NCBI GenBank assembly: GCA_018818885.1
Contig: JAHIRB010000035.1
Span: 1-55,995 of the forward strand
DNA length: 55,995 bases
Reading direction: 5' to 3'
Source: Patescibacteria group bacterium
GTDB taxonomy: Bacteria; Patescibacteriota; Patescibacteriia; Buchananbacterales; SURF-54
In this document: piece by piece, positions 1-55,995 of the stretch
Position numbering within the stretch: position 1 is the stretch's first letter
Layout of the letters: each line of letters begins with the position of its first letter
The notes under the pieces: model-generated
Seen by the model: the letters and a program-made list of their open reading frames with translations, nothing else
Told to the model about the DNA's origin: nothing
Databases searched by the model: none
Translations under genes and position numbers: made by a program

Positions 1-228
1 ATTGAAAAATACAACAGAACAATCCAAGAAGAATTCATTGACCAAAATGAAGTATTGTTAGATGATGTAGATATATTCAATCAAAAAATGACTGAGTGGC
101 TAGTTTGGTATAATACAAAACGATTCCACTGGGGCCTTAATTTAGAGACTCCTGTGGATTATTTATTAAAAAATAACTATGTGTCCAATATGTGCTGGAC
201 TAATACAAACACTGGCTTTTTTTATTAA
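1..228 (+). mobile_element. 3' end of an IS481/IS3-like DDE transposase (integrase core domain), with probable right end at ~207
   Basis: Frame 1 reads IEKYNRTIQEEF...WYNTKRFHWGLNLETP, matching the E..NRT..EEF / YN..R.H..L...TP pattern; ...GGACTAATACA ends in ACA as IS481 ends do; truncated by the window edge. Confidence 0.75.
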
Positions 229-270
229 TTTTGGGTATAATTTATTAAAGAATGCTAATAGTTTATTTAC

Positions 271-651
271 ATGACTACTAGAAGTTTTTCATTATTGATT
301 TTTATAGCAACCGTACTTTCTTGGATAAATTTTATAGGAGTACTGTTTTATGTTGACCCATACAAATCGGGTGTGGTGGGAGTGGCGTTTTTTTACGTCA
401 CACTTGTCATGACTTTGATAGGAAGTTTGTATTTGATATTGAATGTGATGCGTAAGCGCTTAGTAAAATATCAACAGTCTTTACCTCGGTTGCGTGTAGC
501 TTGGCGCCAAGCTGTATGGATAACAATATTGATGGTTGGTACATTGTATCTTTTTCATAATGATCTACTAAATTTTTTAAATGTAATTTTGTTGATAGTG
601 ATTTTAGTAGTTCTAGAATTTTTCTTTATTTCGTATAAAAAGGAAATTTAA
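271..651 (+). CDS. 4-TM membrane protein, hypothetical
   Basis: 126-aa ORF with four hydrophobic segments. Confidence 0.75.
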   Translation: MTTRSFSLLIFIATVLSWINFIGVLFYVDPYKSGVVGVAFFYVTLVMTLIGSLYLILNVMRKRLVKYQQSLPRLRVAWRQAVWITILMVGTLYLFHNDLLNFLNVILLIVILVVLEFFFISYKKEI

Positions 652-667
652 TTAATAAAAATAAATT

Positions 668-973
668 ATGGATAGAGCGGAACTTGCCTTTTGGATTTCA
701 ATCGCTGTGGCAGGAATGTCATTGTTAATAAATATCTTTCAAGCTTTTGGCCGTAGGCGTATTAAGCATAAAATCGCTATCTGGGCAACAGATGCAAAAA
801 GCACTGTTACCTCAATTGTTGGGATGCTTAATAACATCAAAAAGAAAAAAATTAATCAAGTTGAAGATGCTGCCACCAATCTAGAAACCTTAAAAAATTT
901 TGCCAATGGTATGTTTGTTAGTATGGAAGAAGAACTGGGACGTAATAAGCGTGAAATCAAGGAAAAGAAGTAA
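668..973 (+). CDS. hypothetical protein with N-terminal TM helix
   Basis: 101-aa ORF in operon orientation. Confidence 0.7.
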   Translation: MDRAELAFWISIAVAGMSLLINIFQAFGRRRIKHKIAIWATDAKSTVTSIVGMLNNIKKKKINQVEDAATNLETLKNFANGMFVSMEEELGRNKREIKEKK

Positions 974-979
974 TATTAA

Positions 980-1060
980 TACAAATTACAAATTTATACA
1001 AATATACGAATAAACAATAAACCTTACATTTGTAGATTTGTATAAATTTGTAATTTGTAA
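980..1060. repeat. 7-nt-periodic inverted repeat hairpin
   Basis: TACAAAT TACAAAT..TACAAAT followed by ATTTGTA x4. Confidence 0.8.
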
Positions 1061-1070
1061 CCCCATTATT

Positions 1071-2081
1071 ATGGATCTGACCAAGGAGATAAACAAAATT
1101 AAAGAGGATTTTTTAGCAGAGGTAAATATTGTAAAAACTTCCAAAGCTCTTGCTGATTTGGAAGTTAAGTATTTGGGTCGAAAAGGAGAAATGACAAGAA
1201 TCCTGCGTGATTTAAAAAATTTAGCAGCCAACGAAAAGCAAAAGATTGGTAGTTTAGCTAATCAGGTAAAAAACGAAATTTTGTCAGAAATTAAAAAAGT
1301 AACTGCAGTAGTCAAGGGAGAAACTATCGAAGAAGATGTTGATATATCCCGACCTGGTCATAAAATCGAAGTTGGCCACCTCCATCCTAGCACACAAGTT
1401 CAGTATGAGTTGGAAGAAATTTTTAAAAGCATGGGCTTTATGGTTTTGGAAGGTCCAGAAATAGAATCTGATTATTATAATTTTGAAAGTTTAAATATAC
1501 CAACTTATCATCCAGCGCGAGATGCACAGGATACGTTTTATTTAGAAGACGGAAATGTTTTGCGCACCCACACCTCAAACATGCAAGTTAGAACCATGCA
1601 AAAGTATGGTGCACCTGTGCGGGCAGTTTTCCCTGGCCGTGTTTTTCGTTATGAGGCAACTGATGCCAGCCACGAAACAACATTTTATCAACTAGAAGGC
1701 TTAATGGTAGGCGAAGATATTAATATTGGTAACTTAGTTGCTACCATGAAAGAAATATTTTCTGGAATATTTAATAAAGAAGTAAAGGTGAGATTACGCC
1801 CTGGTTATTTTCCGTTTGTTGAGCCAGGTTTTGAATTGGATGTTGAATGTTTAGTCTGCGGCGGCAAGGGTTGTCCGGTTTGCAAAAAGACTGGTTGGGT
1901 AGAAATGATTGGCTGTGGCATGGTCCACCCAGAAGTTTTGAAGTTTGGCAAAGTTGATCCGAAAAAATATACGGGCTTTGCTTTTGGTTTGGGTATGACA
2001 CGCTTAGTTATGCTAAAACACGAAATTGACGATATAAGATTACTACTTTCAGGTGATTTAAGGTTTTTAAAACAGTTTTAA
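1071..2081 (+). CDS. pheS: phenylalanine--tRNA ligase alpha subunit
   Basis: HPARDAQDTFY, LRTHTS, FPFVEP, GFAFGLG motifs; start moved to ATG 1071 because upstream in-frame codons lie in the heptamer hairpin. Confidence 0.97.
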   Translation: MDLTKEINKIKEDFLAEVNIVKTSKALADLEVKYLGRKGEMTRILRDLKNLAANEKQKIGSLANQVKNEILSEIKKVTAVVKGETIEEDVDISRPGHKIEVGHLHPSTQVQYELEEIFKSMGFMVLEGPEIESDYYNFESLNIPTYHPARDAQDTFYLEDGNVLRTHTSNMQVRTMQKYGAPVRAVFPGRVFRYEATDASHETTFYQLEGLMVGEDINIGNLVATMKEIFSGIFNKEVKVRLRPGYFPFVEPGFELDVECLVCGGKGCPVCKKTGWVEMIGCGMVHPEVLKFGKVDPKKYTGFAFGLGMTRLVMLKHEIDDIRLLLSGDLRFLKQF

Positions 2082-2087
2082 TACGAT

Positions 2088-2285
2088 AACACACTTCAGC
2101 CTGAGGCTGATTCGCCTCTGGCGAAAAAGTGTGTCAATCCATTGTCGTAGGCTGTCCGTGAGTAGCCGGTCGGCCTTCAGCCAGAGGCTGATCCGGCCTC
2201 CGGCGGAAAAGGCCGACCTACCCAAGCGGGGTAGGCAAGGCCCCTGCGCCTTGCCGTCGATCGGGCAGTTGCGCCCGATCTACCC
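2088..2285. repeat. cluster of GC-rich REP-like palindromes
   Basis: CAGCCTGAGGCTG / CGCCTCTGGCG hairpins; 2088-2125 recurs as a 38-nt inverted identical copy at 38285-38322. Confidence 0.85.
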
Positions 2286-2302
2286 ATCAAAATAAAACAA
2301 GT

Positions 2303-2512
2303 ATGAATGTAATTTGTTCTATTATTCCAATTTTAACTCTGATAGTATTGGCTGCATCTTTACTTTTTTCTATTAAAAGAATTGTTAAGATAAAGACAAA
2401 AGATTATATTAAGTTTTTATTGTGTATACTTGTCGTAATACTAATCGGAGTAGCCGGATCGTTTATCTTTTTATACTTGACTGTTCAGGTTTGCGGAGCA
2501 CCAATGCTATAA
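2303..2512 (+). CDS. small 2-TM membrane protein
   Basis: 69-aa hydrophobic ORF between pheS and pheT. Confidence 0.6.
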   Translation: MNVICSIIPILTLIVLAASLLFSIKRIVKIKTKDYIKFLLCILVVILIGVAGSFIFLYLTVQVCGAPML

Positions 2513-2521
2513 ATTTATTAT

Positions 2522-4891
2522 ATGAAAATATCATTTGATTGGTTAAAAAGATACGTAGATATTCCAAGTTCATTAACTGCAGATGAGCTGGGTTTTAAAT
2601 TGACCATGTCTACTGTAGAAGTAGAAGAAGTTTTTAATTTGTCAAAAGAATTAAAAGATATTGTAGTTGGTAAATTGTTAAATGTTGAAAAGCATCCAAA
2701 TGCTGATAAATTGCATGTTGCTCAAGTTAATATTGGTGACAAAATAATTCAGCTAATTTTTGGCCAAGTTGTTAAGCTAAAAAAAGGAGATAGATTGCCT
2801 GTTGCAGTCGCGCCAGTAACATTGCCAACAGGGCTAACAGTCAAAAAATCAAAAATTAGAGGTGTAGATTCTCACGGGATGTTTTGTCTAAATAGCGAGC
2901 TTGGTATTTCCGACGAAGATAAGTGTACTTTTTTTGGTGACGATGTAAAACCTGGCACACCGATAACCAAAGCTATGACATTGGCAGAAGGCGCAGTGCT
3001 AGATATAGAAAATAAATCTTTAACACATCGCCCAGATTTGTGGAGTCACGTTGGTATTGCACGCGAAGTTGGTGCAATATTAGGCAAGAAGTTGAAAGAG
3101 CCAACACTCAGTCAAATTGATGAGGGTGATGAAATTGATCTAAAAATTGAAATTGTAGATAAGGATGCTTGCCCAAGATATATCGGAGTAGCAGTTTCGG
3201 GAATTAAAGTGGCACCATCACCAGATTGGATGCAGAAATTACTTTTAGCAGCGGGAATGAGGCCAATCAATAATATTGTCGATATAACTAATTTTATAAT
3301 GTTAGAGATGGGCCAGCCATTGCATGCTTTTGATGTTGAACAAGTTATTGGTAAAAAGATAGTAGTCAAGAAAGCTACAGAAGGACAGATTTTCACAACA
3401 CTTGATGGTCAAAAACGTAAACTCACCAAAGACGATTTATTAATCGATGATTCACGTCGCGCAGTTGCTATTGCTGGAGTTATGGGTGGAGAAAATTCAG
3501 AAGTTAAGCGAGGAACTAAAACGATAATTTTGGAATCAGCAAATTTTGATGCAGTCAGTATTCGTCGTACTTCAACTCGTTTAGGTTTGCGTACAGAAGC
3601 TTCAACCCGTTTTGAAAAAGCTTTAGATCCAGAGCTGGCAGAAAAAGCAGCCAAACGCGCAGTCAATCTCATTCAAGAAATAATTCCAACTGCAAAAGTA
3701 AGTTCAAAATTCGTTGATGTTAATTATGCTAAGAAGAAAAAAATAATAATCAATCTTGACCTAGACAGATTAAATTTAGTCATAGGAGAAGAAATACCAA
3801 TTGCTAAAATCAAACAAATACTCACCAGCCTTGAATTTAAAGTAAGTGGCAGTGGCAAAACACTCAAAGTTGAGGTACCAAGCTTTAGAGCTCAACGTGA
3901 TGTAACAATTCAAGAAGATTTGATAGAAGAAGTTGCAAGAATTTATGGTTTCAATAATATCAAAGTTACATTACCAAAAATTCAAATTGAACGACCTAAA
4001 ATTGATTTAGAAAAAGAACTAGAAAAGAAAGTTAAAAACCAGCTAACTGGCATGGGTTTTGATGAAGTTAAAAATTATTCATTTATTGGACCAAGTCAGC
4101 AGAGCAAATTTGGCTATAAAGAAAACGAACTCATAAAACTAAAAAGTTATTTTTCGGAAGATCAAAGTTTAATGAGACCAAGCATGGTGCCAAACATGCT
4201 AATAAACGTGGAAAACAATTTAAGATTTTTTGATGATTTCAAGATTTTTGAACTAGGAACAGTATATAAAAAAAATAAACTAGGAGAGCAAGCTTCGCCA
4301 AAAACCAGTCATTATTTGCCTTTTCAACCAAAGCGCTTAACTGGAATGATTGTGCAAAAAAGACCGCAGGATTTATTTTTTGAAGTTAAGGGTGTGGTGG
4401 ATTCATTAATGCAAGCTTTGAACTTAGAAGTCAATTACATAGAAAACAAACATGATTGGGTAAAAACTGGCTTGGGTTTAAAAATTATGGTAAACAAAAA
4501 ATCTTTAGGCTATGTTTATATTTTTAACCAAGGCGTATATAGTCTAAAAGTTGAAGTAGGAATTTTTGATATTGATTTTGACCAAATCGCAAAGATTAAT
4601 CCAAAAACTAAAAAATATAAAGCAATGCCAGAATATCCAGCAATTACAAGAGATTTAGCATTAGTCATTAGTTCCAAGGTCAAATGGGAAGATATTAAGT
4701 CAGAAGTTACAAAAGTTGATAAGTTGATTCAAGACGTAGGTTTTTTAAGTTTTTATCCAGAAAAGAAGAGTTTGGCTTTTTCAATAACTTTCAGGTCAAA
4801 TAGCAGAACTTTGGAATCAAAAGAAGTGGATCAAATTATAGAAAAGATTATACAAAAATTACAAGAGAAGTTTAACGTGCAGTTGAGATGA
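2522..4891 (+). CDS. pheT: phenylalanine--tRNA ligase beta subunit
   Basis: HPNADKL, RPDLWSHVGIARE, NNIVDITN, QPLHAFD, EEVARIYG motifs. Confidence 0.97.
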   Translation: MKISFDWLKRYVDIPSSLTADELGFKLTMSTVEVEEVFNLSKELKDIVVGKLLNVEKHPNADKLHVAQVNIGDKIIQLIFGQVVKLKKGDRLPVAVAPVTLPTGLTVKKSKIRGVDSHGMFCLNSELGISDEDKCTFFGDDVKPGTPITKAMTLAEGAVLDIENKSLTHRPDLWSHVGIAREVGAILGKKLKEPTLSQIDEGDEIDLKIEIVDKDACPRYIGVAVSGIKVAPSPDWMQKLLLAAGMRPINNIVDITNFIMLEMGQPLHAFDVEQVIGKKIVVKKATEGQIFTTLDGQKRKLTKDDLLIDDSRRAVAIAGVMGGENSEVKRGTKTIILESANFDAVSIRRTSTRLGLRTEASTRFEKALDPELAEKAAKRAVNLIQEIIPTAKVSSKFVDVNYAKKKKIIINLDLDRLNLVIGEEIPIAKIKQILTSLEFKVSGSGKTLKVEVPSFRAQRDVTIQEDLIEEVARIYGFNNIKVTLPKIQIERPKIDLEKELEKKVKNQLTGMGFDEVKNYSFIGPSQQSKFGYKENELIKLKSYFSEDQSLMRPSMVPNMLINVENNLRFFDDFKIFELGTVYKKNKLGEQASPKTSHYLPFQPKRLTGMIVQKRPQDLFFEVKGVVDSLMQALNLEVNYIENKHDWVKTGLGLKIMVNKKSLGYVYIFNQGVYSLKVEVGIFDIDFDQIAKINPKTKKYKAMPEYPAITRDLALVISSKVKWEDIKSEVTKVDKLIQDVGFLSFYPEKKSLAFSITFRSNSRTLESKEVDQIIEKIIQKLQEKFNVQLR

Positions 4892-4897
4892 CGCCTC

Positions 4898-5021
4898 TTT
4901 GTCATTTCGACCGGAGCGGAGAAATTCCACAATTTAAAATTTCATGGAGTTAGATCTCCGCCAGAGGCGCGGACCAGCCTCTGGCTGGCCTCGGTCTAAA
5001 TTGTTCGCTCGGGATGACAAA
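4898..5021. repeat. TGTCAT...ATGACA palindromic element, copy 1
   Basis: TTTGTCATTTCGACC...GCTCGGGATGACAAA; 3' half nearly identical to the copy at 41318. Confidence 0.9.
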
Positions 5022-5050
5022 TAGAGTATTAAATAATTAAAATAAAAAAT

Positions 5051-5362
5051 ATGTTAGAATCTTCAAAAGATTTGTTGCTAATAGTCATTGCTTTTTGTGT
5101 TTTGTGGCTAACCTTATTTATGTCCTGGGGGATTTATTATGTTGTGATGATGTTAAGAAACACAAACAAAGTGATGACAAGTATACGAGAAAAGATGGTT
5201 TTAGTTGATTCGATATTAAAGTTAGTAAAAGAAAAGTTAGAAAAAACATCCAGCCACATGGGAATGATGGCAGACAGCGCCATAAAATTAGCTGGGTATT
5301 TTGTAGAGCAGAAAAAGAAAAGCAGTAGTTCAACATCACGAAGCAAAAAGAAGAAAAGTTAA
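5051..5362 (+). CDS. single-TM hypothetical protein
   Basis: 103-aa ORF: TM helix plus basic tail. Confidence 0.75.
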   Translation: MLESSKDLLLIVIAFCVLWLTLFMSWGIYYVVMMLRNTNKVMTSIREKMVLVDSILKLVKEKLEKTSSHMGMMADSAIKLAGYFVEQKKKSSSSTSRSKKKKS

Positions 5363-5367
5363 CCTAT

Positions 5368-5471
5368 TTGTCATTTCGACCGTAGGCCAGAGGCCGAAGC
5401 GGAGAAATCTCACAACTAACAATTTCATGAGGTGAGATCCCTCGGCTCCTTGCAGTCGCTCGGGATGACAA
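5368..5471. repeat. TGTCAT...ATGACA palindromic element, copy 2
   Basis: TTGTCATTTCGACCG...GAGATCCCTCGG...CTCGGGATGACAA. Confidence 0.9.
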
Positions 5472-5545
5472 TAAAAGATTAGGGAAGCTTGCTTTCCTTG
5501 GGAGTCATTTAATAATTTAAGACTTCCTAAAGAAATATAAAATTT

Positions 5546-8500
5546 ATGTCTTTTGTTCATCTTCATACCCATTCACATTATTCTCTTTTGGATGGGTTAG
5601 CAAAAATTGATCAATTAGTTAAAAAAGCTAAGGATTGCAATATGCCTGCTTTAGCTTTAACAGATCATGGTGTTATGTATGGCGCCATTGAATTTTATCA
5701 AAAAGCTACAAAAGCAGGTATAAAACCAATCATCGGGGTAGAAGCCTATGTCGCCAGAAACGGACACAAAAACAAAAGACCAAAAGTTGACGATTCTCCT
5801 TATCACATAGTTTTGCTTGCAAAGAATAATGTAGGGTATCAAAATTTATTAAAACTAGTAACCATCTCTTTTTTGGATGGTTTTTATTATAAACCAAGAA
5901 TAGATTATGAGTTGTTAGAAAAATATCATGAAGGCTTAATAGGATTAACTTCGTGCCTTCAAGGTGAACTGCCTAAACATATTTTTAATGACGATTTAGA
6001 AGCAGCGTCAAAAGCAGCACAACGTTATCTTGATATTTTTGGCAAAGATAATTTTTATTTGGAAGTACAGCACCATTCAGGTATCCCAAAACAAGATATC
6101 GTCAACAAGGGCATATTTAAAATTGGTAAAGAATTGTGCATTCCTATTGTGGCAACCAATGATATTCATTATTTAAATTCAGATGATGATTTTGCCCAAG
6201 ACGTATTATTATGCGTTCAAACTAAGCGAGTAATTACTGACGAAGATAGGATGTCCATGATGGGTGAAGATTTTTCTTTTAGATCACCTCAACGCATGAA
6301 GGATGAATGGAAAGACCATCCAGAGGTAATTGCCAATACTCTTAAAGTGGCAGAAATGTGCAATCTAAAATTGGAGTTTGGTAAAATTTTGTTACCAACA
6401 TTTGAAGTTCCTAGTGGCAAAACAACAGATGAATATTTAAAAGAAGCTTGTCTTCAAGGTTTGGAAAAACGAATGCAGATCAGTGCTTTAGATAAAGCGC
6501 CTAAAGAAGTACACGATCGGCTTAATTATGAATTAGATGTTATTAAGAAGATGGGTTATGCTTCTTATTTTTTAATTACTGCGGATTTTATCAATTGGGC
6601 AAAAATGCAAAAAATAGTTGTTGGTCCTGGCCGTGGTTCTGCTGCTGGAAGCTTAGTTGCTTATCTTACAAATATTACTGATATTAACCCAATTGAGTAT
6701 GAATTAATTTTTGAAAGATTTTTAAATCCAGACAGAATATCTATGCCTGATATAGATACTGATTTTGCAGACTCTCGTCGTGATGAAGTGTTGCGTTATG
6801 TTGAAGATAAATACGGTAAGGATCACGTAGCACAGATTATTACTTTTGGAACTATGGCTGCTCGTGCAGCGATTCGAGACGTAGGACGCGCTTTAAACAT
6901 TCCTTATAGTTATTGTGATCGTGTTGCTAAAATGATACCAATGTTTATGACTTTAAATGAAGCAACAGATTCAGTGCCAGAGCTTAAAGAAATTATGGTA
7001 GAGCCAGATGGTAAAAGATTAATTGAAATCGCCAAGAAGCTCGAAGGCTGTGCGCGTCATGCCTCAACCCACGCCTGTGGTGTTGTGATAACGCCTGAAC
7101 CAATTGATAATTATTGTCCTAGGCAGCGTGGTTCTCAAAATGAAAATGAAATTGTCACACAATACGAAATGCATGCAATTGAAGATCTAGGGCTACTAAA
7201 AATGGATTTTTTAGGTTTAAAAAATTTAACCATTATTGAAAATACCTTAGATATATTAAGGAAAGCTCAAAGTCTAGAAATTGATATTGAAAAAATTCCT
7301 CTAGACGATCAAAAAGCTTACAAATTATTACAAAAGGGCGAAACAACTGGCGTATTTCAACTTGAATCATCTGGCATGAAGAGATTTCTTAAAAAACTTA
7401 AACCTAACGAGTTTGAAGATATAATCGCCATGGTTGCACTTTATCGTCCAGGACCAATGGAATTCATTGATGATTATATTAAGGGCAAACATGGTCAGAT
7501 CATTCCATATTATTTAGATGAACGCTTAGAGCCAATTTTGGAAAAAACTTATGGTATTGCAGTGTATCAAGAGCAGGTTTTTGAAATTGCGCGAGAGTTG
7601 GCTGGTTTTTCGTATTCAGAAGCAGATGTTTTGCGTAAAGCAGTTGGAAAAAAAATTAAAAAGTTACTAGATGAACAAGCAGAAAAAATGATTGATGGTA
7701 TGGTCAAGAACGGTATGAAGTCAACAGTAGCAAAACAAATCTGGGATTTTATTTTACCATTTGCCAGATATGGTTTTAACAGGTCCCACGCAGCATGCTA
7801 CGCCATGATTGCATATCGTACTGCTTATTTAAAAGCACATTATGCAACACAGTTTATGGCATCTTTAATGACAGCAGATCAGGGAAATACAGATCGCATT
7901 GCTGTAGAAGTAGAAGAATGTCGACAAATGAAATTAGAAGTGATGCCACCAGATATTAATGAAAGTTTTTCAACATTTACAGCTGTCTATGAGGGAGATA
8001 AAGTAACTAATAGGATTAGGTTTGGTCTAAATGCAGTCAAGAACCTAGGCCAAAATATCGTAGCAGAAATTATCAAAGAAAGAAAAGAAAACGGTAAATT
8101 CAAAGATCTAAAAGATTTACTTAGTCGTGTCAAAACAAAAGATTTAAACAAAAAATCCCTTGAAGCGTTAATCAAATCAGGTAGTTTAGATACAATGGGT
8201 GAGCGCAATCAAATGATTTACAATGTCGATAAGCTACTGCTTTTTATCAAAAGTATTAACGCAGAGGCAGATAGCCAGCAAGCAAATTTATTTGGTTTGA
8301 TGTCTGTTGAGCAAGGTTTGCCAAAGCTAGTACTTGAACCAATTGAAAGTGTAACAGACAAGCAAAAATTATCATGGGAAAAAGAATTTTTAGGTCTGTA
8401 CGTCACCGCCCATCCAATGCACGAATACACAGACCAACTTCAAGACAAAGTAGTTTCATTAACAGAAATTTATAATAATAAAAATTTATTTCGAAATGGT

Positions 8501-9097
8501 GTATCAGTTGCAGGTGTAATTACAACTATCAAAAAAATCATTACCAAAAACGGCGAGCCAATGATTTTTGCCAAGATTGAGGATGCAACATCAGGTATGG
8601 AAGTATTGGTATTTCCATCAATACTAAAAAATAATCAAGAAATTTGGGCTGAAGATAAAGTTTTAATGATATCATGCAAAATGTCAGATAAAGACGGCGA
8701 ACCAAAACTAATCTGTAATCACGCGCGTGAAATTAACGCACAAAACGTTTCCGAAGTTGCTCAAGAAATCGAACAACTTTCCAACAATAGAGAAGGATAT
8801 GTAAAAAAATCATTTAATAATAGTCCAACTTATACCAAAACTCAAGAATTAGTGATATCTGGAACAGCGTACATTGTCTTACCAAAGATAATTGATCCAA
8901 TACTTTCTGGCCAGCTAAAAAACGTTTTAAATAAGAATAAAGGTAGCTATAAGGTCACCATGCTCATTAAAGACAACGAGACAATAAAAAAAGTTTCCAC
9001 TAATTTTATGATAAATAATAAAAATGAAGTTCAAACCGAAATTGAAAGTATCTTAGGTAAAAATTCAATTATGTTTGAAAATTTAGACAATAGTTAG
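5546..9097 (+). CDS. dnaE: DNA polymerase III alpha subunit
   Basis: FVHLHTHSHYSLLDG PHP domain, GRGSAAGS, PDIDTDF, KMDFLGL. Confidence 0.98.
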   Translation: MSFVHLHTHSHYSLLDGLAKIDQLVKKAKDCNMPALALTDHGVMYGAIEFYQKATKAGIKPIIGVEAYVARNGHKNKRPKVDDSPYHIVLLAKNNVGYQNLLKLVTISFLDGFYYKPRIDYELLEKYHEGLIGLTSCLQGELPKHIFNDDLEAASKAAQRYLDIFGKDNFYLEVQHHSGIPKQDIVNKGIFKIGKELCIPIVATNDIHYLNSDDDFAQDVLLCVQTKRVITDEDRMSMMGEDFSFRSPQRMKDEWKDHPEVIANTLKVAEMCNLKLEFGKILLPTFEVPSGKTTDEYLKEACLQGLEKRMQISALDKAPKEVHDRLNYELDVIKKMGYASYFLITADFINWAKMQKIVVGPGRGSAAGSLVAYLTNITDINPIEYELIFERFLNPDRISMPDIDTDFADSRRDEVLRYVEDKYGKDHVAQIITFGTMAARAAIRDVGRALNIPYSYCDRVAKMIPMFMTLNEATDSVPELKEIMVEPDGKRLIEIAKKLEGCARHASTHACGVVITPEPIDNYCPRQRGSQNENEIVTQYEMHAIEDLGLLKMDFLGLKNLTIIENTLDILRKAQSLEIDIEKIPLDDQKAYKLLQKGETTGVFQLESSGMKRFLKKLKPNEFEDIIAMVALYRPGPMEFIDDYIKGKHGQIIPYYLDERLEPILEKTYGIAVYQEQVFEIARELAGFSYSEADVLRKAVGKKIKKLLDEQAEKMIDGMVKNGMKSTVAKQIWDFILPFARYGFNRSHAACYAMIAYRTAYLKAHYATQFMASLMTADQGNTDRIAVEVEECRQMKLEVMPPDINESFSTFTAVYEGDKVTNRIRFGLNAVKNLGQNIVAEIIKERKENGKFKDLKDLLSRVKTKDLNKKSLEALIKSGSLDTMGERNQMIYNVDKLLLFIKSINAEADSQQANLFGLMSVEQGLPKLVLEPIESVTDKQKLSWEKEFLGLYVTAHPMHEYTDQLQDKVVSLTEIYNNKNLFRNGVSVAGVITTIKKIITKNGEPMIFAKIEDATSGMEVLVFPSILKNNQEIWAEDKVLMISCKMSDKDGEPKLICNHAREINAQNVSEVAQEIEQLSNNREGYVKKSFNNSPTYTKTQELVISGTAYIVLPKIIDPILSGQLKNVLNKNKGSYKVTMLIKDNETIKKVSTNFMINNKNEVQTEIESILGKNSIMFENLDNS

Positions 9098-9104
9098 TAT
9101 AATT

Positions 9105-9170
9105 CAAGTATCAAGGTACAATGTACAGGGTACAAATTTAATTGTTACTTGTACCTTGTAACTTGTAACT
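9105..9170. repeat. 7-nt-periodic inverted repeat hairpin (CAAGGTA type)
   Basis: CAAGTAT CAAGGTA CAATGTA CAGGGTA ... TTACTTG TACCTTG TAACTTG. Confidence 0.8.
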
Positions 9171-10304
9171 ATGTCTCAAGAGATTACAAAATTTTATAAA
9201 ACTGTAGGAATCTTGTTTGTACTCGTTGCGATCGTACTTTCTGGGGGTATTTTTTATTTTAATTTAGCTAAAGCAACAATAATTATTACACCGTCTGCGG
9301 AAACATCAAAAGCCGAGTTTATAATTGATATACGGGAATTCCCATTTGAACCACAAGAATTAGGAGAAAACGAGGTAGACGGAAAAATTTTTGAAATAGT
9401 AAAAGAAGGAGAAAAATCTTTTCCAGCAACAGAAAATAAAGACGTCATAACAGATTCAGTTGGTCAAGTAACAATAATTAATAATTACTCCAAAGATCAG
9501 CAATTAGTAGCAACCACGCGATTACTTTCATCTGATGGTGTGCTACTTAGGCTAAAAGATGAAGTCAAAGTGGCAAAAGGCCAGCAAGCAATAGTTGAGG
9601 TGTATCCAGACAAACCAGAAGAATTTACATCACTTGACCCAACAAAATTTACCATACCAGGATTATGGTCTGGAATTCAAGAACATATCTATGCAGAAAG
9701 TACACAAAAGCTTGCCAAAGGTGGATATAAGGTTAAAATAGTCGGACAAGGTGATATTGATACTGCAGCAAAAAATTACGAGGATGAATTGTATAATCAA
9801 GCGTTAGAAGAAGTCAACAGCCAGCTAAGCGTAACAGAAAAATTATTCACCAAAGTTTTCCAGCGTGAGGTAGTGTTAGGTTCAGCAGATAGTCAAGTAG
9901 GCGAAGAAAAAGCACAGTTCAATTACAACATGAAGTTAAAAGTAATTTTTGTAGTTTTTGATGAAAAGAAATTAATCAATGCAGTAGAGAAAAGATTAGA
10001 AGAAGAACTACCGCCAAATAAACAATTAATCGGACTTGATACATCGAGCCTTATTTATAATTTAGAAAAAGTTGATGTAATAGAAAAAATTGCTAATTTA
10101 AAAGTACAAGCAGCAGGATTAGCTGCCATTGCAGAAAAATCAGAAATATTTGATAAGTTTGATTTGTTGGGCTTGACAGAAAACGAAGTGAAAGAATATT
10201 TTGAAAAATATAATGAAATTGAAACAGTGCAGGTCAAATATACTCCAAGCTGGCTTCGCAAGATGCCAAATTCAGCTAATAGAATTGAAGTCATGGTCAA
10301 GTAA
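9171..10304 (+). CDS. membrane-anchored protein, possibly baseplate-J-like domain
   Basis: N-terminal TM helix; G.VTIIN..S..Q.LVATTR and F.IPGL motifs recalled from CPR proteins of this type. Confidence 0.55.
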   Translation: MSQEITKFYKTVGILFVLVAIVLSGGIFYFNLAKATIIITPSAETSKAEFIIDIREFPFEPQELGENEVDGKIFEIVKEGEKSFPATENKDVITDSVGQVTIINNYSKDQQLVATTRLLSSDGVLLRLKDEVKVAKGQQAIVEVYPDKPEEFTSLDPTKFTIPGLWSGIQEHIYAESTQKLAKGGYKVKIVGQGDIDTAAKNYEDELYNQALEEVNSQLSVTEKLFTKVFQREVVLGSADSQVGEEKAQFNYNMKLKVIFVVFDEKKLINAVEKRLEEELPPNKQLIGLDTSSLIYNLEKVDVIEKIANLKVQAAGLAAIAEKSEIFDKFDLLGLTENEVKEYFEKYNEIETVQVKYTPSWLRKMPNSANRIEVMVK

Positions 10305-10330
10305 CATGGCACAAGGTACAATTAACAATT

Positions 10331-10819
10331 ATCAAAAAAATTATTTGCGTTATGGGTCCGGGAGGTGGAGCAACGCCAGATGATTTAAAAAATGCTCGTC
10401 AGCTAGGAAATTTGATTGCTGCCAATGGCTGGATTTTGCTTTCCGGTGGTAGAAACGAAGGCGTTATGGATGAAGTGAATAAAGGCGCGAAAGAAAACGA
10501 TGGACTGACCATTGGTATTATGCCTACTTCTGAACTGGATTCAATTTCTGACGCAGTTGATATTCCGATCATAACTGATATGAAAAGTGCGCGTAATACC
10601 ATTAATGTCCTTTCCAGCGATGTGATAGTTGCCTGTGGCATTGGCGCTGGTACTGCCTCTGAAATTGCTCTGGCGCTTAAAGCTAACAAAGATGTAATTT
10701 TATTAAATAATGACGATGAAAGCAAAGCCTTTTTTCAGAAACTGGGAAAAGATAAGATTTATATTGCCGAAAGTCCTGATAGTGTCATAAAAAAGATAAA
10801 GAAATTGATAGGGGAATAG
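10331..10819 (+). CDS. LOG/TIGR00725-like nucleotide-binding protein; start uncertain (ATC 10331 or ATG 10352)
   Basis: GG..GVM...KGA, GLTIGI.P, ARN.INVLSSD, GAGT.SE motifs; upstream in-frame KKIICV completes the first beta-strand. Confidence 0.85.
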   Translation: MKKIICVMGPGGGATPDDLKNARQLGNLIAANGWILLSGGRNEGVMDEVNKGAKENDGLTIGIMPTSELDSISDAVDIPIITDMKSARNTINVLSSDVIVACGIGAGTASEIALALKANKDVILLNNDDESKAFFQKLGKDKIYIAESPDSVIKKIKKLIGE

Positions 10820-10825
10820 ACTAGC

Positions 10826-10854
10826 TTGACAAATAAGAACAAATAAAATATACT
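10826..10854 (+). promoter_or_regulatory. sigma70 promoter of the T-box/GNAT/thrS unit
   Basis: TTGACA-17 nt-TATACT. Confidence 0.8.
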
Positions 10855-10859
10855 AAAAA

Positions 10860-11100
10860 TTACTTAAAAGTAATTGATGTGGCTACCAACCGCATATCCG
10901 CTTGTACAGTGGATTATAGTCAAATTGACTATACTAAGCTTTTAACGACAACCACATTAAAGAAGTGGTCTGGCCATTGTAGGGTCAGGCAAAATGGGTG
11001 GAACCGCGGGCCCCTACTACGCTCTTACGAGCTTCGTAGGGTAGATCAAGCCTCGTCCCAGGGATTGAAAAGTTTTCGATTTTTGAGACGAGGTTTTTTT
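10860..11100 (+). promoter_or_regulatory. T-box riboswitch (Thr)
   Basis: AAAATGGGTGGAACCGCG at 10991-11008; antiterminator partner CGTCCC at 11054-11059 overlaps terminator CCTCGTC/GACGAGG plus T7; thrS lies downstream. Confidence 0.85.
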
Positions 11101-11111
11101 CTAAATCTTTC

Positions 11112-11212
11112 TTGTCATCTCGACCGGTGTTATTGTTTATTCCGTGAGCGGAGAGATCTCACTCCAATTTTATCTGTAGGTGTGAGATCCTTCACTTCGT
11201 TCAGGATGACAA
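11112..11212. repeat. TGTCAT...ATGACA palindromic element, copy 3
   Basis: TTGTCATCTCGACCG...GAGATC...CAGGATGACAA. Confidence 0.88.
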
Positions 11213-11790
11213 ATAGAATAAACTTAATTACTAAATCTGTGATCTACAAAAAAAATTTAAAAGGCGAATTAATTAACTTACGCCCAGTTCAACTTTTGGA
11301 TGCTCCTAATTGGGTAAAATGGTTAAAAGATAAAGAAGTAACTCAATTTTTATCTGTTGGTCCGATAACGTTAGAGAAAGAGAAAAAATTGTTAAGAAAA
11401 ATGATTAAATCCAAAGATCAATATACCTTCGCCATTGAGACTAAAGAAGGTAAACATATTGGTGGCTGTGCCTTAAATAATATAGTAAAAGAAGCAAAGC
11501 ATGCTGAGTTTGGGATAATTATTGGTGATAAAGCTAGCTGGTCTAAAGGTTATGGCACTGACGCACTTGAATTACTACTAAACTTTGGCTTTAATAGATT
11601 AAAGTTAAAAAGAATTTATTTAAGGTGCATAGAATATAACAAGCGTGGAATCAGATGCTACGAAAAATGTGGTTTTGTTCACGAAGGAAAATTAAGAAAA
11701 CATATGTATAAAAAAGGTAAGCCGTGGGATGAAATTAGAATGTCAATATTAATTAATGAATATAATAAAAAATATGGAAAAAGAAAATAA
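11206..11790 (+). CDS. GNAT N-acetyltransferase (RimJ/RimL family); start ATG 11206 or GTG 11239
   Basis: LRPV...DA, WSKGYGTDAL, N.R.I.CYEKCGF.HEG.LR motifs. Confidence 0.88.
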   Translation: MTNRINLITKSVIYKKNLKGELINLRPVQLLDAPNWVKWLKDKEVTQFLSVGPITLEKEKKLLRKMIKSKDQYTFAIETKEGKHIGGCALNNIVKEAKHAEFGIIIGDKASWSKGYGTDALELLLNFGFNRLKLKRIYLRCIEYNKRGIRCYEKCGFVHEGKLRKHMYKKGKPWDEIRMSILINEYNKKYGKRK

Positions 11791-13528
11791 CAAACTTGAT
11801 GCCATGCGCCATTCAGCATCACACATAATGGCTTTGGCAGTAAAAAGCTTATTTGCCAAGGATGGCAAGGTTAAATTCGGCATCGGACCGACGATTGAAG
11901 ACGGTTTTTACTATGATTTTGAATTGCATCGACCATTGGTACTTCAAGACTTGCTTAAGATAGAAAAATTAATGAAAAATCTTATTAGTCAAAATTTGGG
12001 ATTCAAACAGGAAAAGGTAAGTGTTGCAGATGCAAAAATAATGTTTAAAGATCAGCCATACAAACTTGAATTGATTTCTGACTTGGCAAAAGATGGAGAA
12101 AAAAACGTTAGCATATACTTTAGTGGTGATTTTATGGATCTTTGTGCTGGCCCCCATGTCAAATCATCAAAAGAAATAAAGGCATTCAAGTTAACCAAGA
12201 TTGCTGGTGCCTATTGGAGGGGCGATGAAAAAAATACTCAATTACAGAGAATCTATGGTGTAGCTTTTGAAAACGAAAATAAACTTAATGAATATTTAGA
12301 ACGTCAAAAACAAGCTGAAGAACGAGATCATAGAAAAATCGGTACTGATTTAGATTTGTTTAGTGTGTCAGAGCAGTTTGGTGCAGGTTTGATACTTTGG
12401 CATCCAAATGGTGCATTGATTCGTCAGCAGATCGAAAAATTTGTCTTAGGTGAATATCAGAGCAAAGGATATCAGCTAGTGATGACACCCCATATAGCTA
12501 ATTTAAATTTGTTTAAAACTTCCGGGCACTGGAATTTTTATCGTGAAGGTATGTATTCACCAATGGATATCGATAACGAACAGTATGTAACTAAGCCAAT
12601 GAATTGCCCGGGACATGTTTTAATTTACAAAACTAAGCAAAGAAGCTATCGTGAACTGCCAATTAGATATACCGAGCTAGGCACTGTTTATAGATACGAA
12701 AGATCAGGCACATTGCACGGATTAACTCGCGTTAGGGGATTCACACAAGATGATGCTCATATAATTTGTACACCAAAACAGTTAGAGCCAGAATTAGTTG
12801 ATGTGATTAAATTGACCAAATTTATACTTGAAACTTTTGGTTTTAAGGATTTTGATGTTAATTTGTCAGTACGTGATCCAAAGAATAAGAAAAAATATTT
12901 AGGTAATGATAAGCAATGGGAGTTGGCAGAAAAAGCATTGGCTAATTCAATTAAAAAAGTCGGTTGGAAACACAAAATCGACGAAGGCGAAGCAGTATTT
13001 TATGGCCCTAAGATGGATATTAAAGTTAAAGATACAATAGGCCGTGAATGGCAGATTTCAACATTACAAGTTGATTTCAACTTACCAGAAAGATTTAAGA
13101 TGGAATATATAGACGAGAAAGGCAAGAAAACACAGCCGTTCATGTTGCATCGCGCATTGTTGGGTTCTGTGGAAAGATTTATGGGAGTATTAATAGAACA
13201 TTATGCTGGAGCGTTTCCAGTTTGGTTATCGCCAGTTCAAGTTCAAATTATTCCTGTTGGAGCTGATTTTGTAAAATTGTCAAATGAACTTGCAGATGAA
13301 CTAAAATCAAATGGAATAAGAGTATTTGTAGATGATCTTAACGAAACTGTAGGAAATAAAATAAGAAAAGCAGAAAAGCAAAAAGTACCGTACATGTTAG
13401 TGATGGGAGAGAAAGAAGCTAAGAGTAAGGATTTGAATGTTCGGGTGAGGGGAGTTAAAGAAGTCAAAACTATTAGTAAGTCAAAATTTATTAAAGATAT
13501 ATTAGAGCAGATAGAAAAGAGAAAATAA
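11774..13528 (+). CDS. thrS: threonine--tRNA ligase (short form without TGS domain)
   Basis: RHSASH, DLCAGPH, GAYWRGD, RDHRKIG, KPMNCP, AVFYGPK. Confidence 0.97.
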   Translation: MEKENNKLDAMRHSASHIMALAVKSLFAKDGKVKFGIGPTIEDGFYYDFELHRPLVLQDLLKIEKLMKNLISQNLGFKQEKVSVADAKIMFKDQPYKLELISDLAKDGEKNVSIYFSGDFMDLCAGPHVKSSKEIKAFKLTKIAGAYWRGDEKNTQLQRIYGVAFENENKLNEYLERQKQAEERDHRKIGTDLDLFSVSEQFGAGLILWHPNGALIRQQIEKFVLGEYQSKGYQLVMTPHIANLNLFKTSGHWNFYREGMYSPMDIDNEQYVTKPMNCPGHVLIYKTKQRSYRELPIRYTELGTVYRYERSGTLHGLTRVRGFTQDDAHIICTPKQLEPELVDVIKLTKFILETFGFKDFDVNLSVRDPKNKKKYLGNDKQWELAEKALANSIKKVGWKHKIDEGEAVFYGPKMDIKVKDTIGREWQISTLQVDFNLPERFKMEYIDEKGKKTQPFMLHRALLGSVERFMGVLIEHYAGAFPVWLSPVQVQIIPVGADFVKLSNELADELKSNGIRVFVDDLNETVGNKIRKAEKQKVPYMLVMGEKEAKSKDLNVRVRGVKEVKTISKSKFIKDILEQIEKRK

Positions 13529-13538
13529 TACTTCATAT

Positions 13539-13590
13539 AAAAAAAAGAAGCCCCGGGGAACGAAGTCGTGCTGACTTGTCCCCGGGGTTT
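13539..13590. terminator. bidirectional intrinsic terminator
   Basis: A-tract-CCCCGGG...CCCGGGG-TTTT between convergent genes. Confidence 0.8.
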
Positions 13591-13602
13591 TCGACAATTA
13601 TC

Positions 13603-14475
13603 TTAATACGGATAACCATATACGTTGGTCGGCCATATATCTTGTACTTCTTCGATTGACAGGTAACCGTCATCCCACCCCATCAAATCGACCGGCGCGT
13701 AAAACCCGGTGCCTTCCTCTGAATAGAACCAGTTGTTATTAAGTATCAAATCTGAAGGTACTTCTCCATCCTCGTAATCGCTACCGAAAGCAATTCCACA
13801 TCCCCAGGCATTTTCCAGATGATGAAATATGTTATTTGAGAATTCAACATTCCCATCATATGGATCTGTCCACCTTTTGAGTACCCGATTATCTTGTCGG
13901 TGCACGATGGTACAGTTTCTTACCTTTGAGGGGCCGCCCCAGAATGCGAGTGCTCTGAATCCCTCAATGTGAGAGTATTTGACATTGATTTTAACATTTT
14001 GGAATGTTGCCAGAGTTTCTGCCATGGAGGCGTCTGTTGGTGTATAGAGTTTACACCCATCAATATGAAGATCTATACCGCCCCTGGTATCCACGTCTGA
14101 CAATCCTATAGCTCGAACCGCGGATTTGTATCCGTCATGCCGATCTTCAATAATGGTAAGACCGATGAGTCGTACAACAACCGTAGAATCATTTTCTGAT
14201 TCGCCGATAGTTACAACTCCGCCTCTGCCGAGGACCGTGTCCACTCCCCGGATAGTTGCACCCCGTGAACGATTGATCAGGGTCAGAGACTTTTTCAGAA
14301 AGATCTGTTCGTAGTCCCCATCCTCAATAATAAGGATGGATCCAGGTTCAGCAAGTTCAATGGCGGCCTGAAGATCATCCCCGTTCTTCACGTGGACAAC
14401 TTTCGGTGAATTGCACGCGCTGAGAAGCGCAATGCACAATACAACCAGGATGGGAAATATACTTTTGGTGTTCAT
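13603..14475 (-). CDS. lipoprotein with pectin-lyase-like beta-helix fold
   Basis: LLSAC lipobox; V..GDDLQAAI..A.PG..L.I..G.Y N-terminal motif; AGGAG SD before ATG 14475. Confidence 0.7.
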   Translation of the reverse strand: MNTKSIFPILVVLCIALLSACNSPKVVHVKNGDDLQAAIELAEPGSILIIEDGDYEQIFLKKSLTLINRSRGATIRGVDTVLGRGGVVTIGESENDSTVVVRLIGLTIIEDRHDGYKSAVRAIGLSDVDTRGGIDLHIDGCKLYTPTDASMAETLATFQNVKINVKYSHIEGFRALAFWGGPSKVRNCTIVHRQDNRVLKRWTDPYDGNVEFSNNIFHHLENAWGCGIAFGSDYEDGEVPSDLILNNNWFYSEEGTGFYAPVDLMGWDDGYLSIEEVQDIWPTNVYGYPY

Positions 14476-14616
14476 TTCATTTCTCCTCATTTTTCGATAT
14501 CGATTTCAGTTATGTCGATTCTGCTTCTGTACCACCTCTTTTTAGGTAGTACCACCTCCTTTCAATTTTTCAATTTTAGTGTGCATTCAAAAAACATTGC
14601 ATTTTTGCAATATATT

Positions 14617-14645
14617 AATATGGCATAATTAAGAAAATTTGTCAA
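14617..14645 (-). promoter_or_regulatory. promoter of lipoprotein gene
   Basis: minus strand TTGACA-17-CATATT with TGn extension. Confidence 0.55.
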
Positions 14646-14700
14646 TATTTTTAGAATATTACTTGAGTAAATACTGTAAAATTGGTACTATTTATAGGTT

Positions 14701-16008
14701 ATGAAATACCACATCATCACATTCGGTTACCAGTTTAATAAGTCGGATGCTGAGAAAGTTACCAAGGTGCTTACGGACTACGGCTATCAGTCGACAGATA
14801 CATTAGACAAAGCTGATGTTGTTTTGGTTTTGGCTTGTTCTGTACGTCAGTCAGCTATAGACAGGATTGATGGCTTAAAAAGAAAGTTTGCCAAGATAAA
14901 AAAGACCAGGCCTTTGATTACAATTTTGTCTGGATGTGTTTTGAAAACAGATATGGGGAAGATGAGGAAATTTTTTGATGTTGTACTTGATATTAGAGAT
15001 TTATCGAAGTTGCCAGAGAAGATATCAGGGACCCGCCTCCGTCAAGACTTTGGCGGGCAGGTCAGTAATCAGGGATCAGTGTCGGGATATTTTGATTTAC
15101 ACCCAGCTTATAAGTCAAATTTTCAAGCATATGTGCCGATAATGACTGGTTGTGATAATTTTTGTGCTTATTGTGTTGTACCTTATGTTAGAGGTAGGGA
15201 ACAATCACGAAAAGCATCAGATATTATCGCAGAGTGTAAGTCATTGATCAGTAAAGGCTATAAAGAAATTACTTTATTGGGGCAGAATGTAAATAGTTAT
15301 CAAGGTACAATGTATAAGTGTCAAGGTACAATGACATTTTCTAAGCTTTTACAAAAAATTGATAGTATACCAGGAAGGTATTGGCTGCGGTTTATGACTT
15401 CGCATCCTAAAGATTTTTCCGATGAATTGATTGACATCATGTCAAATAGTAAACACATCACACCATATTTACATTTACCTATTCAAGCAGGGGATGATCA
15501 AGTTTTAAAAAGTATGAATCGAAAGTATAAGGTTGGTCATTATAAAAAACTAGTCAATAAAGTCAGAAAAGCTATACCCAACATGTCACTTTCTACAGAT
15601 GTTATTGTGGGTTTTCCTGGTGAGACTAAAAAGCAATTTAACAATACAGCCAAAGTATTTAAAGATTTAAAATTTGATATGGCTTATATTTCTCAGTATT
15701 CGCAGAGAGCAGGAACTGCTGCTGCCAAGTTAGAAGATAATGTACCTAAAGTAGAAAAAAAGAAACGAGATAAAATATTGACAGAAATATTAAAAAAAAC
15801 ATCATTAGAATATAATAAAAAATTTATCGGAAATGTAGTTGAGGTATTGGTGGAAGAAAATAAAAATGGGTATAATATTGGTAGGACTGATACTTATAAA
15901 ACAGTCAAACTGAAATCAAACAAAGATTTGAAAGGAAAGTTTGTACGAGTTAAAATAAAAAAAGGCCCATCAGCTTTTGGACTTACAGGCGAATTGGTTA
16001 GCGATTGA
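14701..16008 (+). CDS. miaB: tRNA-i6A37 methylthiotransferase
   Basis: ACSVRQ, CDNFCAYC radical SAM motif, HLPIQAGDD.VL..MNR, C-terminal TRAM domain; lies next to miaA. Confidence 0.93.
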   Translation: MKYHIITFGYQFNKSDAEKVTKVLTDYGYQSTDTLDKADVVLVLACSVRQSAIDRIDGLKRKFAKIKKTRPLITILSGCVLKTDMGKMRKFFDVVLDIRDLSKLPEKISGTRLRQDFGGQVSNQGSVSGYFDLHPAYKSNFQAYVPIMTGCDNFCAYCVVPYVRGREQSRKASDIIAECKSLISKGYKEITLLGQNVNSYQGTMYKCQGTMTFSKLLQKIDSIPGRYWLRFMTSHPKDFSDELIDIMSNSKHITPYLHLPIQAGDDQVLKSMNRKYKVGHYKKLVNKVRKAIPNMSLSTDVIVGFPGETKKQFNNTAKVFKDLKFDMAYISQYSQRAGTAAAKLEDNVPKVEKKKRDKILTEILKKTSLEYNKKFIGNVVEVLVEENKNGYNIGRTDTYKTVKLKSNKDLKGKFVRVKIKKGPSAFGLTGELVSD

Positions 16009-16010
16009 GT

Positions 16011-16205
16011 TCACCATGATAAGATTTGTAATTGTCTTGCAAGTGAAAAAATATCACTGATTTCTGATCCTTTTGTACTGTGTATACCACGCGCGTGGTC
16101 GCAACCTTTGTTCCAGCATAGTGGGTTTTTGTTATCACGATTTTCTGGATATGGGCATACAGACACGAATTCTTCTTTGCGGTGGCAATAAAATTGATCA
16201 CTCAT
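16011..16205 (-). CDS. small Cys/His-rich hypothetical protein
   Basis: GGAGG SD before ATG 16205; four Cys. Confidence 0.55.
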   Translation of the reverse strand: MSDQFYCHRKEEFVSVCPYPENRDNKNPLCWNKGCDHARGIHSTKGSEISDIFSLARQLQILSW

Positions 16206-16216
16206 TTTCCCCTCCA

Positions 16217-16474
16217 TTAATTTCGACAAGAATTACATATGCCATTCACAATTTTGAAATCTTTACATTGTATTGGACAGCCATCGTAGGAAGAAAAATA
16301 TCCTCCAATGTTTTCGTCTGAATGCTTGCAGGTAAACATGTGTTTTTTAGCTTCAGCTGTTCGTAGTCGATGTATAATTTGTTCATTTCTTTTACAAGTT
16401 CCTGGTACTTTATCACTTCTACCCCTTGGTTTTGTTAGCCATCTTATACGACCTAATTTTCCTTGTCTATTCAT
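16217..16474 (-). CDS. small basic hypothetical protein
   Basis: GGAG SD before ATG 16474; C-terminal Cys cluster. Confidence 0.5.
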   Translation of the reverse strand: MNRQGKLGRIRWLTKPRGRSDKVPGTCKRNEQIIHRLRTAEAKKHMFTCKHSDENIGGYFSSYDGCPIQCKDFKIVNGICNSCRN

Positions 16475-16548
16475 TGTTATTTCTCCACTTTTGTATAATA
16501 ATCCTAACGTAGTATGTTGTGTAACAATCATCACTATATTAATAAAAT

Positions 16549-17469
16549 ATGAATAAAAAGTCAAATAAAAAAGTAATAGTCATTTTAGGTCCAACAGCAT
16601 CTGGTAAAACAAAACTGGCTGTTAAATTAGCCAGCAAGTTTAATGGTGAAATAATTTCCGCAGATTCACGGCAAGTTTATGTTGATATGGATATTGGAAC
16701 AGGAAAAGATTTAGCAGAATATATAGTCAAGGTACAAGGTACAAGGTACAAGGTACCATATCATTTAATTGATGTCGTTTCGCCTAAATCTCAGTTTACG
16801 GTAGGTGTGTATCAAAAATTAGCCAACATAGCTATCCAGGATGTCATAAAACGTCAAAAATTGCCCATTATATGCGGTGGAACTGCTTTTTATATTCAGT
16901 CAATAGTAGATGGTATTGTATTGCCTCCTAAGACTTCAAGTCAGTTACGTCAAAAATTGAATAAGCTGACATTGAAGCAGCTATTAGTTAAATTGAAAAA
17001 ACTTGACTCAGCATCATATCGTCAAATAGACAAAAAGAACAGAAGGCGAGTGCAGCGTGCAGTTGAGGTGTGCTTGTATACAAGTGAAAAATTTTCATCA
17101 TTTGGCCAAAAACAAAAAATAGACTATGAGTTTTTGATCTTAGGATTAACTTGGCCAAGAGAAGTTTTGAAAAAAAGAAGCACCAAGAGACTAAAAGTCA
17201 GGCTTGAAAAAGAAGGTATGATCAATGAGGTTAAAAGATTGCATAAACAAGGAGTCAGTTGGAAAAGAATGGATGAGTTTGGCTTGGAATATCGCTGGGT
17301 TTCTAGATATCTTCAAAAGAAAATCACATATGACGAAATGTTTGAAGGTTTGAATAATGATATTAATAATTTTGCTAAAAGGCAGATGACGTGGTTTAAA
17401 AAAGATAAGAGGATTAAGTGGGTGAAGAATTATAAATCAGCAAAAAAATTAGTAAAGGAATTTTTATAG
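16549..17469 (+). CDS. miaA: tRNA dimethylallyltransferase
   Basis: GPTASGKT, IISADSRQVY, GGTAFY, AKRQMTWF. Confidence 0.97.
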   Translation: MNKKSNKKVIVILGPTASGKTKLAVKLASKFNGEIISADSRQVYVDMDIGTGKDLAEYIVKVQGTRYKVPYHLIDVVSPKSQFTVGVYQKLANIAIQDVIKRQKLPIICGGTAFYIQSIVDGIVLPPKTSSQLRQKLNKLTLKQLLVKLKKLDSASYRQIDKKNRRRVQRAVEVCLYTSEKFSSFGQKQKIDYEFLILGLTWPREVLKKRSTKRLKVRLEKEGMINEVKRLHKQGVSWKRMDEFGLEYRWVSRYLQKKITYDEMFEGLNNDINNFAKRQMTWFKKDKRIKWVKNYKSAKKLVKEFL

Positions 17470-18276
17470 CGGGCTTTTAATTTTTTTAAGCCGAGGATTG
17501 GTTACCTGTGTATATATTTGAGTGGTTCTGATATTTTGATGGCCAAGCAATTCCTGTACGTAGCGCACGTCAACGCCGTTTTCCAACAGGTGAGTGGCAA
17601 AACTATGGCGCAAACTGTGAAAGGTCGCGTTTTTTTTGATGTTTGCTTTTTTTAACGAATTAGCAAACACTTTTTGTGCGGTTCTTTCTGTAAGTTTGCC
17701 CCCACGCTCACTTGAAAAGATATAGTCATTTTTATCTTTTCCAGCAATAAGATTTTGAAGGTCAATTTTTAATTTTTCAGGCATAATGGTAATTCTGTCC
17801 TTTTTTCCCTTAGCTTGCCTGATGTGAATTGTTAGCTCCAAAAGGTCAAGATCTTGTATCTTAAGATTGATAATTTCGCTTACCCTTAAGCCTGATCCAT
17901 AAGCTAAAGATAAAAGCAGTTTATGTTTGTTATTAGTTGTAACTTCAATAATTTTTTTAATTTCATTTCTTGATAAAACAACAGGCAAGAATTTATTTCT
18001 CTTAGCTATTCTTATCTGAATTGGGGTGAAGGATTTGGCGACGTCACGATAATAAAATTTAATCGCATTCAAATAAAGATTCCGCGTCTGGACCGAGATA
18101 GCCTTTTCTTCAGCATAAAGCAGGAAGTTTTTGATATTTTCCTCATCTAATTTTTCTAAGCCACTTTGCTTAAAGGTAAAATATTCTTTTAAGCCATAAA
18201 CATAGCTTTTTATGGTTTTTTGGCTAAAATTGCGTATTTTTAATTCACGCTTTACTTTCTCTAGTTCTTTTTGCAT
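17464..18276 (-). CDS. IntI-like tyrosine recombinase lacking the IntI-specific insertion
   Basis: N-terminal SAM-like domain (RNFSQKTIKSY); catalytic R (GLRVSE), K (KGKKDR), HSLRH, LGH, Y (TTQIY); C-terminal SPL; 3' end overlaps miaA by 6 nt. Confidence 0.93.
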   Translation of the reverse strand: MQKELEKVKRELKIRNFSQKTIKSYVYGLKEYFTFKQSGLEKLDEENIKNFLLYAEEKAISVQTRNLYLNAIKFYYRDVAKSFTPIQIRIAKRNKFLPVVLSRNEIKKIIEVTTNNKHKLLLSLAYGSGLRVSEIINLKIQDLDLLELTIHIRQAKGKKDRITIMPEKLKIDLQNLIAGKDKNDYIFSSERGGKLTERTAQKVFANSLKKANIKKNATFHSLRHSFATHLLENGVDVRYVQELLGHQNIRTTQIYTQVTNPRLKKIKSPL

Positions 18277-18299
18277 ATTTGTTATTTTTCAAGTAAAAT
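18271..18299 (+). promoter_or_regulatory. candidate Pc cassette promoter
   Basis: TTGCAT-17-TAAAAT overlapping the integrase start codon and pointing into the array. Confidence 0.55.
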
Positions 18300-18321
18300 T
18301 ATGATAGTTAATAGTATCAAT

Positions 18322-18350
18322 ACCTTATCATAAGTTCGCATAACATACAA
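18322..18350 (-). promoter_or_regulatory. candidate Pint integrase promoter
   Basis: minus strand TTGTAT-17-TAAGGT with TGn extension. Confidence 0.4.
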
Positions 18351-18373
18351 TATTACGGTTATTATACGAAAAC

Positions 18374-18402
18374 ACTTCGTATAATAACGAGTTATATGAA
18401 AT
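18374..18402 (+). other. attI-like primary recombination site
   Basis: ACTTCGTATAA-TAACGAG-TTATATGAAAT (11-7-11, arms 9/11 symmetric); GTTATATGA matches TCATATAAC at the end of cassette 1; crossover inferred at G18391|T. Confidence 0.8.
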
Positions 18403-18438
18403 AATTTATCAAAATTTTAGTTTTTAATATTTTGCATC

Positions 18439-19587
18439 ATGAAAATCAGAACAATAACAACTGGCGTGTCGCTTCAATCACCTGACATTGAAGATCAAAT
18501 TAGGCAAACTGCTGAATTCAATCAGAAAGCCAAAGAAGTATTTGAAAAAGCAGGTTATGAAGTACAAACAACCAGAATAGCCACTAATTGCTGGGAAGAA
18601 TATCTTGGTAGTCTTTCAGACGCAGAAATTGTAAGTGCGATTCAAAAAATAGAACAAATTTGCCAAAGCCTCGACGTGAGTTTTTTCAATATGGGCTACG
18701 CAAAAACGCCTGATAAAATAAAACTCATCCCTGAATTTAATAAAGTTACATCTCAAATTTCATGCTCCGCCAAAATCGGCGACAAGGACAGTGGAATAGA
18801 TTTTGAAAATACCAAAATAGCAGCTCAAGTTATCAAACGAATTGCAGAGGAAACCGAAAACGGTTACGGCAATTTTAGATTCTGCGCCTCCGCAAATTGT
18901 AAGCCAGGCATTCCGTTCTTTCCAACCGGCTTTCACGAGGGAGAAACCGCTTTCGGTATTGGCTTGGAGTGCGGAGACTTAGCCGTGAAGGCATTTTCAA
19001 AATCAAGCAATCTCATAGAAGCAGAGCAAAACCTAAAAGCAATATTTGAAGAAGAAACTAAGAAAGTCGCCGATTTGGCTCAACAGATTTCAAAAGACTT
19101 TGGCATTGGCTATAACGGTATTGATGCTTCACTAAATCCAGGACTTGAAGAGCATGAAAGTATTGCTTTTGCGTTTGAAAAACTCGGCTTTGGCAAATTT
19201 GGAAATCAAGGAACACTTACAATTTCTGCTTTGGTCACTCGTGTACTCAAAGGTTTGTCAGTTAAGATATGTGGCTATTCTGGTCTTATGCTCCCAGTAT
19301 GCGAAGACCTTGGACTTGCAACAAGAGCAAATGAAGCTACTTACGGCATTACTAACCTGCTTTTATATTCAGCAGTTTGTGGTGTTGGTTTAGACACAGT
19401 TCCAATTCCAGGCGACACGCCAGCAGAAAAGATTGAAGCGACACTTCTCGATATGGCGACTTTAGCAATTAAGTTAGATAAACCATTATCAGCTCGTTTA
19501 TTCCCAGTTCCAGGCAAAAAAGCAGGAGAAATGACAGATTTCAAGTCACCATATCTCGTAGACTGCAAAATATTAAAAATTGAATAA
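18439..19587 (+). CDS. cassette 1: DUF711-family protein
   Basis: MKIRTIT start, PGIPFFP, G.SGLMLPV.ED, SAVCGVGLDTVP.PG. Confidence 0.8.
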   Translation: MKIRTITTGVSLQSPDIEDQIRQTAEFNQKAKEVFEKAGYEVQTTRIATNCWEEYLGSLSDAEIVSAIQKIEQICQSLDVSFFNMGYAKTPDKIKLIPEFNKVTSQISCSAKIGDKDSGIDFENTKIAAQVIKRIAEETENGYGNFRFCASANCKPGIPFFPTGFHEGETAFGIGLECGDLAVKAFSKSSNLIEAEQNLKAIFEEETKKVADLAQQISKDFGIGYNGIDASLNPGLEEHESIAFAFEKLGFGKFGNQGTLTISALVTRVLKGLSVKICGYSGLMLPVCEDLGLATRANEATYGITNLLLYSAVCGVGLDTVPIPGDTPAEKIEATLLDMATLAIKLDKPLSARLFPVPGKKAGEMTDFKSPYLVDCKILKIE

Positions 19588-19608
19588 AAAATTTTGATAA
19601 ATTACATC

Positions 19609-20526
19609 ATATAACACGGCATAGCCGGTTCGCTCGCTAAATAAAATCATTTTTTTACCACTCATATATGAAAGACGTTATACAATTCATAAAACCGAGA
19701 ATCGTGAAGGTCACTTGCCCAGGTCTCGATTCAAAAGGAACAGGGTTTCTAATATCAGAGGATGGTCACATAGCGACAAATTTCCACGTTATTGGGCAAG
19801 TTGACCAAAACGGACGCGTCAATTATGCAAAACAAATTATTGTCTCAAATTCTATTATTGAAGATGTAGAAGCCAATATTGTTCACAATGTTAAGGATAC
19901 CGCGTCCGTTTTGCACGATTACTCTATAATTAAAATCGACAAAAATGGCCTAGATTATTTTGAGTTAGGTGAAGGAGCAGATGTAGAAGAGGGAGATGAA
20001 GTTTACTTTGGTGGATTCCCAATAACTCAAAATAATCTCACCTCTCATAAAGGGCATGTATCTTCATTACGTGAAGCACCAACGCGTTTTGGTACTGATC
20101 TTCAAAAAGTTATTGATATTGACGGTACCGTTGTTGGCGGTAATTCAGGTGGCCCTTTATTATTCAAAAAGGACGGCAAACACTTAGTCGTTGGAATCAT
20201 TAGTCAACAAGTAGCATACTTATCAGAGGCCTTTCAACATCTAGAGCAATTTCTAAAAGTACAGATGACAAATCCAAATTCAGGAGGTGTTTTTATTGGT
20301 GGGGTTAATCCAAATGCCGCCCTTTTTGAAACTATCAAAACGCTTAAAACTAACTTATCTACCGGTATCGGAACGGCCATTTTTGTCGATTATATGAAGA
20401 CGGAATTTGAGGAAATAAAAAAATGATTTTATTTTTAACGCTCGCTCACCCAAATTTGGCAGTGGTGGGTCGCGTTTGCTCCCAATTTTACCACTGCCAA
20501 ACTTCGGCTATGCCGAAACGTTGTGC
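19609..20526 (+). other. attC-like site 1 (918 bp, carries a gene)
   Basis: ATATAAC-A-CGGCATAGCCG ... CGGCTATGCCG-AAAC-GTTGTGC. Confidence 0.85.
19668..20426 (+). CDS. trypsin-like serine protease inside attC1
   Basis: GTGF, TNFHV (His), DYS (Asp), GGNSGGP (Ser). Confidence 0.9.
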   Translation: MKDVIQFIKPRIVKVTCPGLDSKGTGFLISEDGHIATNFHVIGQVDQNGRVNYAKQIIVSNSIIEDVEANIVHNVKDTASVLHDYSIIKIDKNGLDYFELGEGADVEEGDEVYFGGFPITQNNLTSHKGHVSSLREAPTRFGTDLQKVIDIDGTVVGGNSGGPLLFKKDGKHLVVGIISQQVAYLSEAFQHLEQFLKVQMTNPNSGGVFIGGVNPNAALFETIKTLKTNLSTGIGTAIFVDYMKTEFEEIKK

Positions 20527-20558
20527 GAAATTCGCCAGCAATTTAACTAATAAAACAG

Positions 20559-21068
20559 ATGTCGGAAATTTTTGAAATTAAAGAAAGCGGCAGTTTGGGC
20601 CGAGGATTATTCGCCACAAAGCTAATAAAAAAAGGCGAGAAAATTTTAGAATTCACGGGTCCAATTATCTCTATCAAGGAGGCACTGCAAAAACCACCAG
20701 AAAAATTATCATGCCCTTTGCAAATCGGGCCGACCGAATATATAGACATACAAGAACCTGGCGTTTTAGCTAATCATTCTTGCTCGCCAAATGCTGGCGT
20801 AAAAAATGATCATTACCTTGTGGCTATCCAAGACATCTTACCTGGCAATGAAATTTTTTATGATTATTCAACGACAATGGATGAAGATAATTGGACCCTA
20901 GAATGTAAATGCGGAAGCCCAAACTGCCGCCACATCATAGGAGATTTCCGACATCTTCCGATCGAAGTTCAAAAAAAATATTTAGAATTAAATATAGTCC
21001 AGTCCTTTATTGCGAAAAAATTGCTGGCGAACATCGCACAACACGGCATATCCGGCTCAGAAAATTGA
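20559..21068 (+). CDS. cassette 2: SET-domain protein with post-SET motif
   Basis: GRGLFA, ANHSCSPN, EIFYDY, CKCGSPNCR. Confidence 0.92.
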   Translation: MSEIFEIKESGSLGRGLFATKLIKKGEKILEFTGPIISIKEALQKPPEKLSCPLQIGPTEYIDIQEPGVLANHSCSPNAGVKNDHYLVAIQDILPGNEIFYDYSTTMDEDNWTLECKCGSPNCRHIIGDFRHLPIEVQKKYLELNIVQSFIAKKLLANIAQHGISGSEN

Positions 21069-21164
21069 CACAATTAAATTTAAAAGGGGTGTCAATTTTC
21101 TTCGACCCAAATTTTTGTTCCGCTACGCTACACAAAACCTTCGGATAATGCCGATACGTTATAC
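21036..21164 (+). other. attC-like site 2
   Basis: GCACAAC-A-CGGCATATCCG ... CGGATAATGCCG-ATAC-GTTATAC. Confidence 0.85.
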
Positions 21165-21229
21165 GACATTGCCCTTCGCCCGCCTAGAATGTAAACTTTT
21201 ATATATTTAGCAAATCTTTTCAAATTATT

Positions 21230-22081
21230 ATGATTAAAACCAAAGTCCTAAAGAAGATAAGCCAACAACAACTGGATAAAAAACTAAAGCTCAATATAGA
21301 GAATAAATATGTTGAGGGAGAACAATGGTTCAAAAATCCAGAATTATGGTATGAATTAACAGCTTTTTCAAATCCTTACATAACTGTTTACTCTGAACTT
21401 GTTCTGTTAATTCAAAATCTGAATAAAATTTCTGGATTTTTATCTGACAAAGCTTTAGTTTTTTATGGTCTTGGCACAGGAGATACAGAAATTATTTTAG
21501 TCAATTCTATACTTCAAAAAGAAAAAGTTGTTGATGTTGTTGGCTTAGAAATACAAGCACAATTTATCGATGGATTTATTCAATCCCTTCAAAATATCGC
21601 CCTTGAAAATGATGAATATGAAATAAACTTTTTGGGTATTCATGGATTATTTCAAGATACAAAAAAAGAATATTTGAAAATTAACAATAAAAAACAAGCT
21701 CACATAATTTTAGGAAATACTATAGGTAATTTTAAAGAAGAAGAAATTTTTCAAATCTTCAATAACTTGATGAACAAGGGCGATATTTTACTCGCAGGAT
21801 TTCAAACAGATGAAAACATGAATAAAGTTTTCAAGCAATATTCAGAGAATAAAATGTTTAACAATTTCATTAGAAAAACAATCCCAAATTGCGATGAACT
21901 AAAATGGAAGATCAATCAAGAAGAATCGCAAATTGAAGCATGGAGTGGTGACGTGCTTGTTTTTCATTCAAAAAAGAAAAATCCTGCGAGTATGATAAAT
22001 TGTGTCAAGGACTTTGGTTTTAAAAAGTTGTATAGTACAAACGATACTAATTCTTGTATTCAGATATTTGAAAAGATTTGA
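21230..22081 (+). CDS. cassette 3: SAM-dependent methyltransferase, EgtD-like
   Basis: YGLGTGD motif I; LGNTIGNF; GD.LL.GF. Confidence 0.7.
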   Translation: MIKTKVLKKISQQQLDKKLKLNIENKYVEGEQWFKNPELWYELTAFSNPYITVYSELVLLIQNLNKISGFLSDKALVFYGLGTGDTEIILVNSILQKEKVVDVVGLEIQAQFIDGFIQSLQNIALENDEYEINFLGIHGLFQDTKKEYLKINNKKQAHIILGNTIGNFKEEEIFQIFNNLMNKGDILLAGFQTDENMNKVFKQYSENKMFNNFIRKTIPNCDELKWKINQEESQIEAWSGDVLVFHSKKKNPASMINCVKDFGFKKLYSTNDTNSCIQIFEKI

Positions 22082-22144
22082 ACGGCGGGCTACGGGCAAC
22101 GCTTCGGGGACGCTGCGCTTTCGTCGCTATCGCTCCTCACCCTC

Positions 22145-22240
22145 GTATAACAAGGATTATGAGGAAAATGGCTCAGCTCGCCATTTTCCCAAATTTGCTC
22201 CACTGCGTTCCGCAAACTTCTCATAATCCTGACGTTATCG
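22145..22240 (+). other. attC-like site 3 (shortest, 96 bp)
   Basis: GTATAAC-A-AGGATTATGAG ... CTCATAATCCT-GAC-GTTATCG. Confidence 0.88.
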
Positions 22241-22259
22241 GAAATAATTTTAGGCTCTT

Positions 22260-22694
22260 ATGAACGAAGAACAATCAAAAAAAATTATGAGGCTTGCTAT
22301 TGAGGAGGCAAAGAAATCCTCAGAACCACTGAAGTGTGGTGTTGTCATTGTTAAGAATGAAGAGGTGATTGCGAAAACATACAACTCTCAGCGAGAATCA
22401 AAAAATTCTTCAGCCCATGCTGAAATAAAAGCTTTAGGAGTGGCTGGACAGATAGTGGACAATAAAAATCTTGATGGTTGCGACATTTTTTGTACTTGTG
22501 AACCGTGTATTATGTGTGTTTCCGCAATCACTTTTGCAAAAATTAGGCGTCTTTATTATGGGATTTCTTTGTCTGACGTTTCACCGAAAGATAAACGAAT
22601 AGATATCAGTATTGATGAATTTTTCCAAAAATCGCCTCATAAATTCGAAGTGATAAAGAATTTTTTAGAAGAAGAATGCAAGGTACTAATTTGA
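22260..22694 (+). CDS. cassette 4: zinc-dependent nucleoside deaminase
   Basis: HAE and PCIMC zinc motifs. Confidence 0.92.
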   Translation: MNEEQSKKIMRLAIEEAKKSSEPLKCGVVIVKNEEVIAKTYNSQRESKNSSAHAEIKALGVAGQIVDNKNLDGCDIFCTCEPCIMCVSAITFAKIRRLYYGISLSDVSPKDKRIDISIDEFFQKSPHKFEVIKNFLEEECKVLI

Positions 22695-22711
22695 TCGCCT
22701 AAAATTACATC

Positions 22712-22851
22712 CGATAACAGCGTGTATGAGGTTCAAAAAAAGTGCGTTAATAATACCTAAAGGCTGCACTTTTTCTTTCACCCAAATTTCGCCTCCTATA
22801 TAATTAAAATAAGGAAGTCGGCGAAACTTCTCATACACGCAAACGTTAGGC
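22712..22851 (+). other. attC-like site 4
   Basis: CGATAAC-A-GCGTGTATGAG ... CTCATACACGC-AAAC-GTTAGGC. Confidence 0.9.
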
Positions 22852-22879
22852 GAAATAAGATTTAAACAAAAATTATTTT

Positions 22880-23149
22880 ATGGCAACAAAACCTTGGACA
22901 AGAAATCAAAAAATTGCTGTATGGGGGGTTATAGCCGTAATCATTATGGGTGTACTCGGATGGTTTATTAAAATAGATTTAGAAATATCTTATATACAAA
23001 GTCAAATTGAACAAATTCAGATAGATAAAGCGAACATAAAATCATTAGTTGTTGATGAATTTTTAAAAACCTGCCCACCAGGAACAACTACTTCGACTAT
23101 TGAATTTGTCGATGAAGGAATTAAATTTGGATGTATAATCCCAGAATAA
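22880..23149 (+). CDS. cassette 5: single-TM hypothetical protein
   Basis: 89-aa ORF filling the cassette. Confidence 0.75.
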   Translation: MATKPWTRNQKIAVWGVIAVIIMGVLGWFIKIDLEISYIQSQIEQIQIDKANIKSLVVDEFLKTCPPGTTTSTIEFVDEGIKFGCIIPE

Positions 23150-23190
23150 TTTTTGTTTAAATCTTACTCTCCGCTCCGCCCTATCGGGTC

Positions 23191-23733
23191 GCCTAACACG
23201 GGCTAGCCGGTTCGCAGTATGCACTTTGAAACAAACATTTTTAGGAAGCTGCCCAAATCAACCAAAGGAGGCCTACTATGATTTTGGGATTAACAAAAGA
23301 AGATTTAGAGAAACCAACAATTACAGAGGTAGAAGAAGTTCGCGTACATGACGGAAGGGGGGGTGCTGCCACAGTACGAGTCGGCGATCAAGTTGAAGTT
23401 TTCAAACCAGAAGAAAATAAATTGACTCTGGCCTATCTCGGCCCCGGGCCATACACTATTGAATGGACGGCGCAATGGAGATGTGGCCGAGATTTCCTTC
23501 AACTGACAACGCCGACAAAAGGTAAGGGCAAAGGCGTTAACGCTTCCAAATTTCAAATCGTCTCATAGTTTCATTATGGACGCACAAAAACGGGAAGGCA
23601 TACTTTCGCCTTCCCGCTTCCTAAAAATGTTTGTTTATTTATCACGCTCACCCAAATCCCACACCTATTTTAGTAAATTTCAAATAATAGCACAAAATAT
23701 GTGAGGGACTTCGGCTAGCCCGAAACGTTATGT
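23191..23733 (+). other. attC-like site 5 (543 bp, carries a gene)
   Basis: GCCTAAC-A-CGGGCTAGCCG ... CGGCTAGCCCG-AAAC-GTTATGT. Confidence 0.88.
23278..23568 (+). CDS. hypothetical protein inside attC5
   Basis: AAGGAGG SD; enclosed by a perfect 21-bp IR (23229-23249/23616-23636). Confidence 0.8.
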   Translation: MILGLTKEDLEKPTITEVEEVRVHDGRGGAATVRVGDQVEVFKPEENKLTLAYLGPGPYTIEWTAQWRCGRDFLQLTTPTKGKGKGVNASKFQIVS

Positions 23734-23770
23734 GAAATTTATTTTTGTTTTTATCTAATAAACACGTAAT

Positions 23771-24202
23771 ATGAATAAATCTTTTTCTCTTTTTCTCGAA
23801 CAACTAAAAAAACTTAATCTACCAAAAGGCAAATTCGCTATTTTCGGAAGTGGCCCCCTGGGTATAAGAAATATCAGAGACACCCATGATCTTGATCTTA
23901 TTGTAGATGAATCGCTTTTTGACGAGTATAAAAATATGCCGAGCTGGGAGTTTAAAAGTTTTGACAGAGATGATCGTCATGTTGAGATGATTGAAAATAG
24001 CGGAATTGAGTTCTACAAAACATGGGGGCCGGGCGATTGGGATACTCGCCAGTTAATTGATAATGCGGAAATTATTGATAATTTGCCTTTTGTAAAATTA
24101 GAGGAAGTAAAAAAGTGGAAGAAAATATCAGGAAGAGAAAAAGATTTAAAAGATGTCCAACTAATAAACGAGTATTTGGAAAAGTCACAAAAACAAAAAT
24201 AA
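23771..24202 (+). CDS. cassette 6: putative minimal nucleotidyltransferase-fold protein
   Basis: FGSGPL...DTHDLDL (GS plus DxD). Confidence 0.6.
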   Translation: MNKSFSLFLEQLKKLNLPKGKFAIFGSGPLGIRNIRDTHDLDLIVDESLFDEYKNMPSWEFKSFDRDDRHVEMIENSGIEFYKTWGPGDWDTRQLIDNAEIIDNLPFVKLEEVKKWKKISGREKDLKDVQLINEYLEKSQKQK

Positions 24203-24207
24203 ACATC

Positions 24208-24337
24208 ACATAACAAAGAGTATGCGGTTCAGGAATTTTTCATTTATAATTTAATAAGGAGTAAAAAATTCCTTCACCCAAATTTTTTGTTCCGCTATCG
24301 CTACACAAAAAACTTCGCATACTCTTAAACGTTATGT
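24208..24337 (+). other. attC-like site 6
   Basis: ACATAAC-A-AAGAGTATGCG ... CGCATACTCTT-AAAC-GTTATGT. Confidence 0.9.
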
Positions 24338-24435
24338 GAAATATTGACTAGATTATTCTGGCATAAAATGTTTTTGCCGATAAAAAAGTCAGTGCGATTT
24401 TAAAACTGATAATCAAATAATTCCGTCAATACATC
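24332..24435 (+). other. cassette 7 body: no ORF
   Basis: ~100 bp between TTATGTGA and TCACATAA, bounded by TATTGAC/GTCAATA. Confidence 0.8.
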
Positions 24436-24585
24436 ACATAACACTGTGTATCTGGTTCCGTAAAAGAGAAAAATTAAATAATTCTCTATTTTTAAAAAGC
24501 CCTTTTTCAATTTTTTTTGACAAAGAAAAAACCGCCTCAACCTTTGTGGTATATTGGCGGTAAGCAGTCGGTCTGCTCAGTCCTT

Positions 24586-24762
24586 TTACTTTGTGCGAAA
24601 GAGCGGGCAAATCAGGTCGTGAAATTCTTTCAGTGATTCGTTCAACATGGTATGCCAAACGAATATTCCAACCTCGCGCTCTTTCAAAAGAGCAACCAAC
24701 TTTTCCGCCCTTTCCTGCAACGCGTCATGCGTAAGTTCTGTTTTTTGCTCGTTTTCAGCCAT
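24586..24762 (-). CDS. 58-aa hypothetical protein inside attC7 (below the ORF-track cutoff)
   Basis: MAENEQKTELTHDALQERAEKLVALLKEREVGIFVWHTMLNESLKEFHDLICPLFRTK; GAAAGGAG SD, own promoter, terminator ACCGCC/GGCGGT. Confidence 0.75.
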   Translation of the reverse strand: MAENEQKTELTHDALQERAEKLVALLKEREVGIFVWHTMLNESLKEFHDLICPLFRTK

Positions 24763-24820
24763 TTCTACTTCTCCTTTCAGGTTAGTTGGTAATATTTAAT
24801 ACCAAATTTGGTATCGTTGC

Positions 24821-24849
24821 ATTGTAGCAGAAAACTGTCCCTCTGTCAA
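24821..24849 (-). promoter_or_regulatory. promoter of antisense module in attC7
   Basis: TTGACA-17-TACAAT with TGn extension. Confidence 0.85.
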
Positions 24850-25033
24850 GTCCAGCGACCAAAAAAAATTGAAAAAGGGCTTTAATAAGGTAAATTATTT
24901 AATTTTTCTTTTTTACTCCACCCAAATTTTTGCCTTTCCTTTCTTTTAGAATATAATAAGGAAGAAAGGCAAAAACTTCAGATACACAGAAACGTTAGGC
25001 GAAATTAATTTATTAACCTTTAATCAAAATCAT

Positions 25034-25249
25034 ATGGAAAAATTTGAAAGAGCTCCACAAGAGCCACAATCAACGGAAGAGGCAGTATCACGTTTTCTTG
25101 ACGGAGATAATAATGCCGCAGTGTCTTTTTTGCGAAATCACCGCGATGAAATCGGTGAATTCTGTTTACAAATCCGCGACACATACCAAAAAAATGACAC
25201 TGCGACTCCTTTTTTGGAATTGGCAAAGTTAATTGATTCGTTGCTATAA
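25034..25249 (+). CDS. cassette 8: hypothetical protein
   Basis: 71-aa ORF filling the cassette. Confidence 0.7.
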   Translation: MEKFERAPQEPQSTEEAVSRFLDGDNNAAVSFLRNHRDEIGEFCLQIRDTYQKNDTATPFLELAKLIDSLL

Positions 25250-25270
25250 ACGGTTAATAAATTAACTATC

Positions 25271-25411
25271 GCCTAACAGCGTGTATGAGGTTCAAGAAAA
25301 AGTGCGTTAATAATTTTCAGCGGTTGCACTTTTTCTTTCACCCAAATTTCGCCTCCTCTATAATGAAAATAAGGAAGTCGGCGAAACTTCTCATACACGC
25401 AAACGTTATGT
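25271..25411 (+). other. attC-like site 8 (near-copy of site 4)
   Basis: GCCTAAC-A-GCGTGTATGAG ... CTCATACACGC-AAAC-GTTATGT. Confidence 0.9.
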
Positions 25412-25523
25412 GAAATAGCCAGAAATTTTTTTATTATTTTTTAGATTTTTTTTGGCAATTTATTTCGGTCGAACATAGCTTGTGATATAATTTAATCAGC
25501 TTAATAATTTAACCAATAAAATT

Positions 25524-25802
25524 ATGAAAAACCCAGAAATGAGTCCTGAGCAACCAAAAAAGTGGGAAACTCTAACCACTGAGCAAATAATTGAGAGGAT
25601 AAAATCAAACTCTGAAGCACAAGAAAAAGCTTTTGGTAGTGTTCTTACTGAAGAACAGTTTAAAGAAAGATTTCCTCATAATTCAGCAAAAGTCGAAGAT
25701 ATTCAAAATATGATGCTAGCGTTAGGGTTAGAGCTTCCCACTCAAGAAGATGTAGAGCAAATGATGCAACAAGGCGAAGAAAATGATCAGGAAGAAAAAT
25801 AA
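25524..25802 (+). CDS. cassette 9: acidic hypothetical protein
   Basis: 92-aa ORF; TGnTATAAT upstream. Confidence 0.75.
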   Translation: MKNPEMSPEQPKKWETLTTEQIIERIKSNSEAQEKAFGSVLTEEQFKERFPHNSAKVEDIQNMMLALGLELPTQEDVEQMMQQGEENDQEEK

Positions 25803-25846
25803 ATTGCCAAAAAATACATTAAGGAAAAGAAATTTCTGTCTACATC

Positions 25847-26350
25847 ACATAACATGTTGTATCTGGCTACGCTAAATAATAATTTATTTTCTCTACTTAT
25901 ATGGGTATCAAAGTTGAATTTAACCCCGACCTCGCTTTAAGGAATATTTCCGAATTTAAAAACGGTAATCGTAAAATTGAAGAATGTATTCCTGAAAGCC
26001 TTGAGGAAGGCAAAACATATCCGTTTTTAAAATGCGATCAACGTAATTACTGGCTTTATGGTGCAATACCTTTAATCGAAACCAAAGGCAATGAGATTTT
26101 ATCACGTCCTAAGGCTAAAATTATTCTGCTGGAAGCCACGCACTTTGCTGTTGATAACGTAACGTATACTAAAGGCTTTTACAAAGTAATTGAGGTCTTT
26201 AAGGATGACGATATACATTTTGAATGTTTTGATCCGGTGGGAACGAGAAAATAAATTATTATTTAGCTCCGCCCAAATTTCTTCTTCTTTTTTATTATTA
26301 ATTTAATAATGAAGCGAAGAAGAAACTTCAGATACAACAAAACGTTATGT
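25847..26350 (+). other. attC-like site 9 (504 bp, carries a gene)
   Basis: ACATAAC-A-TGTTGTATCTG ... CAGATACAACA-AAAC-GTTATGT. Confidence 0.88.
25901..26254 (+). CDS. hypothetical protein inside attC9
   Basis: 117-aa ORF enclosed by a perfect 23-bp IR (25871-25893/26245-26267). Confidence 0.8.
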   Translation: MGIKVEFNPDLALRNISEFKNGNRKIEECIPESLEEGKTYPFLKCDQRNYWLYGAIPLIETKGNEILSRPKAKIILLEATHFAVDNVTYTKGFYKVIEVFKDDDIHFECFDPVGTRK

Positions 26351-26383
26351 GAAAAACAATAAATTCATAATAACATATAAATA

Positions 26384-27034
26384 ATGGGGTTCAATAAAAA
26401 GGAAGTTAATAAACTATTAGCATCTTGCCACAGAAGATGCTGCATTTGCCATAAATTCTGCGGGGTCAAAATGGAAACTGATCATATCGAACAAAAATTC
26501 ATCTCGCAGAATGATTCTATTGAAAATGCAATTCCAGTCTGTTTTGAATGTCATGCCGAAATCCATCTTTATAATGACAAACATCCACGTGGCAGAAAAT
26601 TTTCATCCGAAGAGTTGCATGAGCATAAGCGTCAATGGCTGGAAATATGCGAAAAAAATCCTGAGATGTTTATTCAACCACTCCAAAGAAGTGATGTAGG
26701 TCCTCTTCAGTCGTTGGCAGATGAACTAAAATTCAATGTAGCTATCAAACAGTATCAAGATTCTAATGTTGGATATTTCTGTCCTTTTGAGGTTAAGCAG
26801 TTTGACAGATCATTAAATGATGGCTATATCTCTATATTAAATGATAGTTTAGCAGATTCCTTAACTAACACTTATATTCAAATTAAATTGGCAAATACAG
26901 CACTCAATGCTATTACTTCGGCGCCTTGTGAAAGAGATCGAGGATTAGCCAAAAATAGACTCCAAGATGTATTAAGAATAATGGGTACAAAGATTGATGA
27001 AACTTATAAATTGCTTAAAAATCAATTAGAGTGA
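26384..27034 (+). CDS. cassette 10: HNH endonuclease domain protein
   Basis: CCIC...DHI...N.I.VCFECH..IH. Confidence 0.85.
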   Translation: MGFNKKEVNKLLASCHRRCCICHKFCGVKMETDHIEQKFISQNDSIENAIPVCFECHAEIHLYNDKHPRGRKFSSEELHEHKRQWLEICEKNPEMFIQPLQRSDVGPLQSLADELKFNVAIKQYQDSNVGYFCPFEVKQFDRSLNDGYISILNDSLADSLTNTYIQIKLANTALNAITSAPCERDRGLAKNRLQDVLRIMGTKIDETYKLLKNQLE

Positions 27035-27100
27035 ATTTATTGTTCTTCGCCTAACACGGGTTAGCCGGTTCACGCTGGCTAAATAAAATTATTCAATATT

Positions 27101-27676
27101 ATGAAAACTATTATAAAATTAATAAATCTAGCGGCCCTACTTGGGTCAGTTGCATGGCTATCCAAAGATACTAATTGGGAACCATTACTATTATTTCTTG
27201 CCTTATTAGCCGCATTCTTAGGGCAGGAAATCTTACCAACAATTAAAAAAGTGAACAAAGAAGACAAAAAGCTAGGAGAATTATTTCTTAAAGAATTCCC
27301 CTCAAACGGTAAAAGTTGCTTATTTTTAAAAGAACATGAGCTACACAATCCATTCCGCCAATCACAACTTGATGAAATTGAAAAATTCTTAAGTGAATGG
27401 GATAACACCGAACATGAGTTCTTAAATAAAAAATTAGAAAGAATAAAAAAAGAACTACTCTCTAAAATTAATAAATTTTTATCTTCGTTGTTTACTTTGG
27501 TAAGAGCCCATGATAGTGATGTTAATATATTAACAACCAAGCTAAGCGGGGCGTACAATAAAGAGGTAGAAGAAGAAAATGATTTAAAAATAGCTGGACT
27601 AAACAAAATGGCAACTGATATATATAAAAAACATCAAATACTAACAAAAAAGATAAAAAGAATCTTAAATTCTTAG
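27101..27676 (+). CDS. N-terminally membrane-anchored hypothetical protein inside attC10
   Basis: 191 aa, two N-terminal hydrophobic segments; 20-bp IR 27081-27100/27679-27698. Confidence 0.8.
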   Translation: MKTIIKLINLAALLGSVAWLSKDTNWEPLLLFLALLAAFLGQEILPTIKKVNKEDKKLGELFLKEFPSNGKSCLFLKEHELHNPFRQSQLDEIEKFLSEWDNTEHEFLNKKLERIKKELLSKINKFLSSLFTLVRAHDSDVNILTTKLSGAYNKEVEEENDLKIAGLNKMATDIYKKHQILTKKIKRILNS

Positions 27677-27729
27677 CTAATATTGAATAATTTTATTTTT
27701 AACGCTTGCTAATAAAATAATTTAAAAAT

Positions 27730-28023
27730 ATGGAAAATCAAATATTTAAAAAATTTACCTTATGGGATTCAGTAGTTTTACTGGTTTTAATACTTATTGC
27801 TATACCATCAATACTTGGAGTATTAGAAGCTGTAACTGGTCAAGACTATTATCAAATGACGGTTTATCTTTTTATATCGGCTATAATCTTGTTTGGAATT
27901 TTCAAATATTCAAAAAAGTTGGTGAGCAATATAAAAAATGCAGAAACTAAAAAAAGAGCAACTATAATATCAGCAGTATTGATAATCATTACCCTGCTAT
28001 TCTTTTTCAGACTATTTTTTTAA
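27730..28023 (+). CDS. 3-TM hypothetical protein inside attC10
   Basis: 97 aa; 18-bp IR 27711-27728/28017-28034. Confidence 0.75.
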   Translation: MENQIFKKFTLWDSVVLLVLILIAIPSILGVLEAVTGQDYYQMTVYLFISAIILFGIFKYSKKLVSNIKNAETKKRATIISAVLIIITLLFFFRLFF

Positions 28024-28217
28024 ATTATTTTATTTAACGCGCTCACCCAAATCCCGCCATGGGCGGGACTTCGGCTAACCCGAAACGTTAGGTAACATTT
28101 TATTCAAAATCTTTTAAATTTAATAATAGAGCCCTTTTGAAATTTTTTAAGAAAAAAGAAAGGGCTCCGCTCACTATTTTTAGTGGGGAGCCCTGATGAG
28201 CGGAGGACGCACGACAG

Positions 28218-28655
28218 TCACTTGAGGCGCGAGACTGCCTCGACGCCACTCATAGTTCTGCCAGTGGCGCAATCCATCACGAAGCTGCCGACTGACGACC
28301 CCGCCTTGATCATGGCGAGCCACTGGTCGTAGGTCGCCGTCGCGTACGGTCCGGCCGAGGCCTTGTTGTCGGCGAGCCAGCGTGCGAGCGCTTCGGGCGT
28401 TTCCATCACAGGCGAGATTGGTGTCCCTTCCGTGACGGACTCATACATCTGGTAGTGCGTGCGTTCCGACTCCGGCCACTGCGGCATGACGTCGCATCCG
28501 TAGTTCGGCGGGTCGTTGTTGAGCCAGCCGTCACGTAGTCCCTCCACAATCTCTTCCTCGTCGTACGGGAAGTGCTCGTGCATGGGGATGTGGTGGCCGT
28601 TCTCGTCCTTGGGGTGTTCCCAGTTTGCGGGAACTCTGCGAGCTTCTGTACTCAT
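28218..28655 (-). CDS. cassette 11: antisense, GC-rich hypothetical protein
   Basis: 145 aa; GAGGAGG SD; 42/60 and 38/60 G+C in two lines counted; GGGCTCC/GGAGCCC terminator. Confidence 0.85.
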   Translation of the reverse strand: MSTEARRVPANWEHPKDENGHHIPMHEHFPYDEEEIVEGLRDGWLNNDPPNYGCDVMPQWPESERTHYQMYESVTEGTPISPVMETPEALARWLADNKASAGPYATATYDQWLAMIKAGSSVGSFVMDCATGRTMSGVEAVSRLK

Positions 28656-28717
28656 GGCTTTGTCCTCCTCTTTGGTTGTTTTATGTGCAATTTAACGCCA
28701 AAATTAGCGTTCATATT

Positions 28718-28746
28718 AGTATAGCATAAAACTGATAACCTGTCAA
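28718..28746 (-). promoter_or_regulatory. promoter of antisense module in cassette 11
   Basis: TTGACA-17-TATACT with TGn extension. Confidence 0.85.
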
Positions 28747-28807
28747 GCTCGCGACCAAAAAAATTTCAAAAAGGCTCTAATAATAAGGTATTTTTGAATA
28801 AAACATC

Positions 28808-29253
28808 ACCTAACACCTGCTATCTGACTCCGCCTTTCGATAAATAATTTTTAACCACTTAATATGGAAACTTTAGAAAACTTTATAGAAAAACTTGACG
28901 AAAAAACTGAGATTGAAATAGCAAACTTTTTAAATGCAAGCCAAGATTCAAAAAGAGATTCAATAAAAGCTATTTTAGATTCTAGAATTATAAAAAATTT
29001 ACAGCAACTAACTAAAACAATCGAAGAAAATAACATAAAAACAGAAAACTATAATACTACACTAACTAAACTTACAAAATGGATTTTTATATTTACAGTT
29101 GTGATGACTATTGCAACAATAATCAGTTTATTCAAAGGTTAAAAATTATTTATCGGGCGTCGCGCAAATTGCTCATTCGCTTACGTGATGACCTCCAGTT
29201 AATTATATCACGACGCGAATTTCGCAACTTCAGATAGCAGGGTAACGTTATGT
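28808..29253 (+). other. attC-like site 11 (446 bp, carries a gene)
   Basis: ACCTAAC-A-CCTGCTATCTG ... CAGATAGCAGG-GTAAC-GTTATGT. Confidence 0.82.
28864..29142 (+). CDS. coiled-coil protein with C-terminal TM, inside attC11
   Basis: 92 aa; perfect 19-bp IR 28838-28856/29137-29155. Confidence 0.78.
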   Translation: METLENFIEKLDEKTEIEIANFLNASQDSKRDSIKAILDSRIIKNLQQLTKTIEENNIKTENYNTTLTKLTKWIFIFTVVMTIATIISLFKG

Positions 29254-29307
29254 GATGTTTGGCTTTTACTTAGTACAATTAATAATTTATAATTTAATAA
29301 AACCATT

Positions 29308-29469
29308 ATGAACAAAACAACAAAAATCACATTACTTATTATTGCTGGTTTATTAGTGTTTAACGGATTAATCAATATTTCCGACAATGGAGGAGTTTTA
29401 GCCTATGACATTGCTTCCATTTTATCTGGAATTGGATTTATTGTTGTTGCTCTATCTAAGAAAGCATAA
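29308..29469 (+). CDS. cassette 12: 53-aa 2-TM protein (below the ORF-track cutoff)
   Basis: MNKTTKITLLIIAGLLVFNGLINISDNGGVLAYDIASILSGIGFIVVALSKKA; fills the cassette. Confidence 0.75.
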   Translation: MNKTTKITLLIIAGLLVFNGLINISDNGGVLAYDIASILSGIGFIVVALSKKA

Positions 29470-29481
29470 AAGCCGAACATC

Positions 29482-29678
29482 ACATAACAGCGTGTATCTG
29501 GTTACGGAAAATTGGCGTTAATTAAATCCTTAAGGAATGCCAATTTTCCTCCGCCCAAATTTTCATCCCTTTACAAGATGAGGATTTGGGTGGGGTTCTG
29601 TTAAAAAGTGTCGTCTGATAATCAAAATTTAACCTATTTAATCGGGATGAAAACTTCAGATACACGCGAACGTTATAT
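29482..29678 (+). other. attC-like site 12
   Basis: ACATAAC-A-GCGTGTATCTG ... CAGATACACGC-GAAC-GTTATAT. Confidence 0.88.
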
Positions 29679-29698
29679 GAAATAATAATTTTATTTTT

Positions 29699-30169
29699 AT
29701 GTCAGATAAAATAAACAAATGCCTAGATGATTTAAGATATGCTTATAAATGTAACGTGCCTTTGGGATAAGTACTCGAATCATATAGTTTTTACGCTGAT
29801 CCTAAATATGTCACAATAGAAACTTACAAAAATTTTTGCGTGTTTGTTTATAAAACGGATATTGATAACGAGGGAATTTTAAAAAAAGCTAAAAAATATC
29901 CCGATTACGAAACTTATATAAGTGACAAAAGTAGTTTTGCAAAATTTTTTATTGAACGCGGTCCAAGATTAGATACGCCCAAAAAGAAACGAATTAAAAA
30001 ATATACTACCTATTCAGCGCATGGACATTTCCAAACCAATAATCCTATTTCTGCTTTTTTAAACTTCATAGCGATGTTGCCCGCTTATATATTAATGATG
30101 ACTATCGCCGGAATCGCAAAGATTTTTGTAAGTTTCTTTGACCTGTTCAAATCTAACAAAGAAAAATAA
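29699..30169 (+). pseudogene. cassette 13 gene with in-frame TAA at codon 24
   Basis: ATG 29699 is in frame with ORF 29840; single TAA at 29768-29770, frame otherwise open. Confidence 0.65.
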
Positions 30170-30251
30170 AATTATTACATCGTATAACACGGCGTATACG
30201 ACATTTGTTTATCCACTAAAACCCGGGGGAGTCGTTCGCGAACGGCTTCTC

Positions 30252-30300
30252 TTGACAAAAATAATCAGGCTGATATAATTGTAATACAATGTATTACAAT
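30252..30300 (+). promoter_or_regulatory. TA promoter and operator
   Basis: TTGACA-16-TGnTATAAT followed by palindrome ATTGTAATACA-A-TGTATTACAAT (30278-30300). Confidence 0.85.
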
Positions 30301-30312
30301 TAATCTATTTCT

Positions 30313-30528
30313 ATGAGACAAGTAATTAACATCTCCTTACCTAAACAAACAGCCCATGAAGTCAAATCTGCCGTTAAAAGAGGCAATTATCTCAGCGTCA
30401 GTGAGTTTTTTCGTGATTTATTAAGAGATTGGCAGGCAGGTAATCTTCTTAATGAATTAAACCAAAGTAGAAAAGAAATTAAAGCGGGCAAGGGCAAAAC
30501 CTTAAAATCCTTAAAGGATTTAAGGTAA
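30313..30528 (+). CDS. ribbon-helix-helix antitoxin (ParD/CopG-like)
   Basis: VINISLP...G.Y.SVSEFFRDLLR; upstream of RelE-like toxin. Confidence 0.85.
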   Translation: MRQVINISLPKQTAHEVKSAVKRGNYLSVSEFFRDLLRDWQAGNLLNELNQSRKEIKAGKGKTLKSLKDLR

Positions 30529-30534
30529 TTTTTT

Positions 30535-30792
30535 ATGGAAATTATTTATTCCTCAAAGTTTGCCCGTGAATATAAGAAACTGCCAAAAAAAGTAAAGGCA
30601 ACGGCGGAAGAGCACGAAACAATATTCAGACAGAACCCCCGAGATCCAAGATTAAACACGCACAAACTTCATGGCAGACTTAAAGAATTCTGGTCTTTTT
30701 CAATCGGGAACAAATACCGAATTATTTTTGAATTTGGCAATGACACTACAATTTGCTTGCATTTAGTCGGCAATCATGATATTTACCAATAA
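30535..30792 (+). CDS. RelE-superfamily mRNA interferase toxin (YafQ/YoeB-like)
   Basis: YSSKFAREYKKL, HKLHGRLKEFWSFSI, YRIIF, VGNHDIY. Confidence 0.9.
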   Translation: MEIIYSSKFAREYKKLPKKVKATAEEHETIFRQNPRDPRLNTHKLHGRLKEFWSFSIGNKYRIIFEFGNDTTICLHLVGNHDIYQ

Positions 30793-30908
30793 ACAAACGT
30801 CGCATACGCTGGAACGTTAGGCGAACTTTATATGATCCTGATGTTATGCAATTACATAATTTAACACGAAAAAAGAATTTTTAGAATGTAGATTATAATC
30901 TAGAAATT

Positions 30909-31373
30909 ATGAGCAAAAATAATATGAAAAGTATTATCTTCCCCAAGGTTAAAGAGTGGTTTTTAAGATACATACTCGCAGAAATAGTAGCCATCATAGG
31001 TGCTATGGTGGGAGGTCTATTAGCATATTACTTTTTTAACAACCTTGTTGCTACTGCTCTCGGTGGAACTTGGGGCGAAAATATTGGTTATTATGGACAA
31101 ATAATATATAGTGATTTAAAAAAGAGCAAACAAAAAGACGGAAAAATTACATTTATTATTGTTCTTAAACTTATAAGAAACGCCATTATAGAATTTGGGC
31201 CAGGGGAGTATCTTGATAGCTTTCTTATTCGTCCTATTACCATGTATTTTTTTATAAGCGTAGTTGGTAGTCTTCCTGTTGGGTTATTCCTTGGCAAAAT
31301 AAGTGCTGATGTCATTTTTTATATACCTACAATTACTGCATACGAGTTTCAAAAAAAATACATTAAAGATTAA
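30909..31373 (+). CDS. membrane protein, hypothetical, outside the last attC
   Basis: 154-aa hydrophobic ORF; no downstream R'' site found. Confidence 0.75.
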   Translation: MSKNNMKSIIFPKVKEWFLRYILAEIVAIIGAMVGGLLAYYFFNNLVATALGGTWGENIGYYGQIIYSDLKKSKQKDGKITFIIVLKLIRNAIIEFGPGEYLDSFLIRPITMYFFISVVGSLPVGLFLGKISADVIFYIPTITAYEFQKKYIKD

Positions 31374-31454
31374 TATTTTTTTGTTATTTAGGAACTCCGA
31401 ATCGGAATCTCGCGTAAGCGTATATGCTAGATCCTAAATTTAATTCAGAATTAC

Positions 31455-31487
31455 AAAAAAAAGGCGAGGCGTGGAAGCCTCGTCTTT
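31455..31487. terminator. terminator between convergent gene blocks
   Basis: A8-GGCGAGGC-GTGGAA-GCCTCGTC-TTT. Confidence 0.75.
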
Positions 31488-31509
31488 AAGGTTTTATTAA
31501 TTTGTATTA

Positions 31510-32322
31510 CTATCTATATTTATTTATTTCATCTCTAAGTTTTTTTGCTTTTTCTGCCGCATTTTCAGCAAACTTTTCGTCTGAACCAGCATAAATTATT
31601 CCACGAGCGGAATGAACAATCAAACCCTGTCCATTCGAATCTTTTCCATTATCCATAACTGCTTTAACATCACCACCTTGTGCGCCTATACCAGGAAGCA
31701 GTATCGGCATGTCACCAATAATTTTTCTAATTTCTTTTAGTTCTTTTGGGTACGTTGCACCAACTACAACAAGTAAGTTTTTGTTTTTATTCCATTCATT
31801 AGCTACTTTTTCTGCCACTATCTGGTAGATTTTTTTCCCTTCTACTTCTAAGTCTTGTAAGTCTTTAGCTCCTGGGTTAGAAGTTCTGCATAATACAATT
31901 ACTCCCTTGTCTTTGTAATCAGTAAATGGTTCTAAAGTATCGCCACCCATATATGGGTTTACGGTTACTGCGTCTGCACTTAATATTTCGAAAGCTTGTT
32001 TAGCATACATTTTTGCAGTGTTGCCAATATCGTTACGTTTGGCATCCAATATTACCGGCATATCGGGGTAGTTTTGTTTTACGTAGTTGATGCTTTCTTT
32101 AAGCTGGTCAATAGTGTCGGAACCAGCATACATGGCGTATTGGAATTTGAAAGATGAAGCAAAGTCAACAGTTGCGTCAATAATTGTTTTGTTAAATTCA
32201 AACGCTGCTTTTTCGTGAGTTTTTAGGTGTTCTGGGATTTTTTCAAGATCTGTATCCAAACCTACACAAACTAGTGAGTTTTTTTTATCCCAGGATGCTT
32301 TTAAATTTTTTATGAAAGTCAT
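31510..32322 (-). CDS. pyrF: orotidine-5'-phosphate decarboxylase
   Basis: CVGLD, ILDAKRNDIGNT, TVNPYMG, PGIGAQGG. Confidence 0.95.
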   Translation of the reverse strand: MTFIKNLKASWDKKNSLVCVGLDTDLEKIPEHLKTHEKAAFEFNKTIIDATVDFASSFKFQYAMYAGSDTIDQLKESINYVKQNYPDMPVILDAKRNDIGNTAKMYAKQAFEILSADAVTVNPYMGGDTLEPFTDYKDKGVIVLCRTSNPGAKDLQDLEVEGKKIYQIVAEKVANEWNKNKNLLVVVGATYPKELKEIRKIIGDMPILLPGIGAQGGDVKAVMDNGKDSNGQGLIVHSARGIIYAGSDEKFAENAAEKAKKLRDEINKYR

Positions 32323-32345
32323 AAATTTTTACTCTGACTCGGCGA

Positions 32346-32371
32346 GCCACGTCGTTCACGAACGACGTGGC
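32346..32371. repeat. GTCGTTC..GAACGAC palindrome
   Basis: 12-bp perfect arms; related to AGTCGTTCGCGAACGGCT near 30230. Confidence 0.7.
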
Positions 32372-32393
32372 GAGGACGCCTTCGTCAGTTTTA

Positions 32394-32993
32394 TTAAAAT
32401 TGATTATCTTTTAAGAATTGTTGCACTTTTTCTTTCGTGTCATCATCTATTTTTCCTTCTTCTAATAAAACAGTTATAATGTCAGACATTGTGATTATAT
32501 TGTGAAGTTTATAACCTTTGTTTTCAATACGTTTTTTCCCACCTTGTTCACGGTCAAGTAAAATAATGACGTCACTGATTTTTAAACCTTCATGTTCGAG
32601 TGGTTCGATAGTCTCAAAAACTGAACTACCAGAACTAATCAAATCTTCAATAATTAAACAGGTTTGCCCTTTTTTGTATACTCCTTCAATGGCTTTTTTA
32701 GTACCATAGTCTTTTACTTCTTTTCTACGCATTACCATTGGTTTATTTAAATCCATCGAAATGACTGTTGCGATTGGTAATGCAGTGTAGGGAACGCCTG
32801 CGATTAAATCGTAATTTAAATCTTTAGCAATTTTTGACATTTCGTCAGCTACAGCTTTTAAAACCTCTGGGTAAGAAATTGTTACTCTCAAATCAATATA
32901 AATTGGAGAAATTATGCCTGTTTTTAGTTTGAATTCACCGAATTTGATAGCATTAATTTTGTTAAGTTTTAAAATTAGTTCTTTTTTATTCAT
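32394..32993 (-). CDS. pyrE: orotate phosphoribosyltransferase
   Basis: FKLKTG..SP.YIDLR, KDYGT, IEDLISSGSS PRPP loop. Confidence 0.95.
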   Translation of the reverse strand: MNKKELILKLNKINAIKFGEFKLKTGIISPIYIDLRVTISYPEVLKAVADEMSKIAKDLNYDLIAGVPYTALPIATVISMDLNKPMVMRRKEVKDYGTKKAIEGVYKKGQTCLIIEDLISSGSSVFETIEPLEHEGLKISDVIILLDREQGGKKRIENKGYKLHNIITMSDIITVLLEEGKIDDDTKEKVQQFLKDNQF

Positions 32994-33015
32994 AGGTTAT
33001 TACCTTTCTTCTCTC

Positions 33016-33134
33016 TTTGTCATCTCGACCAGTGTTTTGTTGATTCACGCAAGTGGAGAGATCCCATATCATACAATATTGAAAGGTGTGAGATTCCTCG
33101 ACTCCGGCCCTTGGCCTCCGCTCGGAATGACAAA
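33016..33134. repeat. TGTCAT...ATGACA palindromic element, copy 4
   Basis: TTTGTCATCTCGACC...CTCGGAATGACAAA. Confidence 0.88.
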
Positions 33135-33138
33135 CTGG

Positions 33139-34179
33139 CTAATTGTAAATTTCTTCCCCTCTAAAATTATTATTTATTGAATTATTATCAAAGACTGTTT
33201 CACCATTAATTATTGTTTTTATTGGCCAGCCGGTGAGTTGCCAGCCATCAAAAGGAGACCAGCCGCATTTTGTGTATAAATTTTCGTTTTTAACTTCTTT
33301 TTTTAATGTCATGTCAACGATGGTTCTGCAGTCTTCTCGAATTGGTATGTGGAATATTTTTGTTGGGTTTGTTGACATAAGTTCAATTAAGCGTTCTAAT
33401 TTTAGCATACCATTATTCACTGCATCAAGCATCAAAGGAAGCGAACTTTCAAGTCCAGGAATTCCACGTGGAAAATCATCCTGTTGTTTTTCTTTTTTAG
33501 TATGAGGCGCGTGGTCAGATCCGATAGTATCAACCGTACCATCTTCTATTGCTTGCCATAAAGCATCTACATTGCTTTGAGATTTTAAGTTTGGATACAT
33601 CTCCCAAAACCCGTCTTTAATATTTTCGTTTTTTAAAAATAAATGATGAGGGGTTACTTCTACAAAAATGTCTTTTGTTTTATTTTTCTTAATGTATTCA
33701 ATTTCGTCTTTAGTAGATATGTGACAAAGATAAAGTTTATTACCACACTTCTTAGTCAATTTAATAGCGAGTTCAACCATTTCTCCTTCTGCGTGGCAAG
33801 AAATAATAGGGGAGACACTAAATATCTTTTCTAAGATTCTGTCATCGTCGATCTTTAAATTTCCTGTTGAGAAATTCAAAAAAACTTTGACCGATGCGAT
33901 CTTATCTCTAACTTTTTTTATCTCATTCCAGTTGTCTGTACTGGCGGCAAAATGAAAGCCATAATTTACCATTGCATCTTTTTGTGCGATCTTTCTTTTT
34001 TGTTCAAGAAGTTCCGCAGTCGTGGTCGGTGGTTTGGTATTAGGCATATCTAAAACAGTAGTAAAACCACCTGCCAAGGCTGCTTTAGAGCCTGTTTGCC
34101 AGTCTTCTTTATGATCAAGTCCGGGAGTTCGAAAGTGAACATGGGGATCGATTAGTTGTGGAAGTGTGATTATGCTCAT
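33139..34179 (-). CDS. pyrC: dihydroorotase
   Basis: IDPHVHFR, DMPNT, EVTPHHL, SDHAPH. Confidence 0.93.
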   Translation of the reverse strand: MSIITLPQLIDPHVHFRTPGLDHKEDWQTGSKAALAGGFTTVLDMPNTKPPTTTAELLEQKRKIAQKDAMVNYGFHFAASTDNWNEIKKVRDKIASVKVFLNFSTGNLKIDDDRILEKIFSVSPIISCHAEGEMVELAIKLTKKCGNKLYLCHISTKDEIEYIKKNKTKDIFVEVTPHHLFLKNENIKDGFWEMYPNLKSQSNVDALWQAIEDGTVDTIGSDHAPHTKKEKQQDDFPRGIPGLESSLPLMLDAVNNGMLKLERLIELMSTNPTKIFHIPIREDCRTIVDMTLKKEVKNENLYTKCGWSPFDGWQLTGWPIKTIINGETVFDNNSINNNFRGEEIYN

Positions 34180-34194
34180 ATAGATAAAGCTCAA

Positions 34195-34330
34195 ATGTTA
34201 ATCATGAAGCATGTAACATGGAACAAGTCTTAGGTATTGCATACTACATGATATATGATACATGTTCTATGAAATTGGATTTAGTCATTTGGATTTTATT
34301 TAACATTGTGATTTTGAAATTTGACATTTT
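34195..34330. repeat. 7-nt-periodic low-complexity repeats
   Basis: CATG/ATG-periodic and ATTTG/ATTTT-periodic tracts. Confidence 0.5.
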
Positions 34331-34348
34331 ATTTGATAGATTATGCTT

Positions 34349-37300
34349 TTAATTATATTCATCCCAACTTTTTATTTTTAAATCTTTAAGTTCTTTTTTG
34401 AAAATTGAATCAACAAATAATTTTGCTAACCGTAGATTGGTTATCAATGGAATATTGTAATCAATTGCTTGTCTGCGAAGCATGTAGCCATTACTAACAA
34501 CTTCTCGATTTAAGCCATCAGGTATATTTATTACAAAGTCTACCTTACCTTCTTTAATAAGGTCAAGACCGTTTGGCGCTATTTTATCTTTAATTTTATA
34601 GACAAGCTTATTTTCAATACCATTTTCTTCTAAAAATTTCGACGTGTTAACAGTGGCGTAAATATTAAAGCCCATATTTTTTAATTTATTCGAGGCTTCC
34701 AAGAAATCTGCCTTATTATCTTCACCACCTAAACTTATAAGCACATTTTCTTTAGGATATCTAAAACCAGTTCCCAGCATTGCTTTTAGTAGTGTTTCCT
34801 GCAAATCATCTCCAAAGGCTGCTACTTCTCCAGTTGAACCCATTTCTACGTAAAGTACAGGGTCTGCGCCTTTAATTCTTGAATAAGAAAATTGAGGTAC
34901 TTTTACGCCCATATAATCAAGATCAACAGTATTATAAGAACCGTGGATATCAATACCAAGCATGGCTTTGGTGGCAAGTTCAATAAAATTATATTTTGTT
35001 ACCTTGGAGACAAATGGGAAGCTTCGTGATGCGCGCAAATTACATTCAATTACTTTAATTTCGTTATTAATAGCTAAAAATTGGATATTAAATGGGCCAG
35101 TGATATTTAGTGCACTTATAATTTGTCTGGTGATTTTTTTGCAACGCCTGACTGTTTCTAAATATGTTTTCTGGGGTGGTAAGACCATAGTTGCATCACC
35201 AGAATGTATGCCAGCGTTTTCTACATGTTCAGAAATGGCATAAATTTTTAATTCTCCCTTTTGAGCAACTCCATCAATTTCGATTTCGCGTGCACCCTGA
35301 ATAAATTTGCTAATGACTACTGGGTGTTCTGGAGAAACAAGGGTGGCTTGTTTTAAGCAGGTAACCAAACTTTTTTCGTTAGGTGCAATGTTCATAGCAG
35401 CACCAGAAAGAACGTAAGAAGGACGTACTAAAACAGGATAATTAACTTTTTCTGCAAATTTTATTGCTTCTTCGATACTAGTTAATTCCTTCCACGCTGG
35501 CTGATCAACTTTTAGTTTATCAAGTAATGCAGAAAATTTATGTCTATTTTCTGCTCTATCTATATCAAGTGGGGAAGTGCCTAATATTTTTACTTTTGCA
35601 CCATGCAATTCCATAGCCAAATTGTTGGCAATTTGTCCACCAACTGAAACATTTACGCCTTTTGGTTTTTCAAATTCATAGATATCAAGTACACGTTCAA
35701 ATGATATTTCTTCAAAATATAATCTATCACAAATGTCATAATCGGTAGAAACAGTTTCTGGATTATAATTAATCATTATGGTTTTGTAGCCAAGTTTGTT
35801 GGCAGCTAAGGTTGCGTTAACAGCGCACCAATCAAATTCTACGCTAGAACCAATTCTATATACTCCAGAACCCAGTGTGACAATCGAATTTTTAGAAGGC
35901 TTTAAATCGTGCTCCGTGCCGTTATAGGTCATATATAAGTAATTGGTTTTAGCTGGATATTCGGCAGCTAAAGTATCAATTTGTTTTACTACTGGCAAAA
36001 CTTTATTTACTTTTCGTAGTTGTCTAATTTCTGGAGTTTCGACTTTTTTGATTTTTGCGATTTGTCTATCTGAAAAACCTGCTTGTTTGGCTTCGAGTAA
36101 TAAATCTTTTGTTAAATCATTTTTGTAAAGTTTCTTTTCTATTTCAGTAATATTTTGCAGTTTGTATAAAAACCATTTATCTATTCCAGTTTTGTTATAA
36201 ATTTTTGAAATCGGAATGCCTTTTTTGATGCCTTCTGCCACAGCAAAAACTCTTTGTTCAGTAGGATTTTCCATCTCGTCTATTACCCCATTAGCAAATT
36301 TTAAATTATTTTGAACCACGCCATACATTCCAATGTCTAGCATTCGAATGGCTTTTTGCAAAGCTTCTTCAAACTTTCTGCCTATGGCCATTACCTCTCC
36401 AACACTTTTCATCTCAGAACCTAATACACGATACGCGCCTTGGAATTTTTTTAGATCCCAGCGCGGAATTTTTACTACCAAATAATCAAGTGCTGGTTCA
36501 AAGCAAGCTGTAGTAGCTTTGGTGATTGAGTTTTTTATTTCTGTTAAACCATAACCTAGCCCAAGCTTAGCGGCTATAAAGGCTAGAGGATAGCCGGTTG
36601 CTTTAGATGCTAAAGCAGATGATCTCGAAAGTCTGGCATTAACCTCAATTACCCTGTAATCTTCTGATTTAGGATCAAAGGCATATTGTATATTGCATTC
36701 CCCAACAATTCCAAGATGTCTGATAACATCAATAGAAATTTTTCTTAATTTATGATATTCGTGATTAGTCAATGTCTGCGAAGGTGCAACTACTATACTT
36801 TCGCCAGTATGTATGCCCATTGGGTCAAAGTTTTCCATATTACAAACTGTAATGCAATTATCAAATCTATCTCGTACTACTTCGTATTCAATTTCTTTCC
36901 ATTTCAATAAACATTCCTCCACAAGCACTTGTGGTACTTCGGCAAAAGCTTGGTTACACATTTCATCTAATTCTTTGGCATTTTTTGCTATACCAGAATG
37001 TTTACCACCCAAAGCAAAGGCAGCACGCATCATAACAGGGTAGCCAAGTTTTTGAGCAAATTTAAGTGCAGCATTAGTATTATTGACTGCCTTTGATTTA
37101 GCAGTTTTAATACTTATTTGGTTTAGTTTTTTGATAAACAAAGCGCGATCTTCGGTGTCTTCAATGGTCTGTATGGGAGTTCCAAGCACGTTAACCCGGT
37201 ATTTTTTTAGCACCCCATTACGTGCAAGTTCTAATCCGCAGTTGAGCGCAGTTTGGCCACCAAAAGCAAGCATGATGCCCTGTGGTTTTTCTTTTTTGAT

Positions 37301-37525
37301 TACTTCTGATACAAAATGATAATTAACTGGCAAAAAGTAAATTTTGTCTGCTAAATGCTCAGAAGTTTGGATTGTTGCAATATTTGGGTTTACTAAAACA
37401 ACTTTGATTTTTTCTTCTTTCAAAGCTTTAATGGCTTGGGAGCCAGAATAATCAAACTCGCCAGCTTGGCCAATTTTGAGTGCGCCAGAGCCAAGAATTA
37501 TTACTTTTTTTATTTTTTTAGACAT
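34349..37525 (-). CDS. carB: carbamoyl-phosphate synthase large subunit
   Basis: GQAGEFDYSG, NPNIAT, GGQT, duplicated ATP-grasp domains, C-terminal MGS domain. Confidence 0.97.
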   Translation of the reverse strand: MSKKIKKVIILGSGALKIGQAGEFDYSGSQAIKALKEEKIKVVLVNPNIATIQTSEHLADKIYFLPVNYHFVSEVIKKEKPQGIMLAFGGQTALNCGLELARNGVLKKYRVNVLGTPIQTIEDTEDRALFIKKLNQISIKTAKSKAVNNTNAALKFAQKLGYPVMMRAAFALGGKHSGIAKNAKELDEMCNQAFAEVPQVLVEECLLKWKEIEYEVVRDRFDNCITVCNMENFDPMGIHTGESIVVAPSQTLTNHEYHKLRKISIDVIRHLGIVGECNIQYAFDPKSEDYRVIEVNARLSRSSALASKATGYPLAFIAAKLGLGYGLTEIKNSITKATTACFEPALDYLVVKIPRWDLKKFQGAYRVLGSEMKSVGEVMAIGRKFEEALQKAIRMLDIGMYGVVQNNLKFANGVIDEMENPTEQRVFAVAEGIKKGIPISKIYNKTGIDKWFLYKLQNITEIEKKLYKNDLTKDLLLEAKQAGFSDRQIAKIKKVETPEIRQLRKVNKVLPVVKQIDTLAAEYPAKTNYLYMTYNGTEHDLKPSKNSIVTLGSGVYRIGSSVEFDWCAVNATLAANKLGYKTIMINYNPETVSTDYDICDRLYFEEISFERVLDIYEFEKPKGVNVSVGGQIANNLAMELHGAKVKILGTSPLDIDRAENRHKFSALLDKLKVDQPAWKELTSIEEAIKFAEKVNYPVLVRPSYVLSGAAMNIAPNEKSLVTCLKQATLVSPEHPVVISKFIQGAREIEIDGVAQKGELKIYAISEHVENAGIHSGDATMVLPPQKTYLETVRRCKKITRQIISALNITGPFNIQFLAINNEIKVIECNLRASRSFPFVSKVTKYNFIELATKAMLGIDIHGSYNTVDLDYMGVKVPQFSYSRIKGADPVLYVEMGSTGEVAAFGDDLQETLLKAMLGTGFRYPKENVLISLGGEDNKADFLEASNKLKNMGFNIYATVNTSKFLEENGIENKLVYKIKDKIAPNGLDLIKEGKVDFVINIPDGLNREVVSNGYMLRRQAIDYNIPLITNLRLAKLFVDSIFKKELKDLKIKSWDEYN

Positions 37526-37534
37526 AGATTCTAT

Positions 37535-37655
37535 TTGTCATTTCGACCGAAGGCCGGAGTGAAGTCATGCCAGAGGCAGATCCGCCTCTGGCGGAAAATC
37601 TCACATTATTCTTATTGGTAAGTGTGAGATCCCTCGGCTCCGCTCGGGATGACAA
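37535..37655. repeat. TGTCAT...ATGACA element, copy 5, with nested GCCAGAGGC REP
   Basis: TTGTCATTTCGACCG...GCTCGGGATGACAA. Confidence 0.88.
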
Positions 37656-37662
37656 TACGGAT

Positions 37663-38205
37663 TTAATTATTATGCTTCTTTTTTTGCCATTGTTTATACG
37701 TATTTATTGCTTTTAATCCATTAATACTAATTTTTTCTTTGGTGAATGTTTTAACTTTGTCTAAGTCAACCCACTTATAAGCTGTTACTTCATCAGGATC
37801 GATTTTTACTTTACCATCATAGATGCAAGTATATAATGATCTAAAAAATTTATCTTTGTTACTATTAATTTTTATTTTTGTTATAAATTTTAATTTACTA
37901 GTAGGGATTTTGATCCCCATTTCTTCTTGCAGCTCCCTTAAAGCAGCCTGTCTATAAGTTTCTTTAGCATCGACATGCCCACCTATCCTTGTTTCCCATT
38001 GATTTGGCTTAGTATGAAGCCAAGGAGCGCGTTTTTGAAATAATATTTGACCCTTAGAATTAAATACTAGTATTGAAGAAAGTCTATGCCAAAGATAACA
38101 TTTTTTCATACCGTGATAAGTCGCTGTTCCGACGACCTTATCATTCTTGTCGACTATTGTAATAACTGATTCTTTAAATTTTGGTTTTTTCATTTTTTTA
38201 GCCAT
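37663..38205 (-). CDS. NUDIX hydrolase (IDI-like)
   Basis: GGHVDAKETYRQAALRELQEEMGI Nudix box. Confidence 0.9.
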   Translation of the reverse strand: MAKKMKKPKFKESVITIVDKNDKVVGTATYHGMKKCYLWHRLSSILVFNSKGQILFQKRAPWLHTKPNQWETRIGGHVDAKETYRQAALRELQEEMGIKIPTSKLKFITKIKINSNKDKFFRSLYTCIYDGKVKIDPDEVTAYKWVDLDKVKTFTKEKISINGLKAINTYKQWQKKKHNN

Positions 38206-38235
38206 TGTTTATTTCGTAAATAACAGTCTAAAGAC

Positions 38236-38322
38236 TGTCATTCCGGCTGTTAGGTAGTCACAATAAAACGGAATGACACATTTCTTCGCCAGAGGCGAAT
38301 CAGCCTCAGGCTGAAGTGTGTT
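38236..38322. repeat. short TGTCAT hairpin plus CAGCCTCAGGCTG REP
   Basis: TGTCATTCCG/CGGAATGACA; inverted copy of 2088-2125. Confidence 0.8.
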
Positions 38323-38382
38323 ATTTTTTTTCATCATTTTTGTCAATTAGCGCTATAATTAAATCTTTGAATTTTGGTACTT

Positions 38383-39453
38383 TCATCTTTTAATCATCTT
38401 CACAAACTTATCAAACAAATAATCTGTATCAACCGGACCGGGAGTTGCTTCTGGATGGAACTGTACTGACATAAATGGTTTTCTGATATGTTTAATTCCC
38501 TCGTTAGTTTTGTCATTAGCATTTACAAACCATTCTTTAAATCCTGGTGGTAATTTTTTGGCGTTGACTGCATAGCCGTGGTTTTGCGAAGTGATGTAGC
38601 ATCTGTTGGTACCAACTTCTACACATGGTTGATTTTGGCTTCGATGCCCGAATTTCAGTTTATACGTATCACCACCAGCAGCTAGAGCAAGCAGTTGGTT
38701 GCCAAAACAAATTCCAAAGGTAGGAATATTTTTTGCTAATGATTTTTTTATGTTATTGATCGTTACTTCACAAGTTTTAGGATCACCAGGGCCATTAGAA
38801 ATAAAAAGACCATGGTATTTTAATTTAGTAAGATCATAATTCCATGGTACACGAATCACTGTTATATTTCGTTTTTGAAAACTTCTGATGATATTATTTT
38901 TTACACCTACGTCAATCATCACAATTTTAGTTCTACCAGCCTTATAGTTTATTATTCTTTTGCAACTAACTTTATCAGCTAGTATTTCTTTGTTAGGGTC
39001 GTAGAAATCAATCACCTTATCAGCTTGTTCAATTTTGCCTAGCATTACACCCTTACTTCGTAGTTTCATTGTTAATGCTCGCGTATCTATTCCTTCGATA
39101 GCAGGAATTTTGTAGCGCTTAAGCCATTGATCTAATGAAGATTTAGCATTCCAGTGACTGTGCTTTTTTGAATATTCTGATACAATCAATCCTTGGATTT
39201 GAATTTTTTCTGATTCAAAATTAGTGAACATTTTATTTTTTTTGATTTCTTGTGGCACCCCGTAATTTCCAATCAAAGGATAAGTCAAAACTAAAATTTG
39301 TCCAGCATAAGAAGGGTCGGTAAAACTTTCTGGATAGCCAACCATGCCAGTGTTGAACACAATTTCTCCGGCAATAGATTTTTTGGTGCCAAAGCCAAAG
39401 CCTTCGAATTCTGTACCGTCTTCTAGGATTAGTTTTGTTTTTTGGTTGTTCAT
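38383..39453 (-). CDS. carA: carbamoyl-phosphate synthase small subunit
   Basis: GEIVFNTGM, SNGPGDP, GICFGNQ, QNHGY, QFHPE. Confidence 0.97.
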   Translation of the reverse strand: MNNQKTKLILEDGTEFEGFGFGTKKSIAGEIVFNTGMVGYPESFTDPSYAGQILVLTYPLIGNYGVPQEIKKNKMFTNFESEKIQIQGLIVSEYSKKHSHWNAKSSLDQWLKRYKIPAIEGIDTRALTMKLRSKGVMLGKIEQADKVIDFYDPNKEILADKVSCKRIINYKAGRTKIVMIDVGVKNNIIRSFQKRNITVIRVPWNYDLTKLKYHGLFISNGPGDPKTCEVTINNIKKSLAKNIPTFGICFGNQLLALAAGGDTYKLKFGHRSQNQPCVEVGTNRCYITSQNHGYAVNAKKLPPGFKEWFVNANDKTNEGIKHIRKPFMSVQFHPEATPGPVDTDYLFDKFVKMIKR

Positions 39454-39458
39454 AAACT

Positions 39459-39589
39459 TGTCATCTCGACCGATATTTTGTTATTTTATGCGAGTGGAGA
39501 GATCTCATACCATACGATATTGCAGGGTGTGAGATCCCTCGACTCCATTCATCATAATTAAACGTGGAACCATTACGCTCGGGATGACA
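39459..39589. repeat. TGTCAT...ATGACA element, copy 6
   Basis: TGTCATCTCGACCG...GCTCGGGATGACA. Confidence 0.85.
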
Positions 39590-39600
39590 GAAAGAAGAAG

Positions 39601-40401
39601 CTAAAATGCTATTTTTTTACCAGTACTATCTCTATGGTATTTTCCAAGTTCATTAATATTTAGAGCTGTTTTTTTATCAAATACTGGTCCATGTGTACAA
39701 ACACAAACACCAGAATCATCCAAACAGCATTTTCCGCAAATTCCAAAACCACATGACATATATCTTTCCATTGAAATCTGGCAGTCAATATTAATATTAT
39801 TTGCAAAATCTAATACTTTTTTCATCATTATTTCAGGACCACAAGTATAAATACAATCATATTTATTAGTATTGGCTAATTCTTCCAATCGTGTGGTGGC
39901 AAAACCTTTATATCCGCAAGAGCCGTCATCAGTTGATGTGTATAAATTTACACCAATATTATTTAAGCATTTTTGTAATGGAATGTCTGATTTTGACCTT
40001 GCTCCTATTATAAAATCTACGTCAATTCCTTTTTCTTTAGCGACTTGAGCTAAAAATACCACAGAAGGAGTGCCACAACCACCACCAACACAAATTATCT
40101 TTTTATATTTCTTAAGATCATAACCTTTGCCATAAGGGCCTTGGACACTCATTTTGTTTCCCTTTTTTAATTTAAAAAGCTTTGTAGTAAATGGACCTAC
40201 TTTTTTTATTGAAAGTGAAAAATTATTATTTGTTGTACAGGCGATGCTAATCGGTTTAGCATCAATTTCTGGTAACCAGACCATAACAAATTGTCCTGGC
40301 AAAGCATTAAGAGTGCCTTTCAGAGTAAAGGTTTTCATATCGTCAGCTTCATCAGCAATATTTATTATTTCAAATGCTTTTGGTTGTTCTATTTTATTCA
40401 T
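39601..40401 (-). CDS. pyrK: dihydroorotate dehydrogenase electron transfer subunit
   Basis: PGQFVM, GPYG, CGPE.MM, MSCGFGICGKC. Confidence 0.93.
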   Translation of the reverse strand: MNKIEQPKAFEIINIADEADDMKTFTLKGTLNALPGQFVMVWLPEIDAKPISIACTTNNNFSLSIKKVGPFTTKLFKLKKGNKMSVQGPYGKGYDLKKYKKIICVGGGCGTPSVVFLAQVAKEKGIDVDFIIGARSKSDIPLQKCLNNIGVNLYTSTDDGSCGYKGFATTRLEELANTNKYDCIYTCGPEIMMKKVLDFANNINIDCQISMERYMSCGFGICGKCCLDDSGVCVCTHGPVFDKKTALNINELGKYHRDSTGKKIAF

Positions 40402-41305
40402 GAGCAATACCAATTATTTCTTTTAAATTTTTGTAATCTTGTTCTTTCATAAATTCTTTGATTTCGTCAGCTACTTTTTTAAATATTTCTGGACCTCGAT
40501 AATAAATTCCCGTTCCAATTCCTACTGCAGTTGCGCCTGCCATCATCATCTCAATAGCATCACGTCCAGTATTAATACCACCTAGGCCTATGATTGGAAT
40601 TTTCACTGCTTTATAAATATCATAGACACATCGAACGGCAATTGGTTTTATGGCTGGGCCTGAAACTCCACCGAATTTGTTAGCCAGTATTGGTTTGCCT
40701 GTTTCGATATTTATAATCATACCTGGACCAGCAGTATTTATAGCAGTGATAGCAGCAGCACCTGCTTCTTCTGCGGCTTTGGCAACATCAGCTAATTTTG
40801 GAATATTGGGAGACACTTTCACAAATACTGGTAATTTTGTATTTTTAACCACAGCCTTTGTAATATCACTTGTGGCCTTTGGGGTACCTTGGCCTGCCAA
40901 AGTTCCAAAGCCGGGTGTGTGAGGACAAGAAAGGGGAATCTCTACAGCAGCAAATTCATCAGTTAAAAATCTTTTTGCCATATATGCAAAATCATCAGCT
41001 GTTGAACCGATAATACTTGCGATAACTGGTGCTCCAACATCTTTTAAATCTACAAATTCTTTTTTAGCTTCCTCAATACCAGGGTTAGAATAGCCAACTG
41101 CGTTCATCATACCTGCTTCAAACGTCGTTATAATGGGATTAGGATGTCCTTTTCTCGGTTCCTTGCTAATGGATTTCATTGTTACCGCTCCTGCACCATT
41201 TTTAGCGATATTTTTTAATGACGATTTAGTTACACCCAAAATACCCGACGCGAGGATTGTCGGGTTGTCTATTTTTATTCCGCAAAGGTTTGTTGATAGA
41301 TTCAT
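40394..41305 (-). CDS. pyrD: dihydroorotate dehydrogenase class 1B catalytic subunit
   Basis: NPTILASG, SCPH, VKVSPN, INT, GGVSGPAIKP. Confidence 0.95.
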   Translation of the reverse strand: MNLSTNLCGIKIDNPTILASGILGVTKSSLKNIAKNGAGAVTMKSISKEPRKGHPNPIITTFEAGMMNAVGYSNPGIEEAKKEFVDLKDVGAPVIASIIGSTADDFAYMAKRFLTDEFAAVEIPLSCPHTPGFGTLAGQGTPKATSDITKAVVKNTKLPVFVKVSPNIPKLADVAKAAEEAGAAAITAINTAGPGMIINIETGKPILANKFGGVSGPAIKPIAVRCVYDIYKAVKIPIIGLGGINTGRDAIEMMMAGATAVGIGTGIYYRGPEIFKKVADEIKEFMKEQDYKNLKEIIGIAHE

Positions 41306-41317
41306 AAGTTTGCTCTG

Positions 41318-41440
41318 TTTGTCATTTCGACCGAAGTGGAGAAATCTCACCCCATACTTATTGGTAGATGTGAGATCTCCGCCAGAGGCGGACCAGCCTC
41401 TGGCTGGCCTCGGTCTAAATTGTTCGCTCGGGATGACAAA
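41318..41440. repeat. TGTCAT...ATGACA element, copy 7
   Basis: 3' half nearly identical to copy 1. Confidence 0.9.
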
Positions 41441-41444
41441 TAGA

Positions 41445-42365
41445 CTATTTTATAGCTCCCAAAATCAAACTCAAAATTGCTTGTCTCACATAAAGTCCGT
41501 TCTGAGCTTGCTCGAAATAGTTGGCATAAGGAGTATCATCAAATTCAGTTGGTAGTTCGTTTACACGTGGGAGGGGATGCATAATTTTTAAATTCTTTTT
41601 TACGTTAATAAAATCTTTAAGATTTAATATGTACTTATTTTTTACTTTGTTATAGTCACTCATAGATTTAAAGCGTTCTTTTTGTACCCGCGTGCTATAC
41701 AATATGTCAAGCTTGTTTAATACGTCAGAAAGTTTTGTGATTTCGGAAAATTTTGCTTTATGCTTTTTAAGTTCAGTTTTTACCCAGGCAGGCATTTTAA
41801 GTTGGCTAGGGGAGATAAAATAAAGATTTGCGCCAAACATTGCTAAGGCAATAGAAAGTGAATGAACAGTTCTGCCATATTTTAAGTCACCTATCAGCGC
41901 AACATTAAGTCCATTTATTTTTTTGTGAGATTCTAAGATTGTATAAATATCCATTATCATTTGTGTTGGATGCTGGTTAGACCCATCACCAGCGTTGATA
42001 ATTGGAATATTAGCAATTTTTGAGGCGCGTTTTGCGGCGCCATTATCTGGATGTCTAATTACTATGCAATCGCTATAGCCGTTTATTACTTTGATGGTGT
42101 CTTCAAAACTTTCACCTTTTTTTAGTGAAGTTGATTCAGTCCCAGAAAAGCCTATAGTTTCTGCACCAAGTTTTTTAGCAGCAGTTTCAAAAGAAAATCT
42201 TGTGCGAGAAGATGGCTCAAAAAATAGGTTTGCGATTACTTTACCATATAATAGCTTAGAAGATTTTTTATTTGCAAATCGTTTTGCTGTATTAACAATT
42301 TTTAAGATATCAGATTTTGTTAAATCTTGTGTATAGATTATGTTTTTGTTTTTTAGGTTTGTCAT
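41445..42365 (-). CDS. pyrB: aspartate carbamoyltransferase catalytic subunit
   Basis: FFEPSSRTRFSF, NAGDGSNQHPTQ, GRTVHSL, MHPLPR. Confidence 0.97.
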   Translation of the reverse strand: MTNLKNKNIIYTQDLTKSDILKIVNTAKRFANKKSSKLLYGKVIANLFFEPSSRTRFSFETAAKKLGAETIGFSGTESTSLKKGESFEDTIKVINGYSDCIVIRHPDNGAAKRASKIANIPIINAGDGSNQHPTQMIMDIYTILESHKKINGLNVALIGDLKYGRTVHSLSIALAMFGANLYFISPSQLKMPAWVKTELKKHKAKFSEITKLSDVLNKLDILYSTRVQKERFKSMSDYNKVKNKYILNLKDFINVKKNLKIMHPLPRVNELPTEFDDTPYANYFEQAQNGLYVRQAILSLILGAIK

Positions 42366-42388
42366 ATATTGATTGAATGGCTGATTGG

Positions 42389-43231
42389 TTAATAAGTATA
42401 TCTAAGACACCATTCTTTAGTCCACTCACGTTTATTCGGTTCATCAACTAAAATTATTTCATCACAAAATTGTGTATTATTAGTTAAGCTTACCATATTT
42501 GTGATGCAACTGTTATGTAAGTTTACGGTATTGATCCTACGACATGCATCAATATTTTCTTCTTTTAACATTTTGACCATATAATGATAACAATTATTTT
42601 TGTCTTTTGCTTTCTCGCAAATATCTAGATTGTTATTTTTTACTGCCTTTTGTGCTAAGCAACCATGGAAAGCATTAAAACCGCATGTCATTACTGAAAG
42701 AAAAGTCATAAAAATAATTATTAACGCTACGGATAATGCAAAACCAAATATAAATGTAGAAAGTTTCTTTTTATCTTTTAATATATAGTAGATGATAGAA
42801 GGCACTATAGAGCACGTTATTACTGCAATAGGAGTAATCCATAAAGCGTGTATTTCTGTTAAGGGGATAATAAGAATGCATTCACCATGTGCTCCACATA
42901 TAATGTAATAAATTATCGAGAAAGCATTGGCTAAAAAATATAGTATGAATCCAAACTTTAAATTAAATCTAATTAACCATTTAACATTATAGTTTTTTTC
43001 ATTAATTCTTTTGTCAGTAAAATATAAAGCGGTTAAATATATAAACACGATTACTATACTAGCGACTAAGAAAGCTAATAATTCCCAAAATAGATCAGAT
43101 TTTATGTAGTCTTTTGAAAATAAATTTTCTACTAAAAAATTATTTGTATAAGATTTATTATTCATATACAAAGGAATACTTAGTGAAAAAATAAATAAAA
43201 CCAAACCACTTTTCCATTTTATTTTATTCAT
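42389..43231 (-). CDS. multi-TM protein with C-terminal Cys repeats
   Basis: hydrophobic N-terminus; periodic C...C repeats. Confidence 0.7.
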   Translation of the reverse strand: MNKIKWKSGLVLFIFSLSIPLYMNNKSYTNNFLVENLFSKDYIKSDLFWELLAFLVASIVIVFIYLTALYFTDKRINEKNYNVKWLIRFNLKFGFILYFLANAFSIIYYIICGAHGECILIIPLTEIHALWITPIAVITCSIVPSIIYYILKDKKKLSTFIFGFALSVALIIIFMTFLSVMTCGFNAFHGCLAQKAVKNNNLDICEKAKDKNNCYHYMVKMLKEENIDACRRINTVNLHNSCITNMVSLTNNTQFCDEIILVDEPNKREWTKEWCLRYTY

Positions 43232-43263
43232 ATGTTTTTGTTCTTTAATTTCGACATGTCTTG

Positions 43264-43564
43264 TTTACCCAGCACCTTTTAGGTGTTGGTATTTAATTTT
43301 AATCTTCTTTTAAGTTGAGCATATACTTTTCCATGATATTTTAAGTTTTTTTCTCTTTGCGCAGCGTCTTGCCTAGTTAAATAACCTTCAACATATACAT
43401 AAGTCCATGGTTTGTAACGATTAGTGTGTTTTGATTGACCAGAATTATGCTCTTTAAGTCTTTTAGGTAAATTATTGGCCATGCCAACATATAGTTGATT
43501 GTATTTCTTACTTTTTATTATATAAATCCAATACATATTGTTTATTCAAAAGGTGCTGGGTAAA
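43264..43564. mobile_element. 301-bp element: GIY-YIG gene between perfect 17-bp terminal inverted repeats
   Basis: TTTACCCAGCACCTTTT (43264-43280) / AAAAGGTGCTGGGTAAA (43548-43564). Confidence 0.65.
43279..43536 (-). CDS. GIY-YIG nuclease family protein
   Basis: YIIKS..Y..LYVG...NL..RLKEHN; REK.LK. Confidence 0.9.
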   Translation of the reverse strand: MYWIYIIKSKKYNQLYVGMANNLPKRLKEHNSGQSKHTNRYKPWTYVYVEGYLTRQDAAQREKNLKYHGKVYAQLKRRLKLNTNT

Positions 43565-43702
43565 AAAAATTACCCCTTTCGGGGCAAAAATTGTTAGTAA
43601 ATATTAAAAAAGACGCAAAGGTCAATGTGTATCATTTGTGGATAATTATTTCTTCTCATTCCGAAATTAATTATATCGAAAATATAGAATCTAGTCAACA
43701 GA

Positions 43703-45247
43703 TTATTTTAGTTCTTTTTCTAATAAATTTTTAAGCATCTGTGGATTAGCTTTGCCTTTTGTTTCCTTCATAGCTTGGCCAATTAAAAATTGTATGACAG
43801 TAGTTTTTCCAGCTTTGTATTGCTCTGCTTGGTCTGGATTATTTTTGATAATTTTTTTAACTACATCTTCTAACTCTGAAAAATCTTCGATTTGAGTTAG
43901 GTCTTGTTCATCCATTATATTAGAAGGGTCTTTGCCAGTGTCGTACATAATTTCAAGAAGTTTTGTGGCAGTTGATTGATTTACTTTTCCAGCGTAGACA
44001 ATAGTAATAAATTCTGCAAAATTTTCTGGTGTGATTTTGCAGTCAACAATTTTAGCGTTGTCATTATGAAGATGAAACAGTAATCGGTTGATTAACCATT
44101 TGGAAACTAGTTTAGAAATTTTGCCCTTGTATTTATCCCAGATTTCTTCTGGCGTGCCTTCCATTTCGCCAGTAGTAGCTAGCCATGATGTTAATTCAGA
44201 AATAACTTTTTCAGTATAAGCAGCTAGGTTTTTATCTTCGGTAAGAATTTTAGCTTCTTCTGGCTTTAGTTCAAATTCTTCAACAAAGCGTTCACGTTTG
44301 TCTTGTGGCAGTTCTGGCAGTTCACGTTTTATTTTTTCTACATCAATGGGGGAATCTTTTTGATAAAAATGAATTGGCGGAATGTCGGGTTCTGGGAAAT
44401 ATCGATAGTCATGCGCTTCTTCTTTTGTACGCTGTTGTTCTGTCACTCCTTTAGTCTCGTTCCAACCACGAGTAGATGGTTCAGTTGGTAGTTCTCCAGT
44501 TTCAAATAGTTTAGTCTGTCGTTTGATTTCGAATTCTATAGCACGCTTAACAGCATTGAATGAATTGATATTTTTAATTTCTGTTTTAGGATTAAGATGC
44601 TCATAATTAAGTTTCCCTGGCTTCCTTTCAGCCATTGAAATATTTGCATCGCATCGTAGATGACCTTTTTCCATGTCAGCATCAGAAACATTTAAATACC
44701 TCATAATCAATCGAAGTTCCTGCATAAAGGTTTTGGCTTCTTCTGCTGATCTTATGTCTGGTTCAGTTACAATTTCCATCAAGGGTGTGCAAGCACGATT
44801 AAAATCAACAAAAGTATAATTACCATCTTGAGAATGGAAATTTTTTGCTGCATCTTCTTCTAAGTGCAAACGAGTAATGTCAATCCGTCTCTTACCTTTA
44901 ACTGCATCTGGTTGATCGGATTTAATAGTGATATGCCCTTTAATGCCAATAGGTTGGTCAAACTGAGAAATCTGATAGCCTTTGGGCAAGTCAGGATAAA
45001 AATAGTGTTTTCTATCAAACTTGGTTATTTCCGGAATCTGACACTTTAATGCTTGGGCAGCTTTGACAGACCATTCAATTGCTTGTTTGTTGGCTACTGG
45101 TAACACTCCTGGATTACCCATGCAAATTGGACAAACCGTTGTGTTAGGTGGTTTGTTTTCGCCCGTATTATCGCAACTACAAAACATCTTAGATTTTGTC
45201 TTTAGTTGTACGTGGATTTCTAATCCGATGATTGGTTGTAGTTTCAT
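43703..45247 (-). CDS. gatB: Asp-tRNA(Asn)/Glu-tRNA(Gln) amidotransferase subunit B
   Basis: IGLEIHVQL, FDRKHYFYPDLPKGYQISQ, RCDANIS, YRYFPEPD. Confidence 0.97.
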   Translation of the reverse strand: MKLQPIIGLEIHVQLKTKSKMFCSCDNTGENKPPNTTVCPICMGNPGVLPVANKQAIEWSVKAAQALKCQIPEITKFDRKHYFYPDLPKGYQISQFDQPIGIKGHITIKSDQPDAVKGKRRIDITRLHLEEDAAKNFHSQDGNYTFVDFNRACTPLMEIVTEPDIRSAEEAKTFMQELRLIMRYLNVSDADMEKGHLRCDANISMAERKPGKLNYEHLNPKTEIKNINSFNAVKRAIEFEIKRQTKLFETGELPTEPSTRGWNETKGVTEQQRTKEEAHDYRYFPEPDIPPIHFYQKDSPIDVEKIKRELPELPQDKRERFVEEFELKPEEAKILTEDKNLAAYTEKVISELTSWLATTGEMEGTPEEIWDKYKGKISKLVSKWLINRLLFHLHNDNAKIVDCKITPENFAEFITIVYAGKVNQSTATKLLEIMYDTGKDPSNIMDEQDLTQIEDFSELEDVVKKIIKNNPDQAEQYKAGKTTVIQFLIGQAMKETKGKANPQMLKNLLEKELK

Positions 45248-45249
45248 AA

Positions 45250-45328
45250 TACTAATTACGAATTAATACGAATATACAAATAACGAATACAGAACTAATA
45301 TTGGTATGGATTTGTAATTCGTAATTCA
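45250..45328. repeat. 7-nt-periodic inverted repeat hairpin
   Basis: TACGAAT-like units followed by ATTTGTA/ATTCGTA. Confidence 0.65.
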
Positions 45329-45345
45329 TCTTAGCAAACTTTATG

Positions 45346-45385
45346 CAAAAAGAAAAGACCCCCGCTACCGTGTGGCGCGGGGGCC
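45346..45385 (-). terminator. intrinsic terminator
   Basis: CCCCCGC...GCGGGGG followed by a T-tract on the minus strand. Confidence 0.7.
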
Positions 45386-45407
45386 GAAAGATAAGTCGCT
45401 TATGCGA

Positions 45408-45776
45408 CTACCGGTTTGCTTTTTTTCTGGCGCGTCTTTTTCTTTTTTTGGAATTTCTTGCCCGCCGGTGTGATCTTAGGATGCTCTGTTCAGAGCGTGG
45501 CATGGTGGATTTTTCTGGTGCCAGCTTTCTCTCTCTGATTCTTTTCACAATTTTTGACAGAAATTCTGCATCGTCAGGTTCTTCTGGGTCGGCAATCAGG
45601 ATGGAAAGTGAGGTTGGTACCTCATCTACAAGGTTGATGCCGTTAACAGGTTCGTTGACTGAGGTAATATCCAAATCGAAATTGGATTGGTCGGGTAGAG
45701 CCATGGTTCTCCATGGCATGTCTTCGCTTTTTCCGAAAATCATCTTTTTCAAACGTTTTAAAGTTGCTGTTATCAT
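45408..45776 (-). CDS. hypothetical protein with very basic C-terminus
   Basis: AAGGAGG SD, own terminator. Confidence 0.7.
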   Translation of the reverse strand: MITATLKRLKKMIFGKSEDMPWRTMALPDQSNFDLDITSVNEPVNGINLVDEVPTSLSILIADPEEPDDAEFLSKIVKRIRERKLAPEKSTMPRSEQSILRSHRRARNSKKRKRRARKKANR

Positions 45777-45806
45777 GATGCATCCTCCTTATATCAACCA
45801 ATGTGG

Positions 45807-46403
45807 TTATAATGACACGTCAGAAGAGATATGTTGCCATATCTGCTCTGATATGTCATCAATAGACTGGTTGGCATCAATAATTTTCCAGTTGTATTTT
45901 TGTGCAAGAAATTTAAGGTTGTTGCGGCACTTTTTCATCAGGTCGTCACGGGTTTCGTGGATATGATTTTCTTCGCGGCTTTCAGTAAAAGGTTTGCCGT
46001 CTAGAAGTATTGAAATATCCTCTTTTATCAAGTTTTTATTTTGACTTTCGAGTATAGCAAGGTCTGCTCCTTTTGTCAAGCCCCAGGCAATTCCAGTGCC
46101 AATATAGTCTTCTGCTACAACTGTTTTGCCATTTTCTAGCATATCTTTTAGCTGTGGCTCAAAGTCAGTTCTGTTTTGTGTGTAGAGTTTTTGAAGTTCA
46201 ATTTCGTCCATTGTTTGAATTTTGCCAGAGCGTAAAATCTCGTTTATATTTGGGCCGGTTGGCTTTAGATTATAAATAGGATACTTAAGATATACAACGT
46301 CCATATTTGCTTTTTTGAATCTTTCCACTAATAATTTAGCCTGGGTTGATTTTCCCAGGTTGTTGGTGCCGTAGATTACAATAAAATTGCCCTTTGTTTT
46401 CAT
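45807..46403 (-). CDS. tmk: thymidylate kinase
   Basis: G...LGKSTQ P-loop, KYP, DYIGTGIAWG; adjacent to the thyX-like gene. Confidence 0.8.
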   Translation of the reverse strand: MKTKGNFIVIYGTNNLGKSTQAKLLVERFKKANMDVVYLKYPIYNLKPTGPNINEILRSGKIQTMDEIELQKLYTQNRTDFEPQLKDMLENGKTVVAEDYIGTGIAWGLTKGADLAILESQNKNLIKEDISILLDGKPFTESREENHIHETRDDLMKKCRNNLKFLAQKYNWKIIDANQSIDDISEQIWQHISSDVSL

Positions 46404-46409
46404 ATAAAA

Positions 46410-46550
46410 ACCAAATAACAAAACAATAATCAATAATCAATTTCCAATAATCAAACAATCATCAATATACAATTATTAATGTTTAAAACATATTTTTGAA
46501 TTTGTAAATTGGAATTTGTTTGGGATTTGGTTATTGGTGCTTGTGATTTA
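46410..46550. repeat. 7-nt-periodic inverted repeat hairpin
   Basis: CAATAAT-like units followed by ATTTGG/ATTGG units. Confidence 0.7.
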
Positions 46551-46555
46551 TATCA

Positions 46556-47938
46556 TTATAGTTTAGTCACGTCAATATACTTAGCTAGCAATGGATGTAC
46601 TTTTTCGATTTCTTCCCAAACTGAATAAGCAATTCTTCTATATGAGATATGTCCGGTTGGCCCGGTTCTTAATTTTACAAAATGATGAAGCTCTCGTAAA
46701 TTCCAAGTAAACAAAACTTTTTTTCTAAATGCTAGTGAGGCAACATATTGAGCTTCTTGTGGGAAATCAGCATGGATTTTTTCAAAAGCATTTTGACTTT
46801 TTTCCATACATTCAACATAGTAGTCTTTTAGCCGAGCTTCTTCGATTTCATCTGGAATTTCGTAGCCATGTTTTGTTGTCACCATCTGATTAGTTTGTGT
46901 ACACATTCTGTGTCGTTGAATATCGCGGAATGCTCCGTAGTCAAGCAAAATATCAAAAGTATAATTAATGTGCTCGAGTTCACGTAGCGGTCTATCAAAT
47001 TTGCCTAAACGTTTTAGCGCTATATCAATTACTTCTTCTTTTTCTTTTTGTTCCATTTTTTTAACATTACGTTGTACTTGTTTGTATGGAAAATCAGAAA
47101 ATCGATAGAGTAGTGTTGTTACGAGCTTGTCATCGGCATCTTGATCAAAATCAATTAGCTCAACAGGTTTAGAAGTTTCTATGTCGTGGATAGGCAGGAT
47201 TTTATTTGTCATTTTGGTTAATTCATCTGTTGTTTCTTTTAAGTATTCATTTAGGTTGGCATATTTAATTAGAGTAGGAGTGACTTTTTGCGCAGCAACT
47301 TTTAGCTCCTCCCCGATTTGCTGCATCTCTTCTAGGGGATGTGAAAGCAATTTAGCAATGGCATATTCGAGATTTCTGGCGTTGGCTGTCATACCTAGAT
47401 TAGTTAAAGTTGCTACAGGCAAAATATATCTTACATTATCGCAAGTTTTTGCTTTTAGCCTTGCAGCGTGGAGTTTGTCTGCAACATCGTTTTCTTTTGG
47501 AAATTTTTTTACAATAAATTCGTTCATTGGTTCGTATAGATTATTGTAAGTATCCATCAAGAAATCACAAGTTTCAATGTACAGTTTTCCGTATTTAGAT
47601 TTTAAAATGTTATTTGGTTTGTAGTATTTGTCGCGATCGTATACTTGATAGCGAGTTGATTTTTCTGTGTACGAACAAAGTCGATTGTCCTCGATAACTT
47701 TTGTTGCCAAGATAGAGACATTTTCTATAGCCAAAGAAAATACTGCATGTTCTGCAACAGAGGAATGTCCATAGCCGACAATCCATTTTTCAGAAAAATC
47801 AGCTGATGTTTCGTCGGTTAGTTCATCAGCAATATCTTGAAAGCTTTCTGGACTTCGGCTGCATTTAGCAAATGCAACAGCAACGACCTCCGGTGGAAGG
47901 CCGTTAAGTGAATATATTTCTCTTTTATTTTTTTCCAT
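46556..47938 (-). CDS. thyX: FAD-dependent thymidylate synthase, tandem-domain form
   Basis: GHSSVAEH, TEKSTRYQ, RELEH, FRDIQRHR, HFVKLR. Confidence 0.85.
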   Translation of the reverse strand: MEKNKREIYSLNGLPPEVVAVAFAKCSRSPESFQDIADELTDETSADFSEKWIVGYGHSSVAEHAVFSLAIENVSILATKVIEDNRLCSYTEKSTRYQVYDRDKYYKPNNILKSKYGKLYIETCDFLMDTYNNLYEPMNEFIVKKFPKENDVADKLHAARLKAKTCDNVRYILPVATLTNLGMTANARNLEYAIAKLLSHPLEEMQQIGEELKVAAQKVTPTLIKYANLNEYLKETTDELTKMTNKILPIHDIETSKPVELIDFDQDADDKLVTTLLYRFSDFPYKQVQRNVKKMEQKEKEEVIDIALKRLGKFDRPLRELEHINYTFDILLDYGAFRDIQRHRMCTQTNQMVTTKHGYEIPDEIEEARLKDYYVECMEKSQNAFEKIHADFPQEAQYVASLAFRKKVLFTWNLRELHHFVKLRTGPTGHISYRRIAYSVWEEIEKVHPLLAKYIDVTKL

Positions 47939-47941
47939 GGT

Positions 47942-50326
47942 TTATGGGATTATAAACGCACGTTGCCAGCTTGAAAGTTCTTTGGTTCGTTGATATTCGT
48001 AATGATTAAAGACTGGTCCAGCAGCAAGTATTAATTCATCATTTGGAGTTTTATAGATAACAATTAGCAAATTTAGGTTTTCAATCACTTCATTTAAGTA
48101 ATTGCCTTGATTTTGAGTGAATATCCTTTGATCAAAATTAACATTTCTGGTGGAAAAGTCAAGGTTACCAATTAATTGTTCTAATTGTTTATAAAATTTG
48201 TTTATAAATTCAATTTCATCAAAATCAAGTGATTGGTTTTGTAATTCTTTAATAGCAATACTTTTTAGACGAGTTAAAATTTCTATATTATTATCCAGCT
48301 TTTCAATAATTGAATCTGCACTAGAAATAATTTCGAGATCAATAAGAGCATTCTTAAGCATTTCGTTTAAAGCAATTACACTATTGTAGTAATCTGGAAA
48401 TGGTTCAACGTAGCCATAATCAATAATGGTAGAAGAAATTCTTCTATCGTCGGATTTTCTTTGAAAAAATTTTATATCGTATTTTTTTCTAAGATTAAAT
48501 CTTGTTGCTAATACACTGTTAAGCATTTTTTGATTCCAAACCTCACTTTGCATGAATGTTGGATAAGTAGAAGGTATATCTAACAATGTCATATTAAGAT
48601 TTTGAAGTGTTGCCCAATATATGTTGCCTAGCCAAGTATATCTATCAAATTGTGAAATTTCATCTTGGAGTTTTTGTACATTAGCTTCGTAATTTTGGTA
48701 GTTGTGATTATTTTGGCTTGCAATAATATTCGTAGCAGTCTCAAAATCAAGTAACGAAACTACATCTAGAGTTGTTGGAACACATCGTGTTAGATTGCCA
48801 GATAAGTTACAATAAGTAGAAGGTTCGTTACCACGGGCAGGAGCCTCTCCTATATAGGTTACGACTCTTGGATGTGTCAGTTTATTAAAAAGAAAGTTTT
48901 CAGTTGAAAATTCAGAGCGTAGCAGCTTAAGACCTTTTTTAGCAGTTTGTTTTTGGCTACCTTCAATTTCTAACAAGCTGTAAGTTTCTAATTTATTTTG
49001 AAGCAAAGCTAAATTTTCTTCAAATTGAGGATTGTCTGGATGAAAAATATTTTCTACGTTAAAATCAGGACCAAACAATTCTATCAAAGCATCTAAATAA
49101 TGTAGGTAAGTAAAATCATATTCAAGACCTTGAAAAAAAGAAAGTGTTTTGTAAATTTTAAGCCACAAATTTCTTGCTTCTTTATCATCTCTAAAATCCT
49201 GTGCTATCATAGCTGCTGCAACGGTGGCAATTTTGTGATCATCTTTATCTAAAATACAATCAGAACAGCTCTCGTCCTTGGCATATAAAGGAAACAAGGC
49301 TTCAGAATAGAACTTTGCAGCTAAAGAATAATTTTTTAATTTTTCCGAAGATTGGTAAGCAGTATTTGGAGTAAAGATATTGTAATTTTTTTGATATAAG
49401 AAAAGAGGGGATTTAGTTGTTGTGTTATGATTATATATTAATTGTAGTTCTTTATTAACTTGAGAACTAATTGTATCTGGTAGATTGTATTTATATTGAG
49501 TATTATCTGTAGGTGAAAAAAACTTTTTTTCTAAACCAGCACTAATGCCTTCGTCTTTGATCTGATGAGACTTTGGTTTTAATAATTCTAGGGCAGTAGC
49601 AAAAAATGCTGTTTCTAAACGAGTGGCTTCTATAAACTGATCTGATTCAATTTGTGTACCTTGGCGGTATTGGTCGAATCTAAATTTTGCTTTGTTATAT
49701 AATTTTTCAGTGACCTGCCAGACTGTTTGATAGAAAACTTCTTGTTCGATTTCTTTAAACATAGTGTACAGCTGAACCTGATTAAGGTATTCAACCGAAT
49801 CAACTGTTACTAAAACAGGGATTACATTGTTATTAAGAGTATAGTAGGCAGTTTCGAAATCTCTGTTTTCTCCCCCAAAAGGATAACTAGTAACAACAAA
49901 ACCATTATTTTCTAGATTTTTTTCTACATGATCTAAATTAATTTTTCGTGAGAGATCTCTATAATTTAAAACGTCAGTTTTAATATTTATAGGTAGCTCA
50001 TATTGCGCCACTTGCGATGTATAAACAAAATCAATAGGCATGTAGTATTCAGCAAAAAGTTTTCTTTCTTTTGACGTTACTTCAACGCCTGTTACCCCGT
50101 CTCCAACAGGGAATTTATCGATAGAAAAAGGTAAATGGGAATTAATGTTTGGGTTTTGATTTGTTATAACATTAATATTCTGGTTTGGCGTTGGTTCTTG
50201 ATTAAACATTCTAATTAGATAACCACTTAAAACACTTATCAAAACAACCAAAATCAATGCACTAACACTAATAATTATTAGAAGTTTGAATTTTGAATCC
50301 ATATGATTATCCTCCTGTACTGCCAA
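47942..50326 (-). CDS. DUF3160-like membrane-anchored protein
   Basis: N-terminal TM; NGFVV, GYVEPFPDYY, GPVFNHYEY motifs. Confidence 0.65.
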   Translation of the reverse strand: MAVQEDNHMDSKFKLLIIISVSALILVVLISVLSGYLIRMFNQEPTPNQNINVITNQNPNINSHLPFSIDKFPVGDGVTGVEVTSKERKLFAEYYMPIDFVYTSQVAQYELPINIKTDVLNYRDLSRKINLDHVEKNLENNGFVVTSYPFGGENRDFETAYYTLNNNVIPVLVTVDSVEYLNQVQLYTMFKEIEQEVFYQTVWQVTEKLYNKAKFRFDQYRQGTQIESDQFIEATRLETAFFATALELLKPKSHQIKDEGISAGLEKKFFSPTDNTQYKYNLPDTISSQVNKELQLIYNHNTTTKSPLFLYQKNYNIFTPNTAYQSSEKLKNYSLAAKFYSEALFPLYAKDESCSDCILDKDDHKIATVAAAMIAQDFRDDKEARNLWLKIYKTLSFFQGLEYDFTYLHYLDALIELFGPDFNVENIFHPDNPQFEENLALLQNKLETYSLLEIEGSQKQTAKKGLKLLRSEFSTENFLFNKLTHPRVVTYIGEAPARGNEPSTYCNLSGNLTRCVPTTLDVVSLLDFETATNIIASQNNHNYQNYEANVQKLQDEISQFDRYTWLGNIYWATLQNLNMTLLDIPSTYPTFMQSEVWNQKMLNSVLATRFNLRKKYDIKFFQRKSDDRRISSTIIDYGYVEPFPDYYNSVIALNEMLKNALIDLEIISSADSIIEKLDNNIEILTRLKSIAIKELQNQSLDFDEIEFINKFYKQLEQLIGNLDFSTRNVNFDQRIFTQNQGNYLNEVIENLNLLIVIYKTPNDELILAAGPVFNHYEYQRTKELSSWQRAFIIP

Positions 50327-50732
50327 ACCTACCTTCTTTTCGGCTAGTATCGCTTAATATTTCAACTTCTTCTAGTTGCGCCTGCGTGATTGGTACGATT
50401 AGCAATTGAGCAATTTTTTGCCCTTTTTTTATTTCAAAAATATTTTTTCCTAAATTGGTTAAACAAACATTGTATTCACCACGGTAGCTCGAATCAAAAA
50501 CTCCACCAAGGGTGTGTAAGTGGTCAACGTTAGCTCGACCACCCTTATCATTTACCAGCGCAACATATTCTTTTGTAAATTCTAGCGCAAAACCTAAAAA
50601 GAAAGTTTTAATCTCGCCTGGTTTTAGGCTGTAGTCTTCAAGTGAATATAAATCGAGTCCAGCATCGCCTAGATGAGCATAATTTGGAGTTATAGCTTCC
50701 TCATTTAGTTTTTTAAAGTTGACTTTCATCAA
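50307..50732 (-). CDS. dut: dUTP diphosphatase
   Basis: AGLDL, GVFDSSYRGE, IAQL, R.EGRFGSTG. Confidence 0.95.
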   Translation of the reverse strand: MMKVNFKKLNEEAITPNYAHLGDAGLDLYSLEDYSLKPGEIKTFFLGFALEFTKEYVALVNDKGGRANVDHLHTLGGVFDSSYRGEYNVCLTNLGKNIFEIKKGQKIAQLLIVPITQAQLEEVEILSDTSRKEGRFGSTGG

Positions 50733-50795
50733 TTATAGTAGAGCTGTTATTATTAGTAATTTTAGCACATAATCAAGTATGAGTGCTAGTAGGAA

Positions 50796-51356
50796 TTATT
50801 TTAATTTTGAAATCATTTGATCTAATTTTTTATATAGATCTTTTTTTGTAGAGTTATTATCAATTACGATTTTGGCTTTTTTGGCAACTGTTTTAATTAA
50901 GCGATCTGCTTCACTATTTTGGAGTTTTTTAAACTCTGCCATTGAGTTTTTTTTGTCGTCAGAATATTGTTTTCGTTTTTTAATTCTGGCAAATCTTATA
51001 TTCTCGCTGGCTGTAACATAAACTAATTTGAAGCCATGAATTTTGCTTAGATGTCTGATGTCAGGAAACCTACGGATGCCATCTGCAATCACAATTTTCC
51101 TTTTATCATTTTTTACATTTTCTGCAATAATTTTTGCTAAGATATCTTGTCCAAAAGTTTCGCGCAAACTTTGAGAAAGTTTTTGCAAGTTAGCTCGTGT
51201 TTCTTCTAAATAAAGTTTTTTGGCAGTCTCTCTTAAGGGAGAAGAAAAAATATAATAGCCAGCTTTGTATTTTTTAATTAGATATTCAGAAGCACATCCT
51301 TTACCCGAAGCTAGTTCACCAACAAAACCAATAATTATTTTATTCATTTTTTTCAA
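50796..51356 (-). CDS. P-loop nucleoside monophosphate kinase-like protein
   Basis: GELASGKG, DGIRR..D. Confidence 0.75.
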   Translation of the reverse strand: MKKMNKIIIGFVGELASGKGCASEYLIKKYKAGYYIFSSPLRETAKKLYLEETRANLQKLSQSLRETFGQDILAKIIAENVKNDKRKIVIADGIRRFPDIRHLSKIHGFKLVYVTASENIRFARIKKRKQYSDDKKNSMAEFKKLQNSEADRLIKTVAKKAKIVIDNNSTKKDLYKKLDQMISKLK

Positions 51357-51825
51357 AGTTTATTTTTAGTTTTGGAATATAATGACGATATTTGACCCCA
51401 GCTAAATCCAAAAGTTTTCTTGATGCTACCCATTCATCATTATCATGGTATTTGTCGCTAGCAAAAATAATTTCGTTAATTCCGCATTGGATCAAAGTTT
51501 TCGCGCATTCATTGCAGGGAAATAATGAAGTATATACTTTACAGCCCGTGGTTGGTTTGTTTGCGTTATAGACTGCATTTTCTTCTGCATGCACAACATA
51601 GGCGTATTTTGAATTCAAAAAATCACCTTCGCGTGTCCAAGGTAATTTATCATCAGAACAATTTCTTGGAAAGCCATTGTAGCCAAGCCCAACTACTACA
51701 TTATTTTCGTCGACAATTACAGCCCCAGCTTGTGTTGATGGGTCTTTAGATCGTTGAGAAATAACATATGCTATTTGCATAAAACATTCATCCCAAGAAA
51801 GATAGTCTTTATTTTTTTCAGACAT
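51340..51825 (-). CDS. dCMP deaminase
   Basis: SKDPSTQ.GA, GYNGFPR, HAEENA, FPCNEC. Confidence 0.93.
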   Translation of the reverse strand: MSEKNKDYLSWDECFMQIAYVISQRSKDPSTQAGAVIVDENNVVVGLGYNGFPRNCSDDKLPWTREGDFLNSKYAYVVHAEENAVYNANKPTTGCKVYTSLFPCNECAKTLIQCGINEIIFASDKYHDNDEWVASRKLLDLAGVKYRHYIPKLKINFEKNE

Positions 51826-51992
51826 TTTGATGTTAATTCATGTTATTAGTTACTAAATTATTATAATAGAAAATTAGGTTTTGGGCAATATCAATATATT
51901 TGACTTATATAGTGAAATTTGTTATTTTGTATAATCACGTTCAATAAATGAAAACAGTGAAGTTAAGGATATTAAGAAAGGGAGGGTCAAGG

Positions 51993-52235
51993 ATGCAAGA
52001 ACCTGTTGTAGTAGAAAGAGACACAATTGAAGGAGTGCGAGTTAGCACAATTATCGAAACTGTCGAAAAAGTAGTTCGAATAGTGTCGGAACTATTGGGT
52101 ACTGAACAGGTGGGATGGTTTGGGATTTTCGATTGGGAAGAACCGGTCGAAAGATTTATGCGGCGATTTCCCGAACATACTGGTCGTTTTGACGATAATT
52201 GGGAAAAGTGCGCAGTCACAACTGCCAAAAGTTGA
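51993..52235 (+). CDS. hypothetical protein; may be the 5' part of a frameshifted gene
   Basis: GAAAGGGAGG SD before ATG 51993. Confidence 0.55.
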   Translation: MQEPVVVERDTIEGVRVSTIIETVEKVVRIVSELLGTEQVGWFGIFDWEEPVERFMRRFPEHTGRFDDNWEKCAVTTAKS

Positions 52236-52498
52236 CCAATAAGGGTGAGTTTTTGAGTAGCTGGCAGGTTCGTTTTACAAGGTATTATACTGCTGGCGCC
52301 ATCGTAGTACAATGTAGAGAAAGAAAACTCGTTCTTTCATTCAAAGGAGGGCAAACGGAATTCGTCGACGAAGCGATTGTTTTGGGGATCGCCTATTTGC
52401 TCAACTGGGCGAACTGCGACGACATAACGAAAATCGCTGAAATGAGTAGCAATCCAGAATTTGACGAAATTCACGAACACATAAAGAGGAATCGATAG
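52199..52498 (+). CDS. hypothetical protein; may be the 3' part of a frameshifted gene
   Basis: TTG start without SD; overlaps the previous ORF by 37 nt; followed by a GCGGCAC/GTGTCGC terminator. Confidence 0.45.
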   Translation: MGKVRSHNCQKLTNKGEFLSSWQVRFTRYYTAGAIVVQCRERKLVLSFKGGQTEFVDEAIVLGIAYLLNWANCDDITKIAEMSSNPEFDEIHEHIKRNR

Positions 52499-52707
52499 AA
52501 GATTCCATAAAGAATAAAAGGGCGGCACGAAGCTTGTGTCGCATTTCTTTTATTTCGTAGGCTAGACGTCGACGTCTCGCCTGCAGAAAATAAAAATGGT
52601 CGGGGCTAGGCCCCGACCTACGTGATGTATGAATAATTGTGTTTTTATTTATTTGTTTCAACCTTGATTCCTGAACCTTACCCAATATATAATGATGTGT
52701 TGTTTTA

Positions 52708-53400
52708 TTATTTTTCTTTTGTGAGTTCTACCTTGATACCAGGTCCCATACTAGAACTAATACTGACATTCTTTAAATAAATACCTTTTATTCCTTGTGG
52801 TCTTGCTTTTACAACAGAAGCTAGCATTGCCTGGAAGTTTTCTTTTAGTTTATTTTTTCCAAAAGAAACTTTTCCAATGACCACGTGAATGTTTGCAGTG
52901 TCGTCTGTCTTAAAATTTACTTTACCACCTTTTAGTTCTAAAATAGTTTTTTTAATATTTTTGGTAACGGTTTCATTTTTTGGTGAAGGCATTAAACCTT
53001 TTGGTCCTAAGGTTTTAGCAATTTGTGCAAGATCTTTCATCATTTCTGGTTCTGCTACTGCTATTTCAAAATCAATCTTTCCAGTAGTTTTAATTTTTTC
53101 AATTAGGTCCTTACCACCAACTAAGTCTGCTCCTGCTTCCTTTGCTTCTTTTTCGGTTGGGGGAGTTACAAACGCTGCAACTTTTTTAGATTTACCTGTT
53201 CCGTGAGGTAGTACAACCCCAGCTCTAACTTGCTGTTCGCCTTTTGATGGGTTAATTCCCAAATTAAAGTGTGCCTCTACAGAAGCATCAAATTTTGTTT
53301 TTGATGTTTTTTGTAGCAAGCCCAAGGCTTCATCAATTGGATAAAGCTTGTCTTTTTCCACTTGCTTCTTTAATTCATTATAATGTTTTGATCTAGACAT
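52708..53400 (-). CDS. rplA: 50S ribosomal protein L1
   Basis: KFDASVE, LPHGTGK, LGPKGLMPSPK, MGPG. Confidence 0.98.
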   Translation of the reverse strand: MSRSKHYNELKKQVEKDKLYPIDEALGLLQKTSKTKFDASVEAHFNLGINPSKGEQQVRAGVVLPHGTGKSKKVAAFVTPPTEKEAKEAGADLVGGKDLIEKIKTTGKIDFEIAVAEPEMMKDLAQIAKTLGPKGLMPSPKNETVTKNIKKTILELKGGKVNFKTDDTANIHVVIGKVSFGKNKLKENFQAMLASVVKARPQGIKGIYLKNVSISSSMGPGIKVELTKEK

Positions 53401-53414
53401 AAAAAGATTTCTTT

Positions 53415-53496
53415 ACTTGGTGCAAGCGCATTGTTCGACTACCCGCTTCGCCGAAAATTTTTTTATCAGCTAGGCGAGAAACAACACTCCCACTTA
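53415..53496 (-). promoter_or_regulatory. possible L1 autoregulatory leader
   Basis: GTGGGAG...GCACCA on the minus strand between rplK and rplA; weak match recalled from L1-binding sites. Confidence 0.35.
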
Positions 53497-53508
53497 AAGA
53501 TTAGTTAA

Positions 53509-53934
53509 TTATTCAGTTACCTCTAACCCCATTTGTCTAGCGGTACCTTCGATTATTCTTGAAGCTGCATCAACATCCTTGGCATTTAAATCTGCCATTT
53601 TTATTGTGGCAATTTCTTTTAGTTGTTTACGTGTTACTTTCCCAACTTTTTCTGCTAATGGTTTTCCAGACCCTTTTTTGATTCCAGCTGCTTTTTTTAA
53701 TAATTCTGCAGCTGGTGGGGTTTTGGTGATGAAGGTATAAGTTTTGTCTTCAAAAATAGTTAATTCAACAGGCACAACATCACCCATGTTTTCTTTAGTA
53801 GCTTCGTTAAACTTTGTACAAAATTCACCAATATTAAGACCATGTTGCCCTAAAGCTGGACCTATTGGAGGAGCGGGTGTAGCTTGGCCTGCTGGTATTT
53901 GTAGTTTTACAATTGTTTTTACTTTCTTAGCCAT
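53509..53934 (-). CDS. rplK: 50S ribosomal protein L11
   Basis: [26 protein letters not shown]. Confidence 0.98.
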
Positions 53935-53943
53935 AGTTTAGTA

Positions 53944-54489
53944 TTATATTTTTTTTACTTGTAAAAAGTCAAGTTCTACTGGAGTTTCACGTCCAAACAT
54001 AGAAACAAGGACTTTGATTTTACCACGCGCGTCATCTACATTAGAAACTTTACCCTCATAGCCTTTGAAAGGGCCGTCGGAAATTCTAACTGGTGCGCCA
54101 ACAGTAACATCAATAATGTATTTGGGTTCTTCTACCCCCATTCTTTTTTGTAAATTTTTAATTTCGTTTTCAGAAATCGGTGTTGGAGTAGTTCCGGTAC
54201 CAATAAAGCCAGTTACGTTTGGAGTGTTACGTACAACATACCAAGAGCTATCATCTACTACCATTTCTACCATAACATAACCTGGAAAGATTTTTTCTGT
54301 CACAATTTTTCTTTTACCGTTTTTAATCTTAATTTTTTTCTCAGTCGGTATCAAGACACTAAAAATCTTATCTTCCATATCCATACTTTCAATTCTTTGT
54401 TCTAAATTTCTTTTTACATTTTCTTCGTAACCAGAATAAGTATGAATAACATACCATAGCTTACCTCGTTGTACGACTTGTTTTGGCAT
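53944..54489 (-). CDS. nusG: transcription termination/antitermination factor NusG
   Basis: WYVIHTYSGYE, FPGYV, VRNTPNVTGF, KOW domain, FGRETPVEL. Confidence 0.98.
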   Translation of the reverse strand: MPKQVVQRGKLWYVIHTYSGYEENVKRNLEQRIESMDMEDKIFSVLIPTEKKIKIKNGKRKIVTEKIFPGYVMVEMVVDDSSWYVVRNTPNVTGFIGTGTTPTPISENEIKNLQKRMGVEEPKYIIDVTVGAPVRISDGPFKGYEGKVSNVDDARGKIKVLVSMFGRETPVELDFLQVKKI

Positions 54490-54499
54490 AGTGTTGAGT

Positions 54500-54582
54500 T
54501 AATTTGAGTTATTGGTGAAATTGGAGTTATTAGAGTCGGCTACTCTAATCTCTATAATAACTACAATCTCTATAATCTCTTT
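54500..54582. repeat. periodic inverted repeat hairpin
   Basis: GAGTTATT/ATTAGAG units against CTCTAAT/CTCTATAAT units. Confidence 0.6.
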
Positions 54583-54588
54583 TTATTT

Positions 54589-54780
54589 TTAACTTATTAC
54601 TAATTGAAAGCCTAGGGTCAAAATATAATCCACAATACCCAAAAAGGCAGCAACAGCCAAACTAATACCTATAACTAGTAATGTGTGGTTACGGGTTGTT
54701 TTTTTAGTAGGCCAAACTACTTTTTTTAGCTCTGATTTTGAAGCTTTAATGTAATTAACTACCTTTGAAATTATTTGCAT
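54589..54780 (-). CDS. secE: preprotein translocase subunit SecE
   Basis: ELKKVVWPT, FLGIVD. Confidence 0.95.
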   Translation of the reverse strand: MQIISKVVNYIKASKSELKKVVWPTKKTTRNHTLLVIGISLAVAAFLGIVDYILTLGFQLVIS

Positions 54781-54905
54781 ATTTTTTGTATTTTAATTGG
54801 ATTTTAAAAAGCCCTTTTGGAGGACTTGTATTGTATAGTTATATTATAGTATTATTGAAAATCTGTCAAGGTAGTGATTTTGTTGATAATTTTGTTGTTT
54901 TTGTA

Positions 54906-54934
54906 TTGACAAAAAGTAATTATTAGAATATATT
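54906..54934 (+). promoter_or_regulatory. promoter of the downstream secreted-protein gene
   Basis: TTGACA-17-TATATT. Confidence 0.55.
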
Positions 54935-55168
54935 GATGGTAAGTTTTTCATAAAAAATTACTTAATATTTGGTTTTTAAATCATGTTTAAGAAAGGGGGG
55001 GCAACTAACCAAAAACATGAGGGCTAAATGTTAAGTTCTTGATAGCAAATCCTATGGAACATCGAAAAGAAACACTAGAACAAGAACCAAAATCAAGAAG
55101 CTAAGTTTCAAATCTGCAGATTCGAAACAACGTAAGAAAAGAAGAAAACAAACCATAGGAGAACCTAC

Positions 55169-55783
55169 ATGAAAAAACTGTGTATATTACTTGCGCTTGG
55201 TATGGTCGTAGCGCTAACGCTGTCAGTGAATGCTGGCACGATAGACTCCGCCGGAAACATTTCTTTGCGGACCATCACGACCATCATGCAAGTCGACCAA
55301 ACCGTCCAGGCTCGAGCGCCTGGACAAGTGGAAACTCTTGTTTCTTTTAACTCCGACTATGAGGCCGAGCATAACATCGTGGTATTAACCAATACACCCG
55401 CGGTGGCTCCAAAACTTATCAATGAAGATCAGTACACTGCGTTCCTGGCTCGAGCGCCGGGACACGAAGGTTTTGACGCAGTAACGTACAGAATCGAGGC
55501 GGAGCCAAGCGCATCCCTCAGTGGGATAATGGCTCAAGACATTACTTTGTTCGCTGACGATATCAGTCGAGACGGCGAGTGCCCGAATGCGCATCAGACA
55601 AATACGCGCGTGTCTGCGGTAAATTCCATTGACTACGGCTCGGGAGGATATACCGGATCGTCGTTGAGTGTTTACATCGCGATAGAAGAGGGCGCCATGG
55701 ATGAAATCCAAATCGACGCGACGGGAGGAGCCGCGGTACTAAAAACGATAGTCTTACAGACGGCCTTGGTCGTCACCTGCTGA
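55169..55783 (+). CDS. secreted hypothetical protein
   Basis: Signal peptide MKKLCILLALGMVVALTLSVNA; AGGAG SD; internal duplicated ARAPG motif. Confidence 0.8.
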   Translation: MKKLCILLALGMVVALTLSVNAGTIDSAGNISLRTITTIMQVDQTVQARAPGQVETLVSFNSDYEAEHNIVVLTNTPAVAPKLINEDQYTAFLARAPGHEGFDAVTYRIEAEPSASLSGIMAQDITLFADDISRDGECPNAHQTNTRVSAVNSIDYGSGGYTGSSLSVYIAIEEGAMDEIQIDATGGAAVLKTIVLQTALVVTC

Positions 55784-55814
55784 TCCGTCATACCGAGTAC
55801 GGTAAAGCAGTTCA

Positions 55815-55853
55815 TCCCCCCGAGGTAACTTAGTTGCTTCGGGGGATTTTTTT
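55815..55853 (+). terminator. intrinsic terminator
   Basis: CCCCCGAGG...CTTCGGGGG-ATTTTTTT. Confidence 0.75.
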
Positions 55854-55995
55854 ATGTGAAAATTTTATGATAATGTCCTACTTAAGACAAATAGAAATGT
55901 CCTACCTAATGTGTTAAGGTGTTTAGTTATTTAATAAACTAAACACTAAAATCACATGGATACTAACATTACTATGTCTTTACCAGAGGTAAAAA

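What the first reader, a model, noticed from the sequence alone, without database searches (positions are those of the whole stretch)
19639..30811. Each gene is sealed by a private inverted repeat that often includes its own stop codon
The 5' leader contains the reverse complement of the gene's 3' end. Examples: 19639-19656/20417-20434 (18 bp, includes TGA), 25871-25893/26245-26267 (23 bp, includes last codons and TAA), 28838-28856/29137-29155 (19 bp), 27711-27728/28017-28034 (18 bp), 29247-29268/29467-29488 (21/22) and 30190-30212/30789-30811. Cassettes 3, 5, 6, 9, 10 and 13 show the same. This suggests one end is copied from the other during cassette creation, or strong selection to fold cargo out of the way. 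How integron cassettes originate is unresolved.
Basis: partly seen in the sequence, partly recalled or inferred. Interest (0 to 1): 0.8.

Follow-up and report, generated by a model that had tools for sequence, protein, structure and literature searches.

The report
Private stems closing integron-like gene cassettes
Every gene in this Patescibacteria gene-cassette array is bracketed by its own 18-28 bp inverted repeat, which is the cassette-specific outer part of a hairpin-type recombination site; copies of the same gene outside such arrays lack it, which makes the origin of gene cassettes testable.

Summary
Observation confirmed. All six quoted pairs exist (18/18, 23/23, 19/19, 18/18, 21/22, 20/23). 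All 13 inter-site modules and all 8 gene units inside sites in the window carry such repeats. Only 1.4% of 1231 other genes in the genome score comparably.

The repeats are anchored to the recombination sites, not to the genes. They fall into three kinds:
- R stem: a conserved 12-nt arm after the G|TT crossover plus about 14 private bp, 26±2 bp in total.
- A side hairpin inside the site, whose loop is a whole gene.
- The L stem.

The pattern holds in 116 and 144 modules from about 35 related genomes. The site family occurs in 149 of 401 genomes of the class. Eight classical class 1 cassettes pair over only 7-12 bp.

A donor test on a 117-aa gene covered 143 genomic contexts. 128 have no repeat. 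Captured copies have different private repeats in separate capture lineages. In one lineage the 3' arm is the native last codons plus stop, and the 5' arm is its new complement. Pairing is kept by compensated changes.

Against a simple copying story, repeat-bearing flanks are reused with unrelated ORFs, and the stop lies in or beside the repeat in only 43% of modules.

Best reading: stems that fold each gene out of single-stranded DNA. This is a new variant of integron cassette architecture.

The parts
17464..18276 (-). Tyrosine recombinase (270 aa), IntI/XerA-like, lacking the IntI-specific insertion; transcribed divergently from the array.
   Evidence: Pfam Phage_integrase and Phage_int_SAM_4. 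NCBIfam XerA_Arch 225 bits (cut-off 220); integron integrase TIGR02249 223 bits (below its cut-off of 265). Best PDB match is VchIntI4 2a3v, aligned in two blocks so that IntI4 residues 183-240 are replaced by about 15 residues.
18366..18402 (+). attI-like right half-site; the first cassette starts at G of GTT at 18391.
   Evidence: The sequence aaacacttcgtataataacgaGTTATATGAAAT resembles the L'-R' halves. The 28-bp repeat of cassette 1 starts exactly here.
18391..19615 (+). R-slot module 1 (DUF711 gene 18439-19587), closed by repeat 18391-18418 / 19588-19615 (26/28).
   Evidence: The gene is absent from 60 related genomes, so it is accessory.
19639..20434 (+). L-slot unit inside site 1: trypsin-like peptidase gene 19668-20426 in the loop of the side hairpin. 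Repeat 19639-19657 / 20416-20434 (19/19) covers the last two codons and TGA.
   Evidence: L'' at 19616-19631 pairs with L' at 20500-20517 across the gene. A homologous leader and stem with two compensated changes encloses a different gene in L026.
20520..21042 (+). R-slot module 2 (SET-domain gene 20559-21068). Repeat 20520-20544 / 21018-21042 (23/25). The ORF reads through the repeat, R'' and L''.
   Evidence: The site-encoded tail A(Q/E)HGISGSE is shared with the L052 homologue.
21158..22151 (+). R-slot module 3 (methyltransferase 21230-22081). Gene-hugging repeat 21211-21225 / 22066-22080 (15/15), displaced from the arms by G+C-rich spacers.
22234..22718 (+). R-slot module 4 (deaminase 22260-22694). 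Repeat 22234-22255 / 22697-22718 (20/22).
   Evidence: This stem appears in both the minimum-energy and centroid folds of both strands.
22845..23197 (+). R-slot module 5 (89-aa ORF). Repeat 22856-22877 / 23145-23166 (22/22), separated from R'' by a G+C-rich insert.
23229..23636 (+). L-slot unit inside site 5 (96-aa ORF 23278-23568 with its own RBS and terminator-like hairpin). Repeat 23229-23249 / 23616-23636 (21/21).
   Evidence: A homologous shell with an unrelated ORF lies outside any site at contig C19 52986-53294.
23727..24214 (+). R-slot module 6 (143-aa ORF). Repeat 23727-23752 / 24189-24214 (24/26) covers the last four codons and TAA.
   Evidence: The tail ...KQK is found only in the close clade; distant homologues end earlier.
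24331..24442 (+). ORF-less R-slot module 7 (112 bp) that still has the repeat 24331-24357 / 24416-24442 (22/27).
24496..24883 (-). L-slot unit inside site 7: antisense expression shell (promoter, RBS, 58-aa ORF 24586-24762). Repeat 24496-24519 / 24860-24883 (24/24), part of a longer, roughly 58-bp imperfect repeat.
24994..25277 (+). R-slot module 8 (71-aa ORF). Arm repeat plus 25005-25024 / 25246-25265 (18/20).
25405..25853 (+). R-slot module 9 (92-aa ORF with its own promoter TTGTGATATAAT). Arm repeat 28 bp (24/28) plus 25430-25465 / 25797-25832.
   Evidence: The leader and trailer are about 90% identical to L017 11366-11837, but the ORF is unrelated.
25871..26267 (+). L-slot unit inside site 9: conserved 117-aa gene 25901-26254. 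Repeat 25871-25893 / 26245-26267 (23/23). The inner 10 nt of the 3' arm are the native ...GAGAAAATAA.
26344..27055 (+). R-slot module 10 (216-aa HNH-like ORF). Repeat 26344-26367 / 27032-27055 (21/24), includes TGA.
27081..27698 (+). First of two L-slot units inside site 10 (191-aa ORF 27101-27676). Repeat 27081-27101 / 27678-27698 (21/21).
27711..28034 (+). Second L-slot unit inside site 10 (97-aa ORF 27730-28023). Repeat 27711-27731 / 28014-28034 (20/21), includes TAA.
28087..28814 (-). R-slot module 11: the same antisense shell as at 24496-24883, here with a high-G+C 145-aa ORF (28218-28655). Arm repeat 23 bp (20/23) plus 28120-28148 / 28758-28786 (26/29).
28838..29155 (+). L-slot unit inside site 11 (92-aa ORF 28864-29142). 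Repeat 28838-28856 / 29137-29155 (19/19), includes TAA.
29247..29488 (+). R-slot module 12 (53-aa ORF). Repeat 29247-29268 / 29467-29488 (21/22), includes TAA.
29672..30188 (+). R-slot module 13 (109-aa ORF). Repeat 29672-29698 / 30162-30188 (24/27).
30190..30811 (+). Terminal site 13: its L''/L' stem plus a 10-nt extension (30192-30212 / 30789-30809, 19/21) encloses an RHH-RelE-type toxin-antitoxin operon (30313-30528, 30535-30792).
   Evidence: Homologous operons in L052 and L040 are not inside a site.

Best explanation
The repeats are the paired arms of a long, branched, hairpin-type recombination site. The site belongs to an integron-like cassette system that is widespread in this class of Patescibacteria.

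Site layout. Read left to right, a site is R''(ACATCnnnTAAC) - 6-nt spacer - L'' - side hairpin 1 - TCACCCAAATTT - hairpin 2 - L' - 9-nt spacer - R'(GTTAnnnGAAAT).

Where the genes sit. Exchange happens at or next to G|TT, so each cassette carries the R' half of its own site at its 5' end, as in integrons. Genes occupy two positions:
- between R' and the next R'' (R slot);
- in the loop of side hairpin 1, inside the site (L slot).
In both positions the gene is closed by a stem.

The stems.
- R stem: the conserved 12-nt arm, with a fixed 2-nt mismatch, plus about 14 bp of cassette-specific pairing. The total is 26±2 bp.
- Hairpin-1 stem: a semi-conserved base such as GCGAGCT-AAATAAAAT, plus a private top.

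Inferred function. In single-stranded DNA each gene is looped out. The two ends of one cassette are zipped together, so the two G|TT exchange points that must be swapped to excise that cassette lie next to each other. A recombinase related to IntI and XerA but lacking IntI's hairpin-reading insertion could then act on them.

Origin of the private part. It arises anew at each capture. Where the 3' arm overlaps the end of the ORF, that arm is native and the 5' leader is the derived complement. Pairing is then maintained, either by selection or by arm-to-arm templated correction.

Shown: the anatomy, the privacy of the repeats, the length ruler, generality across genomes, absence from non-cassette copies, and compensated changes.

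Inferred: folding in vivo, the role in recombination, and how the complement is made.
For: - Anchoring and privacy. Own pairs give 18-28 bp; non-own pairs average 5.7 bp.
- Generality. In 116 R-slot modules from 41 loci, the extension beyond the arm has a median of 12 bp. 78 of 116 reach at least 8 bp, against 4% of non-own pairs.
- Length ruler. The match rate is at least 93% at positions 12-20, 73% at 25, 60% at 26, and about 33% (background) from 27 onward.
- Exchange point. The variable arm bases are identical within a module in 72 of 116 cases, but within a site in only 10 of 144.
- L slots. 29 of 144 L slots hold genes. At least 23 of these have a sealing repeat lying exactly between GGTTC and TCACCCAAAT.
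- Predicted folding. Single-stranded DNA folds of both strands contain the closing stem and the L hairpins, z about -8.
- Genome control: 1.4% of other genes against 81% of array genes.
- Classical class 1 cassettes pair over 7-12 bp only.
- Donor test. 128 of 143 contexts of the 117-aa gene have no repeat. Separate capture lineages carry different private repeats. In one lineage the native ...AGAAAATAA forms the inner 3' arm.
- Maintenance. 6 of 22 stem columns show two Watson-Crick pair types, and only 7 of 220 cells are unpaired. Further compensated changes appear.
- Spread. The site family occurs in 149 of 401 genomes of the class.
Against: - No experiment or read-level evidence shows folding or excision.
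- Mismatches in the extensions show no strand bias: 12 G.T on the top strand against 13 on the bottom. The folded strand is therefore not identified.
- Within an array, the extension pairs across the gene and not within the site. This differs from the canonical attC hairpin model.
- Some shell families show only uncompensated single changes.
- One repeat-bounded shell lies outside any site. The repeat may therefore have a role independent of the recombination site.
- The left half-sites have dif-like 11-6-11 geometry, so a double-stranded Xer-type mechanism that needs no folding is not excluded.
Confidence: 0.62

Rival explanations
1. The repeat is a neutral scar of how cassettes are born. A templated event, such as a strand switch at a quasi-palindrome or fold-back synthesis, copies a fixed length of one flank onto the other when a gene is captured. 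The repeat then has no function and slowly decays.
For: - Sharp length limit at 26 bp and near-perfect matches up to that limit.
- Different private repeats in independent captures of one gene.
- The 5' arm complements native coding sequence.
- Single uncompensated changes occur in some families.
Against: - Compensated double changes at 6 of 22 stem columns, with 3% unpaired cells, among orthologues that are only 66-88% identical in protein.
- Further compensated pairs.
- Shells with the same repeat enclose unrelated ORFs. The repeat therefore outlives its first cargo.
Confidence: 0.17
2. The array is a double-stranded, Xer/dif-type module system like the pdif modules of Acinetobacter plasmids. 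Each half-site is a dif-like site, and genes alternate between modules flanked by R arms and modules flanked by L arms. The repeat is then just the pair of inward-facing arms that travel with each module. No folding is involved.
For: - R' TTATGTGAAAT differs from the E. coli XerD arm at one base.
- Left halves read 11-6-11.
- Genes do alternate between the two kinds of slot.
- The recombinase lacks the IntI insertion.
- In dif modules, C and D modules alternate between inversely oriented sites (PMC13141974).
Against: - Right halves have a 9-nt spacer and a 2-nt longer L arm, which would be bulges in a fold.
- R' and R'' differ systematically at two positions.
- 88 of 92 modules have the ORF on one strand, so modules do not invert.
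- Spacers differ between sites but covary within a site.
- This model gives no reason for 14 extra paired but unconserved base pairs.
Confidence: 0.1
3. The stems act in RNA. The 5' leader pairs with the 3' trailer of each ORF in a long polycistronic transcript, as in the processing stems that flank 16S and 23S rRNA. This would give RNase III cuts or protection from exonucleases.
For: - A stem of about 26 bp is the size of a bacterial RNase III substrate (my own knowledge).
- One homologous shell, with its own RBS and a terminator-like hairpin, lies outside any recombination site.
Against: - There is no excess of G.U-compatible mismatches on the sense strand: 12 against 13.
- The stems begin exactly at the recombination arms and include them.
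- The same stems flank minus-strand genes and an ORF-less module.
- The fixed mismatch is A.A/A.C on the sense strand.
Confidence: 0.06
4. The repeats are terminal inverted repeats of small transposon-like elements (MITE-like elements with cargo) that happen to insert into the sites.
For: - Repeat-bounded units sit at a constant place inside sites, and one sits elsewhere in the genome.
- Short direct repeats such as CGCTCGCT appear next to some units.
Against: - The repeats are private, so no transposase could recognise them.
- No transposase gene is present.
- In relatives, the apparent direct repeats turn out to be the palindromic base of the hairpin, GCGAGCT/AGCTCGC.
- There are no consistent target duplications.
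Confidence: 0.03

Closest known systems
Integron gene cassettes and attC sites (IntI, attI, R''/L''/L'/R' boxes, crossover at G|TT)
   Same: - A divergent tyrosine recombinase sits next to a one-directional array of mostly promoterless single-gene cassettes.
- Sites are imperfect palindromes ending ...AAC and GTT...
- The variable bases of R' belong to the downstream cassette, so each cassette's two ends are complementary (PMC5371416).
- A toxin-antitoxin cassette is present.
   Different: - The recombinase lacks the IntI-specific insertion.
- End complementarity is about 26 bp, against 7-12 bp in eight class 1 cassettes.
- Sites are branched, with a conserved TCACCCAAATTT motif.
- A fifth of sites carry whole genes inside them.
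- The arm resembles a Xer arm.
dif (pdif) modules of Acinetobacter plasmids (XerC/XerD)
   Same: Genes alternate between two kinds of slot that are bounded by inward-facing copies of one arm type. The sites have arm-spacer-arm geometry. Toxin-antitoxin modules are common (PMC13141974).
   Different: - Here the two half-sites are unequal: spacers of 6 and 9 nt, with fixed mismatches.
- Modules keep one orientation.
- A dedicated recombinase gene heads the array.
- The arms are extended by private pairing, which is not described for dif modules.
Quasi-palindrome correction by template switching (a mutational mechanism described in E. coli; my own knowledge, not tested here)
   Same: It would turn an imperfect palindrome into a perfect one by copying one arm from the other. 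That is what the 5' complement of a native 3' coding end looks like.
   Different: The known cases involve short loops. Here the arms are 100-1200 nt apart, and no such event has been observed.
Processing stems flanking 16S and 23S rRNA (an analogy only)
   Same: A long-range 5'/3' stem of about two helical turns loops out a whole gene product.
   Different: Those stems act in RNA. Here the stems are continuous with DNA recombination arms and show no wobble bias on the RNA strand.

Membership tests
Integron (sensu IntegronFinder: IntI + attI + attC cassettes) | Integrase carries the IntI-specific additional domain (I2 helix) between patches II and III. | tested here: not met
   The alignment to VchIntI4 (2a3v) splits into 7-178/8-182 and 194-270/241-317, so 58 IntI4 residues are replaced by about 15. 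TIGR02249 scores 223 bits, below its cut-off of 265.
Integron (sensu IntegronFinder: IntI + attI + attC cassettes) | One-directional array of cassettes next to a divergently oriented integrase gene. | tested here: met
   The recombinase is on the minus strand at 17464-18276. 13 sites follow on the plus strand. 88 of 92 related modules have the ORF on the array strand.
Integron (sensu IntegronFinder: IntI + attI + attC cassettes) | Sites are imperfect palindromes bounded by RYYYAAC and GTTRRRY. | tested here: met
   153 of 153 left halves have AAC at the anchor. 201 of 204 right halves read TTA or TTG immediately after the G. The L stems covary.
Integron (sensu IntegronFinder: IntI + attI + attC cassettes) | Crossover within GTT, so the distal part of R' belongs to the next cassette. 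| tested here: met
   Arm positions 4-8 are identical within a module in 72 of 116 cases and within a site in 10 of 144. The first cassette's repeat starts at the attI-side GTT. This evidence is indirect: no junctions were observed.
Integron (sensu IntegronFinder: IntI + attI + attC cassettes) | Recombination of a folded single (bottom) strand, with extrahelical bases setting polarity. | not testable with these tools
   Constant bulges are predicted (3 nt in the spacer, 2 nt in the L arm, and a 2x2 mismatch in the R arm), and so are the folds.
dif / pdif modules (Xer) | 28-bp sites made of an 11-bp XerC arm, a 6-bp spacer and an 11-bp XerD arm, in alternating orientation. | tested here: inconclusive
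   Left halves fit 11-6-11. Right halves have a 9-nt spacer and a longer L arm. The genome has two further Xer-like recombinases.
dif / pdif modules (Xer) | Modules are found in either orientation, because inversely oriented sites recombine. | tested here: not met
   The polarity of the R' (GAAAT) and R'' (ACATC) arms is constant, and 88 of 92 ORFs lie on one strand.
Transposon or MITE with terminal inverted repeats | The same terminal repeats recur in all copies, together with target-site duplications. | tested here: not met
   The repeats differ between cassettes. The apparent direct repeats are the palindromic base of the hairpin.

The most novel reading that the evidence does not exclude
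The private stems act as address labels, and they also mark how a cassette is made.

In single-stranded DNA, a stem zips the two ends of one cassette into a three-way junction. This places the two G|TT exchange points side by side. A Xer/IntI-like recombinase without IntI's hairpin-reading domain could then cut out exactly one cassette.

The stems would be generated by templated arm-to-arm copying when an ordinary chromosomal gene is captured, either between the arms or into the loop of a site. If so, this would be the first directly traceable route for making integron-type cassettes de novo. The 117-aa gene, captured several separate times, would serve as a natural time series.
Probability: 0.22. 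Interest if true: 0.9.

Novelty: new variant of a known kind. Interest (0 to 1): 0.72.

Why it matters
How integron cassettes are created is a long-standing open question.

This system offers material to address it. A single conserved gene can be seen in more than 120 ordinary chromosomal contexts without any repeat. It is also seen in several separate captured forms, each with its own private stem. In one of these forms the stem is built partly from the gene's own last codons. That gives a concrete before-and-after series for cassette birth.

The work also gives a clear, mutable sequence feature to test: 14 unconserved but paired base pairs with a sharp limit at 26 bp.

The system is widespread, in 37% of the sampled genomes of the class. 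It works with a recombinase that lacks the domain thought necessary to read folded attC sites. It therefore bears on how integrons evolved from Xer-type recombination.

Practically, standard integron finders cap attC length and require the IntI domain (my own knowledge). They would miss these arrays and the genes nested inside the sites.

Tried and rejected
- RNA-level stems. I counted mismatch types in 50 modules and found 12 top-strand against 13 bottom-strand G.T pairs, so there is no support.
- A second-level recombination site, CGCTnGCT, bounding nested units. In relatives this sequence is the palindromic base of the side hairpin (GCGAGCT...AGCTCGC), so I dropped it.
- The repeat as a gene-anchored feature. 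The length ruler is anchored at GTT and the stop positions vary, so I rejected it.
- Family-wide count of compensated changes by automatic clustering. The A+T-rich extensions chained into one false family of 45, so only the small true families were used.
- Donor search for the DUF711 cassette gene. It is absent from all 60 relatives, so no near donor exists.
- Exact-protein look-ups. The trypsin-like protein is not on record. The 117-aa protein returned one further contig, with the same gene order as the window over the region it covers, so there is no population variant.
- Sequencing-run search for excision junctions.
- Literature. I found no paper in the held library on integrons or attC sites in Patescibacteria or the candidate phyla radiation.
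- The toxin-antitoxin operon in the last site as a donor test. Only 4 nt of the repeat overlap the native stop, which is too little to weigh.

Full report
**1. What is in the window**

A 270-aa tyrosine recombinase gene lies at 17464-18276 on the minus strand (Phage_integrase plus Phage_int_SAM_4). It heads a plus-strand array that runs to about 30830.

The recombinase scores just above the NCBIfam cut-off for 'XerA / integron integrase' and below the cut-off for integron integrase. Its best solved relative is Vibrio IntI4. The alignment breaks so that IntI4 residues 183-240, the IntI-specific insertion, are replaced by about 15 residues. The genome (1.35 Mb, 35% G+C, 51 contigs) has two other Xer-like recombinases.

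The array contains 13 sites. Each site has this layout:
- R'' (ACATCnnnTAAC)
- 6-nt spacer
- L''
- a private side hairpin ('hairpin 1')
- TCACCCAAATTT
- a second hairpin
- L'
- 9-nt spacer
- R' (GTTAnnnGAAAT)

An attI-like right half lies at 18366-18402.

Genes occupy two positions:
- The R slot, between R' and the next R'' (13 modules).
- The L slot, inside a site where hairpin 1 normally is (8 gene units in 7 sites).

**2. The observation**

All six quoted pairs are real. A complete table shows a repeat for every R-slot module and every L-slot gene unit.

- Four are hairpin-1 stems around L-slot genes (19639, 25871, 27711, 28838).
- One is an R stem (29247).
- One is the L stem of the last site, which encloses a toxin-antitoxin operon (30190).

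Own end pairs give 18-28 bp; non-own pairs average 5.7 bp with a maximum of 14. Among 1231 other ORFs of the same genome, the same score has a median of 7 and reaches 13 or more in 1.4%. In the array, 13 of 16 ORFs score 15-23. At least two of the outliers elsewhere are themselves a cassette on contig C14 and a homologous shell on C19.

**3. The feature is general**

- A half-site pattern hits 149 of 401 genomes of the class, against about 15 hits for the reversed control.
- From 41 loci (626 kb) I mapped 204 right and 153 left half-sites, giving 116 R-slot and 144 L-slot modules.
- R-slot ends pair beyond the 12-nt arm by a median of 12 bp. 78 of 116 reach at least 8 bp, against 4% of non-own pairs.
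- The positional profile is sharp. The match rate is at least 93% at positions 12-20, about 80% at 23-24, 60% at 26, and background (about 33%) from 27 onward. Positions 10-11 carry a fixed mismatch, GAAAT against GATGT.
- The repeat is therefore ruled from the G of GTT (26±2 bp), not from the gene.
- In 65 modules with a long repeat, the stop is inside it in 18, abuts it in 10, lies upstream in 35, and the ORF reads through in 2.
- The variable arm bases agree within a module in 72 of 116 cases, but within a site in only 10 of 144. This places the exchange at or next to G|TT, as in integrons, where the variable part of R' is known not to match R'' inside arrays (PMC5371416).
- Eight classical class 1 cassettes have only 7-12 bp of end complementarity.

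**4. L slots**

29 of 144 L slots are at least 260 nt long and hold genes. At least 23 of these have a sealing repeat whose outer ends abut GGTTC and TCACCCAAAT. This means the gene is the loop of hairpin 1.

In one common subfamily, the stem has a semi-conserved base (GCGAGCT-AAATAAAAT ... ATTTTATTT-AGCTCGC) and a private top. The window's site 10 holds two such units in series.

**5. Do the repeats belong to the gene?**

Evidence that they do not:
- The window's module 25405-25853 and a module in a different family of the class share about 120 nt of leader (with promoter) and about 55 nt of trailer at roughly 90% identity. Their ORFs are unrelated.
- An antisense promoter shell occurs in an L slot, in an R slot and in another genome, with three unrelated ORFs.
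- The shell at 23229-23636 recurs outside any site on contig C19 with another ORF.
- SET-domain ORFs read through R''/L'' and share a site-encoded tail.
- The 143-aa ORF's tail ...KQK exists only in its close clade.

Evidence that they can be built from the gene:
- The 117-aa gene of L slot 9 has more than 1100 homologues.
- Among 143 distinct contexts, 128 have no flanking repeat. These include copies embedded in operons, after SHMT or after an FMN reductase.
- Fifteen contexts have a repeat. Eleven form one L-slot lineage. In it the inner 3' arm is the native ...(G)AGAAAATAA (Arg-Lys-stop, conserved in non-cassette copies), and the leader carries TTATTTTCT(C).
- Other captures carry entirely different private repeats. 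Examples are an R-slot form, GTTAGATGAAAT+TAGCAACTCTCAC / GTGAGAGTTGCTA, and GAGAATTCGCCAC / GTGGCGAATTCTC.
- The repeat therefore appears with capture and is private to each capture. Where it overlaps coding sequence, the 5' arm is the derived one.

**6. Maintenance of pairing**

I compared ten L-slot orthologues that are 66-88% identical in protein. Six of 22 stem columns carry two different Watson-Crick pairs, and only 7 of 220 cells are unpaired.

Compensated pairs also separate these sets:
- the window's unit 1 from L026;
- the 23229 shell from its C19 relative;
- sub-families of R stems.

One R-stem family shows only single changes. The evidence is therefore suggestive, not statistical proof.

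**7. Mechanism**

Folding 761 nt of either strand as single-stranded DNA gives the R-slot closing stem and the branched L hairpins. Both the minimum-energy and the centroid structures show them, with z about -8.

In that fold the helix formed by a cassette's own R' and R'' stacks on the L stem. The 3' G of the site then sits next to the TT of the cassette's own R'. These are exactly the two points that must be exchanged to excise that cassette.

I therefore favour stems that loop each gene out and pre-align one cassette's boundaries. This is inference. Mismatch types show no strand bias.

Whether the complement is made by stepwise selection or by templated arm-to-arm copying is open. The sharp 26-bp limit and the perfect matches lean towards a ruler or a template.

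**8. Comparison and novelty**

The baseline, that a cassette carries the far half of its own site, is known integron biology. The following are new relative to the descriptions I could find:
- the 14-bp private extension with a fixed total length;
- sealed genes inside sites;
- a system run by a recombinase without the IntI insertion.

The alternating slots resemble Acinetobacter dif modules. Constant polarity and unequal half-sites argue against that mechanism.

Earlier notes of this scan describe the same system in other genomes. I treated them as leads only.

Noticed in passing
window 19616-20519, 23198-23726, 24443-24993, 25854-26343, 27056-28086, 28815-29246, 30189-30815: Seven of the 13 sites carry whole genes between L'' and L'. 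One of them carries two genes in series. In relatives, 29 of 144 sites do the same. Standard attC length limits would miss these sites.
   Followed up: partly
window 25405-25853 vs L017 11366-11837; window 24442-24994 and 28087-28814 vs L017 10671-11366: Leader and trailer 'shells', comprising promoter, RBS, repeat arms and the last two codons plus stop, are conserved at about 90% between different families of the class. The ORF inside has been swapped precisely for an unrelated one. How ORFs are exchanged inside a shell is unexplained.
   Followed up: partly
window 25901-26254: The 117-aa protein has no Pfam match but more than 1100 homologues, the best 120 at 71-91% identity and nearly constant length. 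In the species-genome scan it occurs across Patescibacteria (including Gracilibacteria) and DPANN archaea at 57-88% identity, often in operons after SHMT or an FMN reductase. It is a highly conserved small protein of unknown function that has been captured as a cassette several separate times.
   Followed up: partly
genome contig C14 2850-3624: A second array fragment exists in the same genome. It holds a 103-aa ORF between GTTTGCTGAAAT+TTTCTCGGGC and GCCCGAGAAA+ACATCAGCAAAC, followed by a full site.
   Followed up: partly
genome contig C19 52900-53330: A repeat-bounded unit (AACAAATACTTTTAGGA ... TCCTAAAAGTATTTGTT), with its own RBS and a terminator-like hairpin, is homologous to the shell at window 23229-23636. 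It lies outside any recombination site and holds an unrelated 102-aa ORF. Two positions are changed in both arms.
   Followed up: partly
window 20559-21068; L052 15993-16517: SET-domain cassette ORFs read through the repeat, R'' and L'' into hairpin 1. Proteins that are only 35% identical therefore share a site-encoded C-terminal tail, A(Q/E)HGISGSE.
   Followed up: partly
window 22082-22140 and 23167-23190; relatives L022, L028, L033, L046, L051: G+C-rich inserts lie between the stop codon and R''. An example is ...ctcctcaccctc and, in relatives, ccccgacgactgaaaggaggagagcgcagcg. They displace or replace the private repeat. They are recurrent and unexplained.
   Followed up: no
window 28218-28655 (minus strand): A 145-aa ORF of much higher G+C than the genome, with its own strong terminator, sits in the antisense shell. 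It looks like a recent import from a high-G+C donor.
   Followed up: no
window 30313-30792; L040 10979-11481; L052 1248-1731: The RHH/RelE-type toxin-antitoxin operon enclosed in the terminal site has homologues with the same promoter-operator (TGTAATACAA..TATTACAATTAA). In one other genome the homologue lies directly after the recombinase gene.
   Followed up: partly
all R arms, e.g. window 23727-23738 vs 24203-24214: R' reads ...GAAAT and R'' reads ACATC... in nearly all modules of all genomes. This gives a constant A.A/A.C 2x2 mismatch at arm positions 10-11. It is a likely polarity mark, comparable to the unpaired features of attC.
   Followed up: partly
L109 (Staskawiczbacteria locus), around the 117-aa homologue: The gene's last codons plus a palindrome (ATCATCTTAACATATGTTAAGAT) are repeated upstream of its start. 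This is a different, direct-plus-palindromic way of bracketing the same gene.
   Followed up: no

What the first reader, a model, noticed from the sequence alone, without database searches (positions are those of the whole stretch)
24203..24342. Recombination arms are XerD-like 11-mers, so the array can also be read as alternating pdif-like modules
R' arms read TTATGTGAAAT (23728, 24332, 25406), 10/11 identical to the E. coli XerD arm TTATGTTAAAT. Left halves have dif geometry, e.g. ACATCACATAA-CAAAGA-GTATGCGGTTC (11-6-11). Right halves are mostly 11-9-11 (ACTTCGCATAC-TCTTAAACG-TTATGTGAAAT). Genes alternate between R-flanked and L-flanked positions, as C- and D-type pdif modules do. This would link Xer/dif modules and attC cassettes mechanistically.
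Basis: partly seen in the sequence, partly recalled or inferred. Interest (0 to 1): 0.8.

Follow-up and report, generated by a model that had tools for sequence, protein, structure and literature searches.

The report
Xer-like arms in integron-type sites
The recombination sites of this gene-cassette array in a tiny-genome (Patescibacteria) bacterium do have Xer/dif-type 11-base arms, because the neighbouring recombinase is a Xer-type enzyme, but the evidence says the sites act as folded hairpins as in integrons, not as plasmid "pdif" modules.

Summary
TTATGTGAAAT stands at 23728, 24332 and 25406, and 24203-24342 parses as 11-6-11 and 11-9-11.

The likeness to XerD arms holds for the whole family:
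- In 34 sites from 15 genomes the R' arm is TTatg.gAAAT.
- XerD arms of three phyla score in the top 0.05-0.1% of genome 11-mers on its matrix.
- attI is a dif-like 11-7-11 core.
- The adjacent 270-aa recombinase is XerA/IntI-like and lacks about 43 residues where IntI carries its extra domain.

The pdif reading is not supported:
- R'' of each site pairs with the previous R' (113/117 pairs; 0 of 100,000 permutations).
- L stems differ between sites but stay complementary.
- Half-site spacers are unequal (6 versus mostly 9).
- An RH half-site with inverted interior occurs in 0 of 401 genomes, against 64 normal ones.
- Cargo genes lie inside an inner hairpin, not against the L arms.

Best reading: one dif-like core folded from single-stranded DNA, as in integron attC or phage CTX attP. 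The half-site geometry follows from that fold.

R-flanked and L-flanked units do alternate (7 of 13 sites hold genes) and reassort between genomes. Exchange on both strands is therefore not excluded.

The parts
17464..18276 (-). Tyrosine recombinase, 270 aa, XerA/IntI-like, without the IntI extra domain, divergent from the array
   Evidence: NF040815 at 225 bits (cut-off 220). TIGR02249 at 223 bits (cut-off 265), in two stretches. Against VchIntIA (2a3v), residues 178-194 stand where IntI has 182-241. Against XerA (5hxy) there is one continuous stretch.
18333..18402 (+). attI region. An upstream arm-like site (AGTTCGCATAAC, 18333-18344) and the core ACTTCGTATAA (18374-18384) - TAACGAG (18385-18391) - TTATATGAAAT (18392-18402).
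   Evidence: Conserved in about 25 related loci up to ...AACGAG, variable after TT. The arms are 9/11 inverted repeats. Arm identity is 9+8 of 22 positions' worth to B. subtilis dif (17/22) and 7+9 to E. coli dif (16/22).
24203..24230 (+). Left half (LH) of site 6: R'' arm ACATCACATAA, spacer CAAAGA, L'' arm GTATGCGGTTC
   Evidence: R'' pairs 9/9 with the preceding R' at 23727.
24231..24311 (+). Interior of site 6: inner hairpin A, conserved TCACCCAAAT (CACCCAAAT at 24275-24283), inner hairpin B
   Evidence: Predicted three-way junction on both strands. Motif positions.
24312..24342 (+). Right half (RH) of site 6: L' arm ACTTCGCATAC, spacer TCTTAAACG, R' arm TTATGTGAAAT. Inferred crossover between G 24331 and T 24332.
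   Evidence: Crossover polarity.
19604..20531 (+). Site 1, holds a 252-aa trypsin-like gene between L'' and L'
21031..21169 (+). Site 2, short
22140..22245 (+). Site 3, short; near-identical site in locus L004
22707..22856 (+). Site 4, short; interior near-identical to site 8 but with other R boxes
23186..23738 (+). Site 5, holds a 96-aa gene. The same arms hold unrelated genes in four other genomes.
24431..25005 (+). Site 7, holds a small minus-strand gene. The R-flanked segment before it (24332-24442) has no gene.
25266..25416 (+). Site 8, short
25842..26355 (+). Site 9, holds a 117-aa gene. A 73.5% identical gene sits in the same slot in locus L121.
27044..28098 (+). Site 10, holds two genes (191 and 97 aa)
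28803..29258 (+). Site 11, holds a 92-aa gene. Its R' reads GTTATGTGATGT.
29477..29683 (+). Site 12, no gene; long inner hairpin B with an inverted copy of the CCCAAAT motif
30177..30827 (+). Site 13, the last one; holds two adjacent small genes (71 and 85 aa) that read as an antitoxin-toxin pair (not profile-tested here)

Best explanation
The array at 18.3-30.8 kb is an integron-type cassette platform run by a Xer-type tyrosine recombinase that lacks the IntI extra domain.

The enzyme is a Xer relative, so its binding sites are Xer-type 11-mers of the form A-Y-W-T-C-N-N-A-T-A-A, with cleavage inferred at the border between arm and central region.

Each cassette site is an imperfect palindrome. 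On single-stranded DNA, or as a cruciform, R'' pairs with R' and L'' pairs with L'. Together they build one dif-like core: two arm duplexes around a 6-bp central region, with a 3-nt bulge on the R' side. Each half read as a duplex therefore looks like arm-spacer-arm, 11-6-11 on the left and 11-9-11 on the right. That geometry is a by-product of the fold, not a second kind of site.

Cassettes enter at the double-stranded, dif-like attI by an exchange at G|TT of R'. The junction is probably resolved by replication, as for integron attC x attI and for CTX phage attP(+) x dif.

Genes found between L'' and L' sit in the loop of an inner hairpin of the site and travel with it.

Shown here: site anatomy, covariation, crossover polarity, arm logos, absence of the IntI domain, absence of inverted forms.
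Inferred: single-stranded substrate, bottom-strand choice, exact cleavage bond, replicative resolution.
For: - R''(n) pairs with R'(n-1) in 113/117 positions, against 95/117 with its own R'. At the six variable positions it is 74/78 against 56/78. Permuted partners give a mean of 56.6 and a maximum of 72; 0 of 100,000 reach 74.
- There are 31 distinct L stems. Nine of 11 positions show three or four Watson-Crick pair types. Pairing is 93.5%, against 49.7% (maximum 62.5%) with shuffled partners.
- DNA folds give a three-way junction with z-scores from -4.4 to -7.9. The bottom strand is always the more stable, for example -29.0 against -24.0 kcal/mol for 24203-24342.
- attI is conserved up to ...AACGAG and variable after TT in about 25 loci.
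- Arm logos from 34 sites: R' GTTatg.gAAAT, R'' acatC.catAAC, L' AACtTC..aTA.
- XerD arms score in the top 5-10 x 10^-4 of genome 11-mers on the R' matrix.
- Recombinase: XerA model above its cut-off, IntI model in two stretches, about 43 aa missing against VchIntIA.
- RH spacer is 9 in 62 of 70 sites, against an LH spacer of 6.
- The normal RH pattern has 64 matches in 48 of 401 genomes; the pattern for an inverted interior has 0 of 401.
- The same L arms hold unrelated cargo in five genomes, bounded by inner repeats.
- Known precedent for a folded site that mimics dif without an I2 domain: CTX phage (PMC4792948, PMC5357621).
Against:
- Sites in relatives were found by requiring stem complementarity, so the high pairing there is partly by construction. 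The shuffled-partner control and the 13 window sites, first read out from their flanking motifs, answer this only in part.
- The outer parts of the R' and L' arms are conserved but unpaired. Duplex recognition of RH would explain that as well.
- RH resembles attI in both arms.
- Central regions longer than 8 bp exist in Xer systems (difSL has 11 bp, PMC5357621), so 9 bp alone does not exclude a duplex reaction.
- IntI is thought to need the I2 helix for single-stranded attC. This enzyme lacks it.
Confidence: 0.74

Rival explanations
1. Exchange in two registers, on both strands. Without an I2 domain the enzyme does not discriminate between strands. It exchanges on the folded bottom strand (crossover at G|TT of R') and on the folded top strand (crossover at AA|C of R''). 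R-flanked units (R' arm - gene - R'' arm) and L-flanked units (site interior with or without cargo) would then be two alternating, separately exchangeable classes of module. This is pdif-like in logic but uses folded DNA.
For: - R'' and the reverse complement of R' share one consensus ending ...CATAA|C.
- Both strands fold well.
- Of 80 pairs of sites with the same L'' stem, only 10 (12.5%) share the R'' hexamer, against 5.8% of all pairs.
- A homologous 117-aa cargo (73.5% identity) lies in the same slot in L121, behind an unrelated upstream gene.
- attI carries an R''-like arm (AGTTCGCATAAC) upstream of its core.
Against: - The array starts with an R-flanked unit right after ...GAG|TT and holds equal numbers of both units. 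Insertion at G|TT alone explains that.
- The bottom strand is always the more stable.
- Shared site families among unrelated cassettes are usual in chromosomal integrons, so reassortment does not require a second crossover point.
Confidence: 0.15
2. The pdif-like reading of the first reader. The double-stranded halves R''-6-L'' and L'-9-R' are separate Xer-type sites. Host XerC/D-like enzymes or the array's recombinase shuffle R-flanked and L-flanked modules by duplex recombination within the spacers.
For: - LH has 11-6-11 geometry.
- RH arms are as palindromic as dif: mean 6.4/11, against 6/11 in E. coli dif.
- R' arms resemble XerD arms.
- The genome encodes two further XerC/D-like recombinases.
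- The two module classes reassort.
Against: - LH and RH spacers differ in length (6 against 8-10), and four positions vary from site to site. pdif events need identical or nearly identical 6-bp spacers (PMC13141974).
- The arms co-vary in pairs. Duplex binding does not need that.
- L arms keep only TA(t) and G as fixed inner positions.
- 0 of 401 genomes show an inverted interior, against 64 normal sites. Inversions are common in pdif plasmids.
- Cargo ends lie 5-25 nt inside L'' and 45-90 nt inside L'.
- A dedicated recombinase and an attI head the array.
Confidence: 0.07
3. The likeness to the XerD arm is chance in an AT-rich genome and has no meaning.
For: - Window-wide, 11-mers within 2 mismatches of TTATGTGAAAT occur as often as in shuffles (57 against 57.5).
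- Positions 4-7 of the arm vary from cassette to cassette. The 10/11 score of these three copies therefore owes part to luck.
Against: - The fixed positions (TTA, G, AAAT) match the XerD arm in 7 of 8 cases over 34 sites from 15 genomes.
- Background-corrected matrix scores put XerD arms of three phyla in the top 0.05-0.1% of genome 11-mers.
- The attI arms match B. subtilis dif in 17 of 22 positions.
- The enzyme is a Xer relative.
Confidence: 0.03

Closest known systems
Integrons (IntI, attI, attC cassette arrays), especially sedentary chromosomal integrons
   Same: - Divergent recombinase gene, attI, then a one-way array of mostly promoterless single-gene cassettes.
- Sites are imperfect palindromes R''-L''...L'-R' with AAC/GTT cores.
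- R'' matches the start of its own cassette, so exchange is at the R box.
- Site families are shared by unrelated cassettes.
- A likely toxin-antitoxin pair lies in the array.
   Different: - The recombinase lacks the IntI extra domain (I2 region).
- Arms are 11-12 nt with conserved outer bases.
- No extrahelical bases in the L stem; instead a 3-nt bulge beside the R box.
- The site is a three-way junction with a conserved CCCAAAT stretch.
- Whole genes sit inside 7 of 13 sites.
- attI is a plain dif-like 11-7-11 core.
CTX-phage-type elements that exploit Xer (folded attP(+) x dif1, XerCD)
   Same: - Two inverted dif-like half-sites fold on single-stranded DNA into one Xer site with an imperfect central region.
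- The enzyme has no I2-like domain.
- The target is a duplex dif-like site.
- One exchange plus replication is expected (PMC4792948, PMC5357621).
   Different: - This system has its own recombinase gene.
- Many small cassettes are stacked in an array.
- The stems vary and co-vary between cassettes.
- It is not a phage.
pdif / dif modules of Acinetobacter plasmids
   Same: - Two classes of unit alternate, one with XerD-like arms inside and one with the other arms inside.
- The units reassort between genomes.
- Toxin-antitoxin genes are common cargo.
   Different: - pdif sites are duplex XerC-6-XerD sites with conserved arms, recombined by host XerCD between sites with (nearly) identical spacers, and inversions are frequent (PMC13141974).
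- Here the spacers are 6 and 9.
- The arms co-vary.
- No inversions are seen.
- A dedicated recombinase and an attI are present.
Single-recombinase Xer systems (XerA/dif, XerS/difSL, XerH/difH)
   Same: - The enzyme is XerA-like in length and profile.
- Its site has 11-bp inverted arms and lies next to the gene, as for xerS and xerH (PMC5357621).
   Different: - The enzyme is present in only 20 of 41 related genomes, so it is accessory.
- The genome has two more XerC/D-like genes.
- The site heads a cassette array.
The 'simple site' description of 59-base elements (attC as two pairs of inverted core sites)
   Same: Each half of an attC is a pair of inversely oriented binding sites with a short spacer (as summarised in PMC4618277).
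   Different: That duplex picture was replaced by the folded single-strand model for canonical attC (PMC4792948). In the present sites the arms are longer and more Xer-like.

Membership tests
Integron | Tyrosine recombinase gene next to, and divergent from, an array of cassettes, with an attI between them | tested here: met
   ORF 17464-18276 (-); attI at 18333-18402; 13 cassettes on the + strand.
Integron | IntI-specific extra domain near patch III (I2 helix; intI_Cterm) | tested here: not met
   TIGR02249 at 223 bits, below its 265 cut-off and split in two stretches. About 43 residues are missing against VchIntIA.
Integron | attC: imperfect palindrome R''-L''...L'-R' with RYYYAAC / GTTRRRY cores | tested here: met
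   AAC and GTT are invariant in 34 of 34 sites, and the stems are complementary. The R box is often GTTATGT, which departs from RRRY.
Integron | Extrahelical bases in the L box and an unpaired central spacer | tested here: not met
   The 11-bp L stem is continuous. The only unpaired feature is a 1 x 4 loop or 3-nt bulge beside the R box.
Integron | Exchange at the R box, so that R'' matches the first bases of its own cassette | tested here: met
   113/117 pairs with the preceding R'; 0 of 100,000 permutations reach the observed value. attI is conserved up to G|TT.
Integron | attC recombined as folded bottom-strand DNA, resolved by replication | not testable with these tools
   Only indirect evidence: covariation, and a more stable bottom-strand fold.
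pdif / dif modules | Each site is a duplex XerC arm - 6 bp - XerD arm | tested here: not met
   LH is 11-6-11, but RH is 11-9-11 in 62 of 70 sites. LH arms are only 4.9/11 palindromic on average.
pdif / dif modules | Modules bounded by inversely oriented sites; C and D modules alternate | tested here: inconclusive
   Descriptively met if each half counts as a site. Seven of 13 L-flanked slots hold genes.
pdif / dif modules | [quoted passage not shown] | tested here: not met
   0 of 401 genomes show an inverted interior, against 64 normal RH sites. Spacers differ between sites in four positions and between the two halves in length.
pdif / dif modules | Host XerCD acts; the element has no recombinase of its own | tested here: not met
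   A dedicated recombinase heads this array and the homologous arrays. Action of the host XerC/D-like proteins could not be tested.
CTX-type elements exploiting Xer | Two inverted dif-like half-sites fold into one Xer site with an imperfect central region | tested here: met
   Fold and arm parse.
CTX-type elements exploiting Xer | Integration at the chromosomal dif by host XerCD | tested here: inconclusive
   attI is dif-like, with 17 of 22 arm positions matching B. subtilis dif. The host's own dif could not be located, and the element has its own enzyme.
Xer/dif chromosome dimer resolution with a single recombinase | Housekeeping enzyme, present throughout the lineage, with one site at the replication terminus | tested here: not met
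   Present in 20 of 41 relatives, and in 17 of 31 good-quality genomes. Gene-strand and AT-skew switches near 31.4 kb only hint at a terminus.

The most novel reading that the evidence does not exclude
A Xer-type recombinase without the strand-selecting I2 domain exchanges on either folded strand, at G|TT of R' and at AA|C of R''. R-flanked gene units and L-flanked units (site interior plus the genes in its loop) would then be two alternating, separately mobile classes of module. The system would be a living intermediate between Xer/dif, CTX-type integration and integrons.
Probability: 0.15. Interest if true: 0.85.

Novelty: new variant of a known kind. Interest (0 to 1): 0.55.

Why it matters
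Integron integrases are held to descend from Xer recombinases, and the I2 domain is seen as the step that allowed single-stranded attC recombination (PMC4792948, PMC7790495). In Cury et al. (PMC4889954), recombinases without that domain found near attC sites were judged not to be IntI.

This system has several features that bear on that view:
- A recombinase without the domain heads a 13-cassette array.
- Its sites keep full Xer-type arms, and its attI is a plain dif-like core.
- The enzyme family has thousands of members in Patescibacteria.
- In my searches of the held library I found no description of it.

The arm logos and the 11-7-11 attI give concrete substrates for asking how a Xer enzyme came to use folded DNA.

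The narrower pdif claim, which was the new part of this finding, does not hold up.

Tried and rejected
- Host dif. Two genome-wide scans for dif-like 11-(6-8)-11 sites gave no convincing site apart from attI. The best other hit, C45:31204 (AATTCTGATAA-TGTTGAT-TTATCGGAATT), lies inside an ORF and away from any skew switch, so I rejected it as chance.
- Rfam scan of 17-32 kb: one weak chance match only.
- L006 against L007 (identical recombinase, different arrays), to map a natural breakpoint. Identity runs about 37 nt past G|TT through a mini-palindrome and then ends. This was not interpretable.
- Loose regular expressions for normal and inverted half-sites over all loci. Background was too high to be informative. 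I replaced them with strict patterns over 401 genomes.
- '9 bp is too long for a tyrosine recombinase': dropped as an argument on its own, because difSL has an 11-bp central region (PMC5357621).
- 'This recombinase is the lineage's housekeeping Xer': rejected, because it is absent from about half of the related genomes.
- First site scan in pure Python timed out.

Full report
WHAT IS THERE

The window is one whole contig (C12) of a 1.35-Mb, 34% G+C genome. The closest recombinase relatives carry Patescibacteria/CPR labels.

From 18.3 to 30.8 kb lies a one-way array of 13 cassettes on the + strand. It is headed by a divergent 270-aa tyrosine recombinase gene (17464-18276, minus strand) and an attI region.

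Each cassette ends in a site with this anatomy on the top strand:
- R'' (consensus acatC.catAAC)
- one A
- an 11-nt L'' stem, then Ggttc
- inner hairpin A
- the conserved stretch TCACCCAAAT
- inner hairpin B
- AACtTC running into the 11-nt L' stem
- AAAC
- R' (GTTatg.gAAAT)

The finding's coordinates, 24203-24342, are site 6, one of the six short sites.

CHECK OF THE OBSERVATION

- TTATGTGAAAT stands at 23728, 24332 and 25406.
- ACATCACATAA-CAAAGA-GTATGCGGTTC is at 24203-24230.
- ACTTCGCATAC-TCTTAAACG-TTATGTGAAAT is at 24312-24342.

The E. coli dif sequence used for comparison was confirmed in the literature (PMC3025954).

The likeness is not a window-wide property. Eleven-mers within two mismatches occur as often as in shuffled sequence. 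It is a property of the arms. I collected 34 sites, 13 from the window and 21 from 14 loci fetched through the recombinase.
- Mean identity of R' arms to the XerD arm is 7.9/11, against 3.46 for genome 11-mers.
- On a background-corrected matrix of the R' arms, the XerD arms of E. coli, B. subtilis and Frankia alni score 7-8.2 bits. That is the top 5-10 x 10^-4 of genome 11-mers.

The fixed positions are TTA, G and AAAT. Positions 4-7 change from cassette to cassette, so the 10/11 score of these three copies is partly luck.

The outer bases (GAAAT in R', AACTTC in L', ACATC in R'') are conserved although they do not pair. The arms therefore really are 11-12 nt long, not 7-bp cores.

THE RECOMBINASE AND attI

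The recombinase passes NCBI's XerA model (225 bits, cut-off 220). It matches the integron-integrase model almost as well (223 bits, cut-off 265), but in two pieces. Against the VchIntIA structure sequence it has 16 residues where IntI has 59. Against XerA it aligns in one piece. It is thus IntI-like in sequence and Xer-like in architecture.

The genome also has two ordinary XerC/D-like genes.

The recombinase family is very large: 7,832 proteins at E <= 1e-20 among the 8,000 candidates scored. It is accessory, being present in 20 of 41 related genomes.

The attI core is ACTTCGTATAA-TAACGAG-TTATATGAAAT.
- Its arms are 9/11 inverted repeats of each other.
- They match the B. subtilis dif arms in 17 of 22 positions and the E. 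coli arms in 16 of 22.
- In about 25 related loci the sequence is conserved up to ...AACGAG and becomes variable after TT. This places the crossover at G|TT, as in integrons.

FOLDED SITE OR DUPLEX HALF-SITES

Five lines of evidence bear on this.

1. R'' pairs with the previous R'. R'' of each site pairs with the R' of the previous site in 113/117 positions, against 95/117 with its own R'. At the six variable positions the figures are 74/78 and 56/78. Permuted partners average 56.6, and none of 100,000 permutations reaches 74. R boxes differ between cassettes (TCACATAAC, TCGCCTAAC, TCGCACAAC and others) but always in matched pairs.

2. L stems vary but stay paired. There are 31 distinct stems in 34 sites, with three or four pair types at nine of 11 positions. 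They stay 93.5% Watson-Crick with their own partner, against 50% with shuffled partners. Duplex binding sites do not need such compensation; a folded substrate does. One caveat: sites in relatives were found by requiring complementarity. The window's 13 sites were first read out from their flanking motifs.

3. Both strands are predicted to fold. Both strands of the short sites fold into a three-way junction far better than shuffled sequence (z from -4.4 to -7.9). The bottom strand is always the more stable. In that fold the two arm duplexes flank a 6-bp central region with a 3-nt bulge on the R' side. This is why the left half reads 11-6-11 and the right half 11-9-11. Over 70 sites the RH spacer is 9 in 62, 10 in 5 and 8 in 3.

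4. pdif rules are not met. pdif rearrangements need identical or nearly identical 6-bp spacers and often invert modules (PMC13141974). Here the two halves differ in spacer length, and four spacer positions differ from site to site. In 401 genomes of the class, the normal right-half pattern AACTTC-N3-TA-N5-AAACGTT-N5-AAAT has 64 matches in 48 genomes and none in the reversed-pattern control. The pattern expected after inversion of the interior, starting GAACC, has none. Among 70 sites found without reference to their interior, none is inverted.

5. Cargo is not bounded by the L arms. Genes between L'' and L' sit in the loop of inner hairpin A. They start 5-25 nt inside L'' and end 45-90 nt inside L', and they are flanked by their own inverted repeats.

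WHAT IS RIGHT IN THE MODULE PICTURE

Seven of 13 window sites hold genes. I found eight more such sites in other genomes of the class.

The same arms (stem CGGGCTAGCCG) hold five unrelated genes in five genomes.

A 117-aa cargo protein recurs at 73.5% identity in the same slot in locus L121. There the upstream gene is unrelated and the stem has diverged.

Sites with the same L'' stem share the R'' hexamer in only 10 of 80 pairs.

So R-flanked units (R' arm - gene - R'' arm) and L-flanked units (site interior, with or without cargo) do alternate and do reassort. This is usual for site families in chromosomal integrons. It also leaves room for exchange on both folded strands, at G|TT and at AA|C, which I keep as the most novel reading at about 15%.

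COMPARISON WITH WHAT IS KNOWN

- Reading each half of an attC as a pair of inverted binding sites is the old 'simple site' description (PMC4618277).
- The closest mechanistic precedent for a Xer enzyme without I2 acting on a folded site is CTX phage. Two inverted dif-like attP sites fold into one XerCD substrate, one strand is exchanged, and replication resolves the junction (PMC5357621; PMC4792948).
- Escudero et al. already discuss this as a possible origin of integrons.
- New here is a stand-alone cassette platform of that kind, with its own I2-less recombinase. I did not find it described. One recent paper notes that most contigs encoding 'integron-type' recombinases have no recognisable attC (PMC13323075).
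- Earlier notes of this scan on other genomes reach the same general picture. They are leads, not evidence.

VERDICT

The Xer-type arms and the dif-like geometry are real and follow from the enzyme's ancestry and from the fold. The pdif-type duplex module mechanism is not supported.

Confidence in the folded, integron/CTX-like mechanism is about 0.74. It rests on sequence evidence only. The strand used, the bond cleaved and the mode of resolution are inferred.

Noticed in passing
window 19604-20531, 23186-23738, 24431-25005, 25842-26355, 27044-28098, 28803-29258, 30177-30827; loci L111, L121, L122, L125, L126, L135, L136, L137: Whole genes lie inside the recombination sites, in the loop of inner hairpin A. 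This holds for 7 of 13 window sites and at least 8 sites in other genomes. The same arms (stem CGGGCTAGCCG) hold five unrelated genes in five genomes.
   Followed up: partly
window 19628-19650, 20428-20446, 27068-27090, 27683-27720, 28025-28043; L111, L125: Cargo units share inner borders. On the left, GTTC-GC(G/T)(A/C)GC then TAAATAAAAT. On the right, ATTTTATTT(TT)AA then C/GCTCGC-TCACCC. Site 10 holds two such units in tandem. This looks like a second, simpler palindromic junction inside the site.
   Followed up: no
window 25860-26280 versus L121 (reverse complement) 1039-1468: A homologous 117-aa cargo gene (73.5% identity) lies in the same slot in another genome. There the upstream cassette gene is unrelated and the L stems differ in 5 of 11 positions with compensation.
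   Followed up: yes
window 28218-28655 (minus strand): The gene of cassette 11 is on the minus strand and is visibly G+C-rich in a 34% G+C genome. This suggests a foreign origin.
   Followed up: no
window about 31373-31510: Genes switch from the + to the - strand and AT skew changes sign just beyond the array. The array may lie near the replication terminus. GC skew is less clear.
   Followed up: partly
window 29552-29592: Inner hairpin B of site 12 holds an inverted copy of the conserved CCCAAAT motif (CACCCAAAT on the minus strand at 29584-29592), which can pair with the site's own motif.
   Followed up: no
L006 and L007 (reverse complement), 10811-11100: Two genomes with an identical recombinase protein and identical attI have different arrays. 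Both start with the same 37-nt mini-palindrome TTAGCCAACA-N-TGTTGGCTAA after G|TT. The first full sites end in ...CACATTATGTG, with A in place of the usual G before TT.
   Followed up: partly
L027 (reverse complement) 11000-11135 and 12663-12798: A second type of site (TTTCGTGCTAAC-G-TCCGCAACTAC ... TTAGTTGCGGA-C-GTTA...) reads alike on both strands. It occurs in the same array as the usual sites.
   Followed up: no
window 22707-22856 and 25266-25416: Sites 4 and 8 have nearly identical interiors and L stems but different R boxes on both sides, and different genes before and after.
   Followed up: partly
genome contig C45 31204-31232: AATTCTGATAA-TGTTGAT-TTATCGGAATT has arms that are 10/11 palindromic and resembles attI. 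It lies inside a 327-aa ORF and away from any skew switch, so it is probably chance.
   Followed up: yes

What the first reader, a model, noticed from the sequence alone, without database searches (positions are those of the whole stretch)
24496..28790. One promoter-bearing antisense expression shell used in both cargo slots
attC7 arm A (24496-24883) and the body of cassette 11 (28128-28778) hold unrelated minus-strand genes inside homologous shells. Each has an A(A/G)AGCCCTTTT..AATTTTTT IR (24/24 and 20/21 bp) and a right end TGTCAAG-N4/5-GCGAC-CAAAAAAA.TT..AAAAAGG.CT.T-AATAA..GGTA. The TTGACA-17-TGn-10 promoters sit at the same position with a shared CAGTTTT.TGCTA spacer. Both transcripts would start with a hairpin (24799-24814, 28694-28711) and end in a terminator. 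This looks like a reusable shell that expresses captured genes independently of Pc.
Basis: seen in the sequence. Interest (0 to 1): 0.72.

Follow-up and report, generated by a model that had tools for sequence, protein, structure and literature searches.

The report
Reusable promoter shell for integron cassettes
Two unrelated backward-facing genes in this integron-like gene array sit in the same conserved "expression shell" (inverted-repeat ends, strong promoter, leader hairpin, terminator), and the same shell carries about 40 other unrelated genes in other Patescibacteria, so it looks like a natural plug-in expression chassis that has not been described.

Summary
Shell 1 (24496-24883) and shell 2 (28120-28786) share 20-29 bp terminal inverted repeats, a TTGACA-17-TGnTAnnnT promoter on the minus strand, a hairpin after the -10 box, a Shine-Dalgarno site, one ORF (58 aa or 145 aa, unrelated) and an intrinsic terminator.

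Pattern scans of public metagenomes and genomes recovered 56 further distinct shells, nearly all in Patescibacteria MAGs, carrying about 40 unrelated cargo ORFs.

- The hairpin shows compensatory changes and a sense-strand-only U.G pair.
- Both insertion sites recur: the loop of one attC arm, and a whole cassette body.
- Wherever the Xer/IntI-like recombinase is nearby (15 loci), the shell points the same way as it.
- Cargo averages 10.7 GC points above the host locus.
- Homology of the 145-aa cargo to a shell-free copy covers only the ORF plus terminator.

Best reading: a conserved, self-contained expression and insulation module for reverse-oriented cassettes. Its nested inverted repeats keep the recombination-site fold closed around the cargo.

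How cargo is loaded is unknown. No target-site duplication, empty site or transposase was found, which argues against a simple transposon. I found no description in the literature.

The parts
24460..24483 (.). Outer stem, left arm. This is the attC arm-A hairpin that encloses shell 1.
   Evidence: 24 nt, 96% complementary to 24893-24916. It pairs in the ssDNA MFE and centroid folds. The same stem flanks shells in L126, L127, L160, L162 and L171.
24496..24519 (.). Shell 1 terminal inverted repeat, terminator-side arm (AAAGCCCTTTTTCAATTTTTTTTG).
   Evidence: 24/24 complementary to 24860-24883. This TIR family is conserved in 58 shells. Arm variants are matched within each shell.
24520..24561 (-). 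Shell 1 intrinsic terminator: hairpin ACCGCC...GGCGGT plus a UUUUUUCUUUG tract.
   Evidence: Fold of -19 kcal/mol. The same hairpin plus T-tract ends shells with unrelated cargo in L007, L045, L120, L150 and L171.
24586..24762 (-). Shell 1 cargo: a 58-aa protein predicted as one long alpha-helix, function unknown.
   Evidence: No Pfam hit. Only 3 homologue clusters were found, all inside shells. Differences are third-codon-position biased: 35 of 49 against L007. AF2 pLDDT 84, helix over residues 12-56.
24770..24777 (-). Shell 1 Shine-Dalgarno site (AAGGAG on the minus strand).
   Evidence: Read from the sequence. AAGGAGG lies 5-9 nt before the start codon in most shells.
24799..24814 (-). Shell 1 leader hairpin (AUACCAAAUUUGGUAU), at or near the predicted 5' end of the transcript.
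   Evidence: Fold z-score -3.6. In the family alignment 96% of cells are paired against 84% in shuffles (0/500), and 5 of 8 pairs show compensatory changes.
24821..24849 (-). Shell 1 promoter, TTGACA-17-(TG)C-TACAAT.
   Evidence: 11/12 with TG. Family statistics: TTGACA 45/49, 17-bp spacer 46/49, TG 41/49.
24860..24883 (.). Shell 1 terminal inverted repeat, promoter-side arm. Its A/T tracts lie at about -38 to -60, so it could act as an UP element.
   Evidence: The UP-element reading is inference.
24884..24892 (.). Asymmetric flank AATAAGGTA (ACCTTATT on the gene strand), always on the promoter side.
   Evidence: A CCTTA-like motif lies within 22 nt of the promoter-side TIR in 46 of 58 shells. 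Empty arm-A loops in these arrays also contain TAATAAGG.
24893..24916 (.). Outer stem, right arm (attC arm A).
28087..28109 (.). Outer stem of cassette 11, left arm. It includes the R' box GTTAGGT of the preceding attC.
   Evidence: 23 nt, 87% complementary to 28792-28814. It pairs in the ssDNA fold.
28120..28148 (.). Shell 2 terminal inverted repeat, terminator-side arm (core AGAGCCCTTTTGAAATTTTTT from 28128).
28150..28193 (-). Shell 2 intrinsic terminator (GGGCUCC...GGAGCCC plus a U-tract).
   Evidence: Fold of -24.1 kcal/mol, z -4.3. The homologous terminator follows the same gene where it occurs without a shell, in L012.
28218..28655 (-). Shell 2 cargo: a 145-aa protein of a large uncharacterised family. 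It is 62% GC in a 35% GC genome.
   Evidence: About 1,920 homologues, none named. GC values. AF2 pLDDT 89.5 with no PDB or BFVD match at E<=0.001.
28664..28671 (-). Shell 2 Shine-Dalgarno site (GAGGAGG).
   Evidence: Read from the sequence.
28694..28711 (-). Shell 2 leader hairpin (AACGCUAAUUUUGGCGUU) with a U.G pair that forms only on the sense strand.
   Evidence: The leader is nearly identical to that of the unrelated 60-aa gene in L004.
28718..28746 (-). Shell 2 promoter, TTGACA-17-(TG)C-TATACT.
   Evidence: 11/12 with TG.
28758..28786 (.). Shell 2 terminal inverted repeat, promoter-side arm, followed by the AATAATAAGGTA flank.
28792..28814 (.). Outer stem of cassette 11, right arm. It includes the R'' box ACCTAAC of the cassette's own attC.
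17464..18276 (-). Context: the array's tyrosine recombinase (270 aa, Xer/IntI-like), on the same strand as both shells.
   Evidence: NF040815 at 225 bits (cut-off 220). TIGR02249 integron integrase at 223 bits (cut-off 265). Homologues at 49-62% identity lie next to shells in 15 loci, always co-oriented.

Best explanation
The shell is a conserved, self-contained expression and insulation chassis used by a family of integron-like gene cassettes in Patescibacteria. It serves genes that lie backwards in the array, where the array promoter cannot reach them.

On the gene strand it reads as follows:
- outer stem;
- CCTTA flank;
- inverted-repeat arm, A/T-rich and possibly an UP element;
- near-consensus extended -10 sigma-70 promoter;
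- an 8-bp hairpin at the 5' end of the mRNA, most likely a stabiliser;
- a conserved leader and a consensus Shine-Dalgarno site;
- one variable ORF, rarely two expression units;
- an intrinsic terminator with a conserved UUUUUUCUUU tract;
- the second inverted-repeat arm and the second outer stem.

Shown here:
- the architecture and its recurrence with about 40 unrelated cargos;
- covariation in the hairpin;
- complementarity of the two arms;
- a fixed orientation relative to the flanks and to the recombinase;
- the compositionally foreign cargo.

Inferred:
- Transcription starts about 7 nt after the -10 box, at the foot of the hairpin.
- The terminator stops read-through into the neighbouring recombination site.
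- When the DNA is single-stranded, the nested inverted repeats (outer stem plus shell arms, about 45-50 bp) zip up and extrude the cargo as a loop. The attC arm or the cassette ends then keep the fold that the recombinase needs, despite a 250-940 bp insert.

Unknown: how a new ORF plus terminator is placed between the leader and the terminator-side arm.
For: Recurrence:
- Scans of metagenome contigs and genome contigs gave 56 further distinct TIR-to-TIR shells of 248-938 bp.
- They carry 44 cargo clusters among 56 ORFs. ORFs start at shell position about 95-130, after AAGGAGG.

Promoter: TTGACA in 45/49, 17-bp spacer in 46/49, TG in 41/49, TATACT in 31/49. The window's two sites are the top scores in their region.

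Hairpin:
- 96% of cells are paired against 84% in shuffles (0 of 500 reach the observed value).
- 5 of 8 pairs have double changes.
- U.G stands at one pair in 24 of 31 sequences. This would be a C.A mismatch on the other strand, so the signal is sense-strand specific.

Terminators: every shell ends with a hairpin, a TTTTTTCTTT tract and then the TIR.

Arms and stems:
- Six TIR variants are matched on both arms of the same shell.
- Outer stems have at least 14 matched bases in 51 of 58 shells, median 20.
- ssDNA folds of attC7 plus shell 1 and of cassette 11 pair the outer stem and the TIR around the cargo, z -9.3 and -7.7.

Orientation: the shell is co-directional with the recombinase and upstream of it in 15 of 15 loci.

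Cargo:
- ORF GC is 47.5% against 36.8% for the locus, higher in 44 of 47 loci, p=2e-13.
- DNA homology between shell 2 and the shell-free copy in L012 runs only from the start codon to the terminator T-tract.
- The 58-aa ORF is under purifying selection.

Shell 2's leader is nearly identical to the leader of an unrelated gene in L004.
Against:
- The structural 'seal' role of the inverted repeats rests on predicted ssDNA folds and on analogy with attC folding. Matched arms would also be expected if one protein bound both ends.
- The promoter-leader module also occurs without a TIR nearby in L062, L064 and L081. It occurs with only the terminator-side TIR in L009, L034 and L078. The TIR is therefore not obligatory for the expression function.
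- The shell is rare: 4 of 401 sampled genomes of the phylum have an exact promoter-side match.
- A naive ORF census of the arrays was too noisy to show that every backward gene uses a shell.
Confidence: 0.7

Rival explanations
1. The shell is a non-autonomous cargo-carrying transposon, like a mobile insertion cassette or a MITE with a passenger gene. A transposase encoded elsewhere would recognise the terminal inverted repeats and insert the unit into A/T-rich hairpin loops next to TAAGG.
For: - Conserved 20-24 bp TIRs are present.
- The shell sits in two kinds of site and in at least seven outer-stem families.
- Related cargo occurs in both kinds of site.
- Empty arm-A loops carry the TAATAAGG motif that flanks the shell.
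Against: - There is no consistent target-site duplication.
- No empty hairpin with the same stems exists in 179 loci or in the genome.
- No shell carries a transposase, and no further copies exist in this genome.
- The TIR subtype (CAAT against GAAA) covaries with the flank class, so shell and flank evolve as one unit.
- Where cargo is shared between slots, the promoter and leader class differs. What is shared is the ORF plus terminator, not the TIR-to-TIR unit.
Confidence: 0.1
2. The inverted repeats are recombinase sites. The shell would then be a third-level site-specific module, either an invertible segment or a nested cassette handled by the array's Xer/IntI-like enzyme.
For: - Inverted sites flanking a promoter-bearing segment resemble invertons.
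- The whole array is built of nested inverted-repeat-bounded units (notes e1-5221976 and e1-5221979).
- The recombinase is always nearby.
Against: - The orientation is fixed. The CCTTA flank is on the promoter side in 46 of 58 shells, and no flipped copy was seen.
- Inverting a self-contained promoter-gene-terminator unit would not switch anything.
- The TIR has no R-box (GTTRRRY) or 11-6-11 core.
Confidence: 0.08
3. The conserved palindrome after the -10 box is a DNA operator for a repressor, so the shell is a regulated unit rather than a constitutive one. This modifies the best explanation and does not exclude it.
For: - The palindrome overlaps the predicted start site, a classical operator position.
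- Shell 1's version is a perfect 16-bp palindrome.
- The terminal TA cassette in the same array has such an operator.
Against: - 24 of 31 sequences have a U.G pair, which is a mismatch in duplex DNA symmetry.
- Stem sequences change freely while pairing is kept. This fits an RNA or single-strand structure better than a protein-read palindrome.
- No conserved regulator gene accompanies the shells.
Confidence: 0.1
4. There is no dedicated function. The two window copies are simply related cassettes, and their flanks look alike through recent common descent.
For: Only two copies exist in this genome.
Against: - The same framework occurs in MAGs labelled as several Patescibacteria lineages, with about 40 unrelated cargos.
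- The hairpin shows compensatory changes.
- The framework is kept while the cargo of related shells has diverged at most synonymous sites.
Confidence: 0.02

Closest known systems
Cassette-borne promoters of integron gene cassettes (cmlA1, ereA, toxin-antitoxin cassettes of chromosomal integrons; review PMC8876359; Vibrio rotiferianus array, PMC2945992)
   Same: A cassette carries its own promoter, so it is expressed regardless of Pc and of its position. TA cassettes with their own promoter are well known, and one is present in this array at 30313-30792.
   Different: The known examples are gene-specific promoters in that gene's own 5' UTR, described as 'numerous and diverse'. Here one homologous promoter, leader, terminator tract and inverted-repeat frame is shared by about 40 unrelated ORFs across several Patescibacteria lineages, and it also sits inside attC arms.
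Conserved attC families of sedentary chromosomal integrons (e.g. Vibrio cholerae repeats). From my own knowledge.
   Same: A lineage-specific conserved non-coding frame is attached to highly diverse, mostly ORFan genes. This implies that cassettes are made or re-made within the lineage.
   Different: The conserved frame here brackets the ORF on both sides and includes expression signals. It is additional to, and nested within or beside, the attC.
Mobile insertion cassettes and MITEs with passenger genes or promoters (IS231-type MICs in Bacillus cereus, PMC6542083; Tn3-type MICs in Xanthomonas, PMC4337579; Correia elements, from my own knowledge)
   Same: Short TIR-bounded units without a transposase, sometimes carrying variable passenger genes or outward promoters.
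   Different: No target duplication, no empty sites and no matching transposase were found. The TIR subtype covaries with the flanking stem, and the unit is confined to integron-like arrays.
Invertons, i.e. invertible promoter switches such as fimS. From my own knowledge.
   Same: Inverted repeats flank a promoter, and a tyrosine recombinase is encoded nearby.
   Different: The gene and terminator lie inside the repeats together with the promoter, and only one orientation is seen.
5'-terminal stem-loop mRNA stabilisers (ompA leader in E. coli, ermC and aprE leaders in Bacillus). From my own knowledge.
   Same: A short hairpin within a few nucleotides of the 5' end, upstream of a strong Shine-Dalgarno site.
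   Different: The function here is only inferred from position and covariation. No Rfam family matches.

Membership tests
Integron gene cassette | Bounded by attC-type sites with R'' (RYYYAAC) and R' (GTTRRRY) boxes that pair | tested here: met
   Shell 2 lies between GTTAGGT (28087) and ACCTAAC (28808), which pair over an extended 23 nt. Shell 1 lies inside attC7, between ACATAAC at about 24446 and GTTAGGC at about 25003. Class Ia loci show the same layout. No attC covariance model was available to run.
Integron gene cassette | Array adjacent to an integron integrase (IntI) with the IntI-specific extra domain | tested here: inconclusive
The recombinase at 17464-18276 passes NF040815 'XerA / integron integrase' (225 bits, cut-off 220). 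It scores 223 against the TIGR02249 cut-off of 265, matching in two stretches.
Integron gene cassette | Promoterless ORF oriented to be read from Pc | tested here: not met
   The cargo is on the opposite strand to the other cassette ORFs and has its own 11/12 promoter. It is co-oriented with the recombinase in 15 of 15 loci.
TIR transposon / mobile insertion cassette | Terminal inverted repeats | tested here: met
   24/24 and 29 nt at 90%. Mean arm identity is 89% across 58 shells.
TIR transposon / mobile insertion cassette | Target-site duplication of fixed length | tested here: not met
   The flanks of shells 1 and 2, L004, L007 and the listing show no common duplication. AATAAT at shell 2 is not reproduced elsewhere.
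TIR transposon / mobile insertion cassette | Empty target sites, or an autonomous partner with the same ends | tested here: not met
   No short-loop hairpin with any of six outer stems exists in the loci or the genome. No shell holds a transposase. No TIR hits in viral contigs.
Inverton (invertible promoter) | Both orientations of the IR-flanked segment occur | tested here: not met
   The asymmetric CCTTA flank is on the promoter side in 46 of 58 shells, and no flipped copy was seen.
Sigma-70 extended -10 promoter | -35 and -10 hexamers, 17-bp spacing, TG at -15/-14 | tested here: met
Sigma-70 extended -10 promoter | Transcription initiates there | not testable with these tools
Rho-independent terminator | GC-rich hairpin followed by a U-tract at the 3' end of the gene | tested here: met
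   Folds of -19 and -24 kcal/mol followed by UUUUUUCUUUG and UUUCUUUUUUCU. Present in all shells. The simple scanner missed them because their loops exceed 8 nt.
Any Rfam RNA family | Covariance-model match | tested here: not met
   Only four sub-threshold chance hits in 24300-29000.

The most novel reading that the evidence does not exclude
The shell is the visible footprint of an undescribed gene-loading process. Foreign 'ORF plus terminator' units would be placed, precise to the ORF, behind a standard promoter, leader and Shine-Dalgarno site, and between standard inverted repeats. The loaded units are then filed by a Xer/IntI-like recombinase either as cassettes or inside attC arms. If so, these Patescibacteria arrays would offer a tractable view of how integron cassettes are made, which is a long-standing open question.
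Probability: 0.3. Interest if true: 0.88.

Novelty: new variant of a known kind. Interest (0 to 1): 0.75.

Why it matters
Integron cassettes are normally promoterless, and the few with their own promoters carry gene-specific ones. Here one homologous promoter, leader, terminator and inverted-repeat frame is wrapped around dozens of unrelated, compositionally foreign small genes. That amounts to a natural expression vector inside a recombination platform.

It matters for three reasons:
- It narrows the boundaries of what is "captured" to the ORF plus its terminator. This bears on the unsolved origin of gene cassettes.
- It suggests that nested inverted repeats let bulky or inverted cargo sit even inside a recombination site without destroying its fold.
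- It provides a compact promoter, stabiliser and terminator set that presumably works in Patescibacteria. These organisms have almost no genetic tools.

Tried and rejected
- A fuzzy-regex search of the genome timed out. I replaced it with blastn-short.
- An exact right-end pattern search in 60 relatives found nothing. The shell is sparse: 4 of 401 genomes of the phylum.
- Rfam gave no family.
- Cargo annotation gave almost nothing: Pfam 3 DUF hits of 37, PHROGs 5 of 37, PADLOC 0 of 37.
- The 145-aa cargo has no PDB sequence hit, and its confident AF2 model has no PDB or BFVD fold match.
- The 58-aa cargo is a single helix, so I ran no fold search on it.
- Viral contigs gave no TIR hits. The two promoter-pattern hits (L183, L184) were not inspected.
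- A search for empty hairpins with the shells' outer stems found none.
- A naive strand census of array ORFs was too noisy to use.
- Much of the metagenome promoter-pattern output was an unrelated promoter repeated in many contigs, several labelled human gut (TTGACAGAAAACGTAGGAGTTGGTAAAAT...). I discarded these as false positives.
- I considered and rejected a transposon, an inverton and plain common descent. See the rival explanations.

Full report
**1. The observation**

The region was read on both strands.

- Shell 1 has perfectly complementary 24-nt arms at 24496-24519 and 24860-24883.
- Shell 2 has 29-nt arms, 90% complementary, at 28120-28148 and 28758-28786.
The terminator-side ends share the TIR and an A-rich tract.
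- The motif TGTCAAG-N3-6-GCGACCAAAAAAA occurs exactly twice in the 1.35-Mb genome and in none of 60 related genomes.
- blastn-short finds no further copy of either end in the genome.

Expression signals:

- The two minus-strand promoter-like sites are the best-scoring in 24300-29000, each 11/12 with a TG extension. They are TTGACA-17-TACAAT and TTGACA-17-TATACT.
- The hairpins at 24799-24814 and 28694-28711 and both terminator regions fold better than shuffled controls.
- The two ORFs (58 aa and 145 aa) are unrelated and have no Pfam domain.
- The 145-aa gene is 62% GC in a roughly 35% GC genome.

For shell 1 this is the 24-bp stem of one arm of an attC-like site. For shell 2 it is a 23-nt repeat that includes the R' and R'' boxes of the neighbouring sites.

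**2. Context**

- The array (about 19600-31400) consists of plus-strand ORFs separated by conserved, branched attC-like sites with RYYYAAC and GTTRRRY boxes.
- Several ORFs lie inside one arm of those sites.
- A 270-aa tyrosine recombinase lies at 17464-18276 on the minus strand, to the left of the array.
- It passes NCBIfam NF040815 ('XerA / integron integrase') but stays below the cut-off of the integron-integrase model TIGR02249.
- Earlier notes on the same genome describe the nested architecture, the private inverted repeats around each gene and the atypical integrase. I checked only the integrase assignment and the Pfam identity of the terminal RHH/RelE pair.
- Both shells are on the recombinase's strand, antisense to every other cassette ORF in the array.

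**3. Is the shell reused?**

The 58-aa protein has only three homologue clusters among 5.8 billion proteins. Every locus that encodes them carries the shell.

- L007 has it as a whole cassette body between R-boxes.
- L008 has a degenerate terminator-side arm.
- L003 to L006 have a two-unit shell. It holds its own promoter, a 94-aa gene and a terminator, then a second promoter, the hairpin, the 60-aa gene and a terminator, all inside one TIR pair.

The 145-aa protein belongs to a family of about 1,920 unnamed proteins. The closest relatives, at 86% identity, occur in two contexts:

- L009 to L011 have a shell whose promoter-side arm has been replaced.
- L012 to L015 have no shell.

I then scanned public collections with two cargo-agnostic patterns: promoter plus hairpin on the metagenome contigs, and TIR plus -35 on the genome contigs.

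- After false positives were removed, 58 distinct TIR-to-TIR shells of 248-938 bp remain. Two are the window's own.
- Almost all are in MAGs labelled Moran-, Falkow-, Magasanik-, Uhrbacteria, Parcubacteria or Patescibacteria. A few sit in bins with non-Patescibacteria labels, possibly mis-binned.
- 56 shells have a clear sense ORF of 42-198 aa, beginning at shell position about 95-130 after AAGGAGG.
- These ORFs fall into 44 blastp clusters, 37 with a canonical Shine-Dalgarno site.
- Cargo is almost entirely uncharacterised: 3 Pfam DUFs, 5 PHROGs and no PADLOC hit among 37 representatives.

**4. Anatomy conserved across the family**

- *Promoter*: TTGACA in 45 of 49, 17-bp spacer in 46 of 49, TG at -15/-14 in 41 of 49, TATACT in 31 of 49. 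The rest use a TGCTTAAAT variant.
- *Hairpin* (alignment A3): on 31 sequences 96% of cells pair, against 84% in shuffles (0 of 500 as high). Five of eight pairs show changes on both sides. One pair is U.G in 24 of 31 sequences, which is a C.A mismatch on the other strand. The structure is therefore constrained on the sense strand, as expected for the 5' end of the mRNA.
- *Terminator*: every shell ends with a GC-rich hairpin, a conserved TTTTTTCTTT tract and then the TIR. Some terminator hairpins are shared by shells with unrelated cargo.
- *Arms and outer stems*: at least six TIR variants are matched on both arms of a shell. Outer stems of at least 14 matched bases are present in 51 of 58 shells, median 20.
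- *Flank asymmetry*: a CCTTA-like motif lies next to the promoter-side arm in 46 of 58 shells. Only one orientation relative to the flanks was seen.
- *Predicted folds*: ssDNA folds of attC7 with shell 1 and of cassette 11 close the outer stem and the TIR around the cargo and keep the rest of the site folded, z -9.3 and -7.7.

**5. Both slots, and orientation**

The flanks fall into classes.

- *Whole-cassette shells.* Conserved outer stems such as GTTTTGTTCAAAAATAT run into the R' and R'' boxes. A normal attC with an empty arm follows.
- *Arm-A shells.* These are identical in layout to shell 1. They have the stem GTAAAAGAGAAAAATTAAATAATT and the CAAT subtype of the TIR, in L126, L127, L149, L160, L162 and L171. 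Cargo lengths range from 91 to 158 aa.

Related cargo occurs in both slot types (L114/L162, L163/L171, window shell 1/L007). The promoter and leader class then follows the slot, and what is shared is the ORF plus terminator.

A homologue of the window's recombinase (49-62% identity) lies within a few kb of a shell in 15 loci. It is always on the cargo's strand and downstream of it. In four loci the shell is the first unit next to the recombinase gene.

**6. What is cargo and what is shell**

- DNA homology between shell 2 and the shell-free L012 copy begins at the start codon and ends in the terminator's T-tract.
- Shell 2's leader is almost identical to the leader of the unrelated 60-aa gene in L004.
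- Cargo ORFs average 47.5% GC against 36.8% for their loci, and are higher in 44 of 47 (p=2e-13).
- The 58-aa gene shows third-codon-position-biased divergence.
- The 145-aa protein gives a confident model (pLDDT 89.5) with no PDB or BFVD neighbour.
- The 58-aa protein is a single long helix.

So the variable unit is roughly 'ORF plus terminator hairpin'. The constant unit is 'TIR plus promoter, hairpin, leader and probably the Shine-Dalgarno site' on one side, and 'T-tract plus TIR' on the other.

**7. Mechanism**

Best reading, at about 0.7: the shell is a self-contained expression and insulation chassis for genes that lie backwards in the array and cannot use Pc.

- A near-consensus promoter drives transcription. 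The A/T-rich promoter-side arm possibly acts as an UP element.
- The 5' hairpin most likely protects the message.
- The terminator prevents read-through into the adjacent site.
- The nested inverted repeats keep the single-stranded fold of the attC arm or cassette ends closed around the cargo.

The architecture, recurrence, covariation and orientation are shown. Initiation, stabilisation and the structural role are inferred. How cargo enters is unknown.

Rivals:

- A MIC- or MITE-like transposon is disfavoured. There is no target duplication, no empty site, no transposase, and the TIR subtype covaries with the flank class.
- An inverton or nested recombination module is disfavoured, because only one orientation is seen and flipping a self-contained unit switches nothing.
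- An operator reading of the palindrome remains possible, but the U.G pair and free stem changes favour RNA.
- Plain common descent is excluded by the breadth of the family.

Against over-reading: the promoter-leader module also occurs without a nearby TIR (L062, L064, L081). It occurs with only one TIR at what look like array edges (L009, L034, L078). The shell is also rare: 4 of 401 sampled genomes of the phylum.

**8. Comparison with what is known, and novelty**

- Cassette-borne promoters are established but are gene-specific and diverse (PMC8876359; PMC2945992).
- Conserved attC families with diverse ORFs are the nearest analogue in logic.
- TIR-bounded passenger cassettes (MICs) are the nearest analogue in shape (PMC6542083, PMC4337579).
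- Full-text searches for integrons in Patescibacteria or CPR found only resistome surveys.
- Rfam has no matching family.
- The scan's own notes hold no look-alike.

I file it as a new variant of a known kind: an integron-type cassette with its own promoter. The open possibility, at about 0.3, is that it marks an undescribed, ORF-precise gene-loading process.

**Limits**

- Only one scan each of the metagenome and genome collections was allowed, so the family census is a lower bound and depends on the patterns used.
- Several small ORF calls lack a clear Shine-Dalgarno site.

Noticed in passing
window 24340-24445: A roughly 100-bp cassette with no ORF lies between R' GTTATGT and R'' ACATAAC. 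It contains a plus-strand TTGACT-17-CATAAAAT promoter-like site, so it may be a promoter-only or small-RNA cassette.
   Followed up: no
window 30182-30822: An RHH antitoxin (30313-30528) and a RelE/ParE-like toxin (30535-30792) sit between the paired arms of the last attC-like site. They have their own TTGACA-17-TATAAT promoter and a palindromic operator. Their Pfam identities were confirmed.
   Followed up: partly
window 19668-20426, 23278-23568, 25901-26254, 27101-28023, 28864-29142: Plus-strand ORFs, including a trypsin-like peptidase, lie inside one arm of attC-like sites. Each is sealed by its own short inverted repeat and has no shell. The shell appears to be the 'public' counterpart of these private seals, used for backward genes.
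   Followed up: partly
window 17464-18276: The array's recombinase is short (270 aa). It passes the NCBIfam XerA/integron-integrase model but not the integron-integrase subfamily cut-off. Homologues at 49-62% identity accompany shells in 15 other loci.
   Followed up: partly
L004 712-1509 (also L003, L005, L006): A two-unit shell. One TIR pair encloses a first promoter (TTGACT..TATATA), a 94-aa gene and a terminator. A second copy of the standard promoter, hairpin, 60-aa gene and terminator follows.
   Followed up: partly
L062, L064, L081; L009, L034, L078: The promoter-hairpin-leader module occurs without any TIR within 200-1500 nt (L062, L064, L081). It also occurs with only the terminator-side TIR (L009, L034, L078). 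L034 and L078 share a different conserved upstream boundary (..GGACAGTAGTG..), and L009's upstream sequence differs again. These may be array edges or independent reuse of the promoter module.
   Followed up: partly
window 28218-28655 and P0002-P0120: The 145-aa cargo belongs to a family of about 1,920 unnamed proteins found in diverse genomes. It has 24 invariant residues and a confident AF2 model (pLDDT 89.5) with no match at E<=0.001 in the PDB or BFVD. It may be a new fold.
   Followed up: partly
window 21060-21112, 22735-22787, 24225-24283, 29497-29560; L022 and L142 flanks: Empty arm-A loops of the attC-like sites contain a recurring TTAATAAT...TAAGG motif. The same motif flanks the promoter side of every shell class. 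Its role is unknown.
   Followed up: no
L016, L018-L020 and about 45 other loci: The promoter-hairpin pattern also hit one unrelated, near-identical promoter (TTGACAGAAAACGTAGGAGTTGGTAAAAT...) repeated in many contigs, several labelled human gut. I treated these as false positives for this question.
   Followed up: no

What the first reader, a model, noticed from the sequence alone, without database searches (positions are those of the whole stretch)
30182..30822. Toxin-antitoxin operon forms the loop of the terminal attC
The RHH antitoxin, RelE-like toxin, promoter and operator lie between the arms of attC13, and the toxin stop is part of the right arm. TA cassettes that stabilise integron arrays are established. 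A TA inside the recombination site would instead tie addiction to the site and to whichever cassette owns it. This site lacks the junction motifs, so it may be a second site class.
Basis: partly seen in the sequence, partly recalled or inferred. Interest (0 to 1): 0.62.

Follow-up and report, generated by a model that had tools for sequence, protein, structure and literature searches.

The report
Toxin-antitoxin genes inside a recombination site
A self-contained toxin-antitoxin gene pair sits between the two arms of the last recombination site of an integron-like gene-cassette array in an ultra-small (Patescibacteria) bacterium. The same toxin-plus-inner-arms unit recurs in about 19 other uncultured genomes, joined to different neighbouring genes, so the addiction genes seem to travel with the inner half of the site.

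Summary
R'' (30182-30188) and L'' (30190-30200) on the left face L' (30801-30811) and R' (30816-30822) on the right. They extend to 23-nt arms with 20/23 complementarity. Between the arms lie a perfect sigma-70 promoter, an 11-1-11 palindrome, an RHH antitoxin and a RelE/YoeB-type toxin, whose stop codon lies in the right arm.

The layout is not unique. Seven of the 13 sites in this array hold genes between their arms. Of 74 related TA loci, about 19 lie in attC context and 13-14 are split in the same way.

The reduced form without junction motif and arm B recurs in four other contigs. One of them has the left arm 23/23 and the right arm 21/23 identical, against 81-85% for the genes. It is a trimmed derivative, not a second site class.

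New here: the R''-side flank pairs with its own cassette's 5' end in a locus-specific way (13/20 covarying pairs), while L''-TA-L' is shared. The TA therefore belongs to an exchangeable inner module. TA-bearing sites are imperfect and are the last detectable site in 8 of 12 loci, which fits addiction blocking excision.

This scan has already seen TA-in-attC with hicBA, higBA and Fic on other genomes. I found no published description. Function is untested.

The parts
29672..29698 (+). R' of site 12 (GTTATAT) plus extension. This is the left boundary and 5' inverted-repeat arm of cassette 13.
   Evidence: Half-site scan. It forms a 27-nt, 89% inverted repeat with 30162-30188 (I9). The first 20 nt (29672-29691) match the 20 nt ending in R'' (30169-30188) at 17/20.
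29840..30169 (+). 109-aa cassette gene upstream of the TA-bearing site. Function unknown; C-terminus hydrophobic.
   Evidence: ORF list. No Pfam or NCBIfam hit. No homolog in 40 relatives.
30162..30188 (+). 3' inverted-repeat arm of the upstream gene unit. It ends in R'' (GTATAAC, 30182-30188).
   Evidence: Across 7 loci that share the TA module, this stem covaries locus by locus.
30190..30212 (+). Left 23-nt arm: L'' 11-mer CGGCGTATACG plus extension ACATTTGTTTAT.
   Evidence: Identical 23/23 in metagenome contig L065.
30213..30251 (+). Spacer holding a small GC-rich palindrome (CGTTCGCGAACG) upstream of the promoter. Shared with G356/L042 only.
   Evidence: Alignment A2: 69% identity to L042 and 28% to L065.
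30252..30279 (+). Sigma-70 promoter of the TA operon: TTGACA, 16 nt, TG-extended TATAAT.
   Evidence: 12/12 consensus match. Conserved in the listed relatives.
30278..30300 (+). Putative operator: perfect 11-1-11 palindrome overlapping the -10 box and the start.
   Evidence: Self-match on the minus strand. The TGTAATACAnnGTATTACA core is conserved, with small variations, in nearly all of the ~45 loci printed.
30313..30528 (+). RHH (CopG/ParD-like) antitoxin, 71 aa.
   Evidence: PF01402 2e-6. TIGR02606 5e-6, below cutoff. PDB 6x0a/5ceg antidote proteins. Third-codon-position bias of substitutions.
30535..30792 (+). RelE/StbE-YoeB-type toxin, 85 aa. Its stop codon lies inside the right arm.
   Evidence: TIGR02385 31.8 bits against cutoff 27.9. 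A profile of 29 homologs hits YoeB 6l8e. R62, H81 and Y84 are invariant and E66 nearly so.
30789..30811 (+). Right 23-nt arm: extension ATAAACAAACGT plus L' 11-mer CGCATACGCTG.
   Evidence: 20-21/23 identical in L065, L064 and L042, and also present in L119.
30812..30822 (+). Spacer GAAC and R' core GTTAGGC. The inferred crossover point is G|TT at 30816/30817, the end of cassette 13 and of the array.
   Evidence: Half-site scan. Homology with four relatives stops right after GTTA.

Best explanation
attC13 is a genuine site of this Xer-type, integron-like cassette array, and it is a composite of two units.

1. The outer half, R'' plus about 20 nt upstream, is the 3' inverted repeat of the neighbouring 109-aa gene unit.
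2. The inner half, L''...L', is a separate module. Its interior is a self-regulated RHH/RelE(YoeB-like) toxin-antitoxin operon.

This TA-bearing inner module is an inherited unit spread across Patescibacteria and combined with many different outer gene units. In this lineage the module has lost the junction motif and second hairpin that normal sites have. What remains is a plain 23-bp stem closing a 576-nt loop.

Shown here: the anatomy, the conservation of the arms, the autonomy of the TA operon, the mosaic of outer and inner halves, and purifying selection on both genes.

Inferred:
- On single-stranded DNA, preferentially the bottom strand, the arms pair and present R' (G|TT at 30816) to the 270-aa recombinase.
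- Any excision that removes cassette 13 (29673-30816), or the whole array via attI x attC13, puts the TA on a non-replicating circle. The antitoxin then decays and the mRNA-interferase toxin stops the cell. The TA therefore locks the distal end of the array, as TA cassettes do in Vibrio chromosomal integrons.
- Because excision is lethal, mutations that weaken such sites are tolerated. This explains their imperfect stems, lost parts and drift to the last position.
- Combining one inner module with many outer units requires strand exchange at the R''/L'' border, either by swapping of hairpin tips or by recombination between left half-sites. Classical integron recombination is not known to do this.
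For: Array and site:
- 13 left and 13 right half-sites alternate strictly on the + strand.
- L''/L' 11-mers are site-specific and 11/11 complementary in the other 12 sites, but 9/11 in site 13.
- Both strands fold with the arms paired. The bottom strand is better in the window (-19.9 vs -17.1) and in L065 (-18.6 vs -16.2), because two conserved A.C mismatches become G.T wobbles.

Autonomy of the TA:
- G043 carries the same promoter-operator-A-T module (71% DNA identity, from the -35 box to the stop) between housekeeping-type genes, with no arms.
- The promoter and operator are conserved in nearly all loci printed.
- The toxin family occurs in 81/401 genomes of the class.

Recurrence:
- 13-14 contigs have R''L''-TA-L'R', and all share the L' family CGCATACGC.
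- All 12 tested contigs have a significant inverted repeat hugging the TA, built from four unrelated stem sequences.
- One compensatory change lies in the L stem of L073.

Arm conservation: WIN vs L065 is 23/23 on the left and 21/23 on the right, against 81-85% for the coding sequence and about 32-36% outside the arms.

Mosaic structure:
- At least 8 different upstream genes.
- The R''-side 20 nt pairs with its own cassette's 5' end in 6 of 7 loci at 15-18/20.
- 13/20 pairs change on both sides. 82% of cells are paired, against 62% in shuffles (0/500 reach it) and at most 50% when the partner is slid.

Signs of addiction:
- The TA site is the last detectable site in 8 of 12 loci with at least 1.2 kb downstream.
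- Decay features: AAC changed to AAA in the R'' of L065, GTT changed to GAT in the R' of L083, and the left arm lost in L042, L064, L119 and L022.
- TA cassettes kill on excision in V. cholerae (PMC13108822).
Against: - No experiment supports the reading. Toxicity, operator binding, folding and recombination are all inferred.
- Site 13 lacks the motif and second hairpin kept by the other 12 sites, and it has two L-stem mismatches. It may not recombine at all.
- A 576-nt loop needs long single-stranded DNA.
- Within the TA-site lineage most L-stem changes are uncompensated: about 8, against 1 compensatory.
- L108/L109 carry a left 11-mer that does not match the right one.
- Four contigs have no left arm at all. 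So the minimal conserved unit is the TA plus the right arm, not the hairpin.
- The TA tree interleaves integron and non-integron copies, with at least 4 forced transitions and a poorly resolved backbone. The direction of capture is therefore open.
- The terminal-position count rests on half-site HMMs built from this window and on short flanks.
Confidence: 0.6

Rival explanations
1. Dead relic. A TA operon landed in, or replaced, the middle of the array's last attC and destroyed it. The arms are leftovers that no longer fold or recombine, and the TA is just a chromosomal TA next to a fossil site.
For: Site 13 is the only site of 13 without the CACCCAAATTT motif and second hairpin, and the only one with an imperfect 11-mer stem, 9/11. 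The closest relatives show further decay: L065 has R'' AAC changed to AAA, and L042, L064 and L119 have no left arm. L077 and L096 keep only remnants.
Against: The arms are better conserved than the genes over 15-19% gene divergence (23/23 and 21/23), and homology ends exactly at the arm edges. Every split locus keeps a stem hugging the TA, although the stem sequence differs between clades. The bottom-strand wobble pattern is conserved in WIN and L065. The same inner module is joined in register to many self-consistent outer units, which implies repeated precise recombination at the site.
Confidence: 0.2
2. Module system like the pdif modules of Acinetobacter plasmids, acting on double-stranded DNA. 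Each half-site would be a complete Xer-type site, genes would sit in modules bounded by inverted sites, and the TA would be one such module moved by ordinary Xer recombination. No hairpin would be needed.
For: The recombinase scores as Xer-type: NF040815 225 bits against a cutoff of 220, and XerC/XerD models at about 184 bits. The array reads as alternating R-bounded and L-bounded modules, each with its own inverted ends. This resembles the alternating C and D dif modules of Acinetobacter plasmids, which include TA modules (PMC13141974, PMC6449649). The forms with the TA flanked by two direct right half-sites (L042, L064, L119, L022) look like a simple integration through one double-stranded site.
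Against: Left and right half-sites are not the same site inverted. The spacer between the R and L boxes is 1 nt on the left and 4 nt on the right, too short and too unequal for a 6-8-nt Xer central region. The 11-mers differ from site to site yet are perfectly complementary within each pair. This is what pairing requires and what a protein-binding arm would not allow. Recombination between inverted double-stranded sites would invert the segment, not move it.
Confidence: 0.12
3. Two unrelated half-sites. The left arm would be what is left of the 109-aa gene's own attC, and the right arm the attC of an ordinary TA cassette, so nothing sits 'inside' a site.
For: In four contigs the TA follows an ordinary R' boundary and has only a right arm. 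In L108/L109 the left and right 11-mers do not match.
Against: The left and right arms are 20/23 complementary in both WIN and L065, and 8-10/11 in nearly all the other split loci. No L'' follows the TA in any locus. The left L'' is the same in loci with different upstream genes.
Confidence: 0.03

Closest known systems
Toxin-antitoxin cassettes of sedentary chromosomal integrons (Vibrio cholerae superintegron; Richard et al. 2024, PMC13108822)
   Same: A type II TA with its own promoter is embedded in a cassette array. The expected effect is death of cells that excise it, which stabilises the array.
   Different: In Vibrio the TA is the cargo of an ordinary cassette and is followed by a compact attC. 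Here the TA lies between the arms of the site and shares its inner arms across genomes. The recombinase also lacks the IntI insertion. The killing effect is not tested here.
Classical attC sites with a large variable terminal structure (VCRs; known length 57-141 bp, PMC5371416)
   Same: Inverted R''/R' (RYYYAAC/GTTRRRY-type) and L''/L' boxes, an unequal spacer, a better-folding bottom strand, and a variable central part.
   Different: The site is 641 bp from R'' to R', with a complete operon in the central part. The L boxes are 11-mers. The partner enzyme is a 270-aa Xer-like recombinase.
dif (pdif) modules of Acinetobacter plasmids, including TA modules (PMC13141974, PMC6449649)
   Same: Gene modules bounded by inverted recombinase-site halves. 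There are two alternating module kinds, TA modules are among them, and modules are reshuffled between contexts.
   Different: pdif sites are 28-bp XerC-6-XerD sites with conserved arms that act as double-stranded DNA. Here the spacers are 1 and 4 nt, and the arms are module-specific and self-complementary.
Other TA-in-attC cases noted by this scan (hicBA, higBA, Fic/FicA in other Patescibacteria genomes)
   Same: The same layout: a promoter-bearing TA between the halves of an integron-type site in CPR bacteria.
   Different: A different TA family (RHH + RelE/YoeB-like). This case is the reduced two-way hairpin variant. It adds the outer/inner mosaic evidence and the terminal-position trend. 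Those notes are unchecked AI notes and I did not test them.

Membership tests
Integron attC site (classical definition) | Inverted core sites R'' (RYYYAAC) and R' (GTTRRRY) at the two ends | tested here: met
   GTATAAC at 30182-30188 and GTTAGGC at 30816-30822. The same boxes occur in all 13 sites.
Integron attC site (classical definition) | Internal L''/L' pairing that gives an imperfect hairpin with an unpaired spacer | tested here: met
   11-mers pair 9/11 and extend to 20/23. The spacers are unequal, A against GAAC. The fold z-scores are -4.1 (top strand) and -4.8 (bottom strand).
Integron attC site (classical definition) | Length of about 57-141 bp with a non-coding central part (PMC5371416) | tested here: not met
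   641 bp from R'' to R'. The central part encodes two proteins plus a promoter.
Integron attC site (classical definition) | Partner integrase of the IntI family with its specific extra domain | tested here: not met
   The 270-aa recombinase at 17464-18276 scores 223 bits on TIGR02249, below the 265 cutoff and split into 2 stretches. It passes NF040815 (XerA/integron-integrase type) at 225 against 220.
Integron attC site (classical definition) | Recombination as folded single (bottom) strand at G|TT of R' | not testable with these tools
   Only indirect evidence. Homology with relatives ends right after GTTA, and the bottom strand folds 2.4-2.8 kcal/mol better.
Type II toxin-antitoxin system, RelE/StbE-YoeB toxin with RHH antitoxin | Toxin matches the family model above its curated cutoff | tested here: met
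   TIGR02385 31.8 bits against 27.9. The profile hits YoeB 6l8e. R62, H81 and Y84 are invariant and E66 nearly so.
Type II toxin-antitoxin system, RelE/StbE-YoeB toxin with RHH antitoxin | Small DNA-binding antitoxin gene immediately upstream in one operon | tested here: met
   RHH_1 28 bits against 20.5. There is a 6-nt gap between the genes. The pair is conserved in 74 distinct loci.
Type II toxin-antitoxin system, RelE/StbE-YoeB toxin with RHH antitoxin | Own promoter with a palindromic operator (autoregulation) | tested here: inconclusive
   A 12/12 promoter and a perfect 11-1-11 palindrome are present and conserved across the family. Binding and repression were not tested.
Type II toxin-antitoxin system, RelE/StbE-YoeB toxin with RHH antitoxin | Toxicity that is neutralised by the antitoxin | not testable with these tools
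   Only purifying selection was seen. Third-position changes make up 21/32 (antitoxin) and 32/48 (toxin) of the differences from L065.
TA gene cassette of a chromosomal integron (Vibrio type) | The TA is the cargo between one R' boundary and its own complete attC downstream | tested here: not met
   No L'' follows the TA. The left arm lies upstream of the promoter.
pdif / dif module | Module flanked by inverted 28-bp XerC-6 nt-XerD sites with conserved arms | tested here: not met
   The spacers are 1 and 4 nt. The L 11-mers are different in almost every site and complementary within pairs.

The most novel reading that the evidence does not exclude
Integron-type sites in these bacteria may have a second, inner level of mobility. 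The hairpin tip (L''...cargo...L') would be exchanged between sites by strand exchange at the R''/L'' border, for instance by a completed two-strand exchange between two folded sites. Toxin-antitoxin operons would ride these tips as 'addictive tips' that hop from cassette to cassette, freeze whichever cassette they land in, and end up as the fixed last site of the array.
Probability: 0.3. Interest if true: 0.8.

Novelty: new variant of a known kind. Interest (0 to 1): 0.6.

Why it matters
TA cassettes are known to police cassette loss in large chromosomal integrons. In those systems they are ordinary cargo.

Here the addiction genes are part of the recombination site itself. More precisely, they belong to its inner half, which is shared between genomes while the outer half changes with the neighbouring gene.

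If the reading is right, three things follow.

1. attC-type sites can be several times longer than the accepted 57-141 bp and can carry genes. Current integron finders, which cap attC length and require the IntI domain, would then miss a whole class of arrays in Patescibacteria.
2. There is a testable second level of gene exchange, in which inner modules are swapped at the R''/L'' border.
3. Addiction would leave a readable evolutionary signature on recombination sites: decay of the site and drift to the array end.

All three can be tested with standard E. coli toxicity and suicide-conjugation assays.

Tried and rejected
- Simple regular-expression scans for the half-sites were too noisy or too strict. 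I replaced them with nhmmer profiles built from the repeat families.
- I considered inverted cassettes as the cause of the alternating half-sites. This is rejected because the left and right types differ consistently in spacer (A against AAAC) and all lie on the + strand.
- I tested whether the 154-aa ORF after the site is a 14th cassette. It is accessory (found in 1 of 40 relatives), and its only homolog (G027) has no half-sites nearby. So site 13 is the last recognisable site. A weak left-arm-like string at 30851-30873 remains unexplained.
- I looked for the 109-aa upstream gene elsewhere with another site and found none in 40 relatives.
- I tried to decide whether the split form or the 'R'-TA-L'R'' form is ancestral in the window's clade. 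The three left junctions differ (L064, L042, L119). L065 (split) is sister to L064 (not split). I therefore favour repeated loss of the left arm, but the exact crossover does not fit a clean G|TT exchange, being one T off in L064.
- The TA tree could not settle whether there was one capture or several, because the backbone is unresolved.
- A direct PDB sequence search with the toxin found nothing. Only the profile search did.
- No structure prediction was run, because the family assignment did not need it.
Full report
**Setting**

The window is low-GC DNA (about 34%) from a 1.35-Mb, 98.6%-complete genome whose relatives are Patescibacteria: Falkow-, Komeili-, Magasanik-, Buchanan- and Parcubacteria. 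A 270-aa tyrosine recombinase lies at 17464-18276 on the minus strand. It carries Phage_integrase and SAM-like domains. It passes the XerA/integron-integrase model NF040815 (225 bits against 220) but not the IntI model TIGR02249 (223 against 265, split in two). Downstream of it is a cassette array on the + strand. Profile scans with the two repeat families found 13 left half-sites (R''-A-L'') and 13 right half-sites (L'-AAAC-R'). All are on the + strand and alternate strictly. None occurs elsewhere in the 56 kb at a comparable score.

**The observation**

- Left arm: R'' GTATAAC 30182-30188, spacer A, L'' CGGCGTATACG 30190-30200, extension ACATTTGTTTAT to 30212.
- Right arm: ATAAACAAACGT 30789-30800, L' CGCATACGCTG 30801-30811, spacer GAAC, R' GTTAGGC 30816-30822.

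The 23-nt arms match at 20/23, and the three mismatches are all transitions. The toxin stop TAA (30790-30792) lies in the right arm.

Between the arms are four elements:
- a 12/12 sigma-70 promoter with an extended -10 box (30252-30279);
- a perfect 11-1-11 palindrome (30278-30300);
- an RHH antitoxin (30313-30528; PF01402 above cutoff);
- an 85-aa toxin (30535-30792).

The toxin passes the RelE/StbE model. As a 29-sequence profile it hits YoeB structures. R62, H81 and Y84 are invariant and E66 nearly so, a pattern I recall as YoeB-like. That recollection is my own knowledge and was not tested.

The arms alone fold at -17.1 kcal/mol (top strand) and -19.9 (bottom strand), against about -9.1 +/- 2 for shuffles (0/200). 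They also pair in the fold of the whole 666 nt on both strands.

**Not a one-off in this array**

Six of the 13 sites are compact, with 56-157 nt between the 11-mers. Seven (sites 1, 5, 7, 9, 10, 11 and 13) have 406-1005 nt between the 11-mers, with ORFs inside. One of these ORFs is a trypsin-like peptidase; the rest are unknown. Each site has its own 11-mer. In the other 12 sites the two 11-mers are perfectly complementary, allowing one bulge in site 2 and spacers of 3 or 5 nt in sites 3 and 11. Only site 13 is imperfect, at 9/11. Site 13 is also the only one that lacks the CACCCAAATTT-type motif and the second small hairpin between cargo and L'.

**The TA operon is autonomous**

G043 has the same module at 71% DNA identity. 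The match starts at the -35 box and ends at the stop codon. It lies between a glycoside-hydrolase gene and a zinc-ribbon gene, with no half-sites. The toxin family occurs in 81 of 401 sampled genomes of the class, and 390 proteins match at E <= 1e-25 in the large protein collection. In nearly all of the ~45 loci printed, the TTGACA promoter and the TGTAATACAnnGTATTACA palindrome are conserved, while the flanks are otherwise unrelated. Substitutions between the window and its nearest relatives are concentrated at third codon positions (for L065, 21 of 32 in the antitoxin and 32 of 48 in the toxin). Both genes are therefore under purifying selection.

**The TA-in-site layout recurs**

I scanned genome, metagenome and assembly loci for half-sites. 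Of 74 distinct TA loci, about 19 lie in attC context.
- 13-14 are split like the window, R''L''-TA-L'R': WIN, L065, L073, L074, L083, L048, L081, L088, L049, L050, L095, L108/109, L110 and L111.
- Four have the TA directly after the R' of a complete compact site and followed by a lone right arm: L042 (G356, Falkowbacteria), L064 (the same as L120, Buchananbacteria), L119 and L022 (G166).
- Two keep only remnants: L077 and L096.

All share the L' family CGCATACGC.

In most clades the TA sits in a full three-armed site, in this order: L'', a stem such as (G/C)TTAGAGAAATACCC, the TA, the complementary stem, GCAAATT, a second hairpin, then L'R'. All 12 split loci tested have a significant inverted repeat hugging the TA. 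It is built from four unrelated sequences, so the stem is conserved as a structure and not as a sequence.

**The reduced form is a small clade, not a new class**

The form with the stop codon fused to ACAAAC-NNC-L' occurs in WIN, L065, L064/L120, L042 and L119. In the tree, which did not include L119, WIN, L065, L064 and L042 group together with one non-integron row, L072 (support 97/90). L065 has both arms. Against L065, identity is as follows:
- left 23-mer: 23/23;
- right 23-mer: 21/23;
- antitoxin CDS: 85%;
- toxin CDS: 81%;
- just outside the arms: 32-36%.

Two A.C mismatches are shared by WIN and L065 and become G.T wobbles on the bottom strand, which folds 2.4-2.8 kcal/mol better in both. 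L074 is an independent reduced form with a different stem. I therefore read attC13 as a trimmed derivative of the ordinary three-armed site. It has the same boxes and spacers, and compact sites with the same 11-mers exist in G011 and G057.

**Which part owns the TA?**

The upstream gene differs in every locus:
- a 109-aa unknown protein here;
- a 207-aa protein in L065;
- a GDSL-like hydrolase, by eye, in L048;
- an 86-aa ORF in L049;
- a thioredoxin-like protein plus a permease, by eye, in L050;
- a NUDIX-like protein, by eye, in L108;
- others.

L'' CCGCGTATGCG is shared by seven loci, but their R'' boxes have four different sequences. In the seven loci with a preceding R', I compared the 20 nt ending in R'' with the first 20 nt of that same cassette. 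They are inverted repeats: 15-18/20 in six loci and 11/20 in L110.

Counted formally on the seven loci:
- 82% of cells pair, against 62 +/- 3% in shuffles (0/500 reach the observed value) and at most 50% when the partner is slid;
- 13 of 20 pairs change on both sides;
- two positions are unpaired in all seven loci.

The outer half of the site therefore belongs to the neighbouring gene unit, and L''...TA...L' is a separate shared module. Classical integron recombination crosses over only at G|TT of R' and would keep a gene and its whole attC together. The observed mosaic needs exchange at the R''/L'' border. Two routes could do this. One is a completed two-strand exchange between two folded sites, which swaps hairpin tips. 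The other is recombination between two left half-sites, which deletes what lies between them and keeps the TA. Both are inferences.

**Signs of addiction**

- TA-bearing sites carry 1-3 uncompensated L-stem mismatches in most loci, whereas the window's other sites have none.
- Some have degenerate cores: AAC changed to AAA in L065 and GTT changed to GAT in L083.
- Some have lost the junction parts or the whole left arm.
- In 8 of 12 loci with at least 1.2 kb of downstream flank, the TA site is the last detectable site. In L065 it is followed by what look, by eye, like rpsF-ssb-rpsR. In L048 it is the only site, next to the recombinase gene.

A cassette whose excision kills the cell cannot be lost. 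Its site can decay without cost, and as other cassettes turn over it ends up at the distal end. This matches what was shown experimentally for TA cassettes in V. cholerae (PMC13108822). Here it is inference only, and the count depends on HMMs built from this window.

**Rivals**

- Relic reading. It fits the missing parts and the mismatches. It does not explain arms that are conserved better than the genes, or the in-register joining to many outer units.
- pdif-like double-strand module reading. It fits the Xer-type enzyme and the alternating module pattern, and TA dif modules exist (PMC13141974, PMC6449649). However, the R-L spacers are 1 and 4 nt, and the 11-mers are module-specific and self-complementary, which points to pairing and not protein-sequence recognition.
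- 'Two unrelated half-sites'. This is refuted by arm complementarity.

**Literature and earlier notes**

Full-text searches found no description of integron-type arrays with genes inside attC sites in Patescibacteria. The accepted attC length is 57-141 bp (PMC5371416). This scan's own earlier notes report the same array's insertion-less integrase, three-armed sites and inner gene slots. They also report TA operons of other families (hicBA, higBA, Fic) inside attC-type sites in other Patescibacteria genomes. So the layout has been seen before in this scan on other DNA. Those notes are unchecked leads.

**Limits**

No wet-lab data exist for any of this. Several contigs are short. Gene names given 'by eye' were not run through a family search.

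Noticed in passing
window 30851-30873: ATTACATAATTTAACACGAAAAA, 30 nt after the last R', is 78% like the start of a left arm (ATTACATC-R''-AC). It could be the stump of a 14th site. No right-arm partner was found before pyrF.
   Followed up: partly
window 30909-31373: The 154-aa membrane ORF between the array end and pyrF is accessory. Only 1 of 40 relatives (G027) has a homolog, and there it lies next to what looks like a glutamate-dehydrogenase gene with no half-sites.
   Followed up: yes
L120:1932-3646; L042:3004-4104; L050:3047-4057: Fic-domain genes lie just downstream of the TA-bearing site in three unrelated contigs. The Pfam Fic assignment for L120 comes from the tool; the other two are by eye. 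In L050 the gene ends in a lone right half-site.
   Followed up: no
alignment A4 columns 10-11 / 34-35 (window 29681-29682 with 30178-30179): In the stems that close the outer gene units, two positions (GAAAT against ACATC) are unpaired in all 7 loci. This is a conserved internal mismatch next to the R boxes.
   Followed up: no
L119:1060-1083 and 2121-2144: The same 24-nt left arm (ACTTCGTCTAACAGCGCCTATGCG) occurs twice in one array, 1 kb apart, once just upstream of the TA. This looks like a duplicated compact site.
   Followed up: no
G000:C50:6431-6682 and G000:C45:21608-21859: The genome has two more paralogs of the toxin (48% and 34% identity). Neither has half-sites nearby.
   Followed up: partly
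L''-adjacent bases of most sites, e.g. window 29501-29512 (GTTACGGAAAAT); L050 GTTAGAAAAAAT: Directly after L'', most sites carry a string that resembles the R' box plus its GAAAT tail. In L064 an ordinary R' (GTTATACGACATTTG) aligns with the window's L''-plus-extension (GTATACGACATTTG). This hints that the L''-side can act as a pseudo-R'.
   Followed up: partly
L084/L052 downstream of the toxin: A non-integron copy of the TA is followed by a terminator-like hairpin, AAAATACCCCCGCC-GAAG-GCGGGGGTATTTT. Its stem resembles the AAATACCCGC / GCGGGTATTT stems that hug the TA inside sites in other clades. This could be a coincidence or a trace of origin.
   Followed up: no
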